Position numbers and translations under genes: made by a program
DNA from: Isurus oxyrinchus
Taxonomy: Eukaryota
Reading direction: 5' to 3'
NCBI GenBank assembly: GCA_026770705.1
Contig: JANJGN010000150.1
Coordinates: forward strand, 1,178,001 to 1,235,383
Length of the DNA stretch: 57,383 bases
Shown here: piece after piece, positions 1 to 57,383 of the stretch
Position numbering within the stretch: the first letter of the stretch is position 1
Layout: each line of letters starts with the position of its first letter
Notes under the pieces: model-generated
Told to the model about the DNA's origin: nothing
The model's database searches: none
What the model saw: only the letters and a program-made list of their open reading frames with translations

Positions 1-4
1 ACAG

Positions 5-50
5 AATGAAATGTGTTGAAATATTCTCTCCCCTTCCCAAAATGGGCCAG
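5..50 (+). CDS. Possible cytoplasmic-tail exon of the upstream receptor gene (MKCVEIFSPLPKMGQ); acceptor context cut off by the window edge
   Basis: ACAG at 1-4 and CAG|GTAATA donor at 50/51. Only one frame is open, and it ends in phase 0, matching the exon at 2615. No homology recognised. Confidence 0.25.
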
Positions 51-284
51 GTAATAACTTTCCCCATGGCTGATGCATGTGGTGCAATTACTCCTTCACC
101 TCATAGATGGAGTACCAGATGCTAAGGTTAAGGACAGACATCCATTTATACGGCACATTCCCCTTCTCTCTCGATAAGGCTTCAGTTATTACATGTTAAA
201 CAGGAGCCATGGAGCACAGTGCGCTGAGGAGTGACAATAGTTAACAGGGCTCCCATTAACATAACTCACCTTCACCCTATTAGG

Positions 285-1705
285 CTGACAAGTCCCTAGG
301 TTCTCATGAGCTGCATCTTCACACCTTAAATGTGGCTGCAGAGAAAGTAGATGTGTTGCTTGTAATTTTCCAAAACTCCCTAGATTCTGGAAAAGTCCCA
401 GCAGATTGAAAAAAATCTCAAATGTAACATTTCTATTCAAGAAAGGAGGGAGACAGAAACAGGAAAGTACAGGCCACTTAGTCCAACACCTGTGATAGGG
501 AAAATACTAGAATCTATTAATAAGGAGGTTAGAGAGAACATTTAGCAAATCTAAATGCAATCAGGCAGAGTCACCATGGTTTTGCATTCTTTAACAAAGT
601 ATCAAGCAACTGTGGATAAAGGAGATGTGGTATACTTGGATTTACATAAGGCATTCAACACGGTGTCACTTCAAAGGTTACAAGTCAAAATATGAGCTCC
701 TGGTGTCAGGGGTAACATATTAGCGTGCAGAGAGGATTGGTTCAGGAACAGGAGCATAGAATAGGGATAAGCAGGTTATTTTCGGGTTAGCAGGGTTTAA
801 TGAGTGCAATGCAATAGGGATCAGTGCTGGAGCCTCAACTATTTACAACTTACGTCAATGACTTAGATGAAGGGACCGAATGTATTGTTGCTAACGTTGC
901 TGATGACACAAAGAAAGGCAGGAGAGTGAGTTGTGAAGAGGACATAAGGAGTCTGCAAAGGGATATAGATAGGCTAAGTGAATGGGTACAAAATTGGCAG
1001 ATGGAGCATAAGGTGGGAAAATATGACCTTGTCCACTTGGGCAGGAGAAGAGAAAAGCAGCAAATGATCTAAATGGAGAGAGATTGCAGAACTTTAAGGT
1101 ACAGAGGGATCTGGGTGTCCTGGTACATGAATCACAATAAGTTAGTAAGCAGATGCAGCAAGTGATTAGGAAGGCAAATGGAATGTTGCCATTTATTGCG
1201 AGGGGACTGGAATATAAAAGTAGGGATGTTTTTTCTACAGTTGCACAGGGCATTGGTGAGACCACATCTGGAAAACTGTGCACAGTTTTGGTCCCATTTT
1301 AGAAAGGACATTATTGCATTAGTCGCAGTTCAGAGAAGGTTCGCTCGACTGGTTCCTGGAACGTGGGGGTTATCTTACGAGGAAAGGTTGGACAGGCTGG
1401 GCCTGAAGCCATTGGAGGCAACACAGTTTCAAAATAAGGAGCCTTCCATTTAAAATGGTGATGAGGAGGGATTATTTCCCCTCAGGGATTCTTCAGTATT
1501 TGGAATTCTCCTACCCTGGCAGCAGTGGATGCTGGATCATTGAACGTGTTTAAGGCTGAGTTAGTTGGATTCCTGACTGACAAGACAGCTAGGGGTATAG
1601 GAGGTAAACGGGAAAGTTGTGTTAAGGCCACAGTCAGATTAACCATGATCATATAAAATGGTGGAACAGGCTCGAGGGGCCGAAAGGTCTGTGTCTGTCC
1701 CTAAT
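285..1705 (+). mobile_element. CR1-type LINE, decayed RT ORF2 plus 3' UTR
   Basis: RT-like translations (VLEPQLFTTYVNDLDEG, VADDTK, LVRPHLENCAQFWS, LSYEERL) with stops and frameshifts. Typical 3' end aatggtggaacaggctcgaggggccgaa near 1657-1685. Confidence 0.9.
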
Positions 1706-1721
1706 TCATATGTGCGTGTGT

Positions 1722-1845
1722 CCCAGAGCATTTCACAGCCAATGAAGTAATTTTGAAGAGTAGTCATATGTTGTAACGTAGGATACGAGGCAGCCAATTC
1801 TTACACAGCAAGATCCAACAAACAGCAATGTGATAATGACCCAGG
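1722..1845 (-). mobile_element. Deu-domain SINE fragment (AmnSINE1/SacSINE1-like)
   Basis: Reverse complement of the cattgctgtttgtgggatcttgctgtgc...aattggctgcc core; other copies at 9875, 18790, 34805, 42300 and 53740. Confidence 0.7.
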
Positions 1846-1904
1846 TCACCTGTGTGGATCTGCTGATCGAGGAAAACTCAACCGCACATCTTTAGAAGTA
1901 AAAG

Positions 1905-2520
1905 TATCAATAATCAAACCCCATTCAGTATCAACAATAAAACCCCGTTCAGCATCAATAATCAAACCCCGTTCAGCATCAATAATCAAACCCCGTTCAG
2001 TAGCAATAATCAAACCTTCGTACAGTATCAATAATCAAACCTTCGTACAGTATCAATAATCAAACCCCGTTCACGATCAATAATCAAACCCTGTTTCAGT
2101 ATCAATAATCAAACCCCGTTCAGTATCAATAATCAAACCCCGTTCAGTATCAATAATCAAACCCTGTTCAGTATCAATAATCAAACCCCGTTCAGAATCA
2201 ATAATCAAACCCCGTTCAGAATTAATAATCAAACCCCTTTCACTATCAATAATCAATCACCGTCCAGTGTCAATAATCAACCCCGTTCAGAATCAATAAT
2301 CAAATCCCGTTCAGTATCAATAATCAAATCCCGTTCAGTATCAATAATCAAACCCTGTTCAGTATCAATAATCAAATCCCGTTCAGTATCAATAATCAAA
2401 CCCCGTTCAGTATCAATAATCAAATCCCGTTCAGTATCAATAATCAAACCCCGTTCAGTATCAATAATCAAATCCCGTTCAGTATCAATAATCAAACACT
2501 GTTCAGTGTCAATAATTAAT
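1905..2520. repeat. 24-bp minisatellite (TCAATAATCAAACCCCGTTCAGTA), about 25 copies
   Basis: Direct tandem repeat; explains the IIDTERGL-repeat ORFs. Confidence 0.95.
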
Positions 2521-2614
2521 GTCTCTATTGTGGGTGGAATTTTCGATTTGGATCAATAATACTAAACACTGATCACTCTGATTGTCACTCTGATCATTTC
2601 TGTTTCTATTACAG

Positions 2615-2731
2615 AAGAAAGATGAGAAGGTTCTGGAAATGAAATCTAACCGCGGAGTCAATCCTGATACAGATGATGATCTTTACGCAAACTGTGAATT
2701 TGCTGAGGATTCTGTTTATGGGAATTTATAA
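2615..2731 (+). CDS. Terminal coding exon of an upstream receptor gene; cytoplasmic tail KKDEKVLEMKSNRGVNPDTDDDLYANCEFAEDSVYGNL* with an ITIM-like motif
   Basis: Pyrimidine tract tttctgtttctattacAG at 2597-2614, 38 open codons in phase 0, TAA at 2729-2731. SVYGNL fits S/I/V/L-x-Y-x-x-I/V/L and a second Tyr lies in DLYANC. Unique AT-rich UTR-like sequence follows. Confidence 0.65.
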   Translation, partial: KKDEKVLEMKSNRGVNPDTDDDLYANCEFAEDSVYGNL

Positions 2732-3478
2732 ACTGAGCAAGAATGAGACACACACAGTGTGGGGAGAATACAGAACGGGAGAATCATTCAAAACTCCAAT
2801 TTACCTTCCTAATATCCACAGGAACTCACTCACAGGAAATAGATTTAAACCTCTTGTTACAATCTGATGGAATTTCTTCGGAATGATCTATCCAGGATGG
2901 TTGTCTGTGGGTTTCAATTCGAACATCCTCCTTCAGAATTGTCCCTCCCTGTTGGAAACATCCTTCTCTCCATTCTGATTGTAAATGTCTTTAGATATCG
3001 TTCGATGATGTACCAGGACAGAACGGACAAATTCAATTCCGTGTCCGTGATTAAGAGTTAATTTTCATTCTGTTATTCACCTTCCTGTCTGTCAGTGTTT
3101 ACAGAATATTCATCAGCCAGTGTAGATTTCAGGAAATGCAGGATCAGTGGATAATTGGAGCAGAGAAGATAGGAATAATTTACTCAGCATTTTACAGTCA
3201 AACTTATTTTCAGATATTTGGATTTTATATTTCATTATTAAATAGCGAAACTAACAACAATCTGGGAAACAGGGAAACAGAGTTGCTTGTAGAATTGGGA
3301 AATTCTCTCCAACACAAAGGAAAACCGAAGACCTAGAGTGCCACCACTGGTGGGAGGACATCAGTACAGCGTGACGTGTTTACATTGTAATTGTGGACAG
3401 AGGAAATTATGCTGTACGTTTTTCAATACATCATAGATGGATGAAACACAATGTGATTACAGAACAAGCTAAAGCTAC

Positions 3479-3484
3479 AATAAA
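3479..3484 (+). terminator. Candidate polyadenylation signal (AATAAA) of the upstream receptor gene
   Basis: AATAAA about 750 nt after the stop at 2731, at the end of the unique AT-rich segment. Confidence 0.45.
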
Positions 3485-3785
3485 CAACCATTTTAGTCTC
3501 TCAGTCTCTGAAAGTGCATTTAGCATTCATCCTGATGGCTGAGTGGTTGGGTGGACTGTGCTGTGTGTTACAGATTACAGAGACCAACATCCTAGATCCA
3601 GGTTCAGCTCTGTGTTTGATTAAAAGATCCCAACCAAATTTGTAGAACAAAGATTGGGAAAATAAGTAATTCACCAGCATTAATCTGTAATTGATTAATC
3701 TCCCTCTGTTAATCATTTAAGGACAGGATTGGGTTTGAGGGCGTTACCCTCCAGAATCATACACATCCATTGATTGCCCATTGAA

Positions 3786-4555
3786 TAGGAACAGGAGGCC
3801 ATTTAGCCCCCTTGAGTCTGTTACACAGGAACAGCAGTAGGTCCATTCAGCCCCTTTGATGCTGTTACAAAGTTACAGGAGGAGGCCATTCAGCCCCCTC
3901 GAGTCTGCTAAACAGTAACAGGAAGAGGCCTTTTCAGTCCCCTTGAACCTGTTACAAAGGTACAGGGGGAGGCCCATTCAGCCCCCTCGAGTCTGTTACA
4001 CAGGAACAGTAGGAGGCCCATTCAGCCCCCTCGAGCCTGTTACACTTGAACAGGAGGAGGCCCATTCAGCCCCCTCGAGTCTGTTACACAGTAACAGGAG
4101 GAGGCCCATTCAGCCCCCTCGAGTCTGTTACACAGTAACAGGAGGAGGCCCATTCAGCCCCCTCGAGTCTGTTACACAGTAACAGGAGGAGGCCTTTTCA
4201 GTCCCCTTGAACCTGTTACAAAGGTACAGGAGGAGGCCCATTCAGCCCCCTCAAGTCTGTTACACAGGAACAGGAGGAGGCCCATTCAGCCCCCTCGAGT
4301 CTGTTACACAGTAACAGGAGGAGGCCCATCAGCCCCCTCGAGCCTATTACACAGTAACAGGAAGAGGTCATTCAGTCCCCTCGAGGCTGTTATACAGGAA
4401 CAGGACGAGGCCCATTCAGTCACCCAGGCGCCTGTTACACAGGAACAGGAAGTGGCCCATTCAACCACCTAGCTGCCTGTTACACCGGTACAGGAAGAGG
4501 CCCATTCAGCCCCCTTGAATCTGTTACACAGGAACAGGAGAAGGCCATTCAACCA
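3786..4555. repeat. ~43-bp minisatellite (ACACAGGAACAGGAGGAGGCCCATTCAGCCCCCTCGAGCCTGTT) related to the CR1 3' end
   Basis: Tandem repeat; the unit is the reverse complement of the CR1 terminal motif aacaggctcgaggggccgaatggcct. Confidence 0.9.
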
Positions 4556-5216
4556 CAGCCTTGGCACCAAAGGGGTTACCAGTTTGCTTACGGTGCAAGA
4601 CAAAGTGTTGGTTTCTCACATTCACACCAACCACCTCACATTTTGATTCACAGTGACACATCAACCCTTTCTAATTAAATACACAGAGGGAGCAGCACAG
4701 GAAGAGGTCATTCAGCCCAAGCAGAGCGTGTGGGCAGTTCCTCCACAGGCGAGCAGTCGGTCCTGGGTAAGTAACAGAACGATTGGAATTCACTTCCACA
4801 ACCAACACCGTCCTTTGTTGATGTTGTGACTTTATAAAGTCAGATTCCAATGCTTGATGGCTTTGAAAGATTTCTACTGATTATTGAGATCTGGGTGTGA
4901 GGCTCAAGTTTGTTGTACAGAACATCTTTCTAGCTCAAGGGATGAGGTAAGTGCAGAGACACGAGCTTTGGGACATCCTGAGGTGGTGAAAGGCGCAATG
5001 GAAATGCAAGTCCTTCATTGTTTTTCTTTCTTAAAGCCTTGTGACACTCTGCAGAGCACCTATCATCCCACAGAGAATCAAATTAGTCTGTGAAGACATT
5101 GTCTAAAAGCAGTTCCGATCTCTCGACAGCTGTCGGACAAGAGGTGAGGTCTCATTAACTCCTTTCTCTTTCACAGCTTGAGAGTGAGAAGTGGATGGAA
5201 TATCTGGGAGTGGACA

Positions 5217-5256
5217 ATGATCGGGAAATCTTACTTCCTCCTGTCACTTCTCCAAG
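5217..5256 (+). CDS. Siglec-like gene, leader exon coding part (MIGKSYFLLSLLQ)
   Basis: Acceptor ctctttcacAG ends at 5176, ATG at 5217 in an ACAATGA context, hydrophobic stretch, phase-1 donor CAAG|GTAATA. Joins the V exon to give ...LLQVGLS/QEWK. Confidence 0.75.
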
Positions 5257-5431
5257 GTAATATCACCATCAGCTCAGACAGATTTATGGTTAATAGTCTT
5301 TGTAAAAGATCATTCTTATTGAGCTGTGATTGGGAACCGATTCAGCAGTGACCCAGTGTACAGACTCACAACAAGTCCCATTCACCCATCACCCCTGTGC
5401 TCACTGATATACACTGACTCCCTGTCTGGCA

Positions 5432-5605
5432 GCAGAATTGGAGGAGAGCAGAGATCTCAGAGGGCTGCAGGGGCTGGAGGAGGTTACAGAGATAGGGAGG
5501 GAAGAGGGGGTTTAAGGGATTGGAATTGAGGATGAGGATCTTAAAATCGAGGTGTTGCTTGACTGGGAGCCTATGTAGGTCAGCGTGAATGGGGGTGGGT
5601 GGTAA
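5432..5605 (-). mobile_element. L2-like LINE 3' fragment
   Basis: Reverse complement of the family at 8500-8970 and 16120-16420; contains one copy of the 37-bp unit. Confidence 0.55.
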
Positions 5606-6100
5606 AAGGTTGAGTAGAAAATCAGGAATAAAAACTGGGGATGAAGTCTATCCCGATGCTAGGAATCCGATAGCCATATACTGAAATTTGTGTCTTTTGC
5701 TGATTTTAGTCAGAATTTCTCATGAAGACAACACAGCAGCTCCTAGAATAGACAGGCTGTTCAGTGTCACAATTCCTGTCCATTCTCACCTTGCTAGATA
5801 CTTCAATAAGGGAGCAAGATAACTGAAAGAGAGAAGGAAGGTAAAGCTGTCCGTGTGTAAATGTGTCAATATTCAGTTTGCATATTTGTCTTTCTCTCGA
5901 CACATGCAGAGCTCAGGCTAGAGGCACTTTGTTAGTGTGTTTCACAGTCTCTGCTGGAGTAGGGTCAGTGCTGAACTTGGAGACAAGTCAGTCTACAATG
6001 CTGCATCCGAATCAACAATACAACAATATGGGGTTTGGATCAGAAATAATCCCTTAGACAATGAGGATCCAAAGAGATTCCATAGACAATGAGGTTCCAA

Positions 6101-7620
6101 TCTCCACCCCTCCATCATTTTCACGTGGTCCATCTCTGACACTTCCCTTCCCTTCCTTGACCTCTCTGTCTCAATCTCTGGTGATAGACTGTCCACCAAT
6201 ATCCATTACAAACCCACCGACTCCCACAGCTACCTCGACTACATCTCCTCACACCCCGCTTCCTGTAAAGACTCCATCCCATTCTCCCAGTTCCTTCGCC
6301 TTCGTCGCATCTGTTCCGATGATGCTACCTTCAAAAACGGTTCCTCTGACATGTCCTCCTTCTTCCTTAACCGAGGTTTTCCACCCACGGTCATTGACAG
6401 GGCCCTCAACCGTGTCCGGCCCATCTCCCACACATCCGCCCTCACGCCTTCTCCTCCCTCCCAGACACATGATAGGGTCCCCCTTGTCCTCACTTATCAC
6501 CCCACCAGCCTCCGCATTCAAAGGATCATCTCCGCCATTTCCGCCAACTCCAGCATGATGCCACCACCAAACACATCTTCCCTTCACCCCACTTATCGGC
6601 ATTCCGTAGGGATCGCTCCCTCTGGGACACCCTGGTCCACTCCTCCATCACCCCCTACTCCTCAACCCCCTCCTATGGCACCACCCCATGCCCACGCAAA
6701 AGATGTAACACCTGCCCCTTCACTTCCTCTCTCCTCACCGTCCAAGGGCCCAAACACTCCTTTCAAGTGAAGCAGCATTTCACTTGCATTTCCCCCAACT
6801 TAGTCTACTGCATTCATTGCTCCCAATGTGGTCTCCTCTACATTGGAGAGACCAAACGTAAACTGGGCGACCGCTTTGCAGAACACCTGCGGTCTGTCCG
6901 CAAGAATGACCCAAACCTCCCTGTCGCTTGCCATTTTAACACTCCACCCTGCTCTCTTGCCCACATGTCTGTCCTTGGCTTGCTGCATTGTTCCAGTGAA
7001 GCCCAACGCAAACTGGAGGAACAACACCTCGTCTTCCGACAAGGCACCTTACAGCCTTCCGGACTGAATATTGAATTCAACAACTTTAGGTCGTGAGCTC
7101 CCTCCCCCATCCCCACCCCATTTCTGTTTCCCCCTTTCTTTTTTTTCCAATAAATTATATAGATTTTTCTTTTCCCACCTATTTCCATTATTTTTAAATA
7201 TTTTAAAATCTTTTATGCTCTCCCCACCCCCATTAGAGCTATACCTTGAGTGCCCTACCATCCATTTTTAATTAGCACATTCGTTTAGATAATATCACCA
7301 ACTTTAACTTTAACACCTATGTGTTCTATTGTACCATTGTCGTTGACATCTTTTGATGATCTGCTTCTATCACTGCTTGTTTGTCCATATAACCACACCC
7401 CCAACCACCCCCCCAACCACCCCCCCAGCAACCTCTCTCTCTCTCTCTCTATCTCTCCACCCACCACACACACACCTTAAACCAGCTTATATTTCAACTT
7501 TTTCTTGGACTCGAACTCAAGTTCTGTCGAAGGGTCATGAGGACTCGAAACGTCAACTCTTTTCTTCTCCGCCGATGCTGCCAGACCTGTTGAGTTTTTC
7601 CAGGTAATTCTGTTTTTGTT
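6101..7620 (+). mobile_element. 5'-truncated Penelope-like element: RT C-terminus, GIY-YIG endonuclease and 3' pseudo-LTR
   Basis: Frame from 6102 reads LHPSIIFTWSISDTSLPFLDLSV...YKPTDSHSYL...FLRLRRICS. ORF 6767-7096 reads NLVYCIHCSQCGLLYIGETKRKLGDRFAEH...CHFN...GLN, with a frameshift near 6530. Possible TSD gaggttccaa (6091-6100) / gaggatccaa (7621-7630). Confidence 0.9.
7519..7558 (+). ncRNA. Minimal hammerhead-ribozyme motif (variant core) in the Penelope pseudo-LTR
   Basis: AGUU-CUGUCGA-A-GGGUC(augag)GACUC-GAA-ACGU-C-AACU: stem I AGUU/AACU, stem II, palindromic ACGU, GUC site. The core differs from CUGANGA at one position. Confidence 0.6.
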
Positions 7621-8086
7621 GAGGATCCAAAGAGATTCTTTAGAGAATGAAGATTACAAAATGCACTAATTATATTGAATCAGATTAGCCAATCAGCTGT
7701 GCTGAAGAGCAGACAGGAATGTTAGGCTAATTAGTGATTCATGACGGTGATAATGGGGGGAGTTCTGAGGGCTCCTAATCCATTGTCCTGTCTTGTAAAT
7801 CAGCACTGAATGGATCTCAATTGGTGCATCTTGTAGACACTGTGTTGGGTGGAAGACTGGCTTCACTAAACTGGGTCCTGAGGACCATGAGCCAATGTAG
7901 AATGAACTTGTCCACTCCTGTGTCCAGGATTCACTTCCATCCATTCTGAAACCTTGGGGAGTTCCTTGTGTGTCCTGGAGATGGTCCACACTGCAGCCAC
8001 TGTGCCCCAGTGATGGAGGGAGTGGATATCGAGTGTAGTGGATCGAAAAAACATCCACAGTTAAATATTGAGATTTCTCTCCCCAG

Positions 8087-8455
8087 TTGGACTGTCACAA
8101 GAGTGGAAGGGTGACACGCCACAAGAGGTGATAGCGCAGGAAGGTTCGTGTGTACAGATTCCATGTCATTACAGTTATCTATCAGAGTTGGAAAACCAAC
8201 TGCGAGCTAGAGTCTGGTTTAATAATGAGAAACAGATTCCCTGGGCTCCCATAGCCTTTCACTCCAAGGATCACAGTCACGAGTTACCACGGTTCCGGCA
8301 TCAGCCCCGGCTGTCTGGAGACCTGAAAGATGGCGACTGTTCCCTGATTATAACCAACATCAGACGGGAAGATGCAGGACCTTATTTTTTCAGAATAGAA
8401 TTTGACATCAGGAACAGTTACAGCTACTATCCTGTAACCCAGCTTCACGTTTCTG
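8087..8455 (+). CDS. Siglec/MAG-like V-set Ig domain exon, copy 1
   Basis: ctctccccAG acceptor, G|GTAAG donor, 369 nt, phase 1-1. GSCVQIPC, W, LSGDLKDGDCSL and DAGPYFFRIE give the Siglec Cys pattern (B-E disulfide, no F-strand Cys) and the essential Arg. Confidence 0.9.
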
Positions 8456-8499
8456 GTAAGTGCTGCGTTATAATTACTATTCCAACGCACTCCTGGCTG

Positions 8500-8970
8500 G
8501 TCTCGCACATTCTACCCTCTGTAAACTTGGGGTCATCTTAAACTCTGCAGCCCCTGTCTTAACCAGCAGTAACTCCCATTCCCTTATCCCCCCCTGTACT
8601 CTCTGACCTTGAATGGCTCCTGGACAAGCAATGTCTTGATTTCAAAATGCTTGTCCTTGCTTCCTCCCTATCTCTGTAATCTCCTCCTGTGCTACAGCCT
8701 TCCCAGATTTCTGCACTCCTCTACCTCTGGACTCTTCAGCATCCCTGATTTCCATCGCTCCAGCATGGACGGCCAAGCCTTCAGTAGCCTGGGTCCTGAG
8801 ACTTAAATCCTTTCATCTTTCTATCTCCTCCTTTAAGGTGCTCCTTAAAACCCACCTCTTCAACCAAGATTCTGATCACCTGACCTAATATCTCCTTATA
8901 TGGTGTGGGACGATACTTTGTATTATAATGCTCCTGTGTAGCACCTTGTGATGTTTTATTACAATATAAT
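8500..8970 (+). mobile_element. L2-like LINE 3' fragment in the V1-V2 intron
   Basis: Similar to 16120-16420 and 5432-5605 (cctatctctgtaatctcctcc...gccttcagtagcctgggtcctgag...ctccttaaaacccacctct). Confidence 0.55.
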
Positions 8971-9250
8971 CTATTGTTCTATGCTCCTCTAGACCATTTA
9001 TATTCTTAATTTCAAGGTATTATGCAACCTCCTTATTTTCCTGACCAAAATATAATACCTCACATGTATTAATGTTGAAATTAATTTGTCAATTAACTGC
9101 CCATTCTGCAAGTTTATTAATATCTTCCTGCAAATTTGTTGCAGTCCTCCCTATTATTGACCATCCCCCCAATTCAGCCACATCTGTAAATATCGGGTTC
9201 AGTGGATCTACAAACCATCCAGAGTTAAATATTGATATTTCTCTCCCCAG

Positions 9251-9619
9251 TTGGACTGTCACAAGAGTGGAAAGGTGACACTCCACGAGAGGTGACAGCG
9301 CAGGAAGGTTCGTGTGTACAGATTCCATGTCATTACAGTTATCCATCGTGTCTGGAAAACCAACCGCGAGGTGCAGTCTGGTTTAATAATGAGAAACAGA
9401 TTCCCTGGGCTCCCATTGCCTTTCACTCGAAGGATCACAGTCACGAGTTACCACGGTTCCGCCATCGGACCCGGCTGTCTGGAGACCTGAAAGATGGCGA
9501 CTGTTCCCTGATTATAAACAACATCAGACGGGAAGATGCAGGACCTTATTTTTTCAGAATAGAATTTGACAATGGTTCGAGCTATAACTATTATCCTGTA
9601 ACCCAGCTTCACTTTTCTG
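9251..9619 (+). CDS. Siglec/MAG-like V-set Ig domain exon, copy 2
   Basis: Same length (369 nt) and phase as copy 1, intact AG/GT, about 91% identical by hand count (32 nt differences), YFFRIE retained. Confidence 0.9.
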
Positions 9620-9874
9620 GTACGTGCTGTGTTATAATTACTCAACAATTCACATTCAACACTCAATGGGAAATAACACAAACTGTGACGTTTACATATT
9701 AACACAAAACACAGTTTATTATAACACACTGTCTGATTCTCAATAACCTGGTGATAGCTTCCAGTTCAGTCCTAAAGCAACCTCTAATACTTACTTAAAT
9801 ATCAATGATTAAATGTACTGACTGTGTCCATCAATGTTATCAACTCCCATCGATCTCTCTAATCCTCTTTTAAA

Positions 9875-10045
9875 CGAAAGACTTGCATTTCTATAGCGCC
9901 GTTCACCACCTCAACACGTCTCTTGCATGTTCACAGCCAATGAAATATTTCCTGAGTTGTCGTTATCGTTGTCATGTCAGAAACACAGCTGACAATTAAT
10001 GCACAGAAAGATCCCACAGACTGCAATAACATAAATAACCCAGAT
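9875..10045 (-). mobile_element. Deu-domain SINE 3' fragment
   Basis: agacttgcatttctatagcgcc...cacagccaatgaa...gatcccacagactgcaat, reverse complement of the SINE tail. Confidence 0.65.
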
Positions 10046-10321
10046 CACTGAGACAATGGCCAGAGGGTGCACTCCAAACTCTGGTCTGCTCCACCACCCT
10101 CACCCACTATTATCAGTTCAAGTTTCTCGGAGTGAACATGTATTAAGCTGAGAGACAGAAACACCAAAGTCTCAAAGCAGGAAATTCTCTCCTGATCATT
10201 GTAATCTCTCAGTTCTGATATCATCCTTGTAAAAGTGCTTTCTCTTGTGGGACTGTGATTTCTATTTGAACTGATGCTTCACGTTATATTTCTCTAAAAG
10301 GATCCATTCTCTGTCTGTTAG

Positions 10322-10677
10322 ATTTCACAGATAAACCCACGATATTCCCTGCTGAAATTATTGCAGGAAAGCATGTGGATGTAAGCTGCACCTTCAACAC
10401 AACGTGCAATGGAACAGCAGCACCTGTCTTAACCTGGGACACTCCCACTGACGTACCTGGATCAGTCTCAAACACTGTAACTCAGCATGGTGTCACTCTG
10501 ACCTATACTTCTGTTCTGACCCTGACCCCATCACTCAAACACCACGGACACACTCTCAGCTGCAGAGTGAGATATCCATCTGTTTCATCGGAGCGTACCC
10601 TCGTACTAACTGTGCAACAGAAGTACAGACATCCTTCATTCTACATTAGCGACAGTCCGGTACTCCCCCGGTACTGA
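10322..10677 (+). CDS. Siglec-like C2-set Ig domain exon, read through to a stop codon
   Basis: ctctgtctgttAG acceptor, phase 1. DFTDKPTIFP...VSCTFNTTCNGTAAPVLTW...TSVLTLTPSLKHHGHTLSCRVRY...LVLTVQ, with the extra Cys typical of Siglec domain 2. The expected donor after 10618 reads C|AGAAGT; TGA at 10675-10677. Confidence 0.8.
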
Positions 10678-11114
10678 TCTCTAACAATGCAGCACTCCCT
10701 CAGTACTGATCTCCAACAATGCAGCGCTCCCCAGATACCGATCTCCAACAGTGCAGCACTCCCTCAGTACTGATCTCCGACAGTGCAGCACTCCCCCAGT
10801 ACTGATGTCCAACAGTCCAGCACTCCCCCAGTACTGATCTCCGACAGTGCAGCACTCCCCCAGTACTGATCTCCGACAGTGCAGCACTCCCTCAGTACTG
10901 ACCCTCTGACAGTGCAGCACTCCCTCAGTAGTGATCTCCGACAGTGCAGCACTCCCTCAGTACTGACCCTCTGACAGTGCAGCACTCCCCCAGTACTGAT
11001 CTCCGACAGTGCAGCACTCCCTCAGTACTGACCCTCCAACAGTGCAGCACTCCCCCAGTACTGAGCCTCTGACAGTGCAGCACTCCCTCAGTCATAATCC
11101 TCCGACAGTGCAGA
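10657..11114. repeat. 33-bp minisatellite (ACAGTGCAGCACTCCCTCAGTACTGACCCTCCG)
   Basis: Tandem repeat; source of the TVQHSLSTDPP and STEGVLHCRRV ORFs. Confidence 0.95.
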
Positions 11115-11127
11115 GTTCCTTCTGGGA

Positions 11128-12215
11128 AAGGCAGTGGTGTAGTCGCTGGATGAGTAATCCAGAGTCCTGGGGTAATCTGCTGGGGACCTTGGTTCAAATC
11201 CCATCACGGCAAATGGTGAAATTTGAATTCAATAAAAAAAAACCTGCTGATAACTACTGTCCTAAAAACCTCTCTAGTTTCACTAATGCCCTTTAAAGAA
11301 GGAAATCTGCTGTCCTTACCTGGTTTGGCCTGCATGCGACACCGGGCCCACAGCGATGTGGTTGACACTGAACTCGCCCTCCGAAATGGCTGAGCAAGCC
11401 GCTCAGTTGTGTTACAAAGGAATGAAACCAGATGGACCACCCAATGTCAACCAAGGCACTGGAAACGAAAACGGCAATCTCAACCCTGTCGACCCTGCAA
11501 AGCCCTCCTTACTAGTCCTCCTCACTAACTTCGATGGGAGAGCTAGTCAAGCAACAGCCTGACATAGTCATCCTTACAGGTAATGTCCCAGGCACCACCA
11601 TCACCATCCCTGGGTATGTCTTGTCCCACTGCCCAGCAGAGGTGGCAGCAGAGGGAGTTGCCCTGGGAGCCCTCCTCATCAACTCCAGATCCCAGGAAGT
11701 CTCATGCCATCAGGTTACACATGGGCAAGGAAACCTCCTGCTGATTACCACGTACCGGCCTCCCTCAGCTCATGAACCCGTGCTCCTCCATGTTGATCAG
11801 CGTTTGGAGGAAGCACTGAGGGTGGTAAAGGTGCAGAATCTACTTTAGGTGGGGGGATTCAATGCCCATCACCAAGAGTGGCTCCTTGGCGCCTCTGAGG
11901 ATCCAAAGAGATTCCTTAGACAATGGGGATCCAACAGCATCTTCCTAAATCGCGACCTCTACCACCTAGAAGGACAAGGGCAGCAGACACATGGGAACAC
12001 CACCACCTGGAAGTTTCCCTTCAAGTCACTCACCATCCTGACTTGGAAATATATCACCGTTCCTTCACTGTCGCTGGGTCAAAATCCTGGAACTCCCTCC
12101 CTAACAGCACTGTGGGTGTACCTACACTACAGGGACTGCAGCGGGTCAAGAAGGCAGCTCACCACCCCCTTCTCAAGGGCAATTATGGAACAATAAATGC
12201 TGGCCCAGCAAGCGA
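11128..12215 (+). mobile_element. SINE-like head plus internally deleted LINE of a second family (APE endonuclease remnant and 3' end)
   Basis: tRNA-like boxes (gtggtgtagtcgctgg, ggttcaaatccc), then QQPDIVILT...IPGY...TTYRPPS...GGFNAHHQEW. The 3' segment matches 34470-34770. Confidence 0.75.
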
Positions 12216-12440
12216 CACCCTCATCAAGAGCTTGACGAAAAAATGGTTCTTGATCCTCATTTCCTCTACTTCAATGCAAGTGGCTAGTCATCTCACTCAG
12301 TTTCTTATTGTCAGGAATATCAGTTCTGCTTGTGTTGTACAGATCCGCTGATGCTTTATTGCTTCGCAAATATCTATCATCTTTCAGTAACAAATTAAGG
12401 AACCAATGATCATGCAAGAGAAACTATGAGGGAGCTGACA

Positions 12441-14452
12441 TCAGTATGAGAGTAGCCCTCCTTCAGTACTGCCCCTCCGACAGTGCAGCACTCCCTCAGT
12501 ACTGACCCTCCGACAGTGCAGCACTCCCTCAGTATTGACCCGCCGACAGTGCAGCACTCCCTCAGTACTGACCCTCCGACAGTGCAGCACTCCCTCAGTA
12601 CTAACCCTCCGACAGTGCAGCACTCCCTCAGTATTGACCCTCCGACAGTGCATCACTCCCTCAGTACTGACCCTCCGGACAGTGCAGCAATCCCTCAGTA
12701 GTGACCCTCCGACAGTGCAGCACTCCCTCAGTACTGACCCTCCCGATAGTGCAGCACTCCCTCAGTACTGACCTTACGACAGTGCAGCACTCCCTCAGTA
12801 CTGACCCTCCGACAGTGCATCACTCCCTCAGTACTGACCCTCCGGACAGTGCAGCAATCCCTCTGTACTGATCCTCTGACAGTGCATCACTACCTCAGTA
12901 CTGACCCTCCGGACAGTGCAGCAATCCCTCTGTACTGATCCTCTGACAGTGCAGCACTCCCTCAGTACTGACCCTCCCGATAGTGCAGCACTCCCTCAGT
13001 ACTGACCTTACGACAGTGCAGCACTCCCTCAGTACTGACCCTCCGACAGTGCATCACTCCCTCAGTACTGACCCTCCGGACAGTGCAGCAATCCCTCTGT
13101 ACTGATCCTCTGTCAGTGCAGCACTCCCTCAGTACTGACCCTCCTGATAGTGCAGCACTCCCTCAGTATTGACCTTCCGACAGTGCAGCACTCCCTCAGT
13201 ACTGACCGACAGTGCAGCTCACCCTCAGTACTGTCCCTCCGACAGTGCAGCACTCCCTCAGTACTGACCCTCCGACAGTGCAGCTCTCCCTCAGTACTGA
13301 TCCTCCGACAGTGCAGCACTCCCTCAGTACTGACCTTCTGACAGTGCAGCTCTCCCTCAGTACTGACCCTCCGACAGTGCAGCACTCCCTCAGTACTGAC
13401 CCTCCAACAGTGCAGCACTCCTTCAGCACTGACCCTGACAGTGCAGCACTCTTTCAGCACTGACCCTCCGACAGTGCAGCACTCCCTCAGAACTGACCCT
13501 CGACAGTGCAGAGCTCCCTCAGTACTGACCTTCTGACAGTGCAGCACTCCCTCAGTACTGACCCTCCGACAGTGCAGCACACTCTCATTACTCACCCTCT
13601 GACAGTGCAGCACTCCCTCAGTACTGACCTTCTGACAGTGCAGCACTCCCTCAGTACTGACCTTCTGACAGTACAGCACTTCCTCAGTACTGACCCTCTG
13701 ACAGTGCAGCACTCCCTCACTACTGACCCTCTGACAGTGCAGCACTCCCTCAGTACTGACCTTCTGACAGTGCAGCACTCCCTCAGTACTGACCCTCCGA
13801 CAGTGCAGCACTCCCTCAGTACTGACCCTCTGACAGTGCAGCACTCCCTCCGTCCTGACCTTCTGACAGTGCAGCACTCCCTCAGTACTGACCCTCTAAC
13901 AGTGCAGCACTCCCTCAGTACTGACCTTCTGACAGTGCAGCATTCCCTCAGTACTGACCCTCCGACAGTGCAGCACTCCCTCAGTACTGACCCTCTGACA
14001 GTGCAGCACTCCCTCCGTACTGACCCTCTGACAGTGCAGCACTCCCTCAGTACTGACCCTCTAACAGTGCAGCACTCCCTCAGTACTGACCTTCTGACAG
14101 TGCAGCACTCCCTCAGTACTGACCCTCTGACAGTGCAGCACTCCCTCAGTACTGACCTTCTGACAGTGCAGCACCCCCTCAGTACTGACCTTCCGAAAGT
14201 GCAGCACTCCCTCAGTACTGACCCTCTGACAGTGCAGCACTCCCTCAGTACTGACCCTCTGACAGTGCAGCACTCCCTCAGTACTGACCCTCTGACAGTG
14301 CAGCACTCCCTCAGTACTGACCTTCTGACAGTGCAGCACTCCCTCAGTACTGACCCTCCGACAGTGCAGCTCTCCCTCAGTACTGACCCTCCGACAGTGC
14401 AGCTCTCCCTCAGTACTGACCTTCTGATAGTGCAGCACTCCCTCAGTACGGA
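12441..14452. repeat. 33-bp minisatellite array, about 60 copies
   Basis: Same unit as 10657-11114. Confidence 0.95.
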
Positions 14453-14934
14453 TCATTTTTCAGCTAACAGGAACTGAGTAGGGCCTTGAGGGGCCTGGCC
14501 AGGTTAAAAATCGCACCATCACAGAAAACGAACGTCATCATCGTGATGCAGGACAACAACAGCTAGCAAATTTATTTAGACTTCTATTCATGTGATGCTG
14601 TGTCTTTTACTGCCAATTAATAAATTGAAACTGCTTAACGAACATTGCAAGGCAATTTTAAATTATATCAGAGGATGTCACCTCACTTTTCAACAAGTTG
14701 GTTGTTTAAAAAAAATTCTCCTCATCTCCCCCTCTGGCTCTTTTCCCGATTCTCTTCAATCTGTGTCCCTCTGGTTACCGACCCTCCTGCCACTGGAAAC
14801 ACTTTCTCCTTATTGACTCTACCGAGACCTCTTCACGATTCTGAACGGCTTGATTCAATCTCCTGTTAGTCCTTACTGCCCAAATAGAATTAACGTCTTG
14901 CAGCCCTCAGGGCTTGTGTACCTCAAATTCCTGC

Positions 14935-16120
14935 ATCCCACAATCTCTGTAACCTCCTCCAGCCCCTACAACCCTTTCTGTAACCTCCTCCAGCCACTAC
15001 AACCCTTTCTGTAACCTCCTCCAGCCCCTACAATCCTCCCTATCTCTGTAACTTCCTCCAGCCACTACAACCCTCCCTATCTCTGTAACCTCCTCCAGCC
15101 CCTACAATCCCCCCTATCTCTGTAACCTCCTCCAGTCCCTACCACCCTCCCTATCTCTGTAACCTCCTCCAGCCCCTACAATCCTCCCTATCTCTGTAAC
15201 CTCCTCCAGCCACTACAACCCTCCCTATCTCTGTAACCTCCTCCAGCCACTACAACCCTCCCTATCTCTGTAACCTCCGCCAGCCACTACAACCCTCCCT
15301 ATCTCTGTAAACTCCTCCAGCCCCTACAAACCTCCCTATCTCTGTAACCTCCTCCAGCCCCTACAACCCTCCCTATCTCTGTAACCTCCTCCAGCCCCTA
15401 CAACCCTCCCTATCTCTGTAACCTCCTCCAGCCCCTAAAACCCTCCCTATCTCTGTAACCTCCTCCCGCTCCTACAATCCTCTCTGCAACCTCCTCCAGC
15501 CCCTACAACCCTCCCTATCTCTGTAATCTCTTCCAGCCCCTACAACCCTCACTATCTCCGTAACCCCCTCCAAATCCTACAACCCTCCCTATCTCTGAAA
15601 CCTTCTCCAGCTCTTACATGCCTTCCTACCTTTGTAACCTCCTCCAGCCCCTAAAACCTTTCCTATCTCCATAAGCTCCTCCAGCTCCTACAACCCTCTC
15701 TGCAACCTCCTCCAGCCCCTACAACCCTCCCTATCTCTGTAACGTCCTCCAGCCCCTGCAACCCTATCTCTGTAAACACCTCCAGCCCCGACACCCCTCA
15801 CTATCTCTGTAACCTCCTCCAGCGCCTACAACCCTCCCTATCTCTGTAACCTCCTCCAGCTCCTACAACCCTCTCTGCAACCTCCTCCAGCCCCTACAAC
15901 CCTCCCTATCTCTGTAACGTCCTCCAGCCCCTGCAACCCTCCCTATCTCTGTAACCTCCTCCAGCTCCTACAACCCTCTGCAACCTCCTCCAGCCCCTAC
16001 AACCCTCCCTATCTCTGTAACGTCCTCCAGCCCCTGCAACCCTCCCTATCTCTGTAACCTCCTCCAGCCCCTAAAACCCTCCCTATCTCTGTAGCCTCCT
16101 CCATCTCCTACAACCCTCCG
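14935..16120. repeat. 37-bp minisatellite (CTCTGTAACCTCCTCCAGCCCCTACAACCCTCCCTAT)
   Basis: Tandem repeat running directly into the L2-like 3' sequence at 16120-16420. Confidence 0.95.
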
Positions 16121-16420
16121 AGATCTCTGTGCTGCTCCAATTCCTGCTTCTTGAGCATCGCCTGATTCCCATCGCTCCACCACTGGAGAAGCCTTCAGCT
16201 GCCTGGGGCCTAAGCTCTGGAATTCCCTCCCTCAATCCCATTGCGCCTCTTTCTCTCTCTCTCTCCTTCTTTAAGACGCCCCTTAAAACCAACCAATCTG
16301 ACGGGGCTTTGGGTTGCCTGCCCCAATATCTCCCTACGTGGCTCGGGATCAAACTGAGTTGGGTAATCACTCCTGCTAAGTGCCTCAGGGCAGTTAACCC
16401 TATTAAACGTGCGATATAAG
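16120..16420 (+). mobile_element. L2-like LINE 3' end
   Basis: gagatctctgtgctgctccaattc...gccttcagctgcctggggcctaagctctggaattccctccct; similar to 8500-8970. Confidence 0.55.
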
Positions 16421-16520
16421 CGCCAGTCGCTATTGTCGATAACGAAATCCCTTAGTGAGCCGTGGTGAAACACAAATAGGTCTGGATGAGGGGGCGGCTG
16501 AAGGAAACATTCGTACCATC

Positions 16521-16526
16521 TTTATT
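16521..16526 (-). terminator. Candidate polyadenylation signal of the PP2A scaffold gene
   Basis: TTTATT on + (AATAAA on -) at the end of the unique segment 16500-16957. Confidence 0.55.
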
Positions 16527-16592
16527 AGGCAACAATCTGCAACTTGCTCTGCATCAACCAACAGGGCAGGAAACAAAAAAAGAACCAACCTT

Positions 16593-16957
16593 TCAAAACA
16601 CAACGTTGCAACCGGAGAGGTAAAGAACGAGGGAGTGCGAGCGAGGGAGGGAGAGGAACAAGTAGGACCTAAGGGGTGGGGGGTTGGGTGGGGGCGGGGA
16701 AAGGAGAACGAGGCAGCGGTTTCGGTGAAGTGGGAAAAGGCCGTCACCGAGGCGGCTGCAGACGTCCAGCTTCGGGCCGAGGGGTCGAGTCGCTCCGGCC
16801 GTTCGTTTACTCCTCGGGACGTGCACATCAGCATTGGGGGGGGGGGGGGGGTGGGAGGAGTCGCTGCCGTTCACGTGGGGCGTTCTGTTGCCCACGGTCG
16901 GGACCTGCGACGTCTCACTCAGCATGGCTCCGCTCTGTCTTAATTCAGGCAACAGCA
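16593..16957 (-). CDS. PPP2R1A: Probable terminal exon of the PP2A scaffold gene; spliced from exon 14 it gives VLLPELRQ..., a 121-aa tail
   Basis: (CT)n tract plus TAG acceptor at 16958-16985 on -. A phase-1 join restores V-L as in the canonical last exon. TGA at 16593-16595 and AATAAA about 70 nt further on. Coding extent uncertain. Confidence 0.45.
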
Positions 16958-17928
16958 CTAGAGAGAGAGAGAGAGAGAGAGAGGGAAGCGGGGTGAGGGA
17001 AAGGACAGATTAAAGATCGGGGAGAGCAGGCATTGCCCCCCCCGTGGAGGAAACCTGCTCGGCGCAGGGGTACAAAGCATCAAAGGCAATGGGGCAGGCT
17101 ATTCAGCCCATCAGGTCCATGCCGGCGTTCATTCCCCACTCGAACATCGCCCCCATTCAACTCTAACAGCCTAGGCCTGGGTTTCCTTTCTACCCCGTGT
17201 GTTTATCCAGCTTCCCCCTTTAATGTATCTGTTCTCTTTCCATGCACCCACCCACCATGGTCCCTCATGCCAGCCATCACCCCTGCCACCCCATTCAAGT
17301 TAAGGCACCTTCCTACCCATTCACCCACCGTGCACTGTGCATAGAACCAATGCAACCTATAGTGACAGTAGGATGTGTAAAAAAAAAAAAGGCTTTTATA
17401 AAAAATCGTTCGTTGATAACATTTCACTTGCTACAAAAAAAACTCATTTTTCCTACAGGACAATAAAAGTGCCAATCATCAAGGACCCTTCAAAGTATCA
17501 ATAGCTGAAACAGCAAGCACTTGAAACCTCTTAACCTTGTGCAAATAAACATTGCGAAATTGACAACAGGGGGTCAGAGATCCAGAGCTGTCACCATCAA
17601 ACAATGTTTTTCCTGGGGTTTAGGTACGTCAGTGCTCTAATGGATCTGTGGGCTCCAAACCAAGCCTCATTACGTACCCTTGGCTGAGAGGTCGGGCAAT
17701 CCAATAGAGTTCTTTCTCCCTCCCCACTCTCTGGGTAACGAGGTTTCTCCTGATTTCCCCTTTGGATTTATTAGCGACTATCTGATATTGAGGGCCCTTG
17801 GTTCTGGTCTCGTCCTCACAAGTGAAACATTTTTCTATCACGTCTGCCATACCGAAATCTCTCTATAGGTTTTGACGACCTGGATCAGGTTGTAGCTCTG
17901 TACCATTTCGGTGGTAGCTTCTTTCTGT

Positions 17929-18008
17929 TTACTCAGGTCCCCATTTCTCGGGCTTCTCAAGTTCCTGGAGCCTAGCTGGCTCCTTCTGAAGGTGATGGGT
18001 GGCAAGTT
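17929..18008 (-). CDS. Candidate alternative last coding exon (ELATHHLQKEPARLQELEKPEKWGPE*)
   Basis: C-rich tract plus cctgtccAG acceptor on -, open phase-1 frame to TAA, possible donor ATG|GTACAG at 17904/17903. No homology support. Confidence 0.3.
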
Positions 18009-18374
18009 CTGGACAGGGGAGGGAGGGGGGGGGCGGGTGGGAGGGGGTGGTGCGGAAGGAGCATCAGTCGTGTGGGAGTTGATCACACTGGACTCCCGGC
18101 CCATGCCTCAACCCAGCGACCCGGCGCGATACGTTGGTCGAGAGAGCGGGTTGATGTCGGGCATTTTCTAAGCACGAACGCAGGAAGGAAGGGGACTGGG
18201 GTCTGGGTCACCCCTCGAGTAACGTGCGCACCCACTCCCAGGGAGGGAAAGCGAGAGGACATCCGATTGCTTCCCCAACCCTCCCCCCCACCCCCTCCCC
18301 CTCCCGGGACCACCACTGATACCCCCTGTCACCGTTTTCCACCGTCTGGGAAATCTGAACCGCTCGCCACTCAC

Positions 18375-18466
18375 CAATTAAAGCTTCCTGGGCAAAGTAT
18401 TTGACGTCCATGTCTTGGTCCCGGCTCAGTTTGTCGAGTACGGGCTTAATCTCGTTATTCAAGGGG
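18375..18466 (-). CDS. PPP2R1A: PP2A scaffold subunit A, exon 14 (PLNNEIKPVLDKLSRDQDMDVKYFAQEALI)
   Basis: 92 nt, AG/GTGAGT flanks; matches the PR65/A C-terminal HEAT repeat. Confidence 0.95.
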
Positions 18467-18644
18467 CTGCAGGGAAACAGGAAGCGAGGGAGGAAACAGT
18501 TAATCAGACTGAAAACAGGGAAAACACCCCAGGCTCTCGCTGACACTGTTCGTTGTCCACAATCTGCACGCCCCCGCAAACCGACTGTTCCCTCAGAGGT
18601 CACACGGGAGCTGGTGTGTCTAACCCGGTAAAACGCCAGCAGGA

Positions 18645-18780
18645 TTCTAATGAAGAGTCCTGCCGGAGCCGGGACACTAACTCTGATCCCCTCCCCACAG
18701 ACGCTGCCCGGCCTGCTGAGTCTTTCCAGCGTCTTCTGCGTTTATTTTCAGATGTTCCAGCGTCCGCGGTGTTCTGCCGC
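18645..18780 (+). mobile_element. Decayed Penelope-type pseudo-LTR remnant
   Basis: aactctgatcccctccccacagacgctgcccggcctgctgagtctttccagc resembles 7555-7605; the hammerhead core is degenerate (ctaatga, no GAAA). Confidence 0.55.
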
Positions 18781-18789
18781 CCGCTAAAC

Positions 18790-19456
18790 GCGGGATTGCG
18801 TTTCTGCAGCGGCTTTTCCGCACCTCAGGGCGTTCCAAAGCGTTTCCACGGCCAATGAAGATTTTCGTTTTTGGGAGTGCGGGTCACTGTGGTCATGTAG
18901 GCCACCCAGCAGTCAATTTGCGCGCCGCAAGATCCCACAAACAGCAATGTAATAATGACCCCTATCATCTACTTTTTTTAGTGATGTTGGTTGAGGGGTA
19001 AATATTGGCCCCAGCACACTGGGGAGACCTTCCCCCATTCTGCTTCCAAATAGTGGCTTTCGGATTGTTTTACACCCATCTGAGAGGGCAGATTAATGTC
19101 TCATTTGAAAGGCGGGTCATCAGCAGTGTAGCGCTCCCCTCAGCACTGACCCTCCGACACTGCAGCACTCCCCTCAGTACTGACCCTCCGACAGTGCAGC
19201 ACTCCGTCAACACTGACCCTCCGACAGTGCAGCACTCCCTCAGTACTGACCCTCTGACAGGGCAGCACTCCCTCAGTACTGACCCTCTGACAGTGCAGCA
19301 CTCCCTCAACACTGACCCTCCGACAGTGCAGCACCATCTCAGCACTGACCCTCCGACAGTGCAGCACTCCCTCAGCACTGACCCTCCGACAGTGCAGCAC
19401 TCCCTCAGCACTGACCCTCCGACAGGGCAGCACTCCCTCAGCAGTGACCCTTCGAC
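18790..19456 (-). mobile_element. Deu-domain SINE whose internal segment is expanded as the 33-bp array (19124-19456)
   Basis: SINE body (gatcccacaaacagcaatg...gggtaaatattggccccag...gagagggcaga...tctcatttgaaag) runs directly into the tandem units. Confidence 0.8.
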
Positions 19457-19739
19457 GTGCAACGTGGGGGGTTGGTGCTGTTAAGCATCTCAGGCTCCTC
19501 CCAGCTGAGATGATAGCGACCTTGCTCTGTATTATCAGGGAGCAGAGCTGAGGAAGCTTCATGATGGTGGGGGGGGGGAAATTGGAGCTGGTGCGAGCTC
19601 AGGCATGGGGGGGCAGCAAAGATTGGGACCTGCTGAGGTGGAAGAAGGGCAGAAGACAGGTGGCCGGTGTGGTGTGGGGGAGGGGGGGGGGGGGTAGTGG
19701 GTGGGGGGGGCGGCTGTTTTGGGATTTAAATCCAAGTAA

Positions 19740-20335
19740 TAAAATCTGGAATGGAGGGGCGAGTCTCAGTGGGGGTGGACCGTGACAACCACGGCCGACG
19801 GTCCGTGAAAAACCCAGCTGGTTCACACCCACGTCCCCTTTAGGGAGGGGAAGCCTGCCGTCCCGTACCCTGGGCCTGGCCGACACGTGGCTCCCGGCCG
19901 ACAGCAGCGTGGCTGACTCTTAGCTGCCCCTCTGGATGGGCTGAGCAGGCCATCGCCCAGTCCGAGGGCCAGTCAGGGACGGGGCAACAAGCCCCGGCCT
20001 CGCCAGCTGCGCCCGCATCCCGCGGAATAACGAAACGAGCGAAAGGAAAAACGCCAGGACATCGGGGGAGCCGGTGTCAATTTTTCCTGATTGATTTGTT
20101 CTGTCAGGGGGACGTGGGGCGCCGTCGCCCATCCCCAACTGCCCTCAGACTGGCCACTTCGGGAGGGGTCTGAAGTCGCCCGTCGGGCAGATTTCCCTCC
20201 CCGGAGGGAGGTCAGTGGTGACCCAGGCGGGTTTCCATGGCAAGCGGCGGGCAATGGTTTCGGGGGTCTCAATTCCAGACTTACCAGCCGAATTTAAATT
20301 CCACCAGCCGCCGCGGTGGGATTTTAACCCATTTC
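19740..20335. mobile_element. Two decayed SINE fragments in opposite orientation (family of 11128 and 26050)
   Basis: aaacccagctggttcac...tttagggaggggaagcctgccgtcc on +, and a reverse copy ggcagatttccctccc...aatttaaattccaccagc. Confidence 0.5.
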
Positions 20336-21030
20336 AGCCTGATTCGCCCGGGTTACGCACCCAGCGACGCTCCCTCTACACCACCATCTCCCCCCTCCCA
20401 TCCCCCCACCGCCTCTGCCCTCCCCCCCACCCCACCCCCCCACTACAGCTACCCCTTATTTATCGTTCCTAACATGTCGCCGAGAAACAGCGTGGCTTAA
20501 TGAAGGGGGAGAGTTGGGGGGGGGGGGCGGTGGTCACTCAAAAGGAGGAATTCAATAGGAAGGAGCTGTCAATTCATGGCAGCCTCGAGGACTCTAAGAC
20601 CCTCCTTTTCAACTCGTCCTGTTATCTGAAGCAGTCCCGGGATTGCTTATTGACAACCCCTTCACCAGCCGCTCAAAAGAACTCTTGCCGGGTTTCAAGG
20701 GGCCTTTTGGTTTTTTCCTTTTAAAAACCAGAAAGGAAAAATTTTGCCCTTGCCTGCCCCCTTGGCCAGATTTGAACGGTTGGAGTTGAGGGAGATTGGT
20801 CTCTGGCCCTGAAATCACTCCGGTTTTCACTTCAGTAAACTGATATGAAGTCGCCCATCTTCAACTTGAGGAGGAGCCCAGCAACCCGAACAGGAAGACA
20901 CCGAGTCATTGGCTGGTGCGTCCTCCATGGCAACGCGTCTGCCAATCAGAGGCCACCTGCCAATCAATCGGCACTCTCTTCTCAGGCGGTGTAAATTGTT
21001 GTTCGCTTTGAGGTTGGGTATTCTCGCGGT

Positions 21031-21071
21031 TTCTGCCCTGATGATGTTCAAGACGAAAAGCTTTGATGGAA
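21031..21071 (+). ncRNA. Minimal hammerhead-ribozyme motif in a probable solo Penelope-type terminal repeat (~20880-21085)
   Basis: CUGAUGA (21038-44), U-GUU-caa-GAC, GAAA (21055-58), palindromic AAAGCUUU; stem I is weak. Three CCAAT/ATTGG boxes lie 70-130 nt upstream. Confidence 0.55.
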
Positions 21072-21582
21072 TGTCCCCTCTCGTCAACAATACTGGAGTC
21101 CCGTACCACCCAAATGACTACTTGTACGCTAAATGGTAACGTGGATTCGGCTCCGGTGTCCAGGCTTGTGGACGAGCGAGTCTTTTTCACGCGGCGCCTG
21201 TTTGGGATCTGGAACGCACTGCCTCAGGGGTTGTGGGGGAGGCAGATTCAATGGTGGCTTTCGGAGAGGGAATTGGGTGATTGTACCCAAAATGGAAAAG
21301 CGTTGGGGGAGGGGCTACGGGGGGGGAAGAAGTGGGGAGGGCGGATTGCTGAGAGGGCCAGCACAGGCACGCGGGGCCAAATGGCCTCCGCCTGTTCTGC
21401 CAACCGTACCTATCTATGCCTGTGACTGAACACGTGTAGTCACCAACACAGTAACCGCGCTAAAGTGATAACGGAGGGCCGCTTTACCCGGTGAACACGT
21501 TATCGGGGGGTGGGGGAGGGGGGGGGGGGGGAGGAGAAGCGGGAATGTCTGTCCCGGTGCCGGTTAGCAGCAGCCCACTTGC

Positions 21583-21725
21583 CTGTAGTCCAGGACAGGC
21601 CCGATCCTCTGCAGCGTCTTGGCCACGTTGAAACGCACGTTCGCCACCGGGTCACTCCCCATCCGCAGGACGGTGGGCAGCATGATTTTGGTGGTGATGT
21701 CCTTTCCACACACGTCGTACAGAAC
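21583..21725 (-). CDS. PPP2R1A: PP2A scaffold subunit A, exon 13 ([47 protein letters not shown])
   Basis: 143 nt, conserved [12 protein letters not shown], acceptor ctccAG, donor AG|GCAAGT (GC type). Confidence 0.95.
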
Positions 21726-21727
21726 CT

Positions 21728-22585
21728 GGAGGGGAGGGAGGACGGAGGATGGTGTGGGTGGGGGAGGGAGGGGAGGGGGTGGTGGTGTGGTGGGGGGGAT
21801 GGGAGGAGTGGGCGAGGGGAGGGGTGGGGTGTGGGGGTGGGGGGGAGGGGAGGGGTGATGGGGTGGGGGGAGGGGAGGGATGAGGAGGGGGAGGGGTGGG
21901 AAGGTGTGGGGGAGGGGAGGTGTGGGGGAGGGGAGGTGTGGGGGAGGGGAGGGGTGGGGTGTGGGGGTGGGGGGGAGGGGAGGGATGGGGAGGGGAGGGG
22001 TGGGAAGGTGTGGGGGAGGGGAGGTGTGGGGGAGGGGGAGGGGTGGGGTGTGGGGGTGGGGGGAGGGGAGGGATGGGGAGGGGAGGGGTGGGAAGGTGTG
22101 GGGGAGGGGAGGTGTGGGGGAGGGGAGGTGTGGGGGGAGGGGAGGGGGTGGGGTGTGGGGGTGGGGGGGAGGGGAGGGATGGGGAGGGGAGGGGTGGGAA
22201 GGTGTGGGGGAGGGGAGGTGTGGGGGAAGGGAGGTGTGGGGGGGAGGGGAGGGGTGGGGTGTGGGGGTGGGGGGAGGGGAGGGGATGGGGAGGGGAGGGG
22301 TGGGAAGGTGTGGGGGAGGGGAGGTGTGGGGAAGGGGAGGGGTGAGGGTGGGTGGGGTGTGGGTGGGGAAGGGGTGAGGGTGTGGGGGGTGAGTGGGTGG
22401 GGGGAGGGGTGAGGGTGTGGGGGCAGGGGTGAGTGTGAGGGTGTGGGGGTGGGTGGGGTGAGGGTGTGGGGGTGGGTGGGGTGAGGGTGTGGGGGGGTGG
22501 GTGGGGGCGGGGTGAGGGTGTAGGGGGTGAGTGGGTGGGGGAGGGGGGAGGGGGGGCGTGGGGGTGCGGACAGGGGGGAGGGAGG
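21728..22585. repeat. G-rich low-complexity tandem tract abutting the exon 13 acceptor
   Basis: Runs of GGGG separated by A/T with repeated ggaaggtgtgggggaggggaggtgtg units. Confidence 0.9.
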
Positions 22586-23177
22586 AGAATTAGAGCTACA
22601 CAGGAAAGAGATCCCGCGCTGGTTCGGGACATCGCCGAGCGCTTCCTCCAGCTGTGACCTCAGAAACACGGCCCAGCCAGATCCCAGAAACAGCAGCGGA
22701 TTTCCACTGACACCCCTGTTCCCCTCACAATAACCCTCCCTGCTGGGAGGCGTGGGGTCTTTAACCCCCCCAGCCCTGGGTGGTGGGGGTGCGGCGGAAC
22801 ACAGAATTAATTACCTCTGAAAGACGGCACCTCCGCTCTTAGGAATTGGCGACAAAATAAAAAAAATCCGAGGGTAAATCTCAAATGGAGGTGAAGGATC
22901 CCGCAGCCACGATTTGGAACAAGAACATTGTGCGGAGTTTGGGCGGAGGGGTTTTGCTCAGAATCCTGGGACTAATATTTTATGCCTCAAACTACGTCGC
23001 TGTAAAGATCCGGTTCATTGTCAGGTTGCCGTTTCTGGGATCTTGCTGTGCGCAATTCGGCTGCCGCGTTTCCGACATGACAACAGTGACCTCGCTTCAA
23101 GGCACCGGCAGCATTTTGGGACAACGAGAGGATGTTTTACTCTGCATTGCCGGCCTGGATCGCCGGGTCACAGCTTG

Positions 23178-24705
23178 AGGGGAGGAGAGAAAAGACAAAG
23201 ACACAGAGAGAGAGAGAGAGACATGGAGAGGGACAGGAAGAGACAAAGAATCAGAGAGAGAGAGACAGACGGAGAAACAGAGGGGGAGACAGTGGTGGGG
23301 AGATAGAGAGAGAGAGGCAGAGAGATAGAGAGAGTGAGAGAGAGTGAGAGGCGGGGAGGGGGAGATGGGCAGGAGGAGAGGGGCAGAGGGAGGGGGGGGG
23401 TAGGGAGAGAGGGGGAGGGAGTGAGGGGGAGGGAGTGAGGGGGNNNNNNNNNNNNNNNNNNNNNNNNNNNNNNNNNNNNNNNNNNNNNNNNNNNNNNNNN
23501 NNNNNNNNNNNNNNNNNNNNNNNNNNNNNNNNNNNNNNNNNNNNNNNNNNNNNNNNNNNNNNNNNNNNNNNNNNNNNNNNNNNNNNNNNNNNNNNNNNNN
23601 NNNNNNNNNNNNNNNNNNNNNNNNNNNNNNNNNNNNNNNNNNNNNNNNNNNNNNNNNNNGACAGCGAGAGAGAGGGACAGCGAGAGAGAGGGGACAGCGA
23701 GAGAGAGGGACAGCGAGAGAGAGAGAGAGACAGCGAGAGGGACAGCGAGAGAGAGAGAGAGAGACAGCGAGAGGGACAGCGAGAGAGAGGGACAGCGAGA
23801 GAGAGGGACAGCGAGAGAGAGAGAGAGAGACAGAGAGAGAGAGAGACAGCGAGAGAGAGACAGCGAGAGAGAGAGACAGCGAGAGAGAGAGACAGCGAGA
23901 GAGAGGGACAGCGAGAGAGAGGGACAGCGAGAGAGAGAGAGAGACAGAGAGAGAGAGAGAGAAACAGCGAGAGGGACAGCGAGAGAGAGAGAGAGGGACA
24001 GCGAGAGAGAGGGACAGCGAGAGAGAGGGACAGCGAGAAAGAGAGAGAGAGAGACAGAGAGACAGAGAGAGAGAGACAGCGAGAGAGAGAGAGAGACAGC
24101 GAGAGTGAGAGAGAGAGCAAGAGTGCGAGTGAGTGTGAGAGAGATGGAGAGAGAGCGGGGCAGAGACAGAGGGACAAGGAGAGAGAGAGAGAGGGACAGG
24201 GAGAGAGAGAGAGACAGGGAGAGAGAGGGACTGAGAGAGAGAGACAGGGAGAGAGAGAGTGGGAGACAGAGGGAGACGGAGNNNNNNNNNNNNNNNNNNN
24301 NNNNNNNNNNNNNNNNNNNNNNNNNNNNNNNNNNNNNNNNNNNNNNNNNNNNNNNNNNNNNNNNNNNNNNNNNNNNNNNNNNNNNNNNNNNNNNNNNNNN
24401 NNNNNNNNNNNNNNNNNGGATAAGCAGAGAGAGAGATACAGAGGCAGAGAGAGAGATAGAGACAAAGGGAGATACAAGAGCAGACAGGCAGAGGCAGAGA
24501 GAGGGAGATATAGAGACAGACAGAGAGAGAGAGAGAAAGATAGGGACAGAGAGGCAGGCAGTGAAAGACAGAGAGCAATAGAGGCAGAGAGAGAGGTACA
24601 GGGACAGAGACAGACAGTGGGAGAGACAAGAGAATGGGAGAGAAAAGGGAGTGAGAAAGGGAGACAGAGAGATGGAGACAGAGATGGACAGAGAGAGAGA
24701 GACAC
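23178..24705. repeat. (GA)n-rich microsatellite region with N gaps (23444-23659, 24282-24417; next gap 24706-24892)
   Basis: GAGA and GACAGC repeats, N runs. Confidence 0.9.
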
Positions 24706-24959
24706 NNNNNNNNNNNNNNNNNNNNNNNNNNNNNNNNNNNNNNNNNNNNNNNNNNNNNNNNNNNNNNNNNNNNNNNNNNNNNNNNNNNNNNNNNNNNNNN
24801 NNNNNNNNNNNNNNNNNNNNNNNNNNNNNNNNNNNNNNNNNNNNNNNNNNNNNNNNNNNNNNNNNNNNNNNNNNNNNNNNNNNNNNNNNNNNGATGGGGA
24901 GACAGTGTTAAACCATTAAACCATGGCTCCCTCTAGTGGTTGCAAGTAGGATGCTGGAC

Positions 24960-25630
24960 TTTTTAAAATTCATTCACAAGATGAGTGTCTTTGGCAAGGC
25001 CAACAGTTGTTGCCCATCCCTAATTGCCCTTGAGAAGGTGCTGATGAGCTGCCTCCTTCAACTGCTGTACCCCATGTGGTGTAGGTACACCTACAGTGCT
25101 CTTAGAGAGGGAGTTCCAGGATTCTGACCCAGCGACAGTGAATATTTCCAAGTCAGGATGGTGAGTGACTTGGAGGGGAACTTCCAGGTGGTGGTGTTCC
25201 CATGTGTCTGCTGCCCTTGTCCTTCTAGATGGTAGAGGTCGTGGGTTTGGAAGGTGCTGTCGAAGGAGCCTTGCTGAGTTGCTGCAGTGCATCTTGTAGA
25301 TGGTACACACACTGCTGCCGCTGTGCGTCGGTGGGGGAGAGGCTGAATGTTTGTGGATGGGGTGCCAATCAAGCGGGGCTGCTTTGTCCTGGTTGGTTTC
25401 AAGCCTCTTGAGTGTTGTGGGAGCTGCACTCATCCAGGCAAGTGGAGAGTATTCCATCACACTCCTGACCTGTGCCTTGTAGATAGTGGACAGACATTGG
25501 GGGTGGGGAAGTCAGGAGATGAGTTCCTCTGTGCAGGGTTCTTGGACTCTGACCTGCTCTTGCAGCCACAGTAATGCAAAGGCTAGTTCAGTCCAGCTTC
25601 TGGTCAACGGTGAGCCACCAGGACGTTGAC
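24960..25630 (-). mobile_element. LINE 3' fragment of the second family
   Basis: Minus ORF MMEYSPLAWMSAAPTTLKRL matches the copy at 33690-34780. Confidence 0.85.
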
Positions 25631-26049
25631 GGTTTTGGAAGGATATATTTGCAGTGACAGGCCGTTTCTTTCACTTCCTGCCTAGTACCCACAAGGTTCT
25701 GGAACGCTCCCGGCAGATTGGGGGGTTAGAAAATGTAACCGCGCTGTTCAAGAGTGGAAGGAGAGATAAAACAGTGTGGCCTAACATCAGCTGCTGTGAA
25801 AAAAATAAGGCTGGGATCTGTTACTGAGGATGTGGTGAGAGGTCACAGAGATTCAGAACACGATTAGACAGAGTCAACTTGGTTTCTGAAAGGAAGCTGT
25901 GGTTGAGAAATCGGTTTGAGGATTTTGGAGAGTTATCTTTAACCAAGTCAATGAAAGGGTGAACTGGCGGATGTGGTCTCTCGATTTTCAGAAGTCATTC
26001 GAGCAGGTGCTACAGAGAAGTTTAAATGGGGCTCAGGGGATCGGGAGGA

Positions 26050-26530
26050 CAGTGGGAGCGCGGCAATGTCACTGGGCTAATGCTCTTGGGGGGGGGGGGG
26101 GGGGGGAGGGGGGCGTGGGTTCGAATCCCGCCAGGGCAGCTGGTGGGATTTAAACTCACTGAATAAAATCGGGAATTGAAACCCGGTCTCAGTGACGGTG
26201 ACCGCGAAACTGTCGTCGACTGCTGAAAAAAAAAACCCATCTGGGTCACTCATGTCTCCTTTAGGGGAGGGGAAAATCTGCCTCCCTTACCCGGTCTGGC
26301 CTACAACGTGGCTTCCCAGACCCCACGGAGATGTGGTTGACTCCTATCCGCCCCTCTGCAATGGCCGAGCGAGACCCCTCCTTTGTGCCGCACCATTATC
26401 GGGGGTGGGGGGGGGGGGGGGGGGGGTGCGTGGGTCACAGTGGTTGACCACCACCTTCTCAAGCCGCAATTAGGAACGGGACAATGAAAGCGCTGGCCCA
26501 GCCAGCGAGGCCCGGGTCCCGTAAACGAAT
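26050..26530 (+). mobile_element. tRNA-derived SINE, decayed
   Basis: B-box-like gggttcgaatccc; body aaacccatctgggtcactcatgtctcctttagggg...aaatctgcc; tail gctggcccagccagcga shared with the LINE 3' end. Confidence 0.65.
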
Positions 26531-26712
26531 GAGAGAAGATAAAGAAAAATGGCAGCGAGGCTTCCTTCGTCTTGTGCTCTTTGTGGGAGAGGTGTGGGGT
26601 GGGCTGTGGGTGGAGGGGGGGTCGGGGGGGGGTTAATGGAGCCCGCGGACGAGGGTGGTGGGAGATGGGGGAGGGGGGGGGGGCAACAGTCCAGCCTGTA
26701 GCAGAGACTTAC

Positions 26713-26867
26713 GTTGACACAGAAGAGAGTGGTCATCCTGTGCAGGTAGTTGGGGTTGCTGGACATGGCTAGAACCTTGGGAATGATGGTGTTCTGGGCC
26801 CAAACCTTGCCGAACTTCTGGGTGAGCTTCTTCAGGTTGTTAGTGGCGGCCTCGCGAATGGCATAGA
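26713..26867 (-). CDS. PPP2R1A: PP2A scaffold subunit A, exon 12 ([51 protein letters not shown])
   Basis: 155 nt, ttcAG/GTAAGT, conserved [11 protein letters not shown]. Confidence 0.95.
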
Positions 26868-27109
26868 CTGAAGGTGGAGCGGGGTTGGGGGGATGGGGTG
26901 GGGAGAGAGGGGGTGGAGAGGTCGGGGGGAGAAAAGGAAAGAGTCACAAACCAAACTGGAAAAATCTCCACCCAGCACCATTGCCTGGCAGCCCTGTACC
27001 ACTCTCGTCAGCACAGCCCCTCACCTAGCGACAGCCCTTCATAATATTCCTTAGTGACACCAGGCAAGGTAACTGAGTTCTAATGTTGCACTTAATCTCT
27101 AACACATCG

Positions 27110-30100
27110 GGTCCACAGCACAGAAACAGGCCATTCGGCCCATCTGCTCCGTGCTGGTGTTTCTGCTCCACACGAGCCTCCTCCCACCTCCTCTTCATCT
27201 CACCCCATCCCCATATCCCTTCTATTCCTCTCTCCCTCATGTGTTTATCCAGCTTTCCCCCTTAAATACATCCATACTATTCAACTCCACCACTCCCTGT
27301 GGGAGCGAGTTCCACATTCTCCCCACTCTCTGGGTAAAGAGGTTTCTCCTGAATTCCCCCATTGGATTTATTAGTGACGATCTTATATCGATGGCCCCTG
27401 GTTCAGGCCTTCCGCCCCCTCAAATGGAAACACCTTCCCTACGTCCACGCTATCAAAACGACCGCCCCCACCCTCCCCCTCCCCCTCCCCTCCCCACCGG
27501 CCACTTCCTCACTTTGATCAAGGAAGCGTTACGAGTGCAACTGGAAATACTTCCCCTCAGCTGCAGGGAGCTGGGGAGAGGTGAAGATCAGGCAGCTTAG
27601 ACAGGGTCGCAGTCTAAAAAGGTAAAGGGACAGCAAAAGACTGAACACAGGAGCATGTTGCGGCTTCTGATAAAACGGCGATTGGAGCAATTACTCTGCC
27701 AGGGACTGCAGTGCAATAAAATGCCGCGTGGAACACCTGGGTGCAGTTTTGGTCTCCTTACTTAAGCAAGGATATACTCGTATTGGAGGCGGCACAGTGG
27801 AGGCTCACTAAAATTGGTTCCTGGGGATAAGGGGGTTGTCCTGTGATGAGGGGCTGAGTAAATCGGGGTCTATACACTCTGGAGTTTAGAAGAACCTACA
27901 ATATTCTGAAGGGGCTCGAGAGGGTGGATGCGGAGAGATTGTTTCCGCTGGTCGGGAGGCTCAAACACACTGGGCGAGGCAGGGGGGGCACAGTCTCAGG
28001 ATAAGGGGCCGATCATTTAGGTCTGAGATGAGGAGGAATTTCTTCCCTCAAAGGGTGGTGAATCTTTGGAATTCTCTGCCCCCCCCCACCACCCCCCACC
28101 ACCCCACCGCAACCGAGGGTTGTGGATGCTCCTTCGTTGAACACGTTTAAGGCTGCGACAGGCAGAATTTCGGTCTCTGGGGGAATTAAGGGATATGGGG
28201 AGCGGGCGGGAAACTGGGGTTAAAGCCCAGGATCAACCATGATCGCACTGAATAGCGGAGCAGGCTTGACGGGTCCTATCCCTTGCGCTCTGGTATTTTG
28301 TGTCACATGCCATCGGCTCGGTGACGGGGATGCGATGAGAGGAGCTGGAATCAGTCCGTCCTCAGGAACCAGCCCGAGGACCTGGGGCAGCTATTACTGC
28401 TGGCCAGTCGTTGCCCCTCTGAGATCAGGCAAAACCCCGAGAAGCACTGAGAACCACCAGAAGGAGTGTGTAGAGCTTCAAGAGGACGTAGACAGGTTGG
28501 TGGAATGGGCGGACAGGTGGCAGGTGAAATTTAATGCAGAGGAGTGTGGACTGATTTATTTTGGTTCGAAGAACATTGGAGAGGCAGTATAAAATAAGGG
28601 TGCAACTCTAAAGGGGGTGCAGGAGTGGAGGGACCTGGGTGTATAGGTCACTGAAGGTGGCAGGACAGGTTGAGAGCGTAGTTAATAAAGCATACAGTAT
28701 CCTGGGCTTTATTATTAGTGGCACAGAGTACAAGAGCAGGGAGGTTATGTTAAACGTGTACAAAACACTGGTTCATCCTCAAGTGAAGTACTGCGTCCGG
28801 TTCTGAGCACCACACTTTAGAGGGATAATGAGAAGGCCTTAGAGAGAGAGAGAGTGCAGGAAAGATTCACGAGAATGGTTCCAGGGATGAGGGACTTAGG
28901 TTGAGAGATTGGAGAAGTTGGGACTGTTCTCCTTGCAGGTTCCAGCCCTTCAGATGCAGATCCCGGTACCTACCAAATGTGTTGAGCACTTCACCCTCAA
29001 TCACCAATTCGGCCATCAATCCAGATGCCCACCGCCCTCTCTCGGGGTGAAGAAGGTTTTTTTTTCATGTCCCCTCCAATCCTTCTACCAATCACCAAAT
29101 CTATGCCCCCCTGGGAACTGACCTCTCAACGAGGGGAAGCAAGTCTTTCCTGTCTAACGTATCTAGGCCCCTCATAATTCTGTACTCCTCAATTAGGTCA
29201 CTCCTCAGCCTCCTCTGTTCTAAGGAAAATATCCCCAGCCCAGCCAATCTTTACTCATAGTTGCAATTTTCAAGCCCCGGTAAATCTTGTAAATCTCCTC
29301 TGTACTCTCTACAGAGTAATGATGTCCTTCCTGTAATGTGGTGATCAGAACTGGACACAAAATTTCAGCTGTGTCCTAACCAGCGTTTTAAACGGTTCTA
29401 GCGTTACACCCCTGCTTTTGTATTCTATACTTTGCCCAATGAAGGAATTAGCTATGCTTATTGTATTTAATATTTCACACTCCTCCTCTTTAACTAGAAT
29501 GTCTGCATCCTTACTGAAGACAGAGACAAAGTACTCATTGAGAGCCCTGCCCACATCTTCTACATCAACCCACAAGTTATCATGTACATTTGATAGGGCC
29601 TACCCTTTCCTTAGCTATTTCCTTGCGCTTAATGTGCAAGTGTTTTGTGACTGTTATAAGCTTTCTTTTTATGCTTTACTCACCCTGTATGCATCTGGAT
29701 AACCAGGGGGCTCTAGATTTAGCAGCACCACCCTTTTACTTTGTGGGGAAATGTTTACACTGTGCCCGTAGAATCTCACTTTTGAGTGCCTGAGAGTGTG
29801 GTGGAAGCAGACTCAATCAAGGATTTCAAAAAGGAATTGGAGCATTATCTGAAGAGGCAAAATTTACAGGGTTACAGGGAGAAGGTGGGGGAGTGAGACT
29901 AGCTGAGAGCCAGCAGACACAAACGGGCCGACTGGTCTCTTTCTGTGCTGTGACCATGGCCTCGTTCAGTGCTGTAAGGTATGAGCGTACATTTGGCATA
30001 TAAAATAGGAGCAGAAGTAGGCCATTCGGCCCCTTGAGCCTGCTCTGCCATTCAATAAGATTATGGCTGATCTGTTTGCGTTTCGAATTCCCACATTCCT

Positions 30101-31025
30101 ATTCACACCCAATAACAGCCCTACCTGGAAGTTCCCCCACAAGCCACTCACCATCCTGACTTGGAAATATATCACCGTTCCTTCACTGTCGCTGGGTCAA
30201 AATCCTGCAGCTCCCTCCCTAACAGCGCGGTGGGTGTACCTACACCACAGGGACTGCAGCGGGTCAAGAAGGCAGCTCACCCCCACCTTCTCAAGGGGCA
30301 ATTAGGGATGGGCAATAAATGCTGGGCCCAGCCAGCGATGCACACATCGGGTAAATGATTTTTTTTTTTAAAAATTCCCTTGCCTAACAAAAATCTATCT
30401 ACTCCGCCTTAAACATATTCAGTGGCCCCCGCCTCCACCGCCTTCTGAGACAGAGAGTTCCAAAGTCGGACAACCCTTGAGAGAAAAATATTCTCCTCAA
30501 CTGTGTCCCATAAGGGCGACCCCTCATTTTAAACCGGTGCCCCCCCTAGTTCTGGACTCACACACAAGAGGAAACATCTTTTCCACATCCACCTTGTCAA
30601 GGCCGTTCAGGATCTCGTACACTTCAATCAGATCCCCCCCTCACTCATCTAAACTCTAGTGGAAACAAGCCCAGCCTGTCTAACCTACCCTCATTAGACA
30701 ACCCGCTCGTTCCAGGTGTCAATCTGGTAAACCTCCTCTGAACTGCTCCCAACGCGTCTACATCCTTCCTTAAATAAGGAGACCAAAACCGCGCACCGTA
30801 TTCGAGGCGCGGTCTCACCAATGTCCTGTATAACTGAAGCATAACATCCTTACTTTTATGTTCAATCCCTCTCGGAATAAAGGATGGGATTCCATTCGCC
30901 TTCCTGGTGACACGCTGAACCTGCAGACTAACTTTGTGTGACTCATGCACGAGAGCACCCAGATCCCTCTGCAGCTCGGAGTTGCGCAGCCATTCTCCGT
31001 TTAAGTAACACTCTGCTTTTACATT
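27110..31025. mobile_element. Cluster of decayed CR1 fragments in both orientations, plus a second-family LINE tail (30120-30360)
   Basis: ELQEDVDRLVEWADRWQVKFN (+), LVRTQLKFCVQF (-), LYRTLVRPRLEYGARFWSPYLRKD (-); several CR1 3' ends. Confidence 0.85.
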
Positions 31026-31192
31026 TTATGAACCATCGCCTCCTTCTGTGCTGTAACCATTCTATGATGTCAGGAGCCTGAGGCAAAAGCTCCCTCACAA
31101 GGTGGCTGCCTCTTAAATTAAACTGTACAACACTTATAGAAACGATGGTGACAATGGTATAGTAAGTGGATGACGCTGGTTCCCGTCCTTAC

Positions 31193-31253
31193 CGTGATCT
31201 ACCAGCCAGGCCATGCAGATCGCGTTTAACTTCTCATTGAAGAACTCAACACC
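31193..31253 (-). CDS. PPP2R1A: PP2A scaffold subunit A, exon 11 (GVEFFNEKLNAICMAWLVDH)
   Basis: 61 nt, cacAG/GTAAGG; translated by hand, absent from the ORF track. Confidence 0.95.
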
Positions 31254-31474
31254 CTGTGGAGGTAAAGGGACAGTTAAAGAGATGTCTAAAGTTGACACTT
31301 GTTCACTTCATGCAGCACACAGGTTAAATATCACACTGGCCACGTGTCACTAGCCTCCCAATCACACTGCCAGTCTCTAGCGGCCAAGAGATCCGAAGCC
31401 AAGGCACAGAAGCAGCTCCCTATGTTGCCGCAACAGCTATCCAAATGTCTTTATATATCCATCGGAATTCGAGG

Positions 31475-33090
31475 AGACCCATTCAGCCCATCAAGCCTGT
31501 TACACAGGAACAGGAGGAGGCCCATTCAGCTCCCTCGAGCCTGTTACACAGGAACAGGAGGAGGCCTATTCAGCCCAATTGAGCCTGTTACACAGGAACA
31601 GGAGGAGGCCCATTCAGCCCCTCGAGCTTGTTACACAAGAACAGGAGGAGGCCCATTCAGCCCCTCGGGCCTGTTACACAGGAACAGGAGGAGGCCATTC
31701 AGCCCCCTTGAGCCTGTTACACAGGAACAGGAGGAGGCCATTCAGCCCCTTGAGCCTGTTACACAGGAACAGGATGAGGCCATTCAGCCCCTTGAGCCTG
31801 TTACACAGGAACAGGAGGAGGCCATTCAGCCCCTTGAGCCTGTTACACAGGAACAGGAGGAGGCCATTCAGCCTCCTTGAGCCTGTTACACAGGAACAGG
31901 AGGAGGCCATTCAGCCCCCTCGAGCCTGTTACACAGGAACAGGAGGAGGCCATTCAGCCCCTTGAGCCTGTTACACAGGAACAGGAGGAGGCCGTTCAGC
32001 CCCCTCGAGCCTGTTACATAGGAACAGGAGGAGGCCATTCAGCCCCCTTGAGCCTCTAACACAGGAACAGGAGGAGGCTCAATCAGCCCCCTCGAGTCTG
32101 TTACACAGGAACAGAAGAAGGCCATTCAGCCCCTTGAGCCTGTTACACAGGAACAGGAGGAGGCCATTCAGCCCCTTGAGCCTGTTACACAGGAACAGGA
32201 GGAGGCCTATTCAGCCCAATCGAGCCTGTTACACAGGAACAGGAGGAGACCCATTCAGCTCCCTCGAGCCTGTTACACAGGAACAGGAGGAGGCCCATTC
32301 AGCCCCCTCAAGTCTGTTACACAGGAACAGGAGGAGGCCCATTCAGCCCCTTGAGCCTGTTACACAGGAACAGGAGGAGGCCATTCAGCCTCCTTGAGCC
32401 TGTTACACAGGAACAGGAGGAGGCCATTCAGCCCCCTCGAGCCTGTTACACAGGAACAGGAGGAGGCTATTCAGCCCCTTGAGCCTGTTACACAGGAACA
32501 GGAGGAGGCCATTCAGCCCCTTGAGCCTGTTACACAGGAACAGGAGGAGGCCATTCAGCCCCTTGAACCTGTTACACAGGAACAGGAGGAGGCCATTCAG
32601 CCTCCTTGAGCCTGTTACACAGGAACAGGAGGAGGCCATTCAGCCCCCTCGAGCCTGTTACACAGGAACAGGAGGAGGCCATTCAGCCCCTTGAGCCTGT
32701 TACACAGGAACAGGAGGAGGCCATTCAGCCCCCTCGAGCCTGTTACATAGGAACAGGAGGAGGCCATTCAGCCCCCTTGAGCCTCTAACACAGGAACAGG
32801 AGGAGGCTCAATCAGCCCCCTCGAGTCTGTTACACAGGAACAGGAGAAGGCCATTCAGCCCCTTGAGCCTGTTACACAGGAACAGGAGGAGGCCATTCAG
32901 CCCCTTGAGCCTGTTACACAGGAACAGGAGGAGGCCTATTCAGCCCAATCGAGCCTGTTACACAGGAACAGGAGGAGACCCATTCAGCTCCCTCAAGCCT
33001 GTTACACAGGAACAGGAGGAGGCCCATTCAGCCCAATCGAGCCTGTTATACAAAAACAAGAGGAGGCCCATCAGCCCCTTGAGTCTGTTC
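31475..33090. repeat. 42-44-bp CR1-3'-end-derived minisatellite with a 729-bp higher-order duplication
   Basis: Tandem units; matching ORFs recur at offset 729 (31877/32606, 32134/32863). Continues into a minus-strand CR1 3' UTR at 33090-33430. Confidence 0.95.
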
Positions 33091-33689
33091 TCCCATTCAA
33101 TGTGATCATGGCTGATGTGCGACCTATCTCCATGCACCCACCTTTTACTCCTTATCCCTTAATACCTTTGCCTAACAAAAATCTATCAATCTCCCCAATA
33201 TAATATGAACAATTTGATCTGAGCATCAAATGCCATTTGGGGAAGAGAGTTCCAAACTTCTCCCAGCCTTTGTGTGTAGAAATGTTTCCTAATTTCACTT
33301 CCGAAAGGTCAGCCTCTTATTTTTAGACTGCCCCCTTGTCCCAGACTCCCCACAAACAACGGAAATAGTTTCTATCAACCTTTGTTCTCATTAATATCTT
33401 GGTTCAAATCACCCGTTAATCTTCTAAACTCAGAGGAGAACAACTTCCCTTTGAATTCCACTCACTGTTGTAATGTTGGGTAACACAGCAGCCAAATTAA
33501 AAAAGGGAACTAACTGAGATAACGGCGAGCTTTCTTCACTTGTGTTTTGGATGAGACATTGAACCAAGGCCCCCGTCTGCCCTCTCGGGCGGGTGTGAAA
33601 GATCCCACGGCCACTATTTGGAGGAAGAGCAGGGGGTGTTCTCCCCGGTGTCCTGGGGCCAATATTTAATCCCTCAAACAACATCACTG

Positions 33690-34780
33690 GGCACTGGTTA
33701 GCCCAAGCAGCTGGTTGGAGTCACACCTAGCATAAAGGAAGACGGCTGGGGTTGTTGCGGGTCAATCATCTCAGTTCCAGGACATCACTGCAGGAGTTCC
33801 TCAGGGTAGTGTCCTTGGCCCAACCATCTTCAGCTGCTTCATCAATGTCCTTCCTTCCATCATAAGGTCAGAAGTAGGGATGTTCGCTGATGATTGCACA
33901 ATGTTCAGCACCATTTGCAACTCTTTAGATACTGAAGCAGACCATGTCCAAATGCAGCAAGACCTGGACAATATTCAGGCTTGGGCTAACAAGTGGCAAG
34001 TAACATTCATGCCACACTTGTACCAGACAATGACCTTCTTAAACTAGAGAGAATCCAACCATCTCCCCTTGACATTCAATGGCATTACCATCGCTGAATC
34101 CCCCACTATCAACATCCTGGGGACCACCATTGACCAGAAACTGAACTGCATCAGCCACATAAATACTGTAGCTACAAGAGTAGGTCAGAGGCTGGGAATC
34201 CTGCAGCGAGTAACTCACCTCCTGACTCCCCAAAGCCTGTCCGCCATCTACAAGGCACAGGTCAGGAGTGTGATGGAATACTCCCCACTTGCCTGGATGA
34301 GTGCAGCTCCCACAACACTCAAGAAGCTCGACATCATCCAGGACAAAGCAGCCCCGCTTGATTGGCACCCCATCCGCAAACACTCACTCCCTCCACTACC
34401 GACGCACAGTGGCAGCAGTGTGTGTACCATCTACAAGATGCACCGCAGCAACTCACCAAGGCTCCTTCGACAGCAACTTCCAAAACTGCAACCTCTACCA
34501 TCTAGAAGGACAAGGGGAGCACACACATGGGAGCACGATCGCCTGTAAGTTCCCCTCCAAGACATTCACCATCCTGACTTGGAAAATATTGGCCGCTCCT
34601 GCACTGTGACTGGGTCAAAATCCTGGAACTCCCTCCCTAACAGCGCTGTGGGTGTACCTACAAAACATGGACTGCAGAGGTTCAAGAAGGCAGCTCACCA
34701 CCACCTTCTCAAGGGGCAATTAGGGATGGGCAATAAATGCTGGGCCCAGCCAGCGAAGCCCACATCCCCCGAACAAATCA
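33690..34780 (+). mobile_element. LINE (second family) RT domain to 3' end, 5'-truncated
   Basis: GVPQGSVLGPTIFSCFIN...MFADDCT, then YKAQVRSVMEYSPLAW; A-rich tail at 34780-34800. Confidence 0.9.
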
Positions 34781-35004
34781 ATAGAAACAAAAAAAAAAAA
34801 ATCAGATGATCTGGGTCATAATCCCCTTGCTATTTTTGGGATCTTGCTGTGCACAAATTGGCTGCCATGTTTCTTACATTACAAAAGTGACCACATTTCA
34901 TAACAAGTCCTTCATTGGCTGTGAAACACTTTGGGACGTCCAGAGGTGGGGAAAGGAGCTAGAGAAATGCAAGCCTGTCTTTCTCACTTGACTAAATTAG
35001 GTCA

Positions 35005-35975
<971 letters not shown>

Positions 35976-37244
35976 ATAAGAAATACAATCAGGCATCAAC
36001 TATTCAGCCCCACAAACCTGCTCTGCCATCCAATAAGATGATGGCTGCTCTGACTGTGGCCTTAATTCTACTTTGCAGGTTATGCAGGTGAATCCCTGCA
36101 TAATCCTCGACTCGCTTGTCGATCAAACTCAGCCATGAGTATATTCAATGACCCAGCCTCCACTGCTCTCTGGGGAAGAGAATTCCGAACTCGAATGACC
36201 CTCTGAGAGAGGAAATTCTTCCTCATCTCTGTCTTAAGAGGCCCCCCAAGTGCTAGATTCTCCCACGAGGGGAAATAATATGCTCTCAGCAATATCCTAT
36301 CAATAGAGGTGGAGAGAGAGGGGGAGAGAGAGAAAAGATGAGAGATGGAGANNNNNNNNNNNNNNNNNNNNNNNNNNNNNNNNNNNNNNNNNNNNNNNNN
36401 NNNNNNNNNNNNNNNNNNNNNNNNNNNNNNNNNNNNNNNNNNNNNNNNNNNNNNNNNNNNNNNNNNNNNNNNNNNNNNNNNNNNNNNNNNNNNNNNNNNN
36501 NNNNNNNNNNNNNNNGACAGGGGGAGAGAGAGAGTCAGGGAGAGAGAGAGAGAGAGACAGGGAGAGAGCGAGAGACAGGTGGAGAGCAAGAGAGTGAGAG
36601 AGACAGGGAGGGAGAGAGAGAGAGACAGGGAGGGAGAGAGAGAGAGAGACAGGAGAGAGAGGCAGGGAGAAAGTGTCAGAGAGAAAGAGAGGCAGGATAA
36701 CGAGAAAGAGATGTTGTACAGAAGGCATGGAGAGGGAAACAGACAGGGAGAGAAAGATGGGCAAAGAGGATATAATAAGCACGGAAGAGAATGTCAAACA
36801 ATCTGACACAACGTGTTGTGAGGACACTGAGAGCTGATTTTTCATGCAGCGGGTTGTGATCTGGAACCGCCTGAAGGGGCGGTGGATGTAGATTTAATCG
36901 CAACTTTCAGATGCACAGAGGGGAATGGGAGCAGGGGCAGAGTCAGGTTACTGGGTAGGGCCGGGGGAAATTGTGGAACGAGAGATGTTTCATTTCCCAT
37001 CCAGGCCAGGGGATCCGAGAGGTCTGTGTCCGTACCCAAGCAATCAAAGAGCTGAGCAAACTCAGCAGAGCCCACACACGCGAGATGTATCCTCCCTCTC
37101 AGTCCGCTTCGGTCTGCGAAAGGTTACTCTGACCCTGCTCCAAAGTGGGAAAGTTGATGGCGAACCAGAACGTTAGGATTTCACATGTCAACAAGTATCA
37201 GGTGCCCCGGTACCAGAAAGACGACTGGAGCCCAGAGAACCAAC

Positions 37245-37379
37245 CTCATCTTTCAGCTGTGCCAGGAACATGGGCAGGAGGTGTTCCACAGTGCCGTCCT
37301 TCCCCAGCATTGGAGACAAACCCATGATGACTGAGGCCAGAGCGGACTTCACATGCTCATTTGCATCCGATACGAGCTC
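37245..37379 (-). CDS. PPP2R1A: PP2A scaffold subunit A, exon 9 ([45 protein letters not shown])
   Basis: 135 nt, aaacAG/GTTGGT. Confidence 0.96.
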
Positions 37380-37431
37380 CTGTTTGAAGCAGAACACAGC
37401 TCGGTGAGCACTCATCTGACGTTTTACACTG

Positions 37432-38492
37432 CAGGTACAGCACGGGGTTAGATACAGAGTAAAGCTCCCTCTGCACTGTCCCCATCAAACACTCCCAGGA
37501 CAGGTACAGCATGGGGTTAGATACGGAATAAAGCTCCCTCTACACCGTCCCCATCAAACACTCCCAGGACAGGTACAGCACGGGGTTAGATACAGAGTAA
37601 AGCTCCCTCTACACTGTCCCCATCAAACACTCCCAGGACAGGTACAGCACAGGGTTAGATACAGAGTAAAGCTCCCTCTACACTGTCCCCATCAAACACT
37701 CCCAGGACAGGTATAGCACGGGGTTAGATACAGTGTAAAGCTCCCTCTACACTATCCCCATCAAACACTCCCAGGACAGGTACAGCACGGGGTAAGATAC
37801 AGAGTAAAGCTCCCTCTACACTGTCCCCATCAAACACTCCCAGGACAGGTACAACACGGGGTAAGATACAGAGTAAAGCTCCCTCTACACTGTCCCCATC
37901 AAACACTCCCAGGACAGGTGCAGAACAAGGTTAGATGCAGAGCAAAGCTCCCTCTACACCGTCCCCATCAAACACTCCCAGGACAGGTACAGCACGGGGT
38001 AAGATACAGAGTAAAGCTCCCTCTACACCGTCCCCATCAAACACTCCCAGCACAGGTACAGTACGAGGTTAGATACAGAGTAAATCTCCCTCTACACCGT
38101 CCCCATCAAACACTCCCAGGACAGGTACAGCACTGGGTTAGATACAGAGTAAAGCTCCCTCTACACCGTCCCCATCAAACACTCCCAAGACAGGTACAGT
38201 ACGGGGTTAGATACAGAGTAAATCTCCCTCTACACCGTCCCCATCAAACACTCCCAGGACAGGTACAGCACGGGGTTAGATACAGTGTAAAGCTCCCTCT
38301 ACACCGTCCCCATCAAACACTCCCAGGACAGGTACAGCACGGGGTTAGATACAGAGTAAAGCTGCCTCTACAGTGTCCCCATCAAACACTCCCAGGACAG
38401 GTACAGTACGGGGTTAGATACAGAGTAAATCTCCCTCTACACCATCCCCATCAAACACTCCCAGGACAGGTACAGCATGGGGTTGGATACAC
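37432..38492. repeat. 69-bp minisatellite (ACAGGTACAGCACGGGGTTAGATACAGAGTAAAGCTCCCTCTACACTGTCCCCATCAAACACTCCCAGG), about 15 copies; about 3 more at 39257-39462
   Basis: Tandem repeat filling most of intron 8; explains the 23-aa repeat ORF. Confidence 0.95.
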
Positions 38493-38590
38493 CTTGAGTG
38501 TTGTACAAGGGAAAGATGGATATGGCTGTGGGAAAAGGGCAGAGGTTTGGTCAGGGGAAGTGAGGGCTGGGTTCGGTTGGGAGAGCTCAC

Positions 38591-38661
38591 CTTAATGGAG
38601 GGTAGGATTTGCGTCAGGATGATCTGCTGCCGCCCGTCAGTGGGCAGGTTCTCACAGAAAT
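38591..38661 (-). CDS. PPP2R1A: PP2A scaffold subunit A, exon 8 (DFCENLPTDGRQQIILTQILPSIK)
   Basis: 71 nt, tttctttcAG/GTGAGC. Confidence 0.93.
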
Positions 38662-38729
38662 CTGAAAGAAACAAAGATTCACTGAAGAACTCACAATTCT
38701 TATCCCAATATCCTTGAACATTTCAGGGT

Positions 38730-41670
38730 GCACTCACATTACAACGAAAACTAACTGAATGGATTGCGAGAAAACACAGACAGATTTGACGATAGACAGG
38801 CAATGGCTGGTATTTAAAGGAATATAATAACGGTCTACAACAGATATACATTCCTCTAAGACCCAAGCAGCCAAAGGGAAAGGTAAATCCATCGTGGTTA
38901 ACAAAAGGAGTTAAAAACTGCATTAAATCAGAGGAAATGGTTGGTAAGATTGATAGAAAAGGTAGTGAGACTGAGGATTGGGAGCAATTTAGAACGCAGC
39001 AAAGGAGGACCAAGGAACTGATAGAGACAGGGAAAAGGGAATATGAATATAAACTAGTGAGGAAGATGGCGATGGCCCAGTGGTATTGTCACTGGATTAG
39101 TGATCCTGAGACTCAGGGTAATGCTCTGGGGGCCTGGGTTCAAATCGCAGATGGTGAAATTTGAATTCAATAAACATCTGGAATTGCTGATTGTCGTAAA
39201 GACTCATCTAGTTCACTAATGCCCTTTAAGGAAGGAAATCTGCTGTCCTTACACACAAAGCAAAGCTCCCTCTGCACCGTCCCCATCAAACGCTCCCTGG
39301 ACAGGTACAGTACGGGATTAGATACAGAGTAAAGCTCCCTCTACACTGACCCCATCAAACACTCCCAGGACAGGTACAGCACGGGGTTAGATACAGAGTA
39401 AAGCTCCCTCTACACCGTCCCCATCAAACACTCCCAGGACAGGTACAGCACGGGGTTAGATATAGCAATATGGTTGACTTCTTTTAAATGGCCTAGGAAG
39501 CCATTCAGTTAGGGATGGGCAATAAATGCTGAGCCAGCGATGCACAGGTCCCCTGAAGGAATTTAAAAAAATAAAGGCAGACTGTAAAAGCTTCTTTAGG
39601 TAGGTGAGAAGGAAAAGGTTAGCGGGAACAAGTGTGGGTCCATTACAGGTGGAGACAGGAGAATTTTAATGGAGAACAGGGAAATGGCGGAGAAGCTAAA
39701 AAATTACTTTGCATCTGTCTTCCCGGAGGAAGATACAGGGAAACTCCCAGGAATATTATGTGACCGAGGGACTTGTGAAACTGAGGAACTAGAAGAAATG
39801 GGTATTAGTGCAGAGGTAGTGCTTGAAAAATTAACTGGACTGAAGATTTGTCAAATCCCCTGTATCTGACGAGCTTCATCCCAGAGTGATGGAGGAGGTG
39901 GCTGGAGAGATGGTGGATACATCGGTGGTTATCGTTCAAAATTCAGAACGTTCTGGAAAGATTCCTGCAGACTGGAAAGTAGCAAATGTAACCCCACTAT
40001 TTCAGGAGGGAGGGAGAGGGAGAATGGAGAACAACAGACCTGTTAGTCTGATGTCAGTAGCAGGGAAAATGTTGGAATCTATTATTAAGGTCATTTAGAA
40101 AAGAATGGTAAAATTGGGCAGAGTCAGCATGGATTTCCGAAAGGGAAATTATGTTTGACAAACTTCTTGGAGTTTTCTGAGGATGTCACTTGCGGCATGG
40201 GTAAGGAGAACCAGTGGATGTGGTGTATTTGGATTTTCAGGAAGTTTTTCATAAAAGGTCCCACACAGGAGGTTAGCGAACAAAATTAGAGCACATGGGA
40301 TTGGGGGTAATACCAAGGCTCCTTTGACAGCACCTTCCAAACCCACGGCCTCTACCATCTAGAAGGAAAAGGGCAGCAGATAGATGGGAACACCACCACC
40401 TGGAAGTTCCTCTCCAAGCCACTCACCATCCTGATTTGGGAATATATCGGCTGTTCCTTCACTGTCACTGGGTCAAAATCCCGGCACTCCCTCCCTAACA
40501 GCTACACCACATGGGCCGCAGCGGTTCAAGAAGGCAGCTCACCACCCCCTTCTCAAGGGGCAATTAGGGAAGGACGATAAATGCTGGGCCCAGCCAGCGA
40601 AGCCCATATCCCGTGAATGAATAAAAAGAAGTATCCTGGTATGGAGGGAGAATTGGTTAGCAAGCAGAGAGTAGGAACCAACGGATGATTTTCAGGATGG
40701 CGGGCTGTTATTACTGGGGAACCACAAGGATCCATGCTAGGCCCAGAGCTGTTCACAATCTATGTTAATGATTTGGATGTGGAGACCAATTGTAATCTTT
40801 CCAAATTTGCTGGTGACACCAAAGTGGGCGGGAATGCAAGTTGCGAGGAGGATGCAGGGAGGCTTCAAGGGGATTTTGGACAAGCTAAGTGAAAGGGCAA
40901 GAACATGGCAGATGGAATATAATGTGACTTAGTGTAAAGTTAAAAAAAAACCTGAAAGGCAGAGTATTCCCATCATGACAAGAGGTTGGGAAGTGCAGGT
41001 GTCCAAAGGGACCTGGGAGTCCTTGTTCATGAGTCACTAAGGGTTAGCATATGGGTATGTTGGCCTTCATTGCGAGGGGATTTGAGTACCGGAGTAAAGA
41101 TGATGCCTTGCTGCAATTATATAGAGCCTTGGTGAGATCCCATCTGGAGTATTGTGAACAGTGTTGGTCCCCTTATCTAAGGAGGGGGTGCATTTGCCAC
41201 AGAGGGAGTGTAACAGACGCGTACCAGATTAATCCGTGGATGGGGGTATTCTCTTCTGAAGGGAGATTGAGGAGACTGGGCCTGTATTCCCCAGAGTTTC
41301 TAAGAGTGAGGGGTGACCTCATTGAAACTTACAAGGTTCTGACAGGATGTGACAGAGTGGATGTAGATAGGATGATTCCCCTGGCTGGTGAGTCTAAAAC
41401 CAGGGAACACAGTTTCAGAATAAGGGTAGGCCATTTAAGACTGAGGTGAGGAAGAATTTCTTCACTCACAGGGTGGTGGATGTTTGGAATTCCCTGCCCC
41501 ATTGAGCATCTTCAAGACAGAGATCAATAGGTTTCTGGAGACCAATGACATCAAGGGATACGGGGATAGCACAGAAAAGTGGTGGTGAGGTAGATGATCA
41601 GCCATGATCTAGTTGGACGGTGGAGCAGGCTTGATGGGCCGAATGGCCTACTCCTCATCTTATGTTGCTA
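38730..41670 (+). mobile_element. Long decayed CR1 LINE with nested inserts (SINE 39070-39560; second-family LINE tail 40312-40625)
   Basis: IPADWKVANVTPLF, NNRPVSLMSVAGKMLESII, LYRALVRSHLEYCEQCWSPY, LRGDLIETYK; 3' end near 41620-41665. Confidence 0.9.
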
Positions 41671-41676
41671 TGCTGC

Positions 41677-42570
41677 CAGTGCGAGTACTGAGGGAGTGCT
41701 ACACTGTCGGAGGGTCAGTACTGAGGGAGTGCTGCACTGTCAGAGGGTCAGTTCTCAGGGAGTACTACACTGTCGGAGGGTCAGTGCGGAGGGAGTGCTG
41801 AAAGTTGGACGGTCAGTACTGAGGGAGTCCTGCATAGTCGAAGGGTCAGTACTGAGAGAGTGTTGCACTGTCAGAGGGTCAGTACTGAGGGAGTGCTGCA
41901 CTGTCGGAGGGTCAGTATTGAGGGAGTGCTGCACAGTCGAAGGGTCAGTACTGAGGGAGTGCTGCACTGTCATAGGGTCAGTACTGAGGGAGTGCTGCAC
42001 TGTCGGAGGGTCAGTATTGAGGGAGTGCTGCACTGTCGGAGGGTCAGTACTGAGGGAGTGCTGCACTGTTGGAAGGTCAGTACTGAGCGAGTGCTGCACC
42101 GTCAGAGGGTCAGTATTGAGGGAGTGCTGCACTGTCGGAGGGTCAGTACTGAGGGAGTGCTGCACTGTTGGAAGGTCAGTACTGAGCGAGTGCTGCACCG
42201 TCAGAGGGTCAGTACTTAGGGAACACTGCACTATCAGAGGGTCATTACTGAGGAAGGCCTGCACAGTCGAAGGGTTAGTACTGATCGAGCACTGCGCTGT
42301 CGGAAGTGCTGTCTTTCAGACGAGTCATTAAACCGAGGCTCGACCTGCCCTCTCTGGTATGTGCAACACATCCACGGCCACCATGAGAGGGGCTTCCCCT
42401 GGTGGCCACAGAGCAACGTTTCTCCCCCAAACAACATGATGGAAAACAGATGGTCTGGGCCACTGTCACGTCACTGTTTTGTGGGATCTTGCTGTGCGCG
42501 TCGTTGGAGCCGCGTTTCCTACATCACAACGGTGACTCTGCTTCAAAAAAAAAAACTCCGCCGTCGGCTT
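41677..42570 (+). mobile_element. 33-bp array (41677-42303) continuing into a Deu-domain SINE body
   Basis: Units run into ctgtcggaagtgctgtctttcagacgag...aaaccgaggc...gtgggatcttgctgtgcgc. Confidence 0.85.
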
Positions 42571-42625
42571 CGGAGACGGCGGGGCCGAGCTCTTTCTGCG
42601 CGGTGAACTTAGCGCAAGCGCTGAC

Positions 42626-42740
42626 CTTTGACCTTGTTGGCAGCTGACGCCCGGACTTCCGCTTCGCAGTCTTTCATGAGGTTCTGGAAGGCTGGTACCA
42701 GGTCCTTCTTGGTAATCTCGGGCCCGATGGCTTTCTGCAA
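42626..42740 (-). CDS. PPP2R1A: PP2A scaffold subunit A, exon 7 ([38 protein letters not shown])
   Basis: 115 nt, gcAG/GTCAGC; translated by hand. Confidence 0.96.
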
Positions 42741-42994
42741 CTGCCCAGCACAACACACGCACGTGGGCAGGTGGAAGAGCAAAGGAGAAAAGCGAATAAG
42801 AAGCCATTAAAGCTCGGCGCAAACATCGCCTGGGATCCCCAACGGAGCAGAGGGGGCTAAATTACCAGCACCGGTCACGTCGGCCGGGCTTGCACTCCCC
42901 ACGTGAGACCTCACCCGGAGTCACCGGGGTTCAGTCCTGGGATATATTGCCCTCGGAGGGGGCTGCGGCCCAGAGTCACCACAACGATCCCGGG

Positions 42995-43835
42995 GGCTGA
43001 AAGGGTTAAATCCCGAGGACAGGTTGCACAGACCAGGCTTGTGTTCCCTCGAGTCTCGAAGATTAAGGGGTGATCTGATCGAGGGGTTTAACATGATTAA
43101 AGGATTCGATGGGATCGATAGAGAGAAACNNNNNNNNNNNNNNNNNNNNNNNNNNNNNNNNNNNNNNNNNNNNNNNNNNNNNNNNNNNNNNNNNNNNNNN
43201 NNNNNNNNNNNNNNNNNNNNNNNNNNNNNNNNNNNNNNNNNNNNNNNNNNNNNNNNNNNNNNNNNNNNNNNNNNNNNNNNNNNNNNNNNNNNNNNNNNNN
43301 NNNNNNNNNNNNNNNNNNNNNNNNNNNNNNNNNNNNNNNNNNNNNNNNNNNNNNNNNNNNNNNNNNNNNNNNNNNNNNNNNNNNNNNNNNNNNNNNNNNN
43401 NNNNNNNNNNNNNNNNNNNNNNNNNNNNNNNNNNNNNNNNNNNNNNNNNNNNNNNNNNNNNNNNNNNNNNNNNNNNNNNNNNNNNNNNNNNNNNNNNNNN
43501 NNNNNNNNNNNNNNNNNNNNNNNNNNNNNNNNNNNNNNNNNNNNNNNNNNNNNNNNNNNNNNNNNNNNCCAGAACAAGGGAGCAGAACATTAACATTGGA
43601 GCCAGGCCGTTCAGGGGGTGATGTCAGGAAGCACTTCTTCACACAAAGGGGCGGGGTGGAAATCTGGAACTCTCTCCCCCAGAAAAAGCTGTCGAGGCTG
43701 GGAGGGGTCAATTGGAAATTTCAAAACTGAGATTTAGAGATTTTTGTTGGGTCGGGGGGTTAAGGTTTAAGGAACTGAGTCAGTAGATGGGGTTAAGATA
43801 CAGATGGAGATCTGATTGAATGATGGAAGAGGATC
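42995..43835 (+). mobile_element. CR1 3' fragment interrupted by an N gap (43130-43568)
   Basis: SLESRRLRGDLIEGFNMIKGFD and CR1 3' UTR motifs. Confidence 0.8.
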
Positions 43836-45630
43836 AAAGGCCCGAATGTGCCTTCTCCTGTTCCTGTGTAACAGGCTCAAGGGGCTGAATGGGCCTTCTC
43901 CAGTTCCTGAGTAACAGACTCGAGGGGCTGAATGGGCCTTCTCCAGTTCCTGTGTAACAGGCTCGAGGGGCTGAATGGGCCTTCTCCAGTTCCTGTGTAA
44001 CAGGCTCGAGGGGGCTGAATGGGCCTCTTCCTGTTCCAATGTAACAGGCTCGAGGGGTCTGAATGGACCTCCTCCTGTTTCTGTGTAACAGGCTCAAGCA
44101 GGGGCTGAATGGGCCTCCTCCTGTTCCTGTGTAACAGGCTCAAGGGGAATGAATGGGCCTCCTCCTGTTCCTGTGTAGCAGGCTCGAGGGATCTGATTGG
44201 GCCTCCTCCTATTCCTCTGTAACAGGCTCGAGGGAGCTGAATGGGCCTCCTCCTCTTCCTGTGTACCAGGCTCGAGGGGTCTGAATGGGCCTCCTCCTGC
44301 TCCTGTGTAACAGGCTCGAAAGGTCTGAATGGGCCTCCTCCTGCTCCTGTGTAACAGGCTCGAGAGGTCTGAATGGGCCTCCTCCTGTTCCTGTGTAACA
44401 GGCTCGAGGAGTCTGAATGGGCCTCCTCCTGTTCCTGTGTAACAGGCTCGAGGGGTCTGAATGGGCCTCCTCCTGTTCCTGTGTAACAGGCTCGAGGGGT
44501 CTGAATGGGCCTCCTCCTGTTCCTGTGTAACAGGCTCATGGGGTCTGAATGGGCCTCCTCCTGTTCCTGTGTAACATATGCAAGGAGATGAATTAGGCTC
44601 CTCCAGTTCCTGTGTACCAGGCTCGAGGGGGCTGAATGGGCCTCCTCCTGTTCCTGTGTAACAGGCTCAAGGGGTCTGAATGGGCCTCCTCCAGTTCCAG
44701 TACAACATAATCGAGGGGTCTGAATGGGCCTCCTCCTGTTCCTGTGTAACAGGCTCGAGGGATCTGATTGGGCCTCCTCCTGTTCCTGTGTTACAGGCTC
44801 GTGGGGTCTGAATGGGCCTCCTCCAGTTCCAGTACAACATAATCGAGGGGTCTGAATGGGCCTCCTCCTGTTCCTGTGTAACAGGCTCGAGGGATCTGAT
44901 TGGGCCTCCTCCTGTTTCTGTGTTACAGGCTCGAGGGGGCTGAATGTGCCTCCTCCTGTTCCTGTGTAACAGGCTCGAGGGGCTGAAAGGACCTCCTCCT
45001 GTTCCTGTGTAACAGACTCGAGAGGCTGAATGGGCCTCCTCCTGTTCCTGTGTAACAGGCTCGAGAGGCTGAATGGGCCTCCTCCTGTTCCTGTGTTACA
45101 GGCTCGAGGGGGCTGAATGTGCCTCCTCCTGTTCCTGTGTAACAGGCTCGAGGGGCTGAAAGGACCTCCTCCTGTTCCTGTGTAACAGACTCGAGAGGCT
45201 GAATGGGCCTCCTCCTGTTCCTGTGTAACAGACTCGAGAGGCTGAATGGGCCTCCTCCTGTTCCTGTATAACAGACTCGAGGGGGCTGAATGGGCCTCCT
45301 CCTGTTCCTGTGTAACAGGCTCGAGGGGGTTGAATGGGCCTCCTCCTGTTCCTGTGTAACAGGCTCGAGGTGGCTGAATGGGCCTCCTCCTATTCCTGTG
45401 TAACAGACTCGAGAGGCTGAATGGGCCTCCTCCTGTTCCTGTGTAACAGGCTCGAGGTGGCTGAATGGGCCTCCTCCTGTTCCTGTGTAACAGACTCGAG
45501 AGGCTGAATGGGCCTCCTCCTGTTCCTGTGTAACAGGCTCGAGGGGACTGAATGGGCCTCCTCCTGTTCCTGTGTAACAGACTCGAGAGGCTGAATGGGC
45601 CTCCTCCTGTTCCTGTATAAGAGGCTCGAG
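43835..45630. repeat. ~43-bp minisatellite forming the tail of the CR1 element, about 41 copies
   Basis: TGTGTAACAGGCTCGAGGGGCTGAATGGGCCTCCTCCTGTTCC units start where the CR1 3' terminus is expected. Confidence 0.95.
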
Positions 45631-45879
45631 GAATTGATATTTTAAGAGGAGAAGCGGCAATCGCCCAAAAGGGACAGGGACTTGTTCAGTTTCAGGTAAA
45701 AAGCACCTTGGGCCAAATACACAGCTTTGTGGGCCGCCTCAAAGCCCGGACAGTTCTCCTTCAAGCAGACGGGGAAGTTTGACAGCAGCGTTCAAAATCC
45801 TGAAGGGGACAACTGGGAACAAAAGCTTTTCCCTTGCGCGGGGCCGACGCGACTCATTCCTCCCGCCTGGCCGGCTTAC

Positions 45880-46035
45880 CTCGGTGAACTTGTCCGCCAC
45901 CATGTAGCGCACACGCCACGACTTGTCCTCCACCGCCTGGCGCAGAGTGGGCATAACCAGGTTCTCCACCTCCTCGCGCTTCAGGAGCTGGGCGATGCTC
46001 ACGCAGGCTTCCACAGCCAGCAGCCGCACAGAGTC
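45880..46035 (-). CDS. PPP2R1A: PP2A scaffold subunit A, exon 6 ([52 protein letters not shown])
   Basis: 156 nt, ttgcAG/GTAAGC, conserved [11 protein letters not shown]. Confidence 0.96.
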
Positions 46036-46086
46036 CTGCAAGAGCCGTGCAGTCAGTCAGCGAGAGGAACCCGGGAGCAGCAGTCT

Positions 46087-49000
46087 CCATCGAGCTATCC
46101 CACCATCGAGCAATCCCACCATCGAGCTATCCCACCATCGAGCCATCCCACCATCGAACTATCCCACCATCGAACTATCCCACCATCGAGCTATCCCACC
46201 ATCGAGCTATCCCACCATCGAACAATCCCACCATCGAACTATCCCACCATCGAGCAATCCCACCATCGAGCTCTCCCACCATCGAGCTCCCCCACCATAG
46301 AGCTATCCCATCGAACAATCCCACCACCGAGCTCTCCCACCACCGAGCTCTCCCACCATCGAGCAATCCCACCATCGAGCCCTCCCACCATCGAGCTCTC
46401 CCACCACCGAGCTCTCCCACCATCGAACAATACCATCGAGCAATCCCACCATCGAGCTATCCCACCATCGAACAATCCCACCATCGAGCTATCCAACCAT
46501 CGAGCTCTCCCACCATCGAGCTATCCCACCACCGAGCTCTCCCACCATCGAGCTATCCCATCGAACAATCCCACCACCGAGCTCTCCCACCACCGAGCTC
46601 TCCCACCATCGAGCAATCCCACCATCGAGCCATCCCACCATCGAGCTATCCCACCATCGAGCCATCCCACGATCGAACTATCCCACCATCGAGCTCTCCC
46701 ACCATCGAGCTATCCCACCATCGAGCTATCCCACCATCGAGCTATCCCACCATCGAACTATCCCACCATCGAGCTCTCCCACCATCGAGCTATCCCATCG
46801 AACAATCCCACCATCGAGCTCTCCCACCATCGAGCTCTCCCACCATCGAGCTCTCCCACCATCGAGCAATCCCACCATCGAACTATCCCACCATCGAACT
46901 ATCCCACCATCGAACTATCCCACCATCGAACTATCCCACCATCGAGCCCTCCCACCATCGAGCCCTCCCACCATCGAACTATCCCACCATCGAGCCCTCC
47001 CACCATCGAGCCATCCCACCATCGAACTATCCCACCATCGAGCAATCCCACCATCGAGCTATCCCACCATCGAGCTATCCCACCATCGAGCTATCCCACC
47101 ATCGAACTATCCCACCATCGAACTATCCCACCATCGAGCTATCCCACCATCGAGCAATCCCACCATCGAACTATCCCACCATCGAACTATCCCACCATCG
47201 AGCTCTCCCACCATCGAACTATCCCACCATCGAACTATCCCACCATCGAGCTCTCCCACCATCGAGCTATCCCATCGAACTATCCCACCACCGAGCTCTC
47301 CCACCATCGAGCTTTCCCACCATCGAGCAATCCCACCATCGAACTATCCCACCATCGAGCCCTCCCACCATCGAGCTATCCCACCATCGAACTATCCCAC
47401 CATCGAGCCCTCCCACCATCGAACTATCGCACCATCGAACTATCCCACCATCGAGCTCTCCGACCATCGAGCTATCCCACCATCGAGCTATCACACCATC
47501 GAGCTCTCCCACCATCGAGCTATTCCACCATCGAGCTCTCCCACCATCGAACTATCCCACCATCGAGCTCTCCCACCATCGAGCTCTCCCACCATCGAGC
47601 TCTCCCACCATCGAGCTCTTTCACCATCGAACTATCCCATCGAACTATCCCACCATCGAGCTCTCCCACCATCGAACTATCCCACCATCGAACTATCCAC
47701 CATCGAGCTCTCCCACCATCGAGCTATCCCATCATCGAACTATCCCACCATCGAGCTCTCCCACCATCGAGCTCTCCCACCATCGAGCTCTTTCACCATC
47801 GACCTATCCCATCGAACTATCCCACCATCGAGCTCTCCCACCATCGAACTATCCCACCATCGAACTATCCCATCATCGAGCTCTCCCACCATCGAGCAAT
47901 CCCACCATCGAGCTCTCCCACCATCGAGCTATCCCATCGAACAATCCCACCACCGAGCTCTCCCACCACCGAGCTCTCCCACCATCGAGCAATCCCACCA
48001 TCGAGCCCTCCCACCATCGAGCTCTCCCACCACCGAGCTCTCCCACCATCGAACAATACCATCGAGCAATCCCACCATCGAGCTATCCCACCATCGAACA
48101 ATCCCACCATCGAGCTATCCAACCATCGAGCTCTCCCACCATCGAGCTATCCCACCACCGAGCTCTCCCACCATCGAGCTCTCCCACCATCGATCTATCC
48201 CATCGAACTATCCCACCACCGAGCTCTCCCACCACCGAGCTCTCCCACCATCGAGCAATCCCACCATCGAACTATCCCACCATCGAGCCCTCCCACCATC
48301 GAGCTATCCCACCATCGAACTATCCCACCGTCGAGCCCTCCCACCATCGAACTATCGCACCATCGAACTATCCCACCATCGAGCTCTCCCACCATCGAGC
48401 TATCCCACCATCGAGCTATCACACCATCGAGCTCTCCCACCATCGAGCTATTCCACCATCGAGCTCTCCCACCATCGAACTATCCCATCATCGAACTATC
48501 CCACCATCGAGCTCTCCCACCATCGAGCTCTCCCACCATCGAGCTCTTTCAACATCGAACTATCCCATCGAACTATCCCACCATCGAGCTCTCCCACCAT
48601 CGAACTATCCCACCATCGAACTATCCCACCATCGAGCTCTCCCACCATCGAGCTATCCCATCATCGAACTATCCCACCATCGAGCTCTCCCACCATCGAG
48701 CTCTTTCACCATCGAACTATCCCATCGAACTATCCCACCATCGAGCTCTCCCACCATCGAACTATCCCACCATCGAACTATCCCACCATCGAGCTCTCCC
48801 ACCATCGAGCTCTCCCACCATCGAGCAATCCCACCATCGAACTATCCCACCATCGAACTATCCCACCATCGAATGATCCCACCATCGAGCCCTCCCACCA
48901 TCGAGCCCTCCCACCATCGAACTATCCCACCATCGAGCCCTCCCACCATCGAGCCATCCCACCATCAAACTATCCCACCATCGAGCAATCCCACCATCGA

Positions 49001-50090
49001 GCTATCCCACCATCGAGCTATCCCACCATCGAACTATCCCACCATCGAACTATCCCACCATCGAGCTATCCCACCATCGAGCTATCCCACCATCGAGCTA
49101 TCCCACCATCGAACTATCCCACCATCGAACTATCCCACCATCGAGCGCTCCCACCATCGAGCTATCCCATCGAACTATCCCACCACCGAGCTCTCCCACC
49201 ACCGAGCTCTCCCACCATCGAGCTCTCCCACCATCGAACTATCCCACCATCGAGCCCTCCCACCATCGAGCTATCCCACCATCGAACTATCCCACCATCG
49301 AGCTCTCCCACCATCGAGCTATCCCACCATCGAGCTATCACACCATCGAGCTCTCCCACCATCGAGCTATCCCACCATCGAACTATCCCACCATCGAACT
49401 ATCCCACCATCGAGCTCTCCCACCATCGAGCTCTCCCACCATCGAGCTCTTTCACCATCGAACTATCCCATCGAACTATCCCACCATCGAGCTCTCCCAC
49501 CATCGAACTATCCCACCATCGAACTATCCCACCATCGAGCTCTCCCACCATCGAGCTATCCCATCATCGAACTATCCCACCATCGAGCTCTCCCACCATC
49601 GAGCTCTCCCACCATCGAGCTCTTTCACCATCGAACTATCCCATCGAACTATCCCACCATCGAGCTCTCCCACCATCGAACTCTCCCACCATCGAACTCT
49701 CCCACCATCGAACTATCCCACCATCGAACTATCCCACCATCGAACTATCCCACCATCGAACTATCCCACCATCGAGCTCTCCCACCATCGAACTATCCCA
49801 CCATCGAACTATCCCACCATCGAGCTCTCCCACCATCGAGCTCTCCCACCATCGAGCTATCCCACCATCGAGCTATCCCACCATCGAACTATCCCACCAT
49901 CGAGCTATCCCACCATCGAACTATCCCACCATCGAACTATCCCACCATCGAACTATCCCACCATCGAGCTCTCCCACCATCGAGCTCTCCCACCGTCGAG
50001 CTATCCCACCGTCGAGCTCTCCCACCATCGAGCTATCCCACCATCGAGCTATCCCACCATCGAGCTATCCCACCATCGAGCTATCCCACC
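46087..50090. repeat. 16-bp minisatellite (CCCACCATCGAGCTAT and variants), about 4 kb, about 250 copies
   Basis: Tandem repeat; source of the 1049-aa and 1354-aa ORFs. Confidence 0.97.
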
Positions 50091-50149
50091 AGCGCTACAT
50101 CAGGTCTGTAACATTAGCGGGCGGCGTTGCTGTTGGGAGATTGACATCG

Positions 50150-51100
50150 AGGCTACGCTGCATAAAGAGGCCATTCAGCCCCACTGCTCCGTGCCAGTGT
50201 TTCTGCTCCACACGAGCCTCCTCCCACCCCTCCACCTCTCCATCTCACCCCATCCTTCTATTCCTTTATCCCTCGTGTGTTTATCCAGATTCCCCATCAA
50301 CACTATTCACCTCCACCACTCCCTGTGGGAGCGAGTTCCACATTCTCCCCCCACTCTCTGGGTAAAGAAGTTTCTCCTGAATTTCCCCATTGGATTTATT
50401 AGCGACGATCATATATCGATAGTCCTCCTAGTTCTGGTCTCTGCCCCTCACAAGTGGAAACATCGTCTCTATGTCTACCCTATCGAAACCCTTTCAACAT
50501 TTGAAGACCTCTGTCAGGGTGAAAGAGCGGGGGGGGGAGGGGGGGGGGGGAGAGTGGACTCGGGACTAATTGGGTAGATCTTTCAAAGCTCCAGCGTAAG
50601 CACGATGGGCTGAATGGCCTCTGATCCAAGCCCCAGGAGAACGCTTCTGTCTGTGAAACACAAGAGACTTGGAAGCTCAAAGGGGGCAAATATTTGATTA
50701 TTGGAAACATATGAATATCAGTCAAGGTGAGCGTAAATGTTTGGTTATTATTCATAATGGTCGTCCCTTACCGGCATTTCCCGGACAGGCTAGAACTAGG
50801 GGGACACAGTTTAAAAATGAGGGGTCTTCCACTTAAGACGGAGATGAGGAAAGATTCTCTTCTCTCAGAGGGTCATTAGGTTCTGGAATTCTCATCCCCA
50901 GAGAGCAGGGGAGACTGGGTCACTGAATATGTTCCAGGCTGAGTTAGACAGATTTTTGACAGAAAAGGGAGTCAAGGGTTATTTGGGGGGGGGGGGTGTG
51001 GACAGGAAAGTGGAGATGAAGCCACATCAGATCAGCCACGATCTTATCCGAATGGCGGTGCAGGCTCGTGGGGCCGAATGGCCCACTCCTGGCCCTCCTT
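50150..51100. mobile_element. CR1 3' fragments (minus ~50150-50520, plus ~50790-51100)
   Basis: 50190-50400 is near-identical to 27150-27385; CR1 end caggctcgtggggccgaatggcc at 51061. Confidence 0.75.
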
Positions 51101-52069
51101 CGTACACATCCACGAGGATGGTTTCTTGGTTTTGTTAGTTGACCCCCCACCCCCCCACCCACCCCCGCCCCCTCAGCTCCAAGGTGGATGTGTGAACGGT
51201 TAAAATTTTTCACTCCCAAACACGGGCAGAGAGAATCCCGCTCCGCCCGTGCGTGCGTGACCAGGTGTTACGTTCGATCGATCCGTCAGACGTTGAGACG
51301 TACTTCACGCCGGGGGTTCAGCACCCGGGGTGGAAAATGGACCCTTTGACTCGGTTGGGGTTGGCGGGCGGCAATAAGGGGCTCAGCCTGACTTCAGGAT
51401 TACCGCAGGTGCGCGTGATCCTTGGTGAGCAGCAAACTTGGCTTCTCGCTGACGGAAGATCGGCGTGCGCCTTGTAATTGGATGCGTTTCATTGCCGGAA
51501 AATTGCGGGAAATCACCTATCGATGTTTGTTTTCCACGCCCCCCCCCCACCTCCATCGCTCTTATCCGTCACGTGGAAAGTGTTTGTTCGAATCCCGTTC
51601 CGCAGGGACGTTCTGCTGCTCTTCTTCACTGGCGAGTCCTCGTTGGGCCTTCTGAATTAACTGGGCTTGTGAAGCCCAGGTCTCTGAGCCACAGCAGGGG
51701 GAGCTGTGGGTGTGGATGAGAGAACAGTTCCACCTCCGGAGTTGGTTAGAGGGTGCGATAAGTTATTAAGCCGATGGTGCGTGCAGGGTACCGACAGCCA
51801 ATGCCTTGAAAGGAAGGGGAAGTCGTTGAAATACGAGCTGAGGGTTGCACTCAGCAGCAGGAAAACCAGAAAGGGGAAGGGTACATGGCGCTCTTCGCTG
51901 AGTTCAACGGTAAGCTGTCTCAGGACGTGGACAGTCCTGGAGGTGCCAGCTTCAGGGTTTATCGTCACATCCACGCACAGCTTTAAGACACAGTGCTTTC
52001 CATGAGCTATTCTGTCTGGCGGGCGTGTACAGTTCATGTTCTGTCGGGAATGACGGGCGCGAGGCCGTG

Positions 52070-53990
52070 CAATGGTGGGTAGGGCTCCCACTTGCGAGTC
52101 AGTGGGGCATGGGTCTGAGCCCCACTCCTGCAGACTGACAGCGAAGTTTTGGGCAGACGTTCCAGTGCAGATAGCGAGGGGGTGCTGCGCCGTCGGAGGG
52201 TCAGTACTGAGGGAGTGCTGCACCGTCGGAGGGTCAGTACTGAGGGAGCGCTGCACCGTCGGAGGGTCAGTACTGAGGGAGTGCTGCACCGTCGGAGGGT
52301 CAGTACTGAGGGAGTGCTGCACCGTCGGAGGGTCAGTACTGAGGGAGTGCTGCACCGTCGGAGGGTCAGTACTGAGGGAGTGCTGCACCGTCGGAGGGTC
52401 AGTACTGAGGGAGTGCTGCACTGTCAGAGGGTCAGTACTGAGGGAGCGCTGCACTGTCAGGGGGTCAGTACTGAGGGAGTGCTGCACCGTCAGGGGGTCA
52501 GTACTGAGGGAGTGCTGCACCGTCGGAGGGTCAGTACTGAGGGAGTGCTGCACCGTCGGAGGGTCAGTACTGAGGGAGCGCTGCACCGTTGGAGGGTCAG
52601 TACTGAGGGAGTGCTGCACCGTCGGAGGGTCAGTACTGAGGGAGTGCTGCGCCGTCGGAGGGTCAGTACTGAGGGAGTGCTGCGCCGTCGGAGGGTCAGT
52701 ACTGAGGGAGCGCGCTGCACCGTCGGAGGGTCAGTACTGAGGGAGCGCTGCACCGTCGGAGGGTCAGTACTGAGGGAGCGCTGCACCGTCGGAGGGTCAG
52801 TACTGAGGGAGTGCTGCACCGTTGGAGGGTCAGCACTGAGCGAGTGCTGCACCGTCGGAGGTCAGTACTGAGGGAGTGCTGCACCGTCGGAGGGTCAGTA
52901 CTGAGGGAGTGCTGCACCGTCGGAGGGTCAGTATTGAGGGAGTGCTGCACCGTCGGAGGGTCAGTGCTGAGGGGGTGCTGCACCGTCGGAGGGTCAGTGC
53001 TGAGGGGGTGCTGCACCGTCAGAGGGTCAGTACTGAGGAGGTGCTGCACTGTCGGAGGGTCAGTACTGAGGGAGTGCTGCGCTGTCGGAGGGTCAGTACT
53101 GAGGGAGTGCTGCACTGTCGGAGGGTCAGTACTGAGAGAGTGCTGCACTGTCGGAGGGTCAGTACTGAGAGAGTGCTGCACTGTCGGAGGATCAGTACTA
53201 AGGGGGTGCTGCACTGTCGGAGGATCAGTACTAAGGGGGTGCTGCACTGTCAGAGGGTCAGTACTGAGGGAATGCTGCACTGTCAGAGGATGAGTACTGA
53301 GGGAGTGCTGCACTTTCAGAAGATCAATACGGAAGAAGCGCTGCACTGTCAGAGGGTCAGCACTGAGGGAGTGCTGTACTGTCAGAGAGTCAGTAACAAG
53401 GGAGTGTTTCGCTGTCATCGTGTCAGTACTGAGGGAATGCCGCACTGTCGGAGGATCAATACTGATGGAGTGCTGCACTGTCAGAGGGACAGTACTGAGG
53501 GAGTGCTGCACTGTCAGAGGGTCAGCACTGAGGGAGGGCTGCACTGTCAGAGGGTCAGCACTGAGCGAGTGCTGTACTGTCAGAGGGTCAGCACTGAGCG
53601 AGTGCTGCACTGTCAGAGTGTCAGTACTGAAGGAGTGCTGCACTGTCAGAGGGTCAGTAATGAGGTAGCGCATTGCTGTCATCCTGTCAGTACTGAGGGA
53701 GCAGTGCACTGTCGGAGAGTCAATGCTGAGGGGCGCGGCACCCTCAGAGATGTGGTCTTTCTGATGAGCCATTAAGCCGGGGCCTCGTCTGTCCTCTCAG
53801 GCATTACTTGGAAGAAGAGCAGTAGGAAGTTCTCCCCGGTGTCCTGGGGTCAATATTTATCCCCCAGCTAACTTCATTATCACATTGCTGTTTGTGTGAG
53901 CTTGCTGTGCACAAATTGGCTGCTGCGTTTCCTACATTACAACAGAGACCGCACTTCAAAAAAAAGTCTTTCGTTGGCTGTGAAACGCTT
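52070..53990 (+). mobile_element. Near full-length Deu-domain tRNA SINE with an internal 33-bp segment expanded about 47-fold (52176-53735)
   Basis: Degenerate tRNA-like head at 52070-52175, then the array, then the body gaagaagagcag...ttctccccggtgtcctggggtcaatatttatccc...cattgctgtttgtgtgagcttgctgtgcacaaattggctgc. Confidence 0.85.
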
Positions 53991-55540
53991 GAATAAGGGC
54001 AACTATGTGGGCATGAAAGCTGAGCTAGCTGAAGTGAACTGGGATACTAGCATAGGGGTTAGATCAATAGGGAAGCAGTGGCGGACATTTAAGGGAGTAT
54101 TTCAGAATACTCAGAAGATTTCCTCTATAAAGAAACATTTTATAGTGAGGTTCCACTAGGCGTAGTTAACTAAAGAAGTTAAGGAAAGCAGCAAACTTAA
54201 GGAAAGCAGCAAACTTAAGGAAAAAGTATATAACTGCGTAAAGATGAATGGCAGGTCAAATGATTGGTCAGGCCTCATCTGCAGTACTGCATCCAGTTCT
54301 GGGTTTCAATCTTGGGGAAGGATGTGAAGGCTTTGGACAGAGTACAGAGGAGATTCACAAGAATGATTCCAGCGATAAATGTAGCACCTTATCAAATGCT
54401 TTCTGGGAATCCAAGTACAGTACATCGACAGGCTCCCTTTTGTGCACAGCGATAAAGAACTGTAGCTATGAGGATAGATTGGAGATGCTGGGAGTGATTT
54501 CCTTGGGGAAAAGAAGGTTGAGAGGAGACTTGATGGAGGTTTTCAAGATCCTGAGAGGTATGGACAGGGTAAATAGTGAGAAATTGTTCCCACTCAAGAG
54601 AGTGTCAAGAACTAAAGGGCACAGACTCAAAATAATTGGCAAAAGGAGTAAACGTGATGTGAGGAAACATTTTTTCACCCAGAGGGTGGTGTTGGAACCT
54701 GGAACAAACTTCCTGAGAGGGTGGTGTTCAAAAGGGAATTGGGTTGCTCCCTGAAAAGAAAGAATGTGCAAGGTTACGGGGATAAGGCAGGGGAGTGGGA
54801 CTAGGTGGAATGCTCTTTCAGAGAGCCAGTGCAGACTCGATGGGCCGAACGGCCTCCTCCTGCACTGTTAAGGTACTGTGATAGAATATAAAGAACAGCA
54901 GAGAATGACTAAAAGGTTAATCAGGAGAAAGAAGTTGGAGTATGAGAGGAAGCCAGCTAGAAATGTAAACATGGATAGCAAGAGTTTCTACAGGCATTTG
55001 GAAAGGAAAAGGGTAAGCAAAGTGAGTGTTGGTCCTCTAGGGAGTGAGAATGGAGAGTGAATAGTAGATAATGAAGAAATGGCAGATGAAATAAACAAAT
55101 ATTTTGCTTCTATCTGGGCTTGTTTCCACTGGAGTTTAGAAGAGTGAGGGGTGATTTGATTGAAGGATACAAGATCCTGAACGGCCTTGACAAGGTGGAC
55201 GTGGAAAGGATGTTTCCTCTTGTGGGCGAGTCCAGAACTAGGGGGGGCACTGGTTTAAAATTAGGGGGTCATCCTTATAGGGCAGAGACGGGGAGAATTT
55301 TTTTTTTCTCAAGGGGTTGTGCAACTTTGGAACTCTCAGTCCCAGAAGGCGGTGGAGGTGGGGGCCACTGAATATTTTTGAAGGCAGAGGGAGATAGAAT
55401 CTTGCTAGACAAGGGAATCAAAGGTTATCGGGGGTAGTTGAGAATGTGGAACTCGAAACACAAGCAGATCAGCCATGATCTTATTGAAAGGCAGAGCAGG
55501 CTCGAGGGGCCGAATGGCCTATTCTTGCTCCTATGTCGTA
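53990..55540 (+). mobile_element. Patchwork of CR1 ORF2 and 3' fragments
   Basis: VRPHLQYCIQFW, SYEDRLEMLG...RRLRGDLMEVFKI, LEFRRVRGDLIEGYKI; two CR1 3' ends near 54860 and 55530. Confidence 0.85.
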
Positions 55541-55683
55541 TCTTCGTATGTCCTGAGGTGGTGAAAGGCGCTTTGAAATACAACTCTTTTTCCCCTTTTA
55601 TTTTGAATTGACAAATACATTGCAGCCTCTCATTCGAACAGGTCTATTTATGAGGGTGGAGGGAGGGATTCTCTGACAGGTAC

Positions 55684-55831
55684 CTGCTCATCAGAGGCCA
55701 GGGTGGTGAACATGGGGATGATCTCAGATTTCAGGTTGTCCAGTTCGAGGACCTTGGCGAACTCGCCCAGTTTGGAGGCTGCTGCTCGCCGCACCATGGG
55801 GGTGTCGTCCGTACACAGGTTCTTAAAGTTC
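55684..55831 (-). CDS. PPP2R1A: PP2A scaffold subunit A, exon 5 ([49 protein letters not shown]); exons 1-4 lie beyond the window
   Basis: 148 nt, AG at 55833-55832 just before an N gap, CAG|GTACC donor, conserved [14 protein letters not shown]2R1A versus PPP2R1B is not resolved from sequence alone. Confidence 0.95.
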
Positions 55832-55981
55832 CTNNNNNNNNNNNNNNNNNNNNNNNNNNNNNNNNNNNNNNNNNNNNNNNNNNNNNNNNNNNNNNNNNNN
55901 NNNNNNNNNNNNNNNNNNNNNNNNNNNNNNNNNNNNNNNNNNNNNNNNNNNNNNNNNNNNNNNNNNNNNNNNNNNNNNNNN

Positions 55982-57305
55982 GGGGGAGAAGGAAGAGATG
56001 GGGAAGGAGGGGGAGGAAGAGAGGGAGAAGGAGGAAAGATGGAGTAAGCGGAAGGGGTGAGGGAGGAGGGGGTGAGGGAGCAGGGGGAGAGGCAGCAGGG
56101 GGAGAGGGAGCAGGGGGAGAGGGAGCAGGGGGAGAGGGAGCAGGGGGAGAGGGAGCAAGGGACAAGGCGGCAAGGGGAGAGGGAGGAGGGGGAGGGGGAG
56201 AGGGAGGAGGGGGAGGGGGAGAGGGAGGAGGGGGAGGGGGAGGAGGGGGACAGGGAGGAGGGGGACAGGGAGGAGGGGGACGGGGAGAGGGAGCAAGGGG
56301 AGAGGGAGCAAGGGGCANNNNNNNNNNNNNNNNNNNNNNNNNNNNNNNNNNNNNNNNNNNNNNNNNNNNNNNNNNNNNNNNNNNNNNNNNNNNNNNNNNN
56401 NNNNNNNNNNNNNNNNNNNNNNNNNNNNNNNNNNNNNNNNNNNNNNNGGAAGAGGGAGGAGGGGGACAGGGTGAAGGGGGACAGGGAGGGGGGGAGAAGG
56501 AGGAGGGGGAGAGGGAGGAGGGGGAGAGGGAGAGGGGGAGAGGGAGGAGGAGGAGAGGGAGGAGGGGGAGAGGGAGGAGGGGATGAAGGAGGAAAGGGAG
56601 AGGGAGGAGGGGGAGAGGGGAGAGAGGGGGACAGGGAGGAGGGGGACAAGGAGGAGGGGGTGAAGGAGGAAGGGGAGAGGGAGGAGGGGGAGAGGGAGGA
56701 GGGGAGAGGGAGGAGGGGAGAGGGAGGAGGGGAGAGGGAGGAGGGGAGAGGGAGGAGGGGAGAGGGAGGAGGGGACAGGGAGGAGGGGACAGGGAGGAGG
56801 GGACAGGGAGGAGGGGACAGGGAGGAGGGGACAGGGAGGAGGGGGTGAGGGAGGAGGGGGAGAGGGAGGAGGGGGAGAGGGAGGAGGGGAGAGGGAGGAG
56901 GGGAGAGGGAGGAGGGGAGAAGGAGGAGGGGGAGAGGGAGGAGGGGGAGAGGGAGGAGGGGGAGAGGGGAGAGAGGGGGACAAGGAGGAGGGAGTGAAGG
57001 AGGAAGGGGAGAGGGAGGATGGGGAGAGGGAGGATGGGGAGAGGGAGGAGGGGATGAAGGAGGAGGGGGAGAGGGAGGAGGGGGACGGGGAGGAGGGGGT
57101 GAAGGAGGCGGGGATGAAGGAGGAAGGGGAGAGGGAGGAGGGGGAGAGGGAGGAGGGGGTGAAGGAGGAGGGGGAGAGGGAGGAGGGGGACGGGGAGAAG
57201 GGGGAGGGGGAGGAGGGGGACGGGGAGGAGGGGGACGGGGAGAAGGGGACGGGGAGGAGGGGGACGGGGAGGAGGGGGACGGGGAGGAGGGGGACGGGGA
57301 GAGGG
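55982..57305. repeat. Polypurine GGGGAGAGGGAGGA-type tract with N gaps (55834-55981, 56318-56447) next to the exon 5 acceptor
   Basis: About 1.3 kb of almost pure G/A. Confidence 0.9.
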
Positions 57306-57383
57306 ACCCCACATTGGAGGGAGGCAAAGTTTCGGGAGGGAAAGGAAAATCAAGTAAATAAACAGATCAGGTTGAAAACACAC

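Follow-up and report, generated by a model that had tools for sequence, protein, structure and literature searches.

We propose that positions 2615-3500 of the window, i.e. the whole 57,383-nucleotide stretch of DNA analysed here, which forms the final 57 kb of contig C150 in a 4.98-Gb assembly, constitute the end of a Siglec-like gene with 14 Ig exons, and that the main transcript of this gene probably skips a 133-nt exon, leading to a predicted basic tail of 16 residues without tyrosine. The ITIM is encoded in the cytoplasmic exon, yet it lies outside the translated frame of the only junction seen for the gene.

The terminal exon

The terminal exon at 2615 is real, and the acceptor, the 38-aa frame, DLYANC, SVYGNL and AATAAA are all located where the original prediction had placed them. 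The 3' splice site (2598..2614; plus strand, as for the other exon and intron features of the window) has its AG at 2613-2614 with 13/17 pyrimidines 5' of it, and is identical in 43/43 tail-exon copies read, which were chosen from the best matches with up to 9 kb of upstream sequence and form a non-random part of 137 matches in the assembly. The tyrosine frame (2615..2731), open over 2615-2728 and closed by TAA at 2729-2731, encodes the acidic 38-aa tail and can be entered only from a phase-0 donor. It contains a first tyrosine motif, DLYANC (2678..2695), which is of the YxN type and does not fit the ITIM consensus, and the C-terminal SVYGNL (2711..2728), which is a YxN motif and also matches the consensus [I/V/L/S]xYxx[L/V] given in the available part of PMC7226832. 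The shifted frame (2615..2642), which results from direct splicing of the TM exon, comprises eight basic-rich codons and a TGA at 2640-2642, with no tyrosine, and RefSeq isoforms of Carcharodon and Cetorhinus have the same ending. A NAGNAG acceptor 3 nt downstream was considered as a frame rescue and discarded, as this shift does not restore the tyrosine frame.

An ITIM-like ending alone is weak evidence, because such consensus endings occur in 7 of the 3012 stop-terminated stretches (at least 30 aa, six frames) within 157 kb, i.e. the window and 100 kb upstream. Two YxN motifs at the spacing of the tail are present in 1/3012 of these stretches, the terminal exon alone.

The 3' UTR (2732..3502) carries an AATAAA at 3479-3484, 750 nt 3' of the tyrosine-frame stop. 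Contigs of four runs from three studies end near this signal, at 3486 (X1), 3502 (X2), 3498 (X5) and 3479 (X6); the runs are RNA by guess, none of them being on record as RNA. Together these contigs span 2611-3502 with ends at most 23 nt from the AATAAA, a DNA-type run continuing past it, which provides a weak hint of a poly(A) site at ~3479-3502.

The upstream receptor gene

In agreement with the original prediction, the gene that the terminal exon completes lies directly upstream in the same orientation and encodes a membrane-bound Ig receptor, with V, C2 and TM exons present. Three co-oriented Siglec-like genes were located by tblastn in the 100 kb upstream of the window. The nearest one begins with a signal-peptide exon 29.8 kb 5' of the window, followed by a V exon, a C2 exon, 11 repeated C2 exons, a membrane-proximal Ig-like exon and a TM exon, giving 14 Ig exons (V and 13 further, 11 of them tandem repeats). 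The repeated exon is 258 nt long and is part of a 1.7-kb tandem unit, the 11 copies sharing 92-97% nucleotide identity. AG/GT ends and a single open frame extend through the 15 exons that run from V to TM, and 11/11 repeats are stop-free. The membrane-proximal exon is assigned as Ig from its pattern and relatives, with no Pfam match at 0.01. The TM exon (121 nt) is in phase 2 at its 3' end and places a lysine at the outer edge of the helix rather than mid-helix, as also observed in tyrosine-tailed cat- and bamboo-shark orthologues. A truncated gene had been considered as the hydrophobicity cut-off missed the weak TM helix, and was rejected since the helix is visible in the sequence. A second genomic place, on C121, is 99.1% identical over 26.8 kb and perhaps represents the other allele.

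Siglecs account for 17 of the 21 PDB matches of the V domain, the best being MAG (E 1.8e-15), with sialoadhesin and CD33-related Siglecs among the others; by Pfam, V-set scores above the cut-off and Ig_CD22 slightly below. C2-set Ig domains, a single TM helix and a signal peptide, as expected for the Siglec architecture, are all present. We nevertheless refer to the gene as Siglec-like, not as a Siglec, because the F-strand sialic-acid arginine is missing, being replaced by tyrosine in the alignment to MAG and sialoadhesin; this tyrosine likewise occurs in every orthologue N-terminus inspected.

The middle exon and splicing into the terminal exon

The 133-nt first cytoplasmic exon, hereafter the middle exon, starts 83 nt 5' of the window (C150:1177918), and its 3' part occupies 1..50. 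It is intact, with AG/GT ends and an open frame leading from phase 2 to phase 0, and is found at two places in the assembly. Within the 6.9-kb interval from TM to tail, it is the sole frame-restoring candidate exon that passed the filter used. Inclusion yields a tail of 90 residues with two tyrosines, and direct splicing from the TM exon the 16-residue basic tail. Within the last intron (51..2614), a tandem array of 24-bp units spans 1903-2516, and visual inspection suggests LINE-like fragments. DNA-type contigs read through the donor at 50 and, in another, through the acceptor at 2614.

One contig of run X1 joins the 3' end of the TM exon to the acceptor at 2615 with 4 nt between, and therefore fixes phase 2 and the shifted frame. 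Since the TM exon has only two places in the assembly, both with an intron, the joined form represents spliced RNA of the upstream gene, and not a sister gene or a retrocopy. Including the X1 contig, whose loose end lies before L041:3011, RNA-type contigs join other exons to this acceptor (loose ends L041:3011 and 3012). Spliced entry at 2615 had been anticipated, for example from the donor at 50; the contigs do enter at the acceptor, but the one junction seen for this gene comes from the TM exon. The direct junction is one contig of one run and, as contigs drop rare forms, no bar to inclusion of the middle exon; contigs of X1, X2, X5 and X6 without this exon are not counted as evidence, as rare forms are lost and the records are filtered. 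The donor at 50 itself closes a genuine 133-nt ancestral exon that is used in cat- and bamboo-shark orthologues, which rules out a chance signal, yet it is skipped in the RNA evidence for the upstream gene.

Weak splice sites are unsupported as the cause of skipping, as those of the middle exon look ordinary. The intron after the TM exon (L011:5740-8800) contains ~3 kb of pyrimidine-rich satellite with 10 acceptor-like AG sites, the next intron having 0, and these sites are a possible cause. Relative to the same segment in the cat- and bamboo-shark orthologues, the middle exon is 48-52% identical, and its divergence from catshark is not above that of the TM or tail segments. A simulated unused exon still looked intact in 63, 41 and 26% of cases at 2, 4 and 6% neutral divergence, respectively, so the simulation decides nothing on a fixed loss of the middle exon.

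Orthologues in other sharks

Using the membrane-proximal exon as query, 9 proteins were retrieved, and a cluster look-up added members. The shifted frame closes every full-length isoform among those retrieved, 9/9 in Carcharodon and 13/13 in Cetorhinus (22/22 RefSeq isoforms of white and basking shark, automatic models of one locus per species); these counts omit one Cetorhinus model that terminates ahead of the TM exon and a catshark fragment lacking the C-terminus. These proteins (XP_041037164-173 of Carcharodon carcharias and XP_078389716-728 of Cetorhinus maximus, 'B-cell receptor CD22-like / Schwann cell myelin protein-like') are orthologues with 92-98% protein identity per exon to the upstream gene and the same tyrosine-free ending; identities this high probably place the window among the mackerel sharks. 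The orthologous proteins are hence already known in RefSeq under automatic names; the models differ in having at most 9 C2 repeats rather than 11, and do not display the skipped exon and the unused tyrosine frame. That the upstream gene may use another frame had been named in the original prediction as speaking against it, and this is the situation in the X1 junction and the 22/22 lamniform isoforms. As the ITIM frame is bypassed in both, the proposed 'probably inhibitory receptor' is unsupported for the main transcript.

The 'Myelin-associated glycoprotein-like' proteins of Scyliorhinus and Chiloscyllium (XP_072325038, XP_043539179) share the arginine-less V, membrane-proximal and TM exons, and a homologous middle exon and tail. 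In contrast to the lamniform proteins, they have 4-5 Ig domains and translate the tyrosine tail: the middle exon is followed by the tyrosine tail in 5/5 full-length proteins, 4 of which aligned over the middle exon. The originally proposed combination of middle exon and tyrosine tail is thus the ancestral form, because these orthologues retain both. The upstream gene has 11 C2 repeats, the longest isoforms of white and basking shark contain 9, and cat and bamboo sharks have 1-2. For a catshark paralogue, RefSeq annotates both tail forms (isoforms X1 and X2, which agree over 360 aa); skipping is therefore an old option.

Tail homologues and signalling potential

A protein search with the 38-aa tail, as had been suggested, gave no match for the tail alone, but 4 matches in a 50% representative library, of which one is real (the catshark orthologue P0145) and three are acidic repeats; no Pfam family covers the tail. 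When chondrichthyan Siglec-like proteins were collected via the V domain of the downstream gene, 24 of the 112 had a homologous tail at their C-terminus. Together with the orthologues, this set provided 27 homologous tails (P0118 and P0008 omitted), 1 of which is off pattern. Among the remaining 26, the first motif is YxN in 21 and the spacer 7 residues in 24, the last YxN being demanded by the search pattern, and a strict ITIM is present at the end in 12. What is conserved in the tail is the YxN pair, the ITIM being strictly kept in 12/26. YxN binds Grb2-type SH2 domains, and the motif spacing of the tail resembles that of an ITAM. In view of this likeness and the 12/26 count, the tail may signal in either direction where it is translated.

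In a further Siglec-like subfamily of sharks (P0053, P0056, P0060, P0064, P0070, P0106 and P0032), the tail is short and the TM helix carries an arginine near its start. The members of this subfamily are candidates for true adaptor-coupled activating partners.

The tail exon as a shared module in a shuffled cluster

A 27-base pattern at the end of the exon has 137 matches in the assembly with at most 1 mismatch (control 0), and the best 40 DNA matches of the tail exon are 99-100% identical. Among the 43 copies read, 26 lie behind a different set of exons whose phases fit the tyrosine frame: another TM exon, one of 85 nt and a tyrosine exon of 105 nt. A further 14 have neither a TM nor a cytoplasmic exon on their strand, 1 copy is partial and the remaining 2 represent the upstream gene. 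The use of this second module is supported by a contig of run X5, in which the 105-nt exon is spliced to the tail so that the tyrosine frame is read. The basking-shark protein P0066 matches this product, and other sharks and rays have homologues that likewise use the tyrosine frame. The arginine-less ectodomain is associated with the second TM module in 4/4 loci checked. In the two upstream neighbours, this ectodomain (113/118 V residues identical) is joined to a third TM, followed by an ITIM/ITSM-type tail of canonical form; in either neighbour, one repeat exon is partial and another frame-shifted. A first look gave 118 candidates for the arginine-less V exon and 815 for the arginine-bearing one, which are not gene counts, and unmerged alleles may inflate all numbers. 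Judged from these sequences, this is a shuffled, paired-receptor-like Siglec-like cluster, and the window is its end, as originally suspected, with no family exon found past 10.6 kb to the contig end.

Several further observations concern the cluster. Orphan tail exons (G000:C52:126677, C189:717567, C150:254567 and 11 more) lie back-to-back, 3-5 kb from an opposite-strand signal-peptide exon, and are ends left by inverted duplication. Fragments of 64 bases from the start of the membrane-proximal exon region are present ~8 kb 5' of other tail copies (C546:298005, C121:1153476, C52:3229976 and C52:707802), and are likely break points of shuffling. Genes with 4-6 tandem V exons followed by one C2 exon are located at C52:105927-115732 and C189:691825-705207, some of the V exons being without arginine or 67% identical. 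The 105-nt tyrosine exon has a GG instead of an AG acceptor in 5/26 complete modules (L047, L058, L060, L071 and L072); as its phase is 0-0, a transcript without this exon stays in frame but has one tyrosine motif fewer.

Relation to known receptors

MAG (Siglec-4) is related through the V domain, as its best PDB match. The available text of PMC7072810 attributes the L and S tails of MAG to alternative splicing, and that of PMC7226832 assigns ITIMs to fish MAG. However, MAG has five Ig domains and the arginine, whereas the upstream gene has 14 Ig exons, a tyrosine at this position and a large variable cluster around it. Siglec-1 (sialoadhesin) has 17 domains. Its long stalk and motif-free tail are matched by the skipped form with its 14 Ig exons and 16-residue tail, although the likeness is in the way of working only; the excerpt of PMC7226832 describes Siglec-1 as being without regulatory domains. 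Unlike Siglec-1, the upstream gene lacks the arginine, its stalk consists of one recently repeated exon, and the motif is lost through a frame shift with the sequence retained. Orthology to Siglec-1 is not indicated, the arginine being absent and the orthologues having 4-5 domains. For CD22, loss of exon 12 shifts the frame and removes the ITIMs. An exon-12 splice variant of CD22 exists (PMC9780083, available part). Paired CD33-related Siglecs such as Siglec-5/14 combine near-identical ectodomains with different tails (PMC4042635, available part), as in the shark cluster; Siglec-14 uses an adaptor, whereas the TM of the upstream gene is without mid-helix charge.

Siglecs are named once as a gnathostome novelty in the accessible part of PMC8455134, and bony fish have four Siglecs, none CD33-related, according to that of PMC7226832. 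A full-text literature search, assessed from titles and abstract starts and with subscription papers and supplements outside its scope, returned no description of a shark Siglec-like cluster or tail. Our data suggest that this shark has a Siglec-like cluster that is very large and shuffled, as opposed to the four bony-fish Siglecs listed in the same part of PMC7226832. They also illustrate that a genomic ITIM may look like a textbook case and yet stay untranslated in the very gene whose last exon encodes it, and that motif calls in such clusters need junction evidence.

Proposed mechanism and alternative explanations

We propose that skipping of the middle exon dominates in lamniforms. The mRNA of the skipped form would escape nonsense-mediated decay, because its stop sits in the last exon, and may give rise to a long-stalk receptor of ~1330 aa acting as a non-signalling adhesion or decoy molecule. 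Such a short-tailed receptor would compete with tyrosine-tailed sisters whose V domain is ~96% identical. The tyrosine frame may be kept through a persisting minor full-length isoform of ~1400 aa, and also through duplication or gene conversion with >100 sister copies.

Against this probable reading stand the intact middle exon and its ordinary-looking sites, the function of the short-tailed form being a prediction. The same exon, frame-restoring and used by the cat- and bamboo-shark orthologues, would be expected if the gene normally included it, with the 90-residue tail and its two motifs forming an inhibitory receptor that recruits SHP-1/2 and skipping a tissue by-product; SVYGNL does match the ITIM signature in the available part of PMC7226832. 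However, the sole junction seen for the gene skips the exon, which is included in 0/22 lamniform isoforms, and the strict ITIM is kept in 12/26 homologous tails, making normal inclusion unlikely. Less likely still, the short form is an activating receptor that employs the lysine at the outer TM edge to couple to an ITAM adaptor of the FcR-gamma/DAP12 type. A motif-free short tail on an ectodomain common to tyrosine-tailed neighbours is indeed the paired-receptor pattern, and activating Siglecs without ITIMs use DAP adaptors as stated in the accessible text of PMC7226832, but the lysine is not mid-helix and is the same in cat- and bamboo-shark orthologues with a tyrosine tail. The least probable scenario, for which we see very little room, is a decaying copy, with skipping as the first step of pseudogenisation and a product without role: the cluster does contain many broken pieces, including the 14/43 tail copies without same-strand TM exon in 9 kb and the broken repeat exons of the neighbours, yet the 15/15 open exons with canonical ends, the stop-free repeats, and the conservation in two further lamniform genera (92-98% protein identity, with the short tail shared) are difficult to reconcile with decay.

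Beyond skipping of the middle exon, we tentatively consider a broader and rather uncertain scenario, in which sharks possess a paired-receptor system with the terminal exon as an on/off switch by frame. Mackerel sharks may have fixed 'off' in an old MAG-like gene while multiplying one Ig exon 9-11x, re-inventing a sialoadhesin-like silent receptor, with >100 shuffled exon copies providing the double-YxN tail with its ITAM-like spacing to a cluster far larger than that of mammals. If confirmed, frame-based tail switching and stalk expansion represent a testable case for the early origins of paired or decoy receptors in jawed vertebrates.

Downstream gene and remainder of the window

The downstream Siglec-like gene (~5177-10680) comprises a signal-peptide exon (5177-5256), two V exons (8087-8455 and 9251-9619) that are 92% identical and carry the sialic-acid arginine, and a C2 exon beginning at 10322 that lacks a standard donor. 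As the remaining sequence to the contig end yielded neither a TM nor a tail exon, the gene is secreted or truncated. Its exons have no nucleotide match in the 100 kb upstream of the window, where the genes belong to another subfamily.

Elsewhere in the window, no Pfam family has a passing stretch in any long ORF, bar a weak GIY-YIG match that falls below the cut-off, in a Penelope-like retroelement remnant at 6060-7100. Overlapping ORFs of >1000 codons at 45700-50577 lie in C-rich repeats, without a passing Pfam stretch, and are probably satellite. A copy of the first cytoplasmic exon of the sister family is located at 4687..4766 (80 nt vs 85), ~490 nt 5' of the signal-peptide exon, likewise in many other copies, and may serve as a 5' UTR exon.

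What the first reader, a model, noticed from the sequence alone, without database searches (positions are those of the whole stretch)
8035..9645. Tandem duplicated Siglec V-set exons that differ mainly in loop regions
Seen: two 369-nt phase 1-1 exons with intact splice sites. Hand count gives 15 amino-acid and 10 synonymous codon differences, clustered after the B-strand Cys (LSELENQLRAR vs PSCLENQPRGA) and after the essential Arg (DIRNSYSY vs DNGSSYNY, a new N-glycan sequon). Homology extends only about 50 nt upstream and 25 nt downstream of the exons. Known: Siglecs normally have one V-set domain; human Siglec-12 is the two-V exception. Inference: either a bivalent V-V-C2 lectin or a cassette system in which one leader splices to alternative sialic-acid-binding V exons. 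Exon-limited similarity also suggests gene conversion.
Basis: partly seen in the sequence, partly recalled or inferred. Interest (0 to 1): 0.78.

Follow-up and report, generated by a model that had tools for sequence, protein, structure and literature searches.

The report
Two-headed shark Siglec gene exons
A shark immune-lectin (Siglec-type) gene carries two intact sugar-binding "head" exons in a row; this is an old two-head layout that automatic annotation already records in other sharks and rays, not a fresh oddity.

Summary
Exons at 8087-8455 and 9251-9619 are each 369 nt, phase 1-1, with AG/GT sites. They differ at 32 nt, giving 15 amino-acid and 10 synonymous codon differences, clustered in two loop patches.

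Both are Siglec-type V-set domains with the key Arg. The pair is old. V1 groups with the first head, and V2 with the second head, of a basking-shark model built leader-V-V-C2-stop. V2 has an extra Cys seen in 20 of 26 non-first heads, 0 of 18 first heads and 4 of 86 single heads.

In the patches synonymous divergence is about 16 times that of the rest of the exon, while dN/dS is about 0.33 in both. This points to mosaic ancestry or gene conversion, not loop-directed selection.

By my cut-offs 18 of 114 elasmobranch relatives have two to four heads. This scan had already reported multi-head Siglec genes on other DNA of this genome.

Use of both heads in one transcript is not shown. One RNA-like contig from a related organism joins leader to V2. 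The gene here also lacks a donor after C2 and any membrane exon.

The parts
5217..5256 (+). Candidate leader exon (MIGKSYFLLSLLQ plus the first base of a split codon; donor AAG|GTAATA, phase 1)
   Evidence: It is 100% identical to the leaders of Carcharodon P0157 and P0014. In one search a joint runs from here (5256 after the cut shift) to 9251.
8026..8478 (+). Homology block A (V1 exon plus 61 nt upstream and 23 nt downstream)
   Evidence: blastn self-match, 453 bp at 91.2% without gaps; alignment. The flanks differ at 10 of 84 bases.
8087..8455 (+). V1 exon: first-head-type Siglec V-set domain (Cys21, Cys26, Cys84, Arg102; Glu at 33)
   Evidence: It groups with the first head of Cetorhinus P0169 at 95/85.
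8179..8211 (+). V1 patch 1, codons 31-41 (after the B-strand Cys; LSELENQLRAR)
8392..8394 (+). V1 Arg102 codon, in YFFRIEF
   Evidence: Aligned with the YYFR/YFFR Arg of MAG and Siglec-5 chains.
8407..8427 (+). V1 patch 2, codons 107-113 (after the Arg; IRNSYSY)
   Evidence: Over codons 106-113 it matches Cetorhinus P0169 head 1 (DIKNSYSY) at 7 of 8.
8479..9189 (.). Spacer (711 bp) with no counterpart after V2; it holds a dispersed repeat piece at about 8663-8800
   Evidence: matches at 16078-16214, 5433-5500 and in the 15.2-15.9 kb arrays. Contigs of related organisms lie on it (table 8).
9190..9642 (+). Homology block B (V2 exon plus flanks)
9251..9619 (+). V2 exon: second-head-type Siglec V-set domain (extra Cys33, Arg102, NGS sequon at 107)
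   Evidence: It lies in a 23-row clade (98/95), most of whose rows are non-first heads.
9349..9351 (+). Cys33 codon (TGT) of V2
   Evidence: Cys at this column in 20 of 26 non-first heads, 0 of 18 first heads and 4 of 86 single heads.
9571..9591 (+). V2 patch 2, codons 107-113 (NGSSYNY)
   Evidence: All four runs laid read C at 9577 and 9583, which gives Pro109 and His111 as in relatives' DNGPSHNY.
10322..10677 (+). C2-set exon (Ig part 10322-10617) running through to an in-frame stop at 10675-10677; no phase-1 GT donor
   Evidence: The read-through tail QKYRHPSFYIS matches the CKYRHPSFYIS tail of Cetorhinus isoform X6, P0163.

Best explanation
The two exons are the first-head (V1) and second-head (V2) exons of an old two-head Siglec-type gene of a shark. 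The closest annotated kin are in Cetorhinus maximus and Carcharodon carcharias. Gene order is leader (5217-5256), V1, V2, C2. All junctions are phase 1, so serial splicing would give V1-V2-C2 with a Val codon at the V1/V2 joint, as in relatives' models. V2 belongs to a lineage of non-first heads. It carries an extra Cys a few residues after the B-strand Cys, at the spot where the C2 domain has the Cys that bonds the V domain in known Siglecs. I therefore infer that this Cys staples V2 to the spare Cys21 of V1. The exon cores are kept alike by gene conversion within lineages, while two loop patches stay head-specific and are shared with the basking-shark counterpart. The two heads would thus present the same Arg-based sialic-acid pocket with different surrounding loops. 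Shown here: exon anatomy, family membership by sequence, kinship of each head, the Cys association, and mosaic divergence. Inferred: joint inclusion in one mRNA, the disulfide, different ligand fine-specificity, and a secreted product, because this copy has no donor after C2 and no membrane exon.
For: The V1 donor is the GTAAGT consensus and the two acceptors are almost identical, so V1 has full exon signals.

Family: Pfam V-set (41.3 and 47 bits) and Ig_CD22 in both exons. The best solved chains are MAG, Siglec-5, sialoadhesin, Siglec-7, Siglec-8 and CD33, and the Arg aligns with theirs.

Relatives: the top 7 of the 150 listed hits have 2-4 V-like stretches. They are NCBI models from Scyliorhinus, Cetorhinus, Hypanus, Mustelus and Chiloscyllium. 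Of 114 relatives, 18 have 2 or more V-type domains.

The Cetorhinus 'Siglec-12' model P0169 (360 aa) is leader-V-V-C2 and then stops. Its head 1 is 86.9% identical to V1, with DIKNSYSY against DIRNSYSY, and its head 2 is 89.3% identical to V2. Four-sequence site patterns give 3 orthology, 0 concerted and 0 third.

Tree: V1 plus P0169 head 1 get 95/85, and V2 lies in a 98/95 clade of mainly non-first heads.

Cys33 is present in 20 of 26 non-first, 0 of 18 first and 4 of 86 single heads. Three of those four single heads (P0173, P0175, P0199) look like N-truncated multi-head models.

The C2 exon has the conserved C..(6)..C pair, aligned with MAG and CD33. A V-C2 interdomain disulfide is described for Siglec-6 (Cys46-Cys172, PMC10122656, passages read) and for CD33 C169 (PMC7426717, passage read).

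Mosaic: patch dS is 1.29 against 0.078 elsewhere, with dN/dS 0.33 and 0.32. Against Mustelus, Scyliorhinus and Chiloscyllium pairs there are 3-9 concerted sites and 0-1 orthology sites.
Against: No transcript with both heads was seen. Among the 15 joints shown of 295, none touches 8087 or 8455. One contig of RNA-like run X17 joins 5256 to 9251 and so skips V1. None of the 32 contig pieces listed lies on V1. The V1 bins of the two RNA-like runs read 0.31 and 0, then 11.5 and 4.1, against 1292 and 360 on V2; the tool warns that contig depth cannot rank parts of a gene. The runs differ from the window by about 1-8 other letters in 100 in the listed pieces, so they are relatives or other individuals, and their contigs may come from paralogues.

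V1 has changes at positions that are almost invariant in 16 relatives' domains: P31L (15 of 16 Pro), R72Q (16 of 16), T73P (16 of 16), N89T (15 of 16). It also has 7 private changes since the basking-shark counterpart, against 0 in V2. This would fit relaxed constraint, though the basking-shark heads have 5 and 9.

An open frame is weak evidence: 25-48% of simulated copies stay open after 16-32 random substitutions.

The gene has no phase-1 donor after C2 and no TM or cytoplasmic exon in the window, so it may be a decaying fragment.

Relatives' models are automatic predictions. The Cys association is not corrected for shared ancestry.
Confidence: 0.5

Rival explanations
1. V1 is an unused or rarely used exon copy sitting in intron 1. 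The gene makes leader-V2-C2 only, and V1 drifts while still open by chance.
For:: a leader-to-V2 joint (GT..AG, X17, one contig, 58 letters on the shorter side). V2-to-C2 joints are in both RNA-like runs. No listed piece or joint lies on V1. V1 is derived at 4 near-invariant positions; 7 private changes in V1 against 0 in V2; an open frame is expected in 25-48% of neutral copies. The Carcharodon model P0157 is leader-V-C2-TM with one head. A CD33 variant lacking its V exon is on record at mRNA level (PMC7426717, passage read).
Against: The V1 splice signals are as good as or better than those of V2. The V1 loop patch is kept between this genome and the basking-shark model, 7 of 8. V2 has the Cys typical of heads that follow another head. 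The closest relative's model includes both heads. The RNA-like contigs are from other organisms and may belong to single-head paralogues that share the identical leader.
Confidence: 0.27
2. Cassette use: the leader splices to V1 or to V2 in different transcripts, or both one-head and two-head isoforms are made. This would give receptors with alternative loop sets.
For: All three junction types are phase-compatible. A leader-to-V2 contig exists while relatives' models hold two heads. NCBI lists several isoforms for the related Cetorhinus gene: X3 is V-V-TM without C2 and X6 is V-V-C2 read-through.
Against: No V1-to-C2 joint was seen. The loose end at 10321 that looks V1-like (G where V2 has T) is simply the ancestral Val121 state, found in 16 of 16 relatives. 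No signals for mutually exclusive splicing were found. The 795-nt intron between the exons is ordinary.
Confidence: 0.15
3. A recent tandem duplication followed by positive selection on the loops.
For: Overall identity is 91% and amino-acid differences cluster in loops next to the ligand-binding Arg.
Against: Synonymous divergence inside the patches is about 16 times that outside (1.29 against 0.078), and dN/dS is 0.33 against 0.32. Codons differ at two or three bases at once. The patches are shared with other species' heads. V1 and V2 are separated by a 98/95 split. The patch limits were chosen after seeing the data, and only about 12 synonymous sites lie in them.
Confidence: 0.05
4. Assembly artefact: two haplotypes of one exon joined in tandem.
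For: None beyond the 91% identity.
Against: A unique 711-bp spacer separates the copies. Contigs of related organisms lie on the spacer and across its border with V2, at 9155-9266. The two copies match different heads of another species' two-head model. 8.7% divergence with two dense patches is not allelic.
Confidence: 0.02

Closest known systems
Cetorhinus maximus 'sialic acid-binding Ig-like lectin 12'
   Same: It has leader, two V heads and one C2, then ends just after ..TVQ with no membrane span. Head 1 is 86.9% identical to V1 with the same loop after the Arg (7 of 8). Head 2 is 89.3% identical to V2 and has Cys33.
   Different: It is an automatic gene model of another species. Its leader differs at 2 residues. 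It ends ..TVQWK, whereas the window reads ..TVQQKYRHPSFYISDSPVLPRY.
Human/chimpanzee Siglec-12 (Siglec-XII), the mammalian Siglec with two V-set domains
   Same: Two V-set domains lie in series ahead of C2 domains (PMC6288428, passages read).
   Different: Siglec-12 has a membrane span and inhibitory tail (recalled). The shared name in shark annotation is automatic; orthology was not tested and is unlikely given the separate expansions. Here both heads keep the Arg, while the human protein has the R122C mutation of the essential Arg (PMC6288428).
Paired mammalian Siglecs kept alike by gene conversion (Siglec-5/14, Siglec-11/16)
   Same: Exon-limited homogenisation of V-set sequence between neighbouring copies (PMC6288428 and PMC13358205, passages read). 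Here this appears as mosaic dS and concerted site patterns.
   Different: There the conversion is between genes. Here it is inferred between two exons of one gene, and probably among paralogues, with two loop patches spared.
Multi-head Siglec-like gene models of other sharks and rays, and loci of this same genome reported earlier by the scan
   Same: They have 2-4 V-type domains in 18 of 114 relatives. Earlier scan notes describe four- and seven-V genes and the non-first-head Cys.
   Different: This locus has only two heads, no young repeat array, and no membrane exon.

Membership tests
Siglec (sialic-acid-binding Ig-like lectin) | N-terminal V-set Ig domain of the Siglec type | tested here: met
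   Pfam V-set (41.3 and 47 bits; cut-off 26) and Ig_CD22 (38.3 and 39; cut-off 27) in both exons. The best PDB chains are MAG, Siglec-5, sialoadhesin, Siglec-7, Siglec-8 and CD33.
Siglec (sialic-acid-binding Ig-like lectin) | Conserved Arg on the F strand that binds the sialic-acid carboxylate | tested here: met
   Arg102 in YFFRIEF in both exons, aligned with the Arg of MAG (YYFRGDL) and Siglec-5 (YFFRVE). The column is Arg in 116 of 130 relatives' heads. The role of this Arg is established knowledge (PMC6288428, PMC12953582 abstract).
Siglec (sialic-acid-binding Ig-like lectin) | Three-Cys pattern of the V domain (B-E pair plus one Cys for the bond to the next domain), and a C2 domain with the partner Cys | tested here: met
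   Cys21, Cys26 and Cys84 are in both exons; these columns are Cys in 128-130 of 130 heads. The C2 exon has SCTFNTTC, aligned with the MAG and CD33 C..C. The bonds themselves are not testable here.
Siglec (sialic-acid-binding Ig-like lectin) | Binding of sialylated glycans | not testable with these tools
   Needs glycan arrays with each head and Arg mutants.
Siglec (sialic-acid-binding Ig-like lectin) | Type-I membrane protein with an ITIM-type tail or a charged membrane span | tested here: not met
   No TM or cytoplasmic exon downstream of C2 in the window (tblastn with 4 relatives' tails, nothing below E=0.38 on the gene's side). There is no phase-1 donor after C2. Relatives do have such tails (P0157, P0160, P0175). 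So this copy is at most a soluble member or a fragment.
Two-V (multi-head) Siglec architecture | Two or more V-set exons in series, same phase, between leader and C2 | tested here: met
Two-V (multi-head) Siglec architecture | Both heads present in one mRNA or protein | tested here: inconclusive
   only leader-to-V2 and V2-to-C2 joints were seen, in contigs of related organisms. 280 of 295 joints were not shown. There is no RNA run of the window's own organism on record.
Two-V (multi-head) Siglec architecture | Extra Cys in the non-first head (feature proposed by this scan, not in print) | tested here: met
   V2 has Cys33 and V1 has Glu33. The counts are 20 of 26, 0 of 18 and 4 of 86.

The most novel reading that the evidence does not exclude
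Lamniform sharks keep a secreted, anchor-less two-head Siglec (V1-V2-C2). Its heads would be disulfide-stapled through the non-first-head Cys. They would hold two different, species-conserved loop sets around the same Arg pocket. The protein would be a soluble bispecific sialoglycan sensor or decoy, maintained beside the membrane-bound paired receptors.
Probability: 0.2. Interest if true: 0.6.

Novelty: new member of a known kind. Interest (0 to 1): 0.35.

Why it matters
Textbook Siglecs have one sialic-acid-binding head. Shark and ray genomes show that stacking heads is an old and widespread option, and I found no paper on it in the library searched.

This locus is a clean, small example. It lets three things be tested directly:
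- whether stacked heads are stapled by a dedicated cysteine;
- whether the heads keep different loop sets, and so different ligand preferences, while gene conversion keeps their cores alike;
- whether an anchor-less two-head form is made.

On its own the locus adds one more member to a pattern that gene annotation and earlier reports of this scan already show.

Tried and rejected
- A regular-expression search for classic Ig C..W..YxC exons printed nothing, because Siglec heads lack that pattern. I then used ORF lists and tblastn.
- Rfam on 7000-11000 gave no match.
- The search for membrane or tail exons of this gene found nothing convincing.
- I first read the loose end TTCACGTTTCT at 10321 as a possible V1-to-C2 splice. 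I rejected that because the G is the ancestral Val121 state, seen in 16 of 16 relatives, so a relative's V2 explains it.
- I first took V1's long branch (0.13 against 0.02) as a sign of decay. With the basking-shark counterpart as reference its 7 private changes are within the range of that species' heads, 5 and 9, so I keep it only as weak evidence.
- The first tree (47 rows) left V1 and V2 in one unresolved group. The second tree (48 rows chosen at 72% or more identity to V1 or V2 out of 130 heads) resolved them. Rows under 72% were left out of it.
- I rejected recent duplication plus loop selection, and assembly artefact, for the reasons given under the rival explanations.
- I did not predict a structure. 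The tool returns no coordinates, so the Cys-Cys distance could not be read.
- Exons were never joined.
- Searches for print were. I saw listings and abstracts, plus passages of PMC6288428, PMC8455134, PMC13358205, PMC10122656 and PMC7426717. No paper in them describes multi-head Siglecs of sharks. Supplementary file 9 of the whale-shark paper (PMC8455134) lists Siglec families and was not seen, because supplements are closed. Subscription journals are not covered.
Full report
**What is there.**
The window holds two 369-nt exons, at 8087-8455 (V1) and 9251-9619 (V2). Each follows ...CTCTCCCCAG and precedes GT. In phase 1 both read as open 122-codon frames.

The differences cluster. The two best 31-nt windows hold 21 of the 32, a value reached in 0 of 5000 random placements.

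Gapless similarity covers 8026-8478 against 9190-9642 (453 bp, 91.2%), that is 61 nt before and 23 nt after the exons, and nothing beyond. The 711-bp spacer has no counterpart after V2 and holds a piece of a dispersed repeat. No third V-like exon is in the window.

**What the exons encode.**
Both pass Pfam's cut-offs for V-set and for the CD22-type first Ig domain. The best solved chains are MAG, Siglec-5, sialoadhesin, Siglec-7, Siglec-8 and CD33, and Arg102 in YFFRIEF aligns with the sialic-acid-binding Arg of those proteins. Cys21, Cys26 and Cys84 are present in both.

Upstream, ATG 5217 opens a 13-residue hydrophobic leader ending in a phase-1 donor at 5256. Downstream, a C2-set exon starts at 10322. 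The order is therefore leader, V1, V2, C2, all joints in phase 1. A V1-V2 joint would make a Val codon, as in relatives' two-head models.

**Relatives.**
A full HMMER search with V2 gave 1481 hits at E of 0.001 or less. The 7 best all have 2-4 V-like stretches. They are NCBI models from Scyliorhinus, Cetorhinus, Hypanus, Mustelus and Chiloscyllium, named Siglec-8, -12 or -13 by the pipeline.

A word search with the Cetorhinus two-head protein returned 114 elasmobranch proteins, none from the window's own genome. By my cut-offs (60 bits or more, 86 or more query positions), 86 have one V-type domain, 12 have two, 4 have three, 2 have four and 10 have none. So two heads are uncommon but far from unique in this group.

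Earlier reports of this scan had already described four-head and seven-head Siglec genes on other DNA of this genome. My counts agree with their statement that annotation already records such layouts.

**The pair is old.**
The closest match to V1 is head 1 of a Cetorhinus maximus 'Siglec-12' model of 360 aa. That model is leader, V, V, C2 and then stops.

- V1 against its head 1 is 86.9% identical; V2 against its head 2 is 89.3%.
- V1 against V2 is 87.7%; the model's own two heads are 82.0% identical.
- Informative four-sequence sites give 3 for V1=head 1 and V2=head 2, 0 for V1=V2, and 0 for the third grouping.
- In a 48-row tree, V1 and that head 1 form a clade (95/85). V2 lies in a 23-row clade (98/95), most of whose rows are non-first heads from several shark orders.
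- The V1 loop after the Arg is DIRNSYSY here and DIKNSYSY in the basking shark. V2's PSCLENQPRGA matches PSCLENQPRGG of at least eight lamniform heads at 10 of 11.

**Mosaic divergence.**
Inside the two patches (codons 31-41 and 107-113) dS is 1.29 and dN is 0.42. Outside them dS is 0.078 and dN is 0.025. The ratio is about 0.33 in both. Several patch codons differ at two or three bases. That is not what loop-directed positive selection on point mutations gives. It is what a mosaic of old and young sequence gives.

Against two-head proteins of Mustelus, Scyliorhinus and Chiloscyllium, sites where V1=V2 and the other species' two heads agree with each other number 3-9, against 0-1 orthology sites. 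They lie in the core, not the patches.

There are two caveats. The patch limits were set after seeing the data, with only about 12 synonymous sites.

**The extra cysteine.**
V2 has Cys33, seven residues after the B-strand Cys; V1 has Glu there. Across 130 heads this column is Cys in 20 of 26 non-first heads, 0 of 18 first heads and 4 of 86 single heads. Three of those four (P0173, P0175, P0199) look like N-truncated models of multi-head genes.

In the C2 exon the equivalent spot (SCTFNTTC) aligns with the second Cys of MAG and CD33 C2 domains. That Cys forms the V-C2 interdomain bond described for Siglec-6 (Cys46-Cys172) and involves C169 of CD33 (PMC10122656 and PMC7426717, passages read).

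I infer that Cys33 of V2 bonds the spare Cys21 of V1. This is not shown, and the counts are not corrected for shared ancestry.

**Is V1 used?**
This is the weak point. No RNA run of the window's own organism is on record. The best holders have at most 0.34 of the sampled words. The pieces laid differ from the window by roughly 1-8 letters in 100, with fixed differences in all four runs, for example at 9374, 9429, 9577 and 9583. They are therefore relatives or other individuals.

In two RNA-like runs, contigs join V2 to C2 (9619/10322, GT..AG, both runs). One contig of X17 joins the leader directly to V2 (5256/9251, GT..AG), skipping V1. None of the 15 joints shown (of 295) touches V1. None of the 32 listed pieces lies on V1. 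V1 bins read near zero in the RNA-like runs, while the DNA-like runs have depth there. The tool warns that contig depth cannot rank parts of a gene.

Many paralogues share the identical leader, and single-head genes such as Carcharodon P0157 exist. The leader-V2 contig may well belong to one of them.

- For use of V1: a consensus donor (GTAAGT, against GTACGT for V2), a near-identical acceptor, the conserved loop, and the two-head model of the closest relative.
- Against: V1 has changes at four nearly invariant positions, P31L, R72Q, T73P and N89T, and 7 private changes against 0 in V2.
- An open frame alone says little, since 25-48% of simulated copies stay open.

**The rest of the gene.**
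After C2 there is no GT in phase 1. Where a Cetorhinus read-through isoform reads ..TVQ-C-KYRHPSFYIS, the window reads ..TVQ-Q-KYRHPSFYIS and runs to a stop at 10675-10677. No membrane or tail exon was found downstream. The basking-shark counterpart model also ends right after ..TVQ. So this copy is either a soluble two-head (or one-head) lectin or a decaying fragment, and I cannot tell which.

**Other details.**
The NGS sequon is private to this genome's V2. Relatives have Pro or Leu at 109, and all four runs read C at 9577.

**Verdict.**
The locus is a new member of a layout that is already annotated in sharks and rays, already reported by this scan on other DNA of this genome, and, as far as my six searches show, not described in a paper.

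Noticed in passing
window 10600-10680: The C2 exon has no phase-1 GT donor. The window reads CAA CAG AAG TAC.., where a Cetorhinus read-through isoform implies a Cys codon at that spot. The frame runs on to a stop at 10675-10677 and then into a 33-bp minisatellite. A contig of X17 stops fitting at 10617 with 27 letters left over.
   Followed up: partly
window 10680-14500, 41650-42420, 52040-53260: Long arrays of a 33-bp unit (translating as ..PPTVQHSLSTD..) appear at several places and on both strands. Other minisatellites of 16, 37, 44 and 69 bp fill much of the window.
   Followed up: no
window 6090-7620: A retroelement-like stretch with long open frames lies in intron 1. Its contig depth in all four runs is hundreds to thousands of times that of its flanks, so it is a high-copy repeat.
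   Followed up: no
window 2615-2728 and 4679-4759 (+): Two pieces resemble the cytoplasmic tail of the Carcharodon CD33-like protein P0014 (55% and 70% identity), but in the reverse of their order in that protein. The first carries tyrosine motifs (..DLYANCEF....SVYGNL). It is probably the end of the upstream Siglec-like gene plus a stray copy.
   Followed up: no
window about 26000-46100 (-): Exons of the PP2A scaffold subunit A alpha (PPP2R1A) lie on the minus strand. The ORF at 35005-35199 matches it at E=9e-42. So the Siglec-like gene sits next to PPP2R1A.
   Followed up: partly
window 5195-5254 (+): An upstream ATG in another frame gives MEYLGVDNDREILLPPVTSP, 95% identical to the start of Carcharodon isoform X2 (P0013). 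That isoform enters the V exon midway, so it looks like an annotation of an out-of-frame start.
   Followed up: no
window 8478-8696: A 534-letter contig of run X12 fits only with its letters 316-534, starting exactly at the end of the V1/V2 homology. Its first 315 letters, where V1 would lie, do not fit at 93% or more. In that organism V1 may be more diverged or absent.
   Followed up: no

Follow-up and report, generated by a model that had tools for sequence, protein, structure and literature searches.

The CD33-related Siglecs and MAG (Siglec-4) place a V-set domain, with an arginine in the F strand and the Siglec cysteines, before a C2-set domain, and primate Siglec-12 has two V domains. 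Other fast-evolving clusters of Ig-type receptors contain anchorless or truncated members, such as LILRA3, the KIR2DS4 deletion allele and KIR3DP1, some of which are secreted and active and others pseudogenes. In human Siglec-14, the accessible text of two reports describes how read-through into the intron after the C2 exon adds a short tail and yields a soluble form (PMC8787094, PMC8615218). Bovine CEACAM32, as presented in the accessible text of PMC7042247, is a cluster member that partly escapes concerted evolution, its orthologues being traceable between species; conversion spares its Ig exons, which was read as selection, and a transmembrane (TM) segment is present.

Here we analyse a Siglec-like gene of Isurus oxyrinchus lying in a window of 57,383 nucleotides (assembly GCA_026770705.1, contig JANJGN010000150.1, positions 1,178,001 to 1,235,383, forward strand), which is the end of contig C150. 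Like the CD33-related Siglecs and MAG, the gene combines V-set domains carrying the F-strand arginine and the Siglec cysteines with a following C2-set domain, and like Siglec-12 it has two V domains; unlike the CD33-related Siglecs and MAG, it has neither TM nor cytoplasmic tail. As in soluble Siglec-14, its predicted terminal tail comes from reading into the intron past the C2 exon, but whereas that form is produced under regulation from an intact gene and has a demonstrated function, the change is here hard-wired, the anchor exons are gone, and the gene is known from its sequence. As a truncated copy in an Ig-receptor cluster it resembles LILRA3, the KIR2DS4 deletion allele and KIR3DP1, which belong to different families. 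As for CEACAM32, partial escape from concerted evolution lets a probable orthologue be traced; contrary to CEACAM32, it is the C2 exon that appears converted, while the first V domain drifts like an intron. Taken together, we regard the gene as most likely an old truncated relic on which selection is relaxed, and not as a working decoy, a reading to which we give a probability of roughly 0.6.

Organization of the gene and of its predicted product

The anchorless gene has four coding exons on the + strand, in the order leader-V1-V2-C2, and apart from the C2 donor all its splice sites are GT/AG (a slash within donor sequences marks the exon-intron border):

4687..4766, + strand: exon-like element that precedes most leader exons of the family, a copy of the middle tail exon of the inhibitory genes; probably a 5' non-coding exon
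5217..5256, + strand: leader (signal peptide) coding exon, MIGKSYFLLSLLQ; donor AAG/GTAATA
8087..8455, + strand: V1 exon, Siglec-type V-set with the arginine kept; P31L (8180), G41R (8209), R72Q (8303) and T73P (8305) at conserved sites
9251..9619, + strand: V2 exon, V-set with the arginine kept and the family-type extra cysteine; G41A on the window haplotype only
10322..10618, + strand: C2-set exon, 99% identity to paralogues, no private change; likely gene-converted

The earlier note, which was made from the letters of this stretch, had described all exons as free of stops and had expected a transcript to encode an anchorless soluble protein. Both statements hold: the spliced frame of 377 amino acids has no internal stop on either haplotype (the two differ in it by 5 bases and 2 residues), and the predicted product has a signal peptide, a V-V-C2 ectodomain and a polar tail, with no anchor. 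A TM segment was found neither in the product, in which the highest 19-residue hydropathy is 0.8, nor as a TM exon of any family type downstream on the same strand.

Pfam recognizes two V-set domains and one C2-set domain, with V-set and Ig_CD22 above the cut-offs and the C2 domain as PF08205 (E 3e-09). The best PDB matches of V1 are MAG, Siglec-5, sialoadhesin, Siglec-7, Siglec-8 and CD33, and the essential arginine is present; indeed, both V1 and V2 carry it in the F strand, where FFRIE aligns with YYFRG of MAG and YFFRV of Siglec-5. The cysteine pattern is also that of Siglecs, with C21, C26 and C84 in both V domains and three cysteines in C2, presumably forming the B-E pair in V and an extra pair from V to C2. 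Over the C2 domain the closest database proteins are white-shark and basking-shark models (92-98%). As judged from its exons, the gene is thus a truncated member of the Siglec family and not a Siglec receptor.

The C2 donor and the read-through tail

10619..10624, + strand: dead donor AGAAGT (family: GTAAGT), following ...CTGTGCAAC, which ends at 10618
10618..10677, + strand: read-through tail of 19 codons plus TGA; the first 11 codons are former exon end and intron, the rest comes from the array

Where C/GTAAGT was expected the earlier note had read C/AGAAGT, and this is what both assembled haplotypes and a short-read contig carry. The family otherwise retains its donor. N/GTAAG is found at 28 of the 30 best-matching loci, the other two being the anchorless gene and its other haplotype (C121:1458121; among the matches listed, C121 is 99% identical over 28 kb and runs on into the same PP2A gene). 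Genome-wide, exact exon-end patterns returned 232 GT donors versus 3 first-base changes (the anchorless gene twice, and C71:1393418) and no second-base-only change, so that GT is kept at 232 of 235 such sites; of 25 C2 exons in three contiguous stretches, 24 have it. A comparison with paralogues and raw reads had been suggested at the outset, and the reads agree with the assembly: in run X1, which may not derive from the assembled individual, a 136-bp short-read contig of depth 17.5 spans 10573-10708 and has AG, not GT. Clearly, the donor change of the anchorless gene is real and rare, and is due neither to chance nor to error. The second C2 exon with a dead donor, L069 (G000:C71:1393418), reads G/CTAAGT and has a short intron deletion directly after it.

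Long arrays and contig ends do lie nearby, and a GT occurs 4 nt downstream (10623), which would speak for an assembly error or for a cryptic donor that splices to a TM exon and yields a normal receptor. However, the AG is seen on both haplotypes and in short reads, the out-of-frame site at 10623 has a score of only -3.1, the two V donors scoring 6.7 and 3.5, and no family-type TM exon lies downstream on the same strand. Such an artefact or normal receptor is therefore largely refuted, and we regard it as very improbable.

The tail, QKYRHPSFYISDSPVLPRY, has 19 residues with a mean Kyte-Doolittle value of -1.0 and ends at a TGA (10675-10677) just inside a 32-33-bp array, in agreement with the approximately 19 hydrophilic residues up to a TGA at 10677, on the edge of a 33-bp array, that had been described. 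As a diagnostic peptide, which had also been proposed, the tail is useful in part: DSPVLPRY occurs in no other read-through examined, but KY(R/G/K)HPS starts are found also behind intact donors. In the presumed RNA run X15 a contig joins the end of a V exon to C2 and stops at 10602, which shows that the family is spliced. No RNA contig crosses the dead donor over 10616-10647 in X15 or X19, the two presumed-RNA runs available at contig level, which make a weak test.

Loss of the 3' exons

10650..11113, + strand: 32-33-bp tandem array; family homology ends here, likely breakpoint of the 3' loss
11231..11236, + strand: AATAAA with a genomic A-run behind it, in sequence also present elsewhere; candidate poly(A) signal
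12192..12197, + strand: AATAAA within a common dispersed repeat
12454..14449, + strand: second 33-bp array, 60.5 copies
16500..57383, - strand: convergent PP2A A-subunit gene (alpha or beta), 3' limit approximate; closes the cluster on that side

No further Ig or TM exon had been noticed before the convergent PP2A gene, and comparisons with proteins and paralogous regions confirm this. Comparison with 120 shark and ray proteins revealed no C2b, TM or tail exon beyond C2, and five paralogous downstream regions matched the sequence past 10650 in dispersed repeats only. All paralogue matches stop within 4 bases of 10650, the array start; together with the missing 3' exons, this indicates that the whole 3' half of the gene was lost, and not just the donor. 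It had been implied that the donor change alone made the product soluble, which is not so, as the downstream exons are gone and family homology ends at 10650. The AATAAA sites reported at 11231 and 12192 are at those positions, and more lie at 14619 and 17462. In human, PPP2R1A is close to the CD33-related SIGLEC cluster at 19q13.41; we found no paper on Siglec-PPP2R1A synteny in the literature covered.

The upstream neighbour and the cluster

2615..2731, + strand: last tail exon of the upstream CD22-like neighbour, with tyrosine motifs in phase 0; direct splicing from the phase-2 TM exon stops at 2642

The gene upstream (G000:C150:1148141-1180732) is CD22-like. Its V domain is 26% identical to V1 and has YYFYVD in place of the Siglec arginine motif, and the gene has 13 further Ig exons and a TM type of its own. 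The TM exon ends in phase 2, and splicing it directly to the last exon reads RKMRRFWK-stop (2616-2642), a short basic tail, putting DLYANC and SVYGNL out of frame. Inhibitory paralogues have a middle exon that alters the phase and so brings the tyrosine motifs of the last exon into frame; such a phase-shifting middle tail exon was not found in the upstream neighbour, and its white-shark and basking-shark models end with the same short tail. The earlier suggestion that an ITIM-bearing relative lies next door is thus doubtful, given that the tyrosine motifs are out of frame on direct splicing. A receptor/decoy pair with this gene fails as well, since the neighbour is of another subfamily, with a dissimilar V domain, no Siglec arginine and motifs out of frame. 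As to a ligand domain in common with a membrane receptor, V2, which keeps its arginine, is 97% identical to distant paralogues, whereas the neighbour's V domain reaches 26% and V1 is damaged.

A CD33/MAG-like cluster comprising hundreds of copies ends with the anchorless gene, which lies next to the PP2A-A gene. Genome-wide there are 551 candidates for C2 and 835 for V1, of which the best 40 of each were scored; gene numbers are below these counts, as the assembly includes both haplotypes in places. The family occupies G000 contigs C52, C71, C121, C150, C189, C323, C385, C557, C646, C724 and C926, with near-identical V and C2 exons, and the V-V-C2 layout is common in the shark family. Its genes run on either to an arginine-bearing TM exon (activating) or, via more Ig exons, to a neutral TM and a tyrosine tail (inhibitory). 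Across contiguous sequence amounting to about 750 kb, activating and inhibitory genes are interspersed with V-less units and orphan leader exons; of 36 V exons sampled in the cluster, 4 carry a stop or frameshift.

Several units of the cluster are unusual in other ways. At G000:C150:1002238-1051047, 25 tandem copies of a leader exon and upstream element precede one gene, by biology or by assembly artefact; at G000:C150:1054016-1085548, one inhibitory-type gene has V, C2 and 24 more C2-type exon matches ahead of the TM exon; and at G000:C150:944519-964890 one gene has six tandem V exons, one with a stop. Two leader-V-C2 units with intact donors (G000:C52:2721340-2724455 and G000:C150:969448-971734) have no TM exon before the next leader; they could either read through or be spliced to the following gene. 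We found no study of shark Siglec clusters in the literature covered, most subscription journals being outside it; the accessible text of PMC8455134 mentions Siglecs just in a list.

Age of the lesion and the basking-shark relative

The nearest genome match of V1, among the best 40 of 835 candidates, is 94% identical, and the DIRNS segment of V1 is confined to the two haplotypes of the anchorless gene. Counted against 21-80 distinct sampled paralogues, private changes amount to 1.9% upstream, 0.9% in the first intron, 1.8% in the intron before V1, 2.2% in V1 and 2.7% in the intron before V2, while the paralogue means over the same segments are 0.5-0.9%.

The basking-shark protein XP_078389741.1, annotated as a coding gene, has an open leader-V-V-C2 frame that ends W-K-stop, and no TM. 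Its V1 is the best full-length database match to V1 (87%), and the two have in common A40 and I107, each present in 2 of 167 shark and ray V domains. In a careful tree of 26 rows (the 16 genome V exons nearest in sequence, both V domains of the window and 8 database domains) they are sisters, with a moderate, unstarred support of 85/84; in a quick-mode tree of 102 rows the pair has a support of 88. In the latter no grouping is seen between the second V domains of the two genes, which also start differently. XP_078389741.1 shares its scaffold with the orthologue of the upstream neighbour; RefSeq accession order was rejected as evidence of adjacency, since on that scaffold it tracks protein length. 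The basking-shark V1 has one conserved-site change, the conserved-site changes of this candidate being F105S and L95P. Among 168 C2 domains, 7 end soon with no TM: four, from other shark or skate models, begin C-K, which is what read-through of an intact T/GTAAG gives, one is partial, one is unrelated and one, XP_078389741.1, is the sole case starting W-K, which T/GGAAG would give. XP_078389741.1 is therefore probably the orthologue of the anchorless gene. No white-shark protein with the same V1 was found among 91 matches.

These comparisons speak against the recent truncation proposed in the earlier note: the 5' half is about 2% from all sampled paralogues, and an anchor is likewise missing from the probable orthologue, which belongs to another shark family (the accessible text of PMC11886822 provides the family placement and no date). 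The lesion thus appears older than had been supposed. A young, lineage-specific truncation would make the basking-shark model an unrelated broken copy whose V1 likeness arose by conversion or convergence. The moderate tree support, the ungrouped second V domains with their differing starts, and the fact that W-K-stop is known from a protein model and could be a tiny separate exon, are all compatible with this. Nevertheless we consider it improbable, as the nearest V1 match in the genome is as distant as 94%, DIRNS is private to the two haplotypes, and the only W-K tail among the 168 C2 domains belongs to a protein with a sister V1. Furthermore, at the mutation rate of 7e-10 per base per generation given for the epaulette shark in the accessible text of PMC10587355, about 2% private change implies long isolation.

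Damage, selection and probable gene conversion

In a set of 167 shark and ray V domains, 33 positions are conserved in at least 93% of the members; V1 departs from the family at 4 of these, where P31, G41, R72 and T73 are kept in 161, 158, 165 and 165 domains, respectively. In 36 V exons from three unselected contiguous stretches the number of such changes is 0 (21 exons), 1 (11) or 2 (4), and four or more occur in 3 of the 167 database domains. MAG has P, G and R at the positions aligned with P31, G41 and R72, and R72 corresponds to the arginine of the D strand, which normally forms a pair with the aspartate that precedes the F strand. On the second haplotype V2 shows no damage, G41A segregating. 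AlphaFold was set aside as evidence of V1 damage: V1 has a pLDDT of 62.8 and the V2 control is lower at 48.4, both too poor.

A distinct scenario is seen at the 3' end, where C2 and the 232-bp intron before it have no private change in 529 bp. That exon and intron are equally clean fits conversion better than selection at the protein level, and C2 is likely gene-converted. Purifying selection on the ectodomain was not seen in V1, which changes at a rate like that of the introns, in small counts no slower than these, and at conserved sites; in V2 and C2 probable conversion would obscure it. The private changes of the gene comprise 11 non-synonymous and 4 synonymous, a ratio that we discarded as a discriminator because open paralogues have the same, about 80% non-synonymous (118 versus 30). 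Indels aside, V frames stay open with a probability of 0.51-0.64 after 15 or 10 random substitutions; absence of stops is thus expected by chance about half the time, and open frames do not by themselves speak for function.

A probable relic or a possible secreted lectin

The lesion of the gene, its missing exons, its position in the cluster and the damage to V1 are observed. In the relic that we favour, a rearrangement ending at the 33-bp array (10650) would have removed the anchor exons, and the donor would have died once, from GT to GG, before the basking-shark lineage split. From an ancestral C/GG, one CpG transition per lineage would give TGG (Trp) in the basking-shark model and CAG (Gln) in the anchorless gene. 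The 5' half would have drifted since, exon and intron at one rate, while conversion from near-identical paralogues would keep the C2 end clean; with homology stopping 31 bp past the donor, the AG would be sheltered from repair. A transcript, if made, would terminate at one of the repeat-derived AATAAA sites (11231, 12192 or 14619) and escape junction-dependent decay. It is an established mechanism that a message with no junction after its stop does so.

The number of conserved-site changes in V1 (4 of 33, versus 0-2 in 36 neighbouring V exons) and a cluster full of debris support the relic. A pseudogene had rightly been offered as the alternative; relative to the paralogues, the dead donor and the loss of all 3' exons are disabling. 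Against it stand the intact frames and other splice sites on both haplotypes, the nearly clean V2 and C2, which are by themselves a minimal Siglec unit, and the survival of the AG although both flanks look homogenised. In addition, XP_078389741.1 is open and lightly damaged, so the heavy V1 damage would be specific to the lineage of the anchorless gene.

As a less probable reading, the gene could be dedicated to a secreted Siglec and have become fixed before the lineages of basking and mackerel sharks diverged. It would use the family promoter and a repeat-derived poly(A) signal, and would compete for sialylated ligands, mainly via V2, with the activating (Arg-TM) and inhibitory receptors of the family, and not with the neighbour, V1 being a relaxed spacer or skipped. 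The basking-shark protein fits this, with its like layout, W-K-stop, sister V1 (85/84, A40 and I107) and scaffold holding the neighbour's orthologue; so does V2, 97% identical to membrane-bound paralogues with its arginine kept. The four models with C-K tails suggest that soluble isoforms may be normal in the family, and human soluble Siglec-14, formed by intron retention, dampens inflammation according to the accessible text of PMC8787094. However, V1 has four conserved-site changes within a neutral-like 5' half, a second G41 change segregates in V2, the tails differ (2 residues in the basking shark versus 19), no white-shark orthologue is among the 91 matches, and the two RNA runs have no contig at 10616-10647, contigs showing presence and not absence. 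More tentatively still, one may picture in lamniform sharks a hard-wired secreted V-V-C2 lectin, fixed by one donor mutation before the basking-shark split, that buffers the activating and inhibitory receptors of the cluster, gene structure doing what intron retention does for human Siglec-14.

If the gene is a relic, it is an ordinary product of birth and death, in which slow mutation and gene conversion can keep frames open in the absence of function. If the secreted reading is true, the locus would be a Siglec gene dedicated to secretion, of which we know no example in mammals. The probable orthologue in the basking shark makes the question directly testable.
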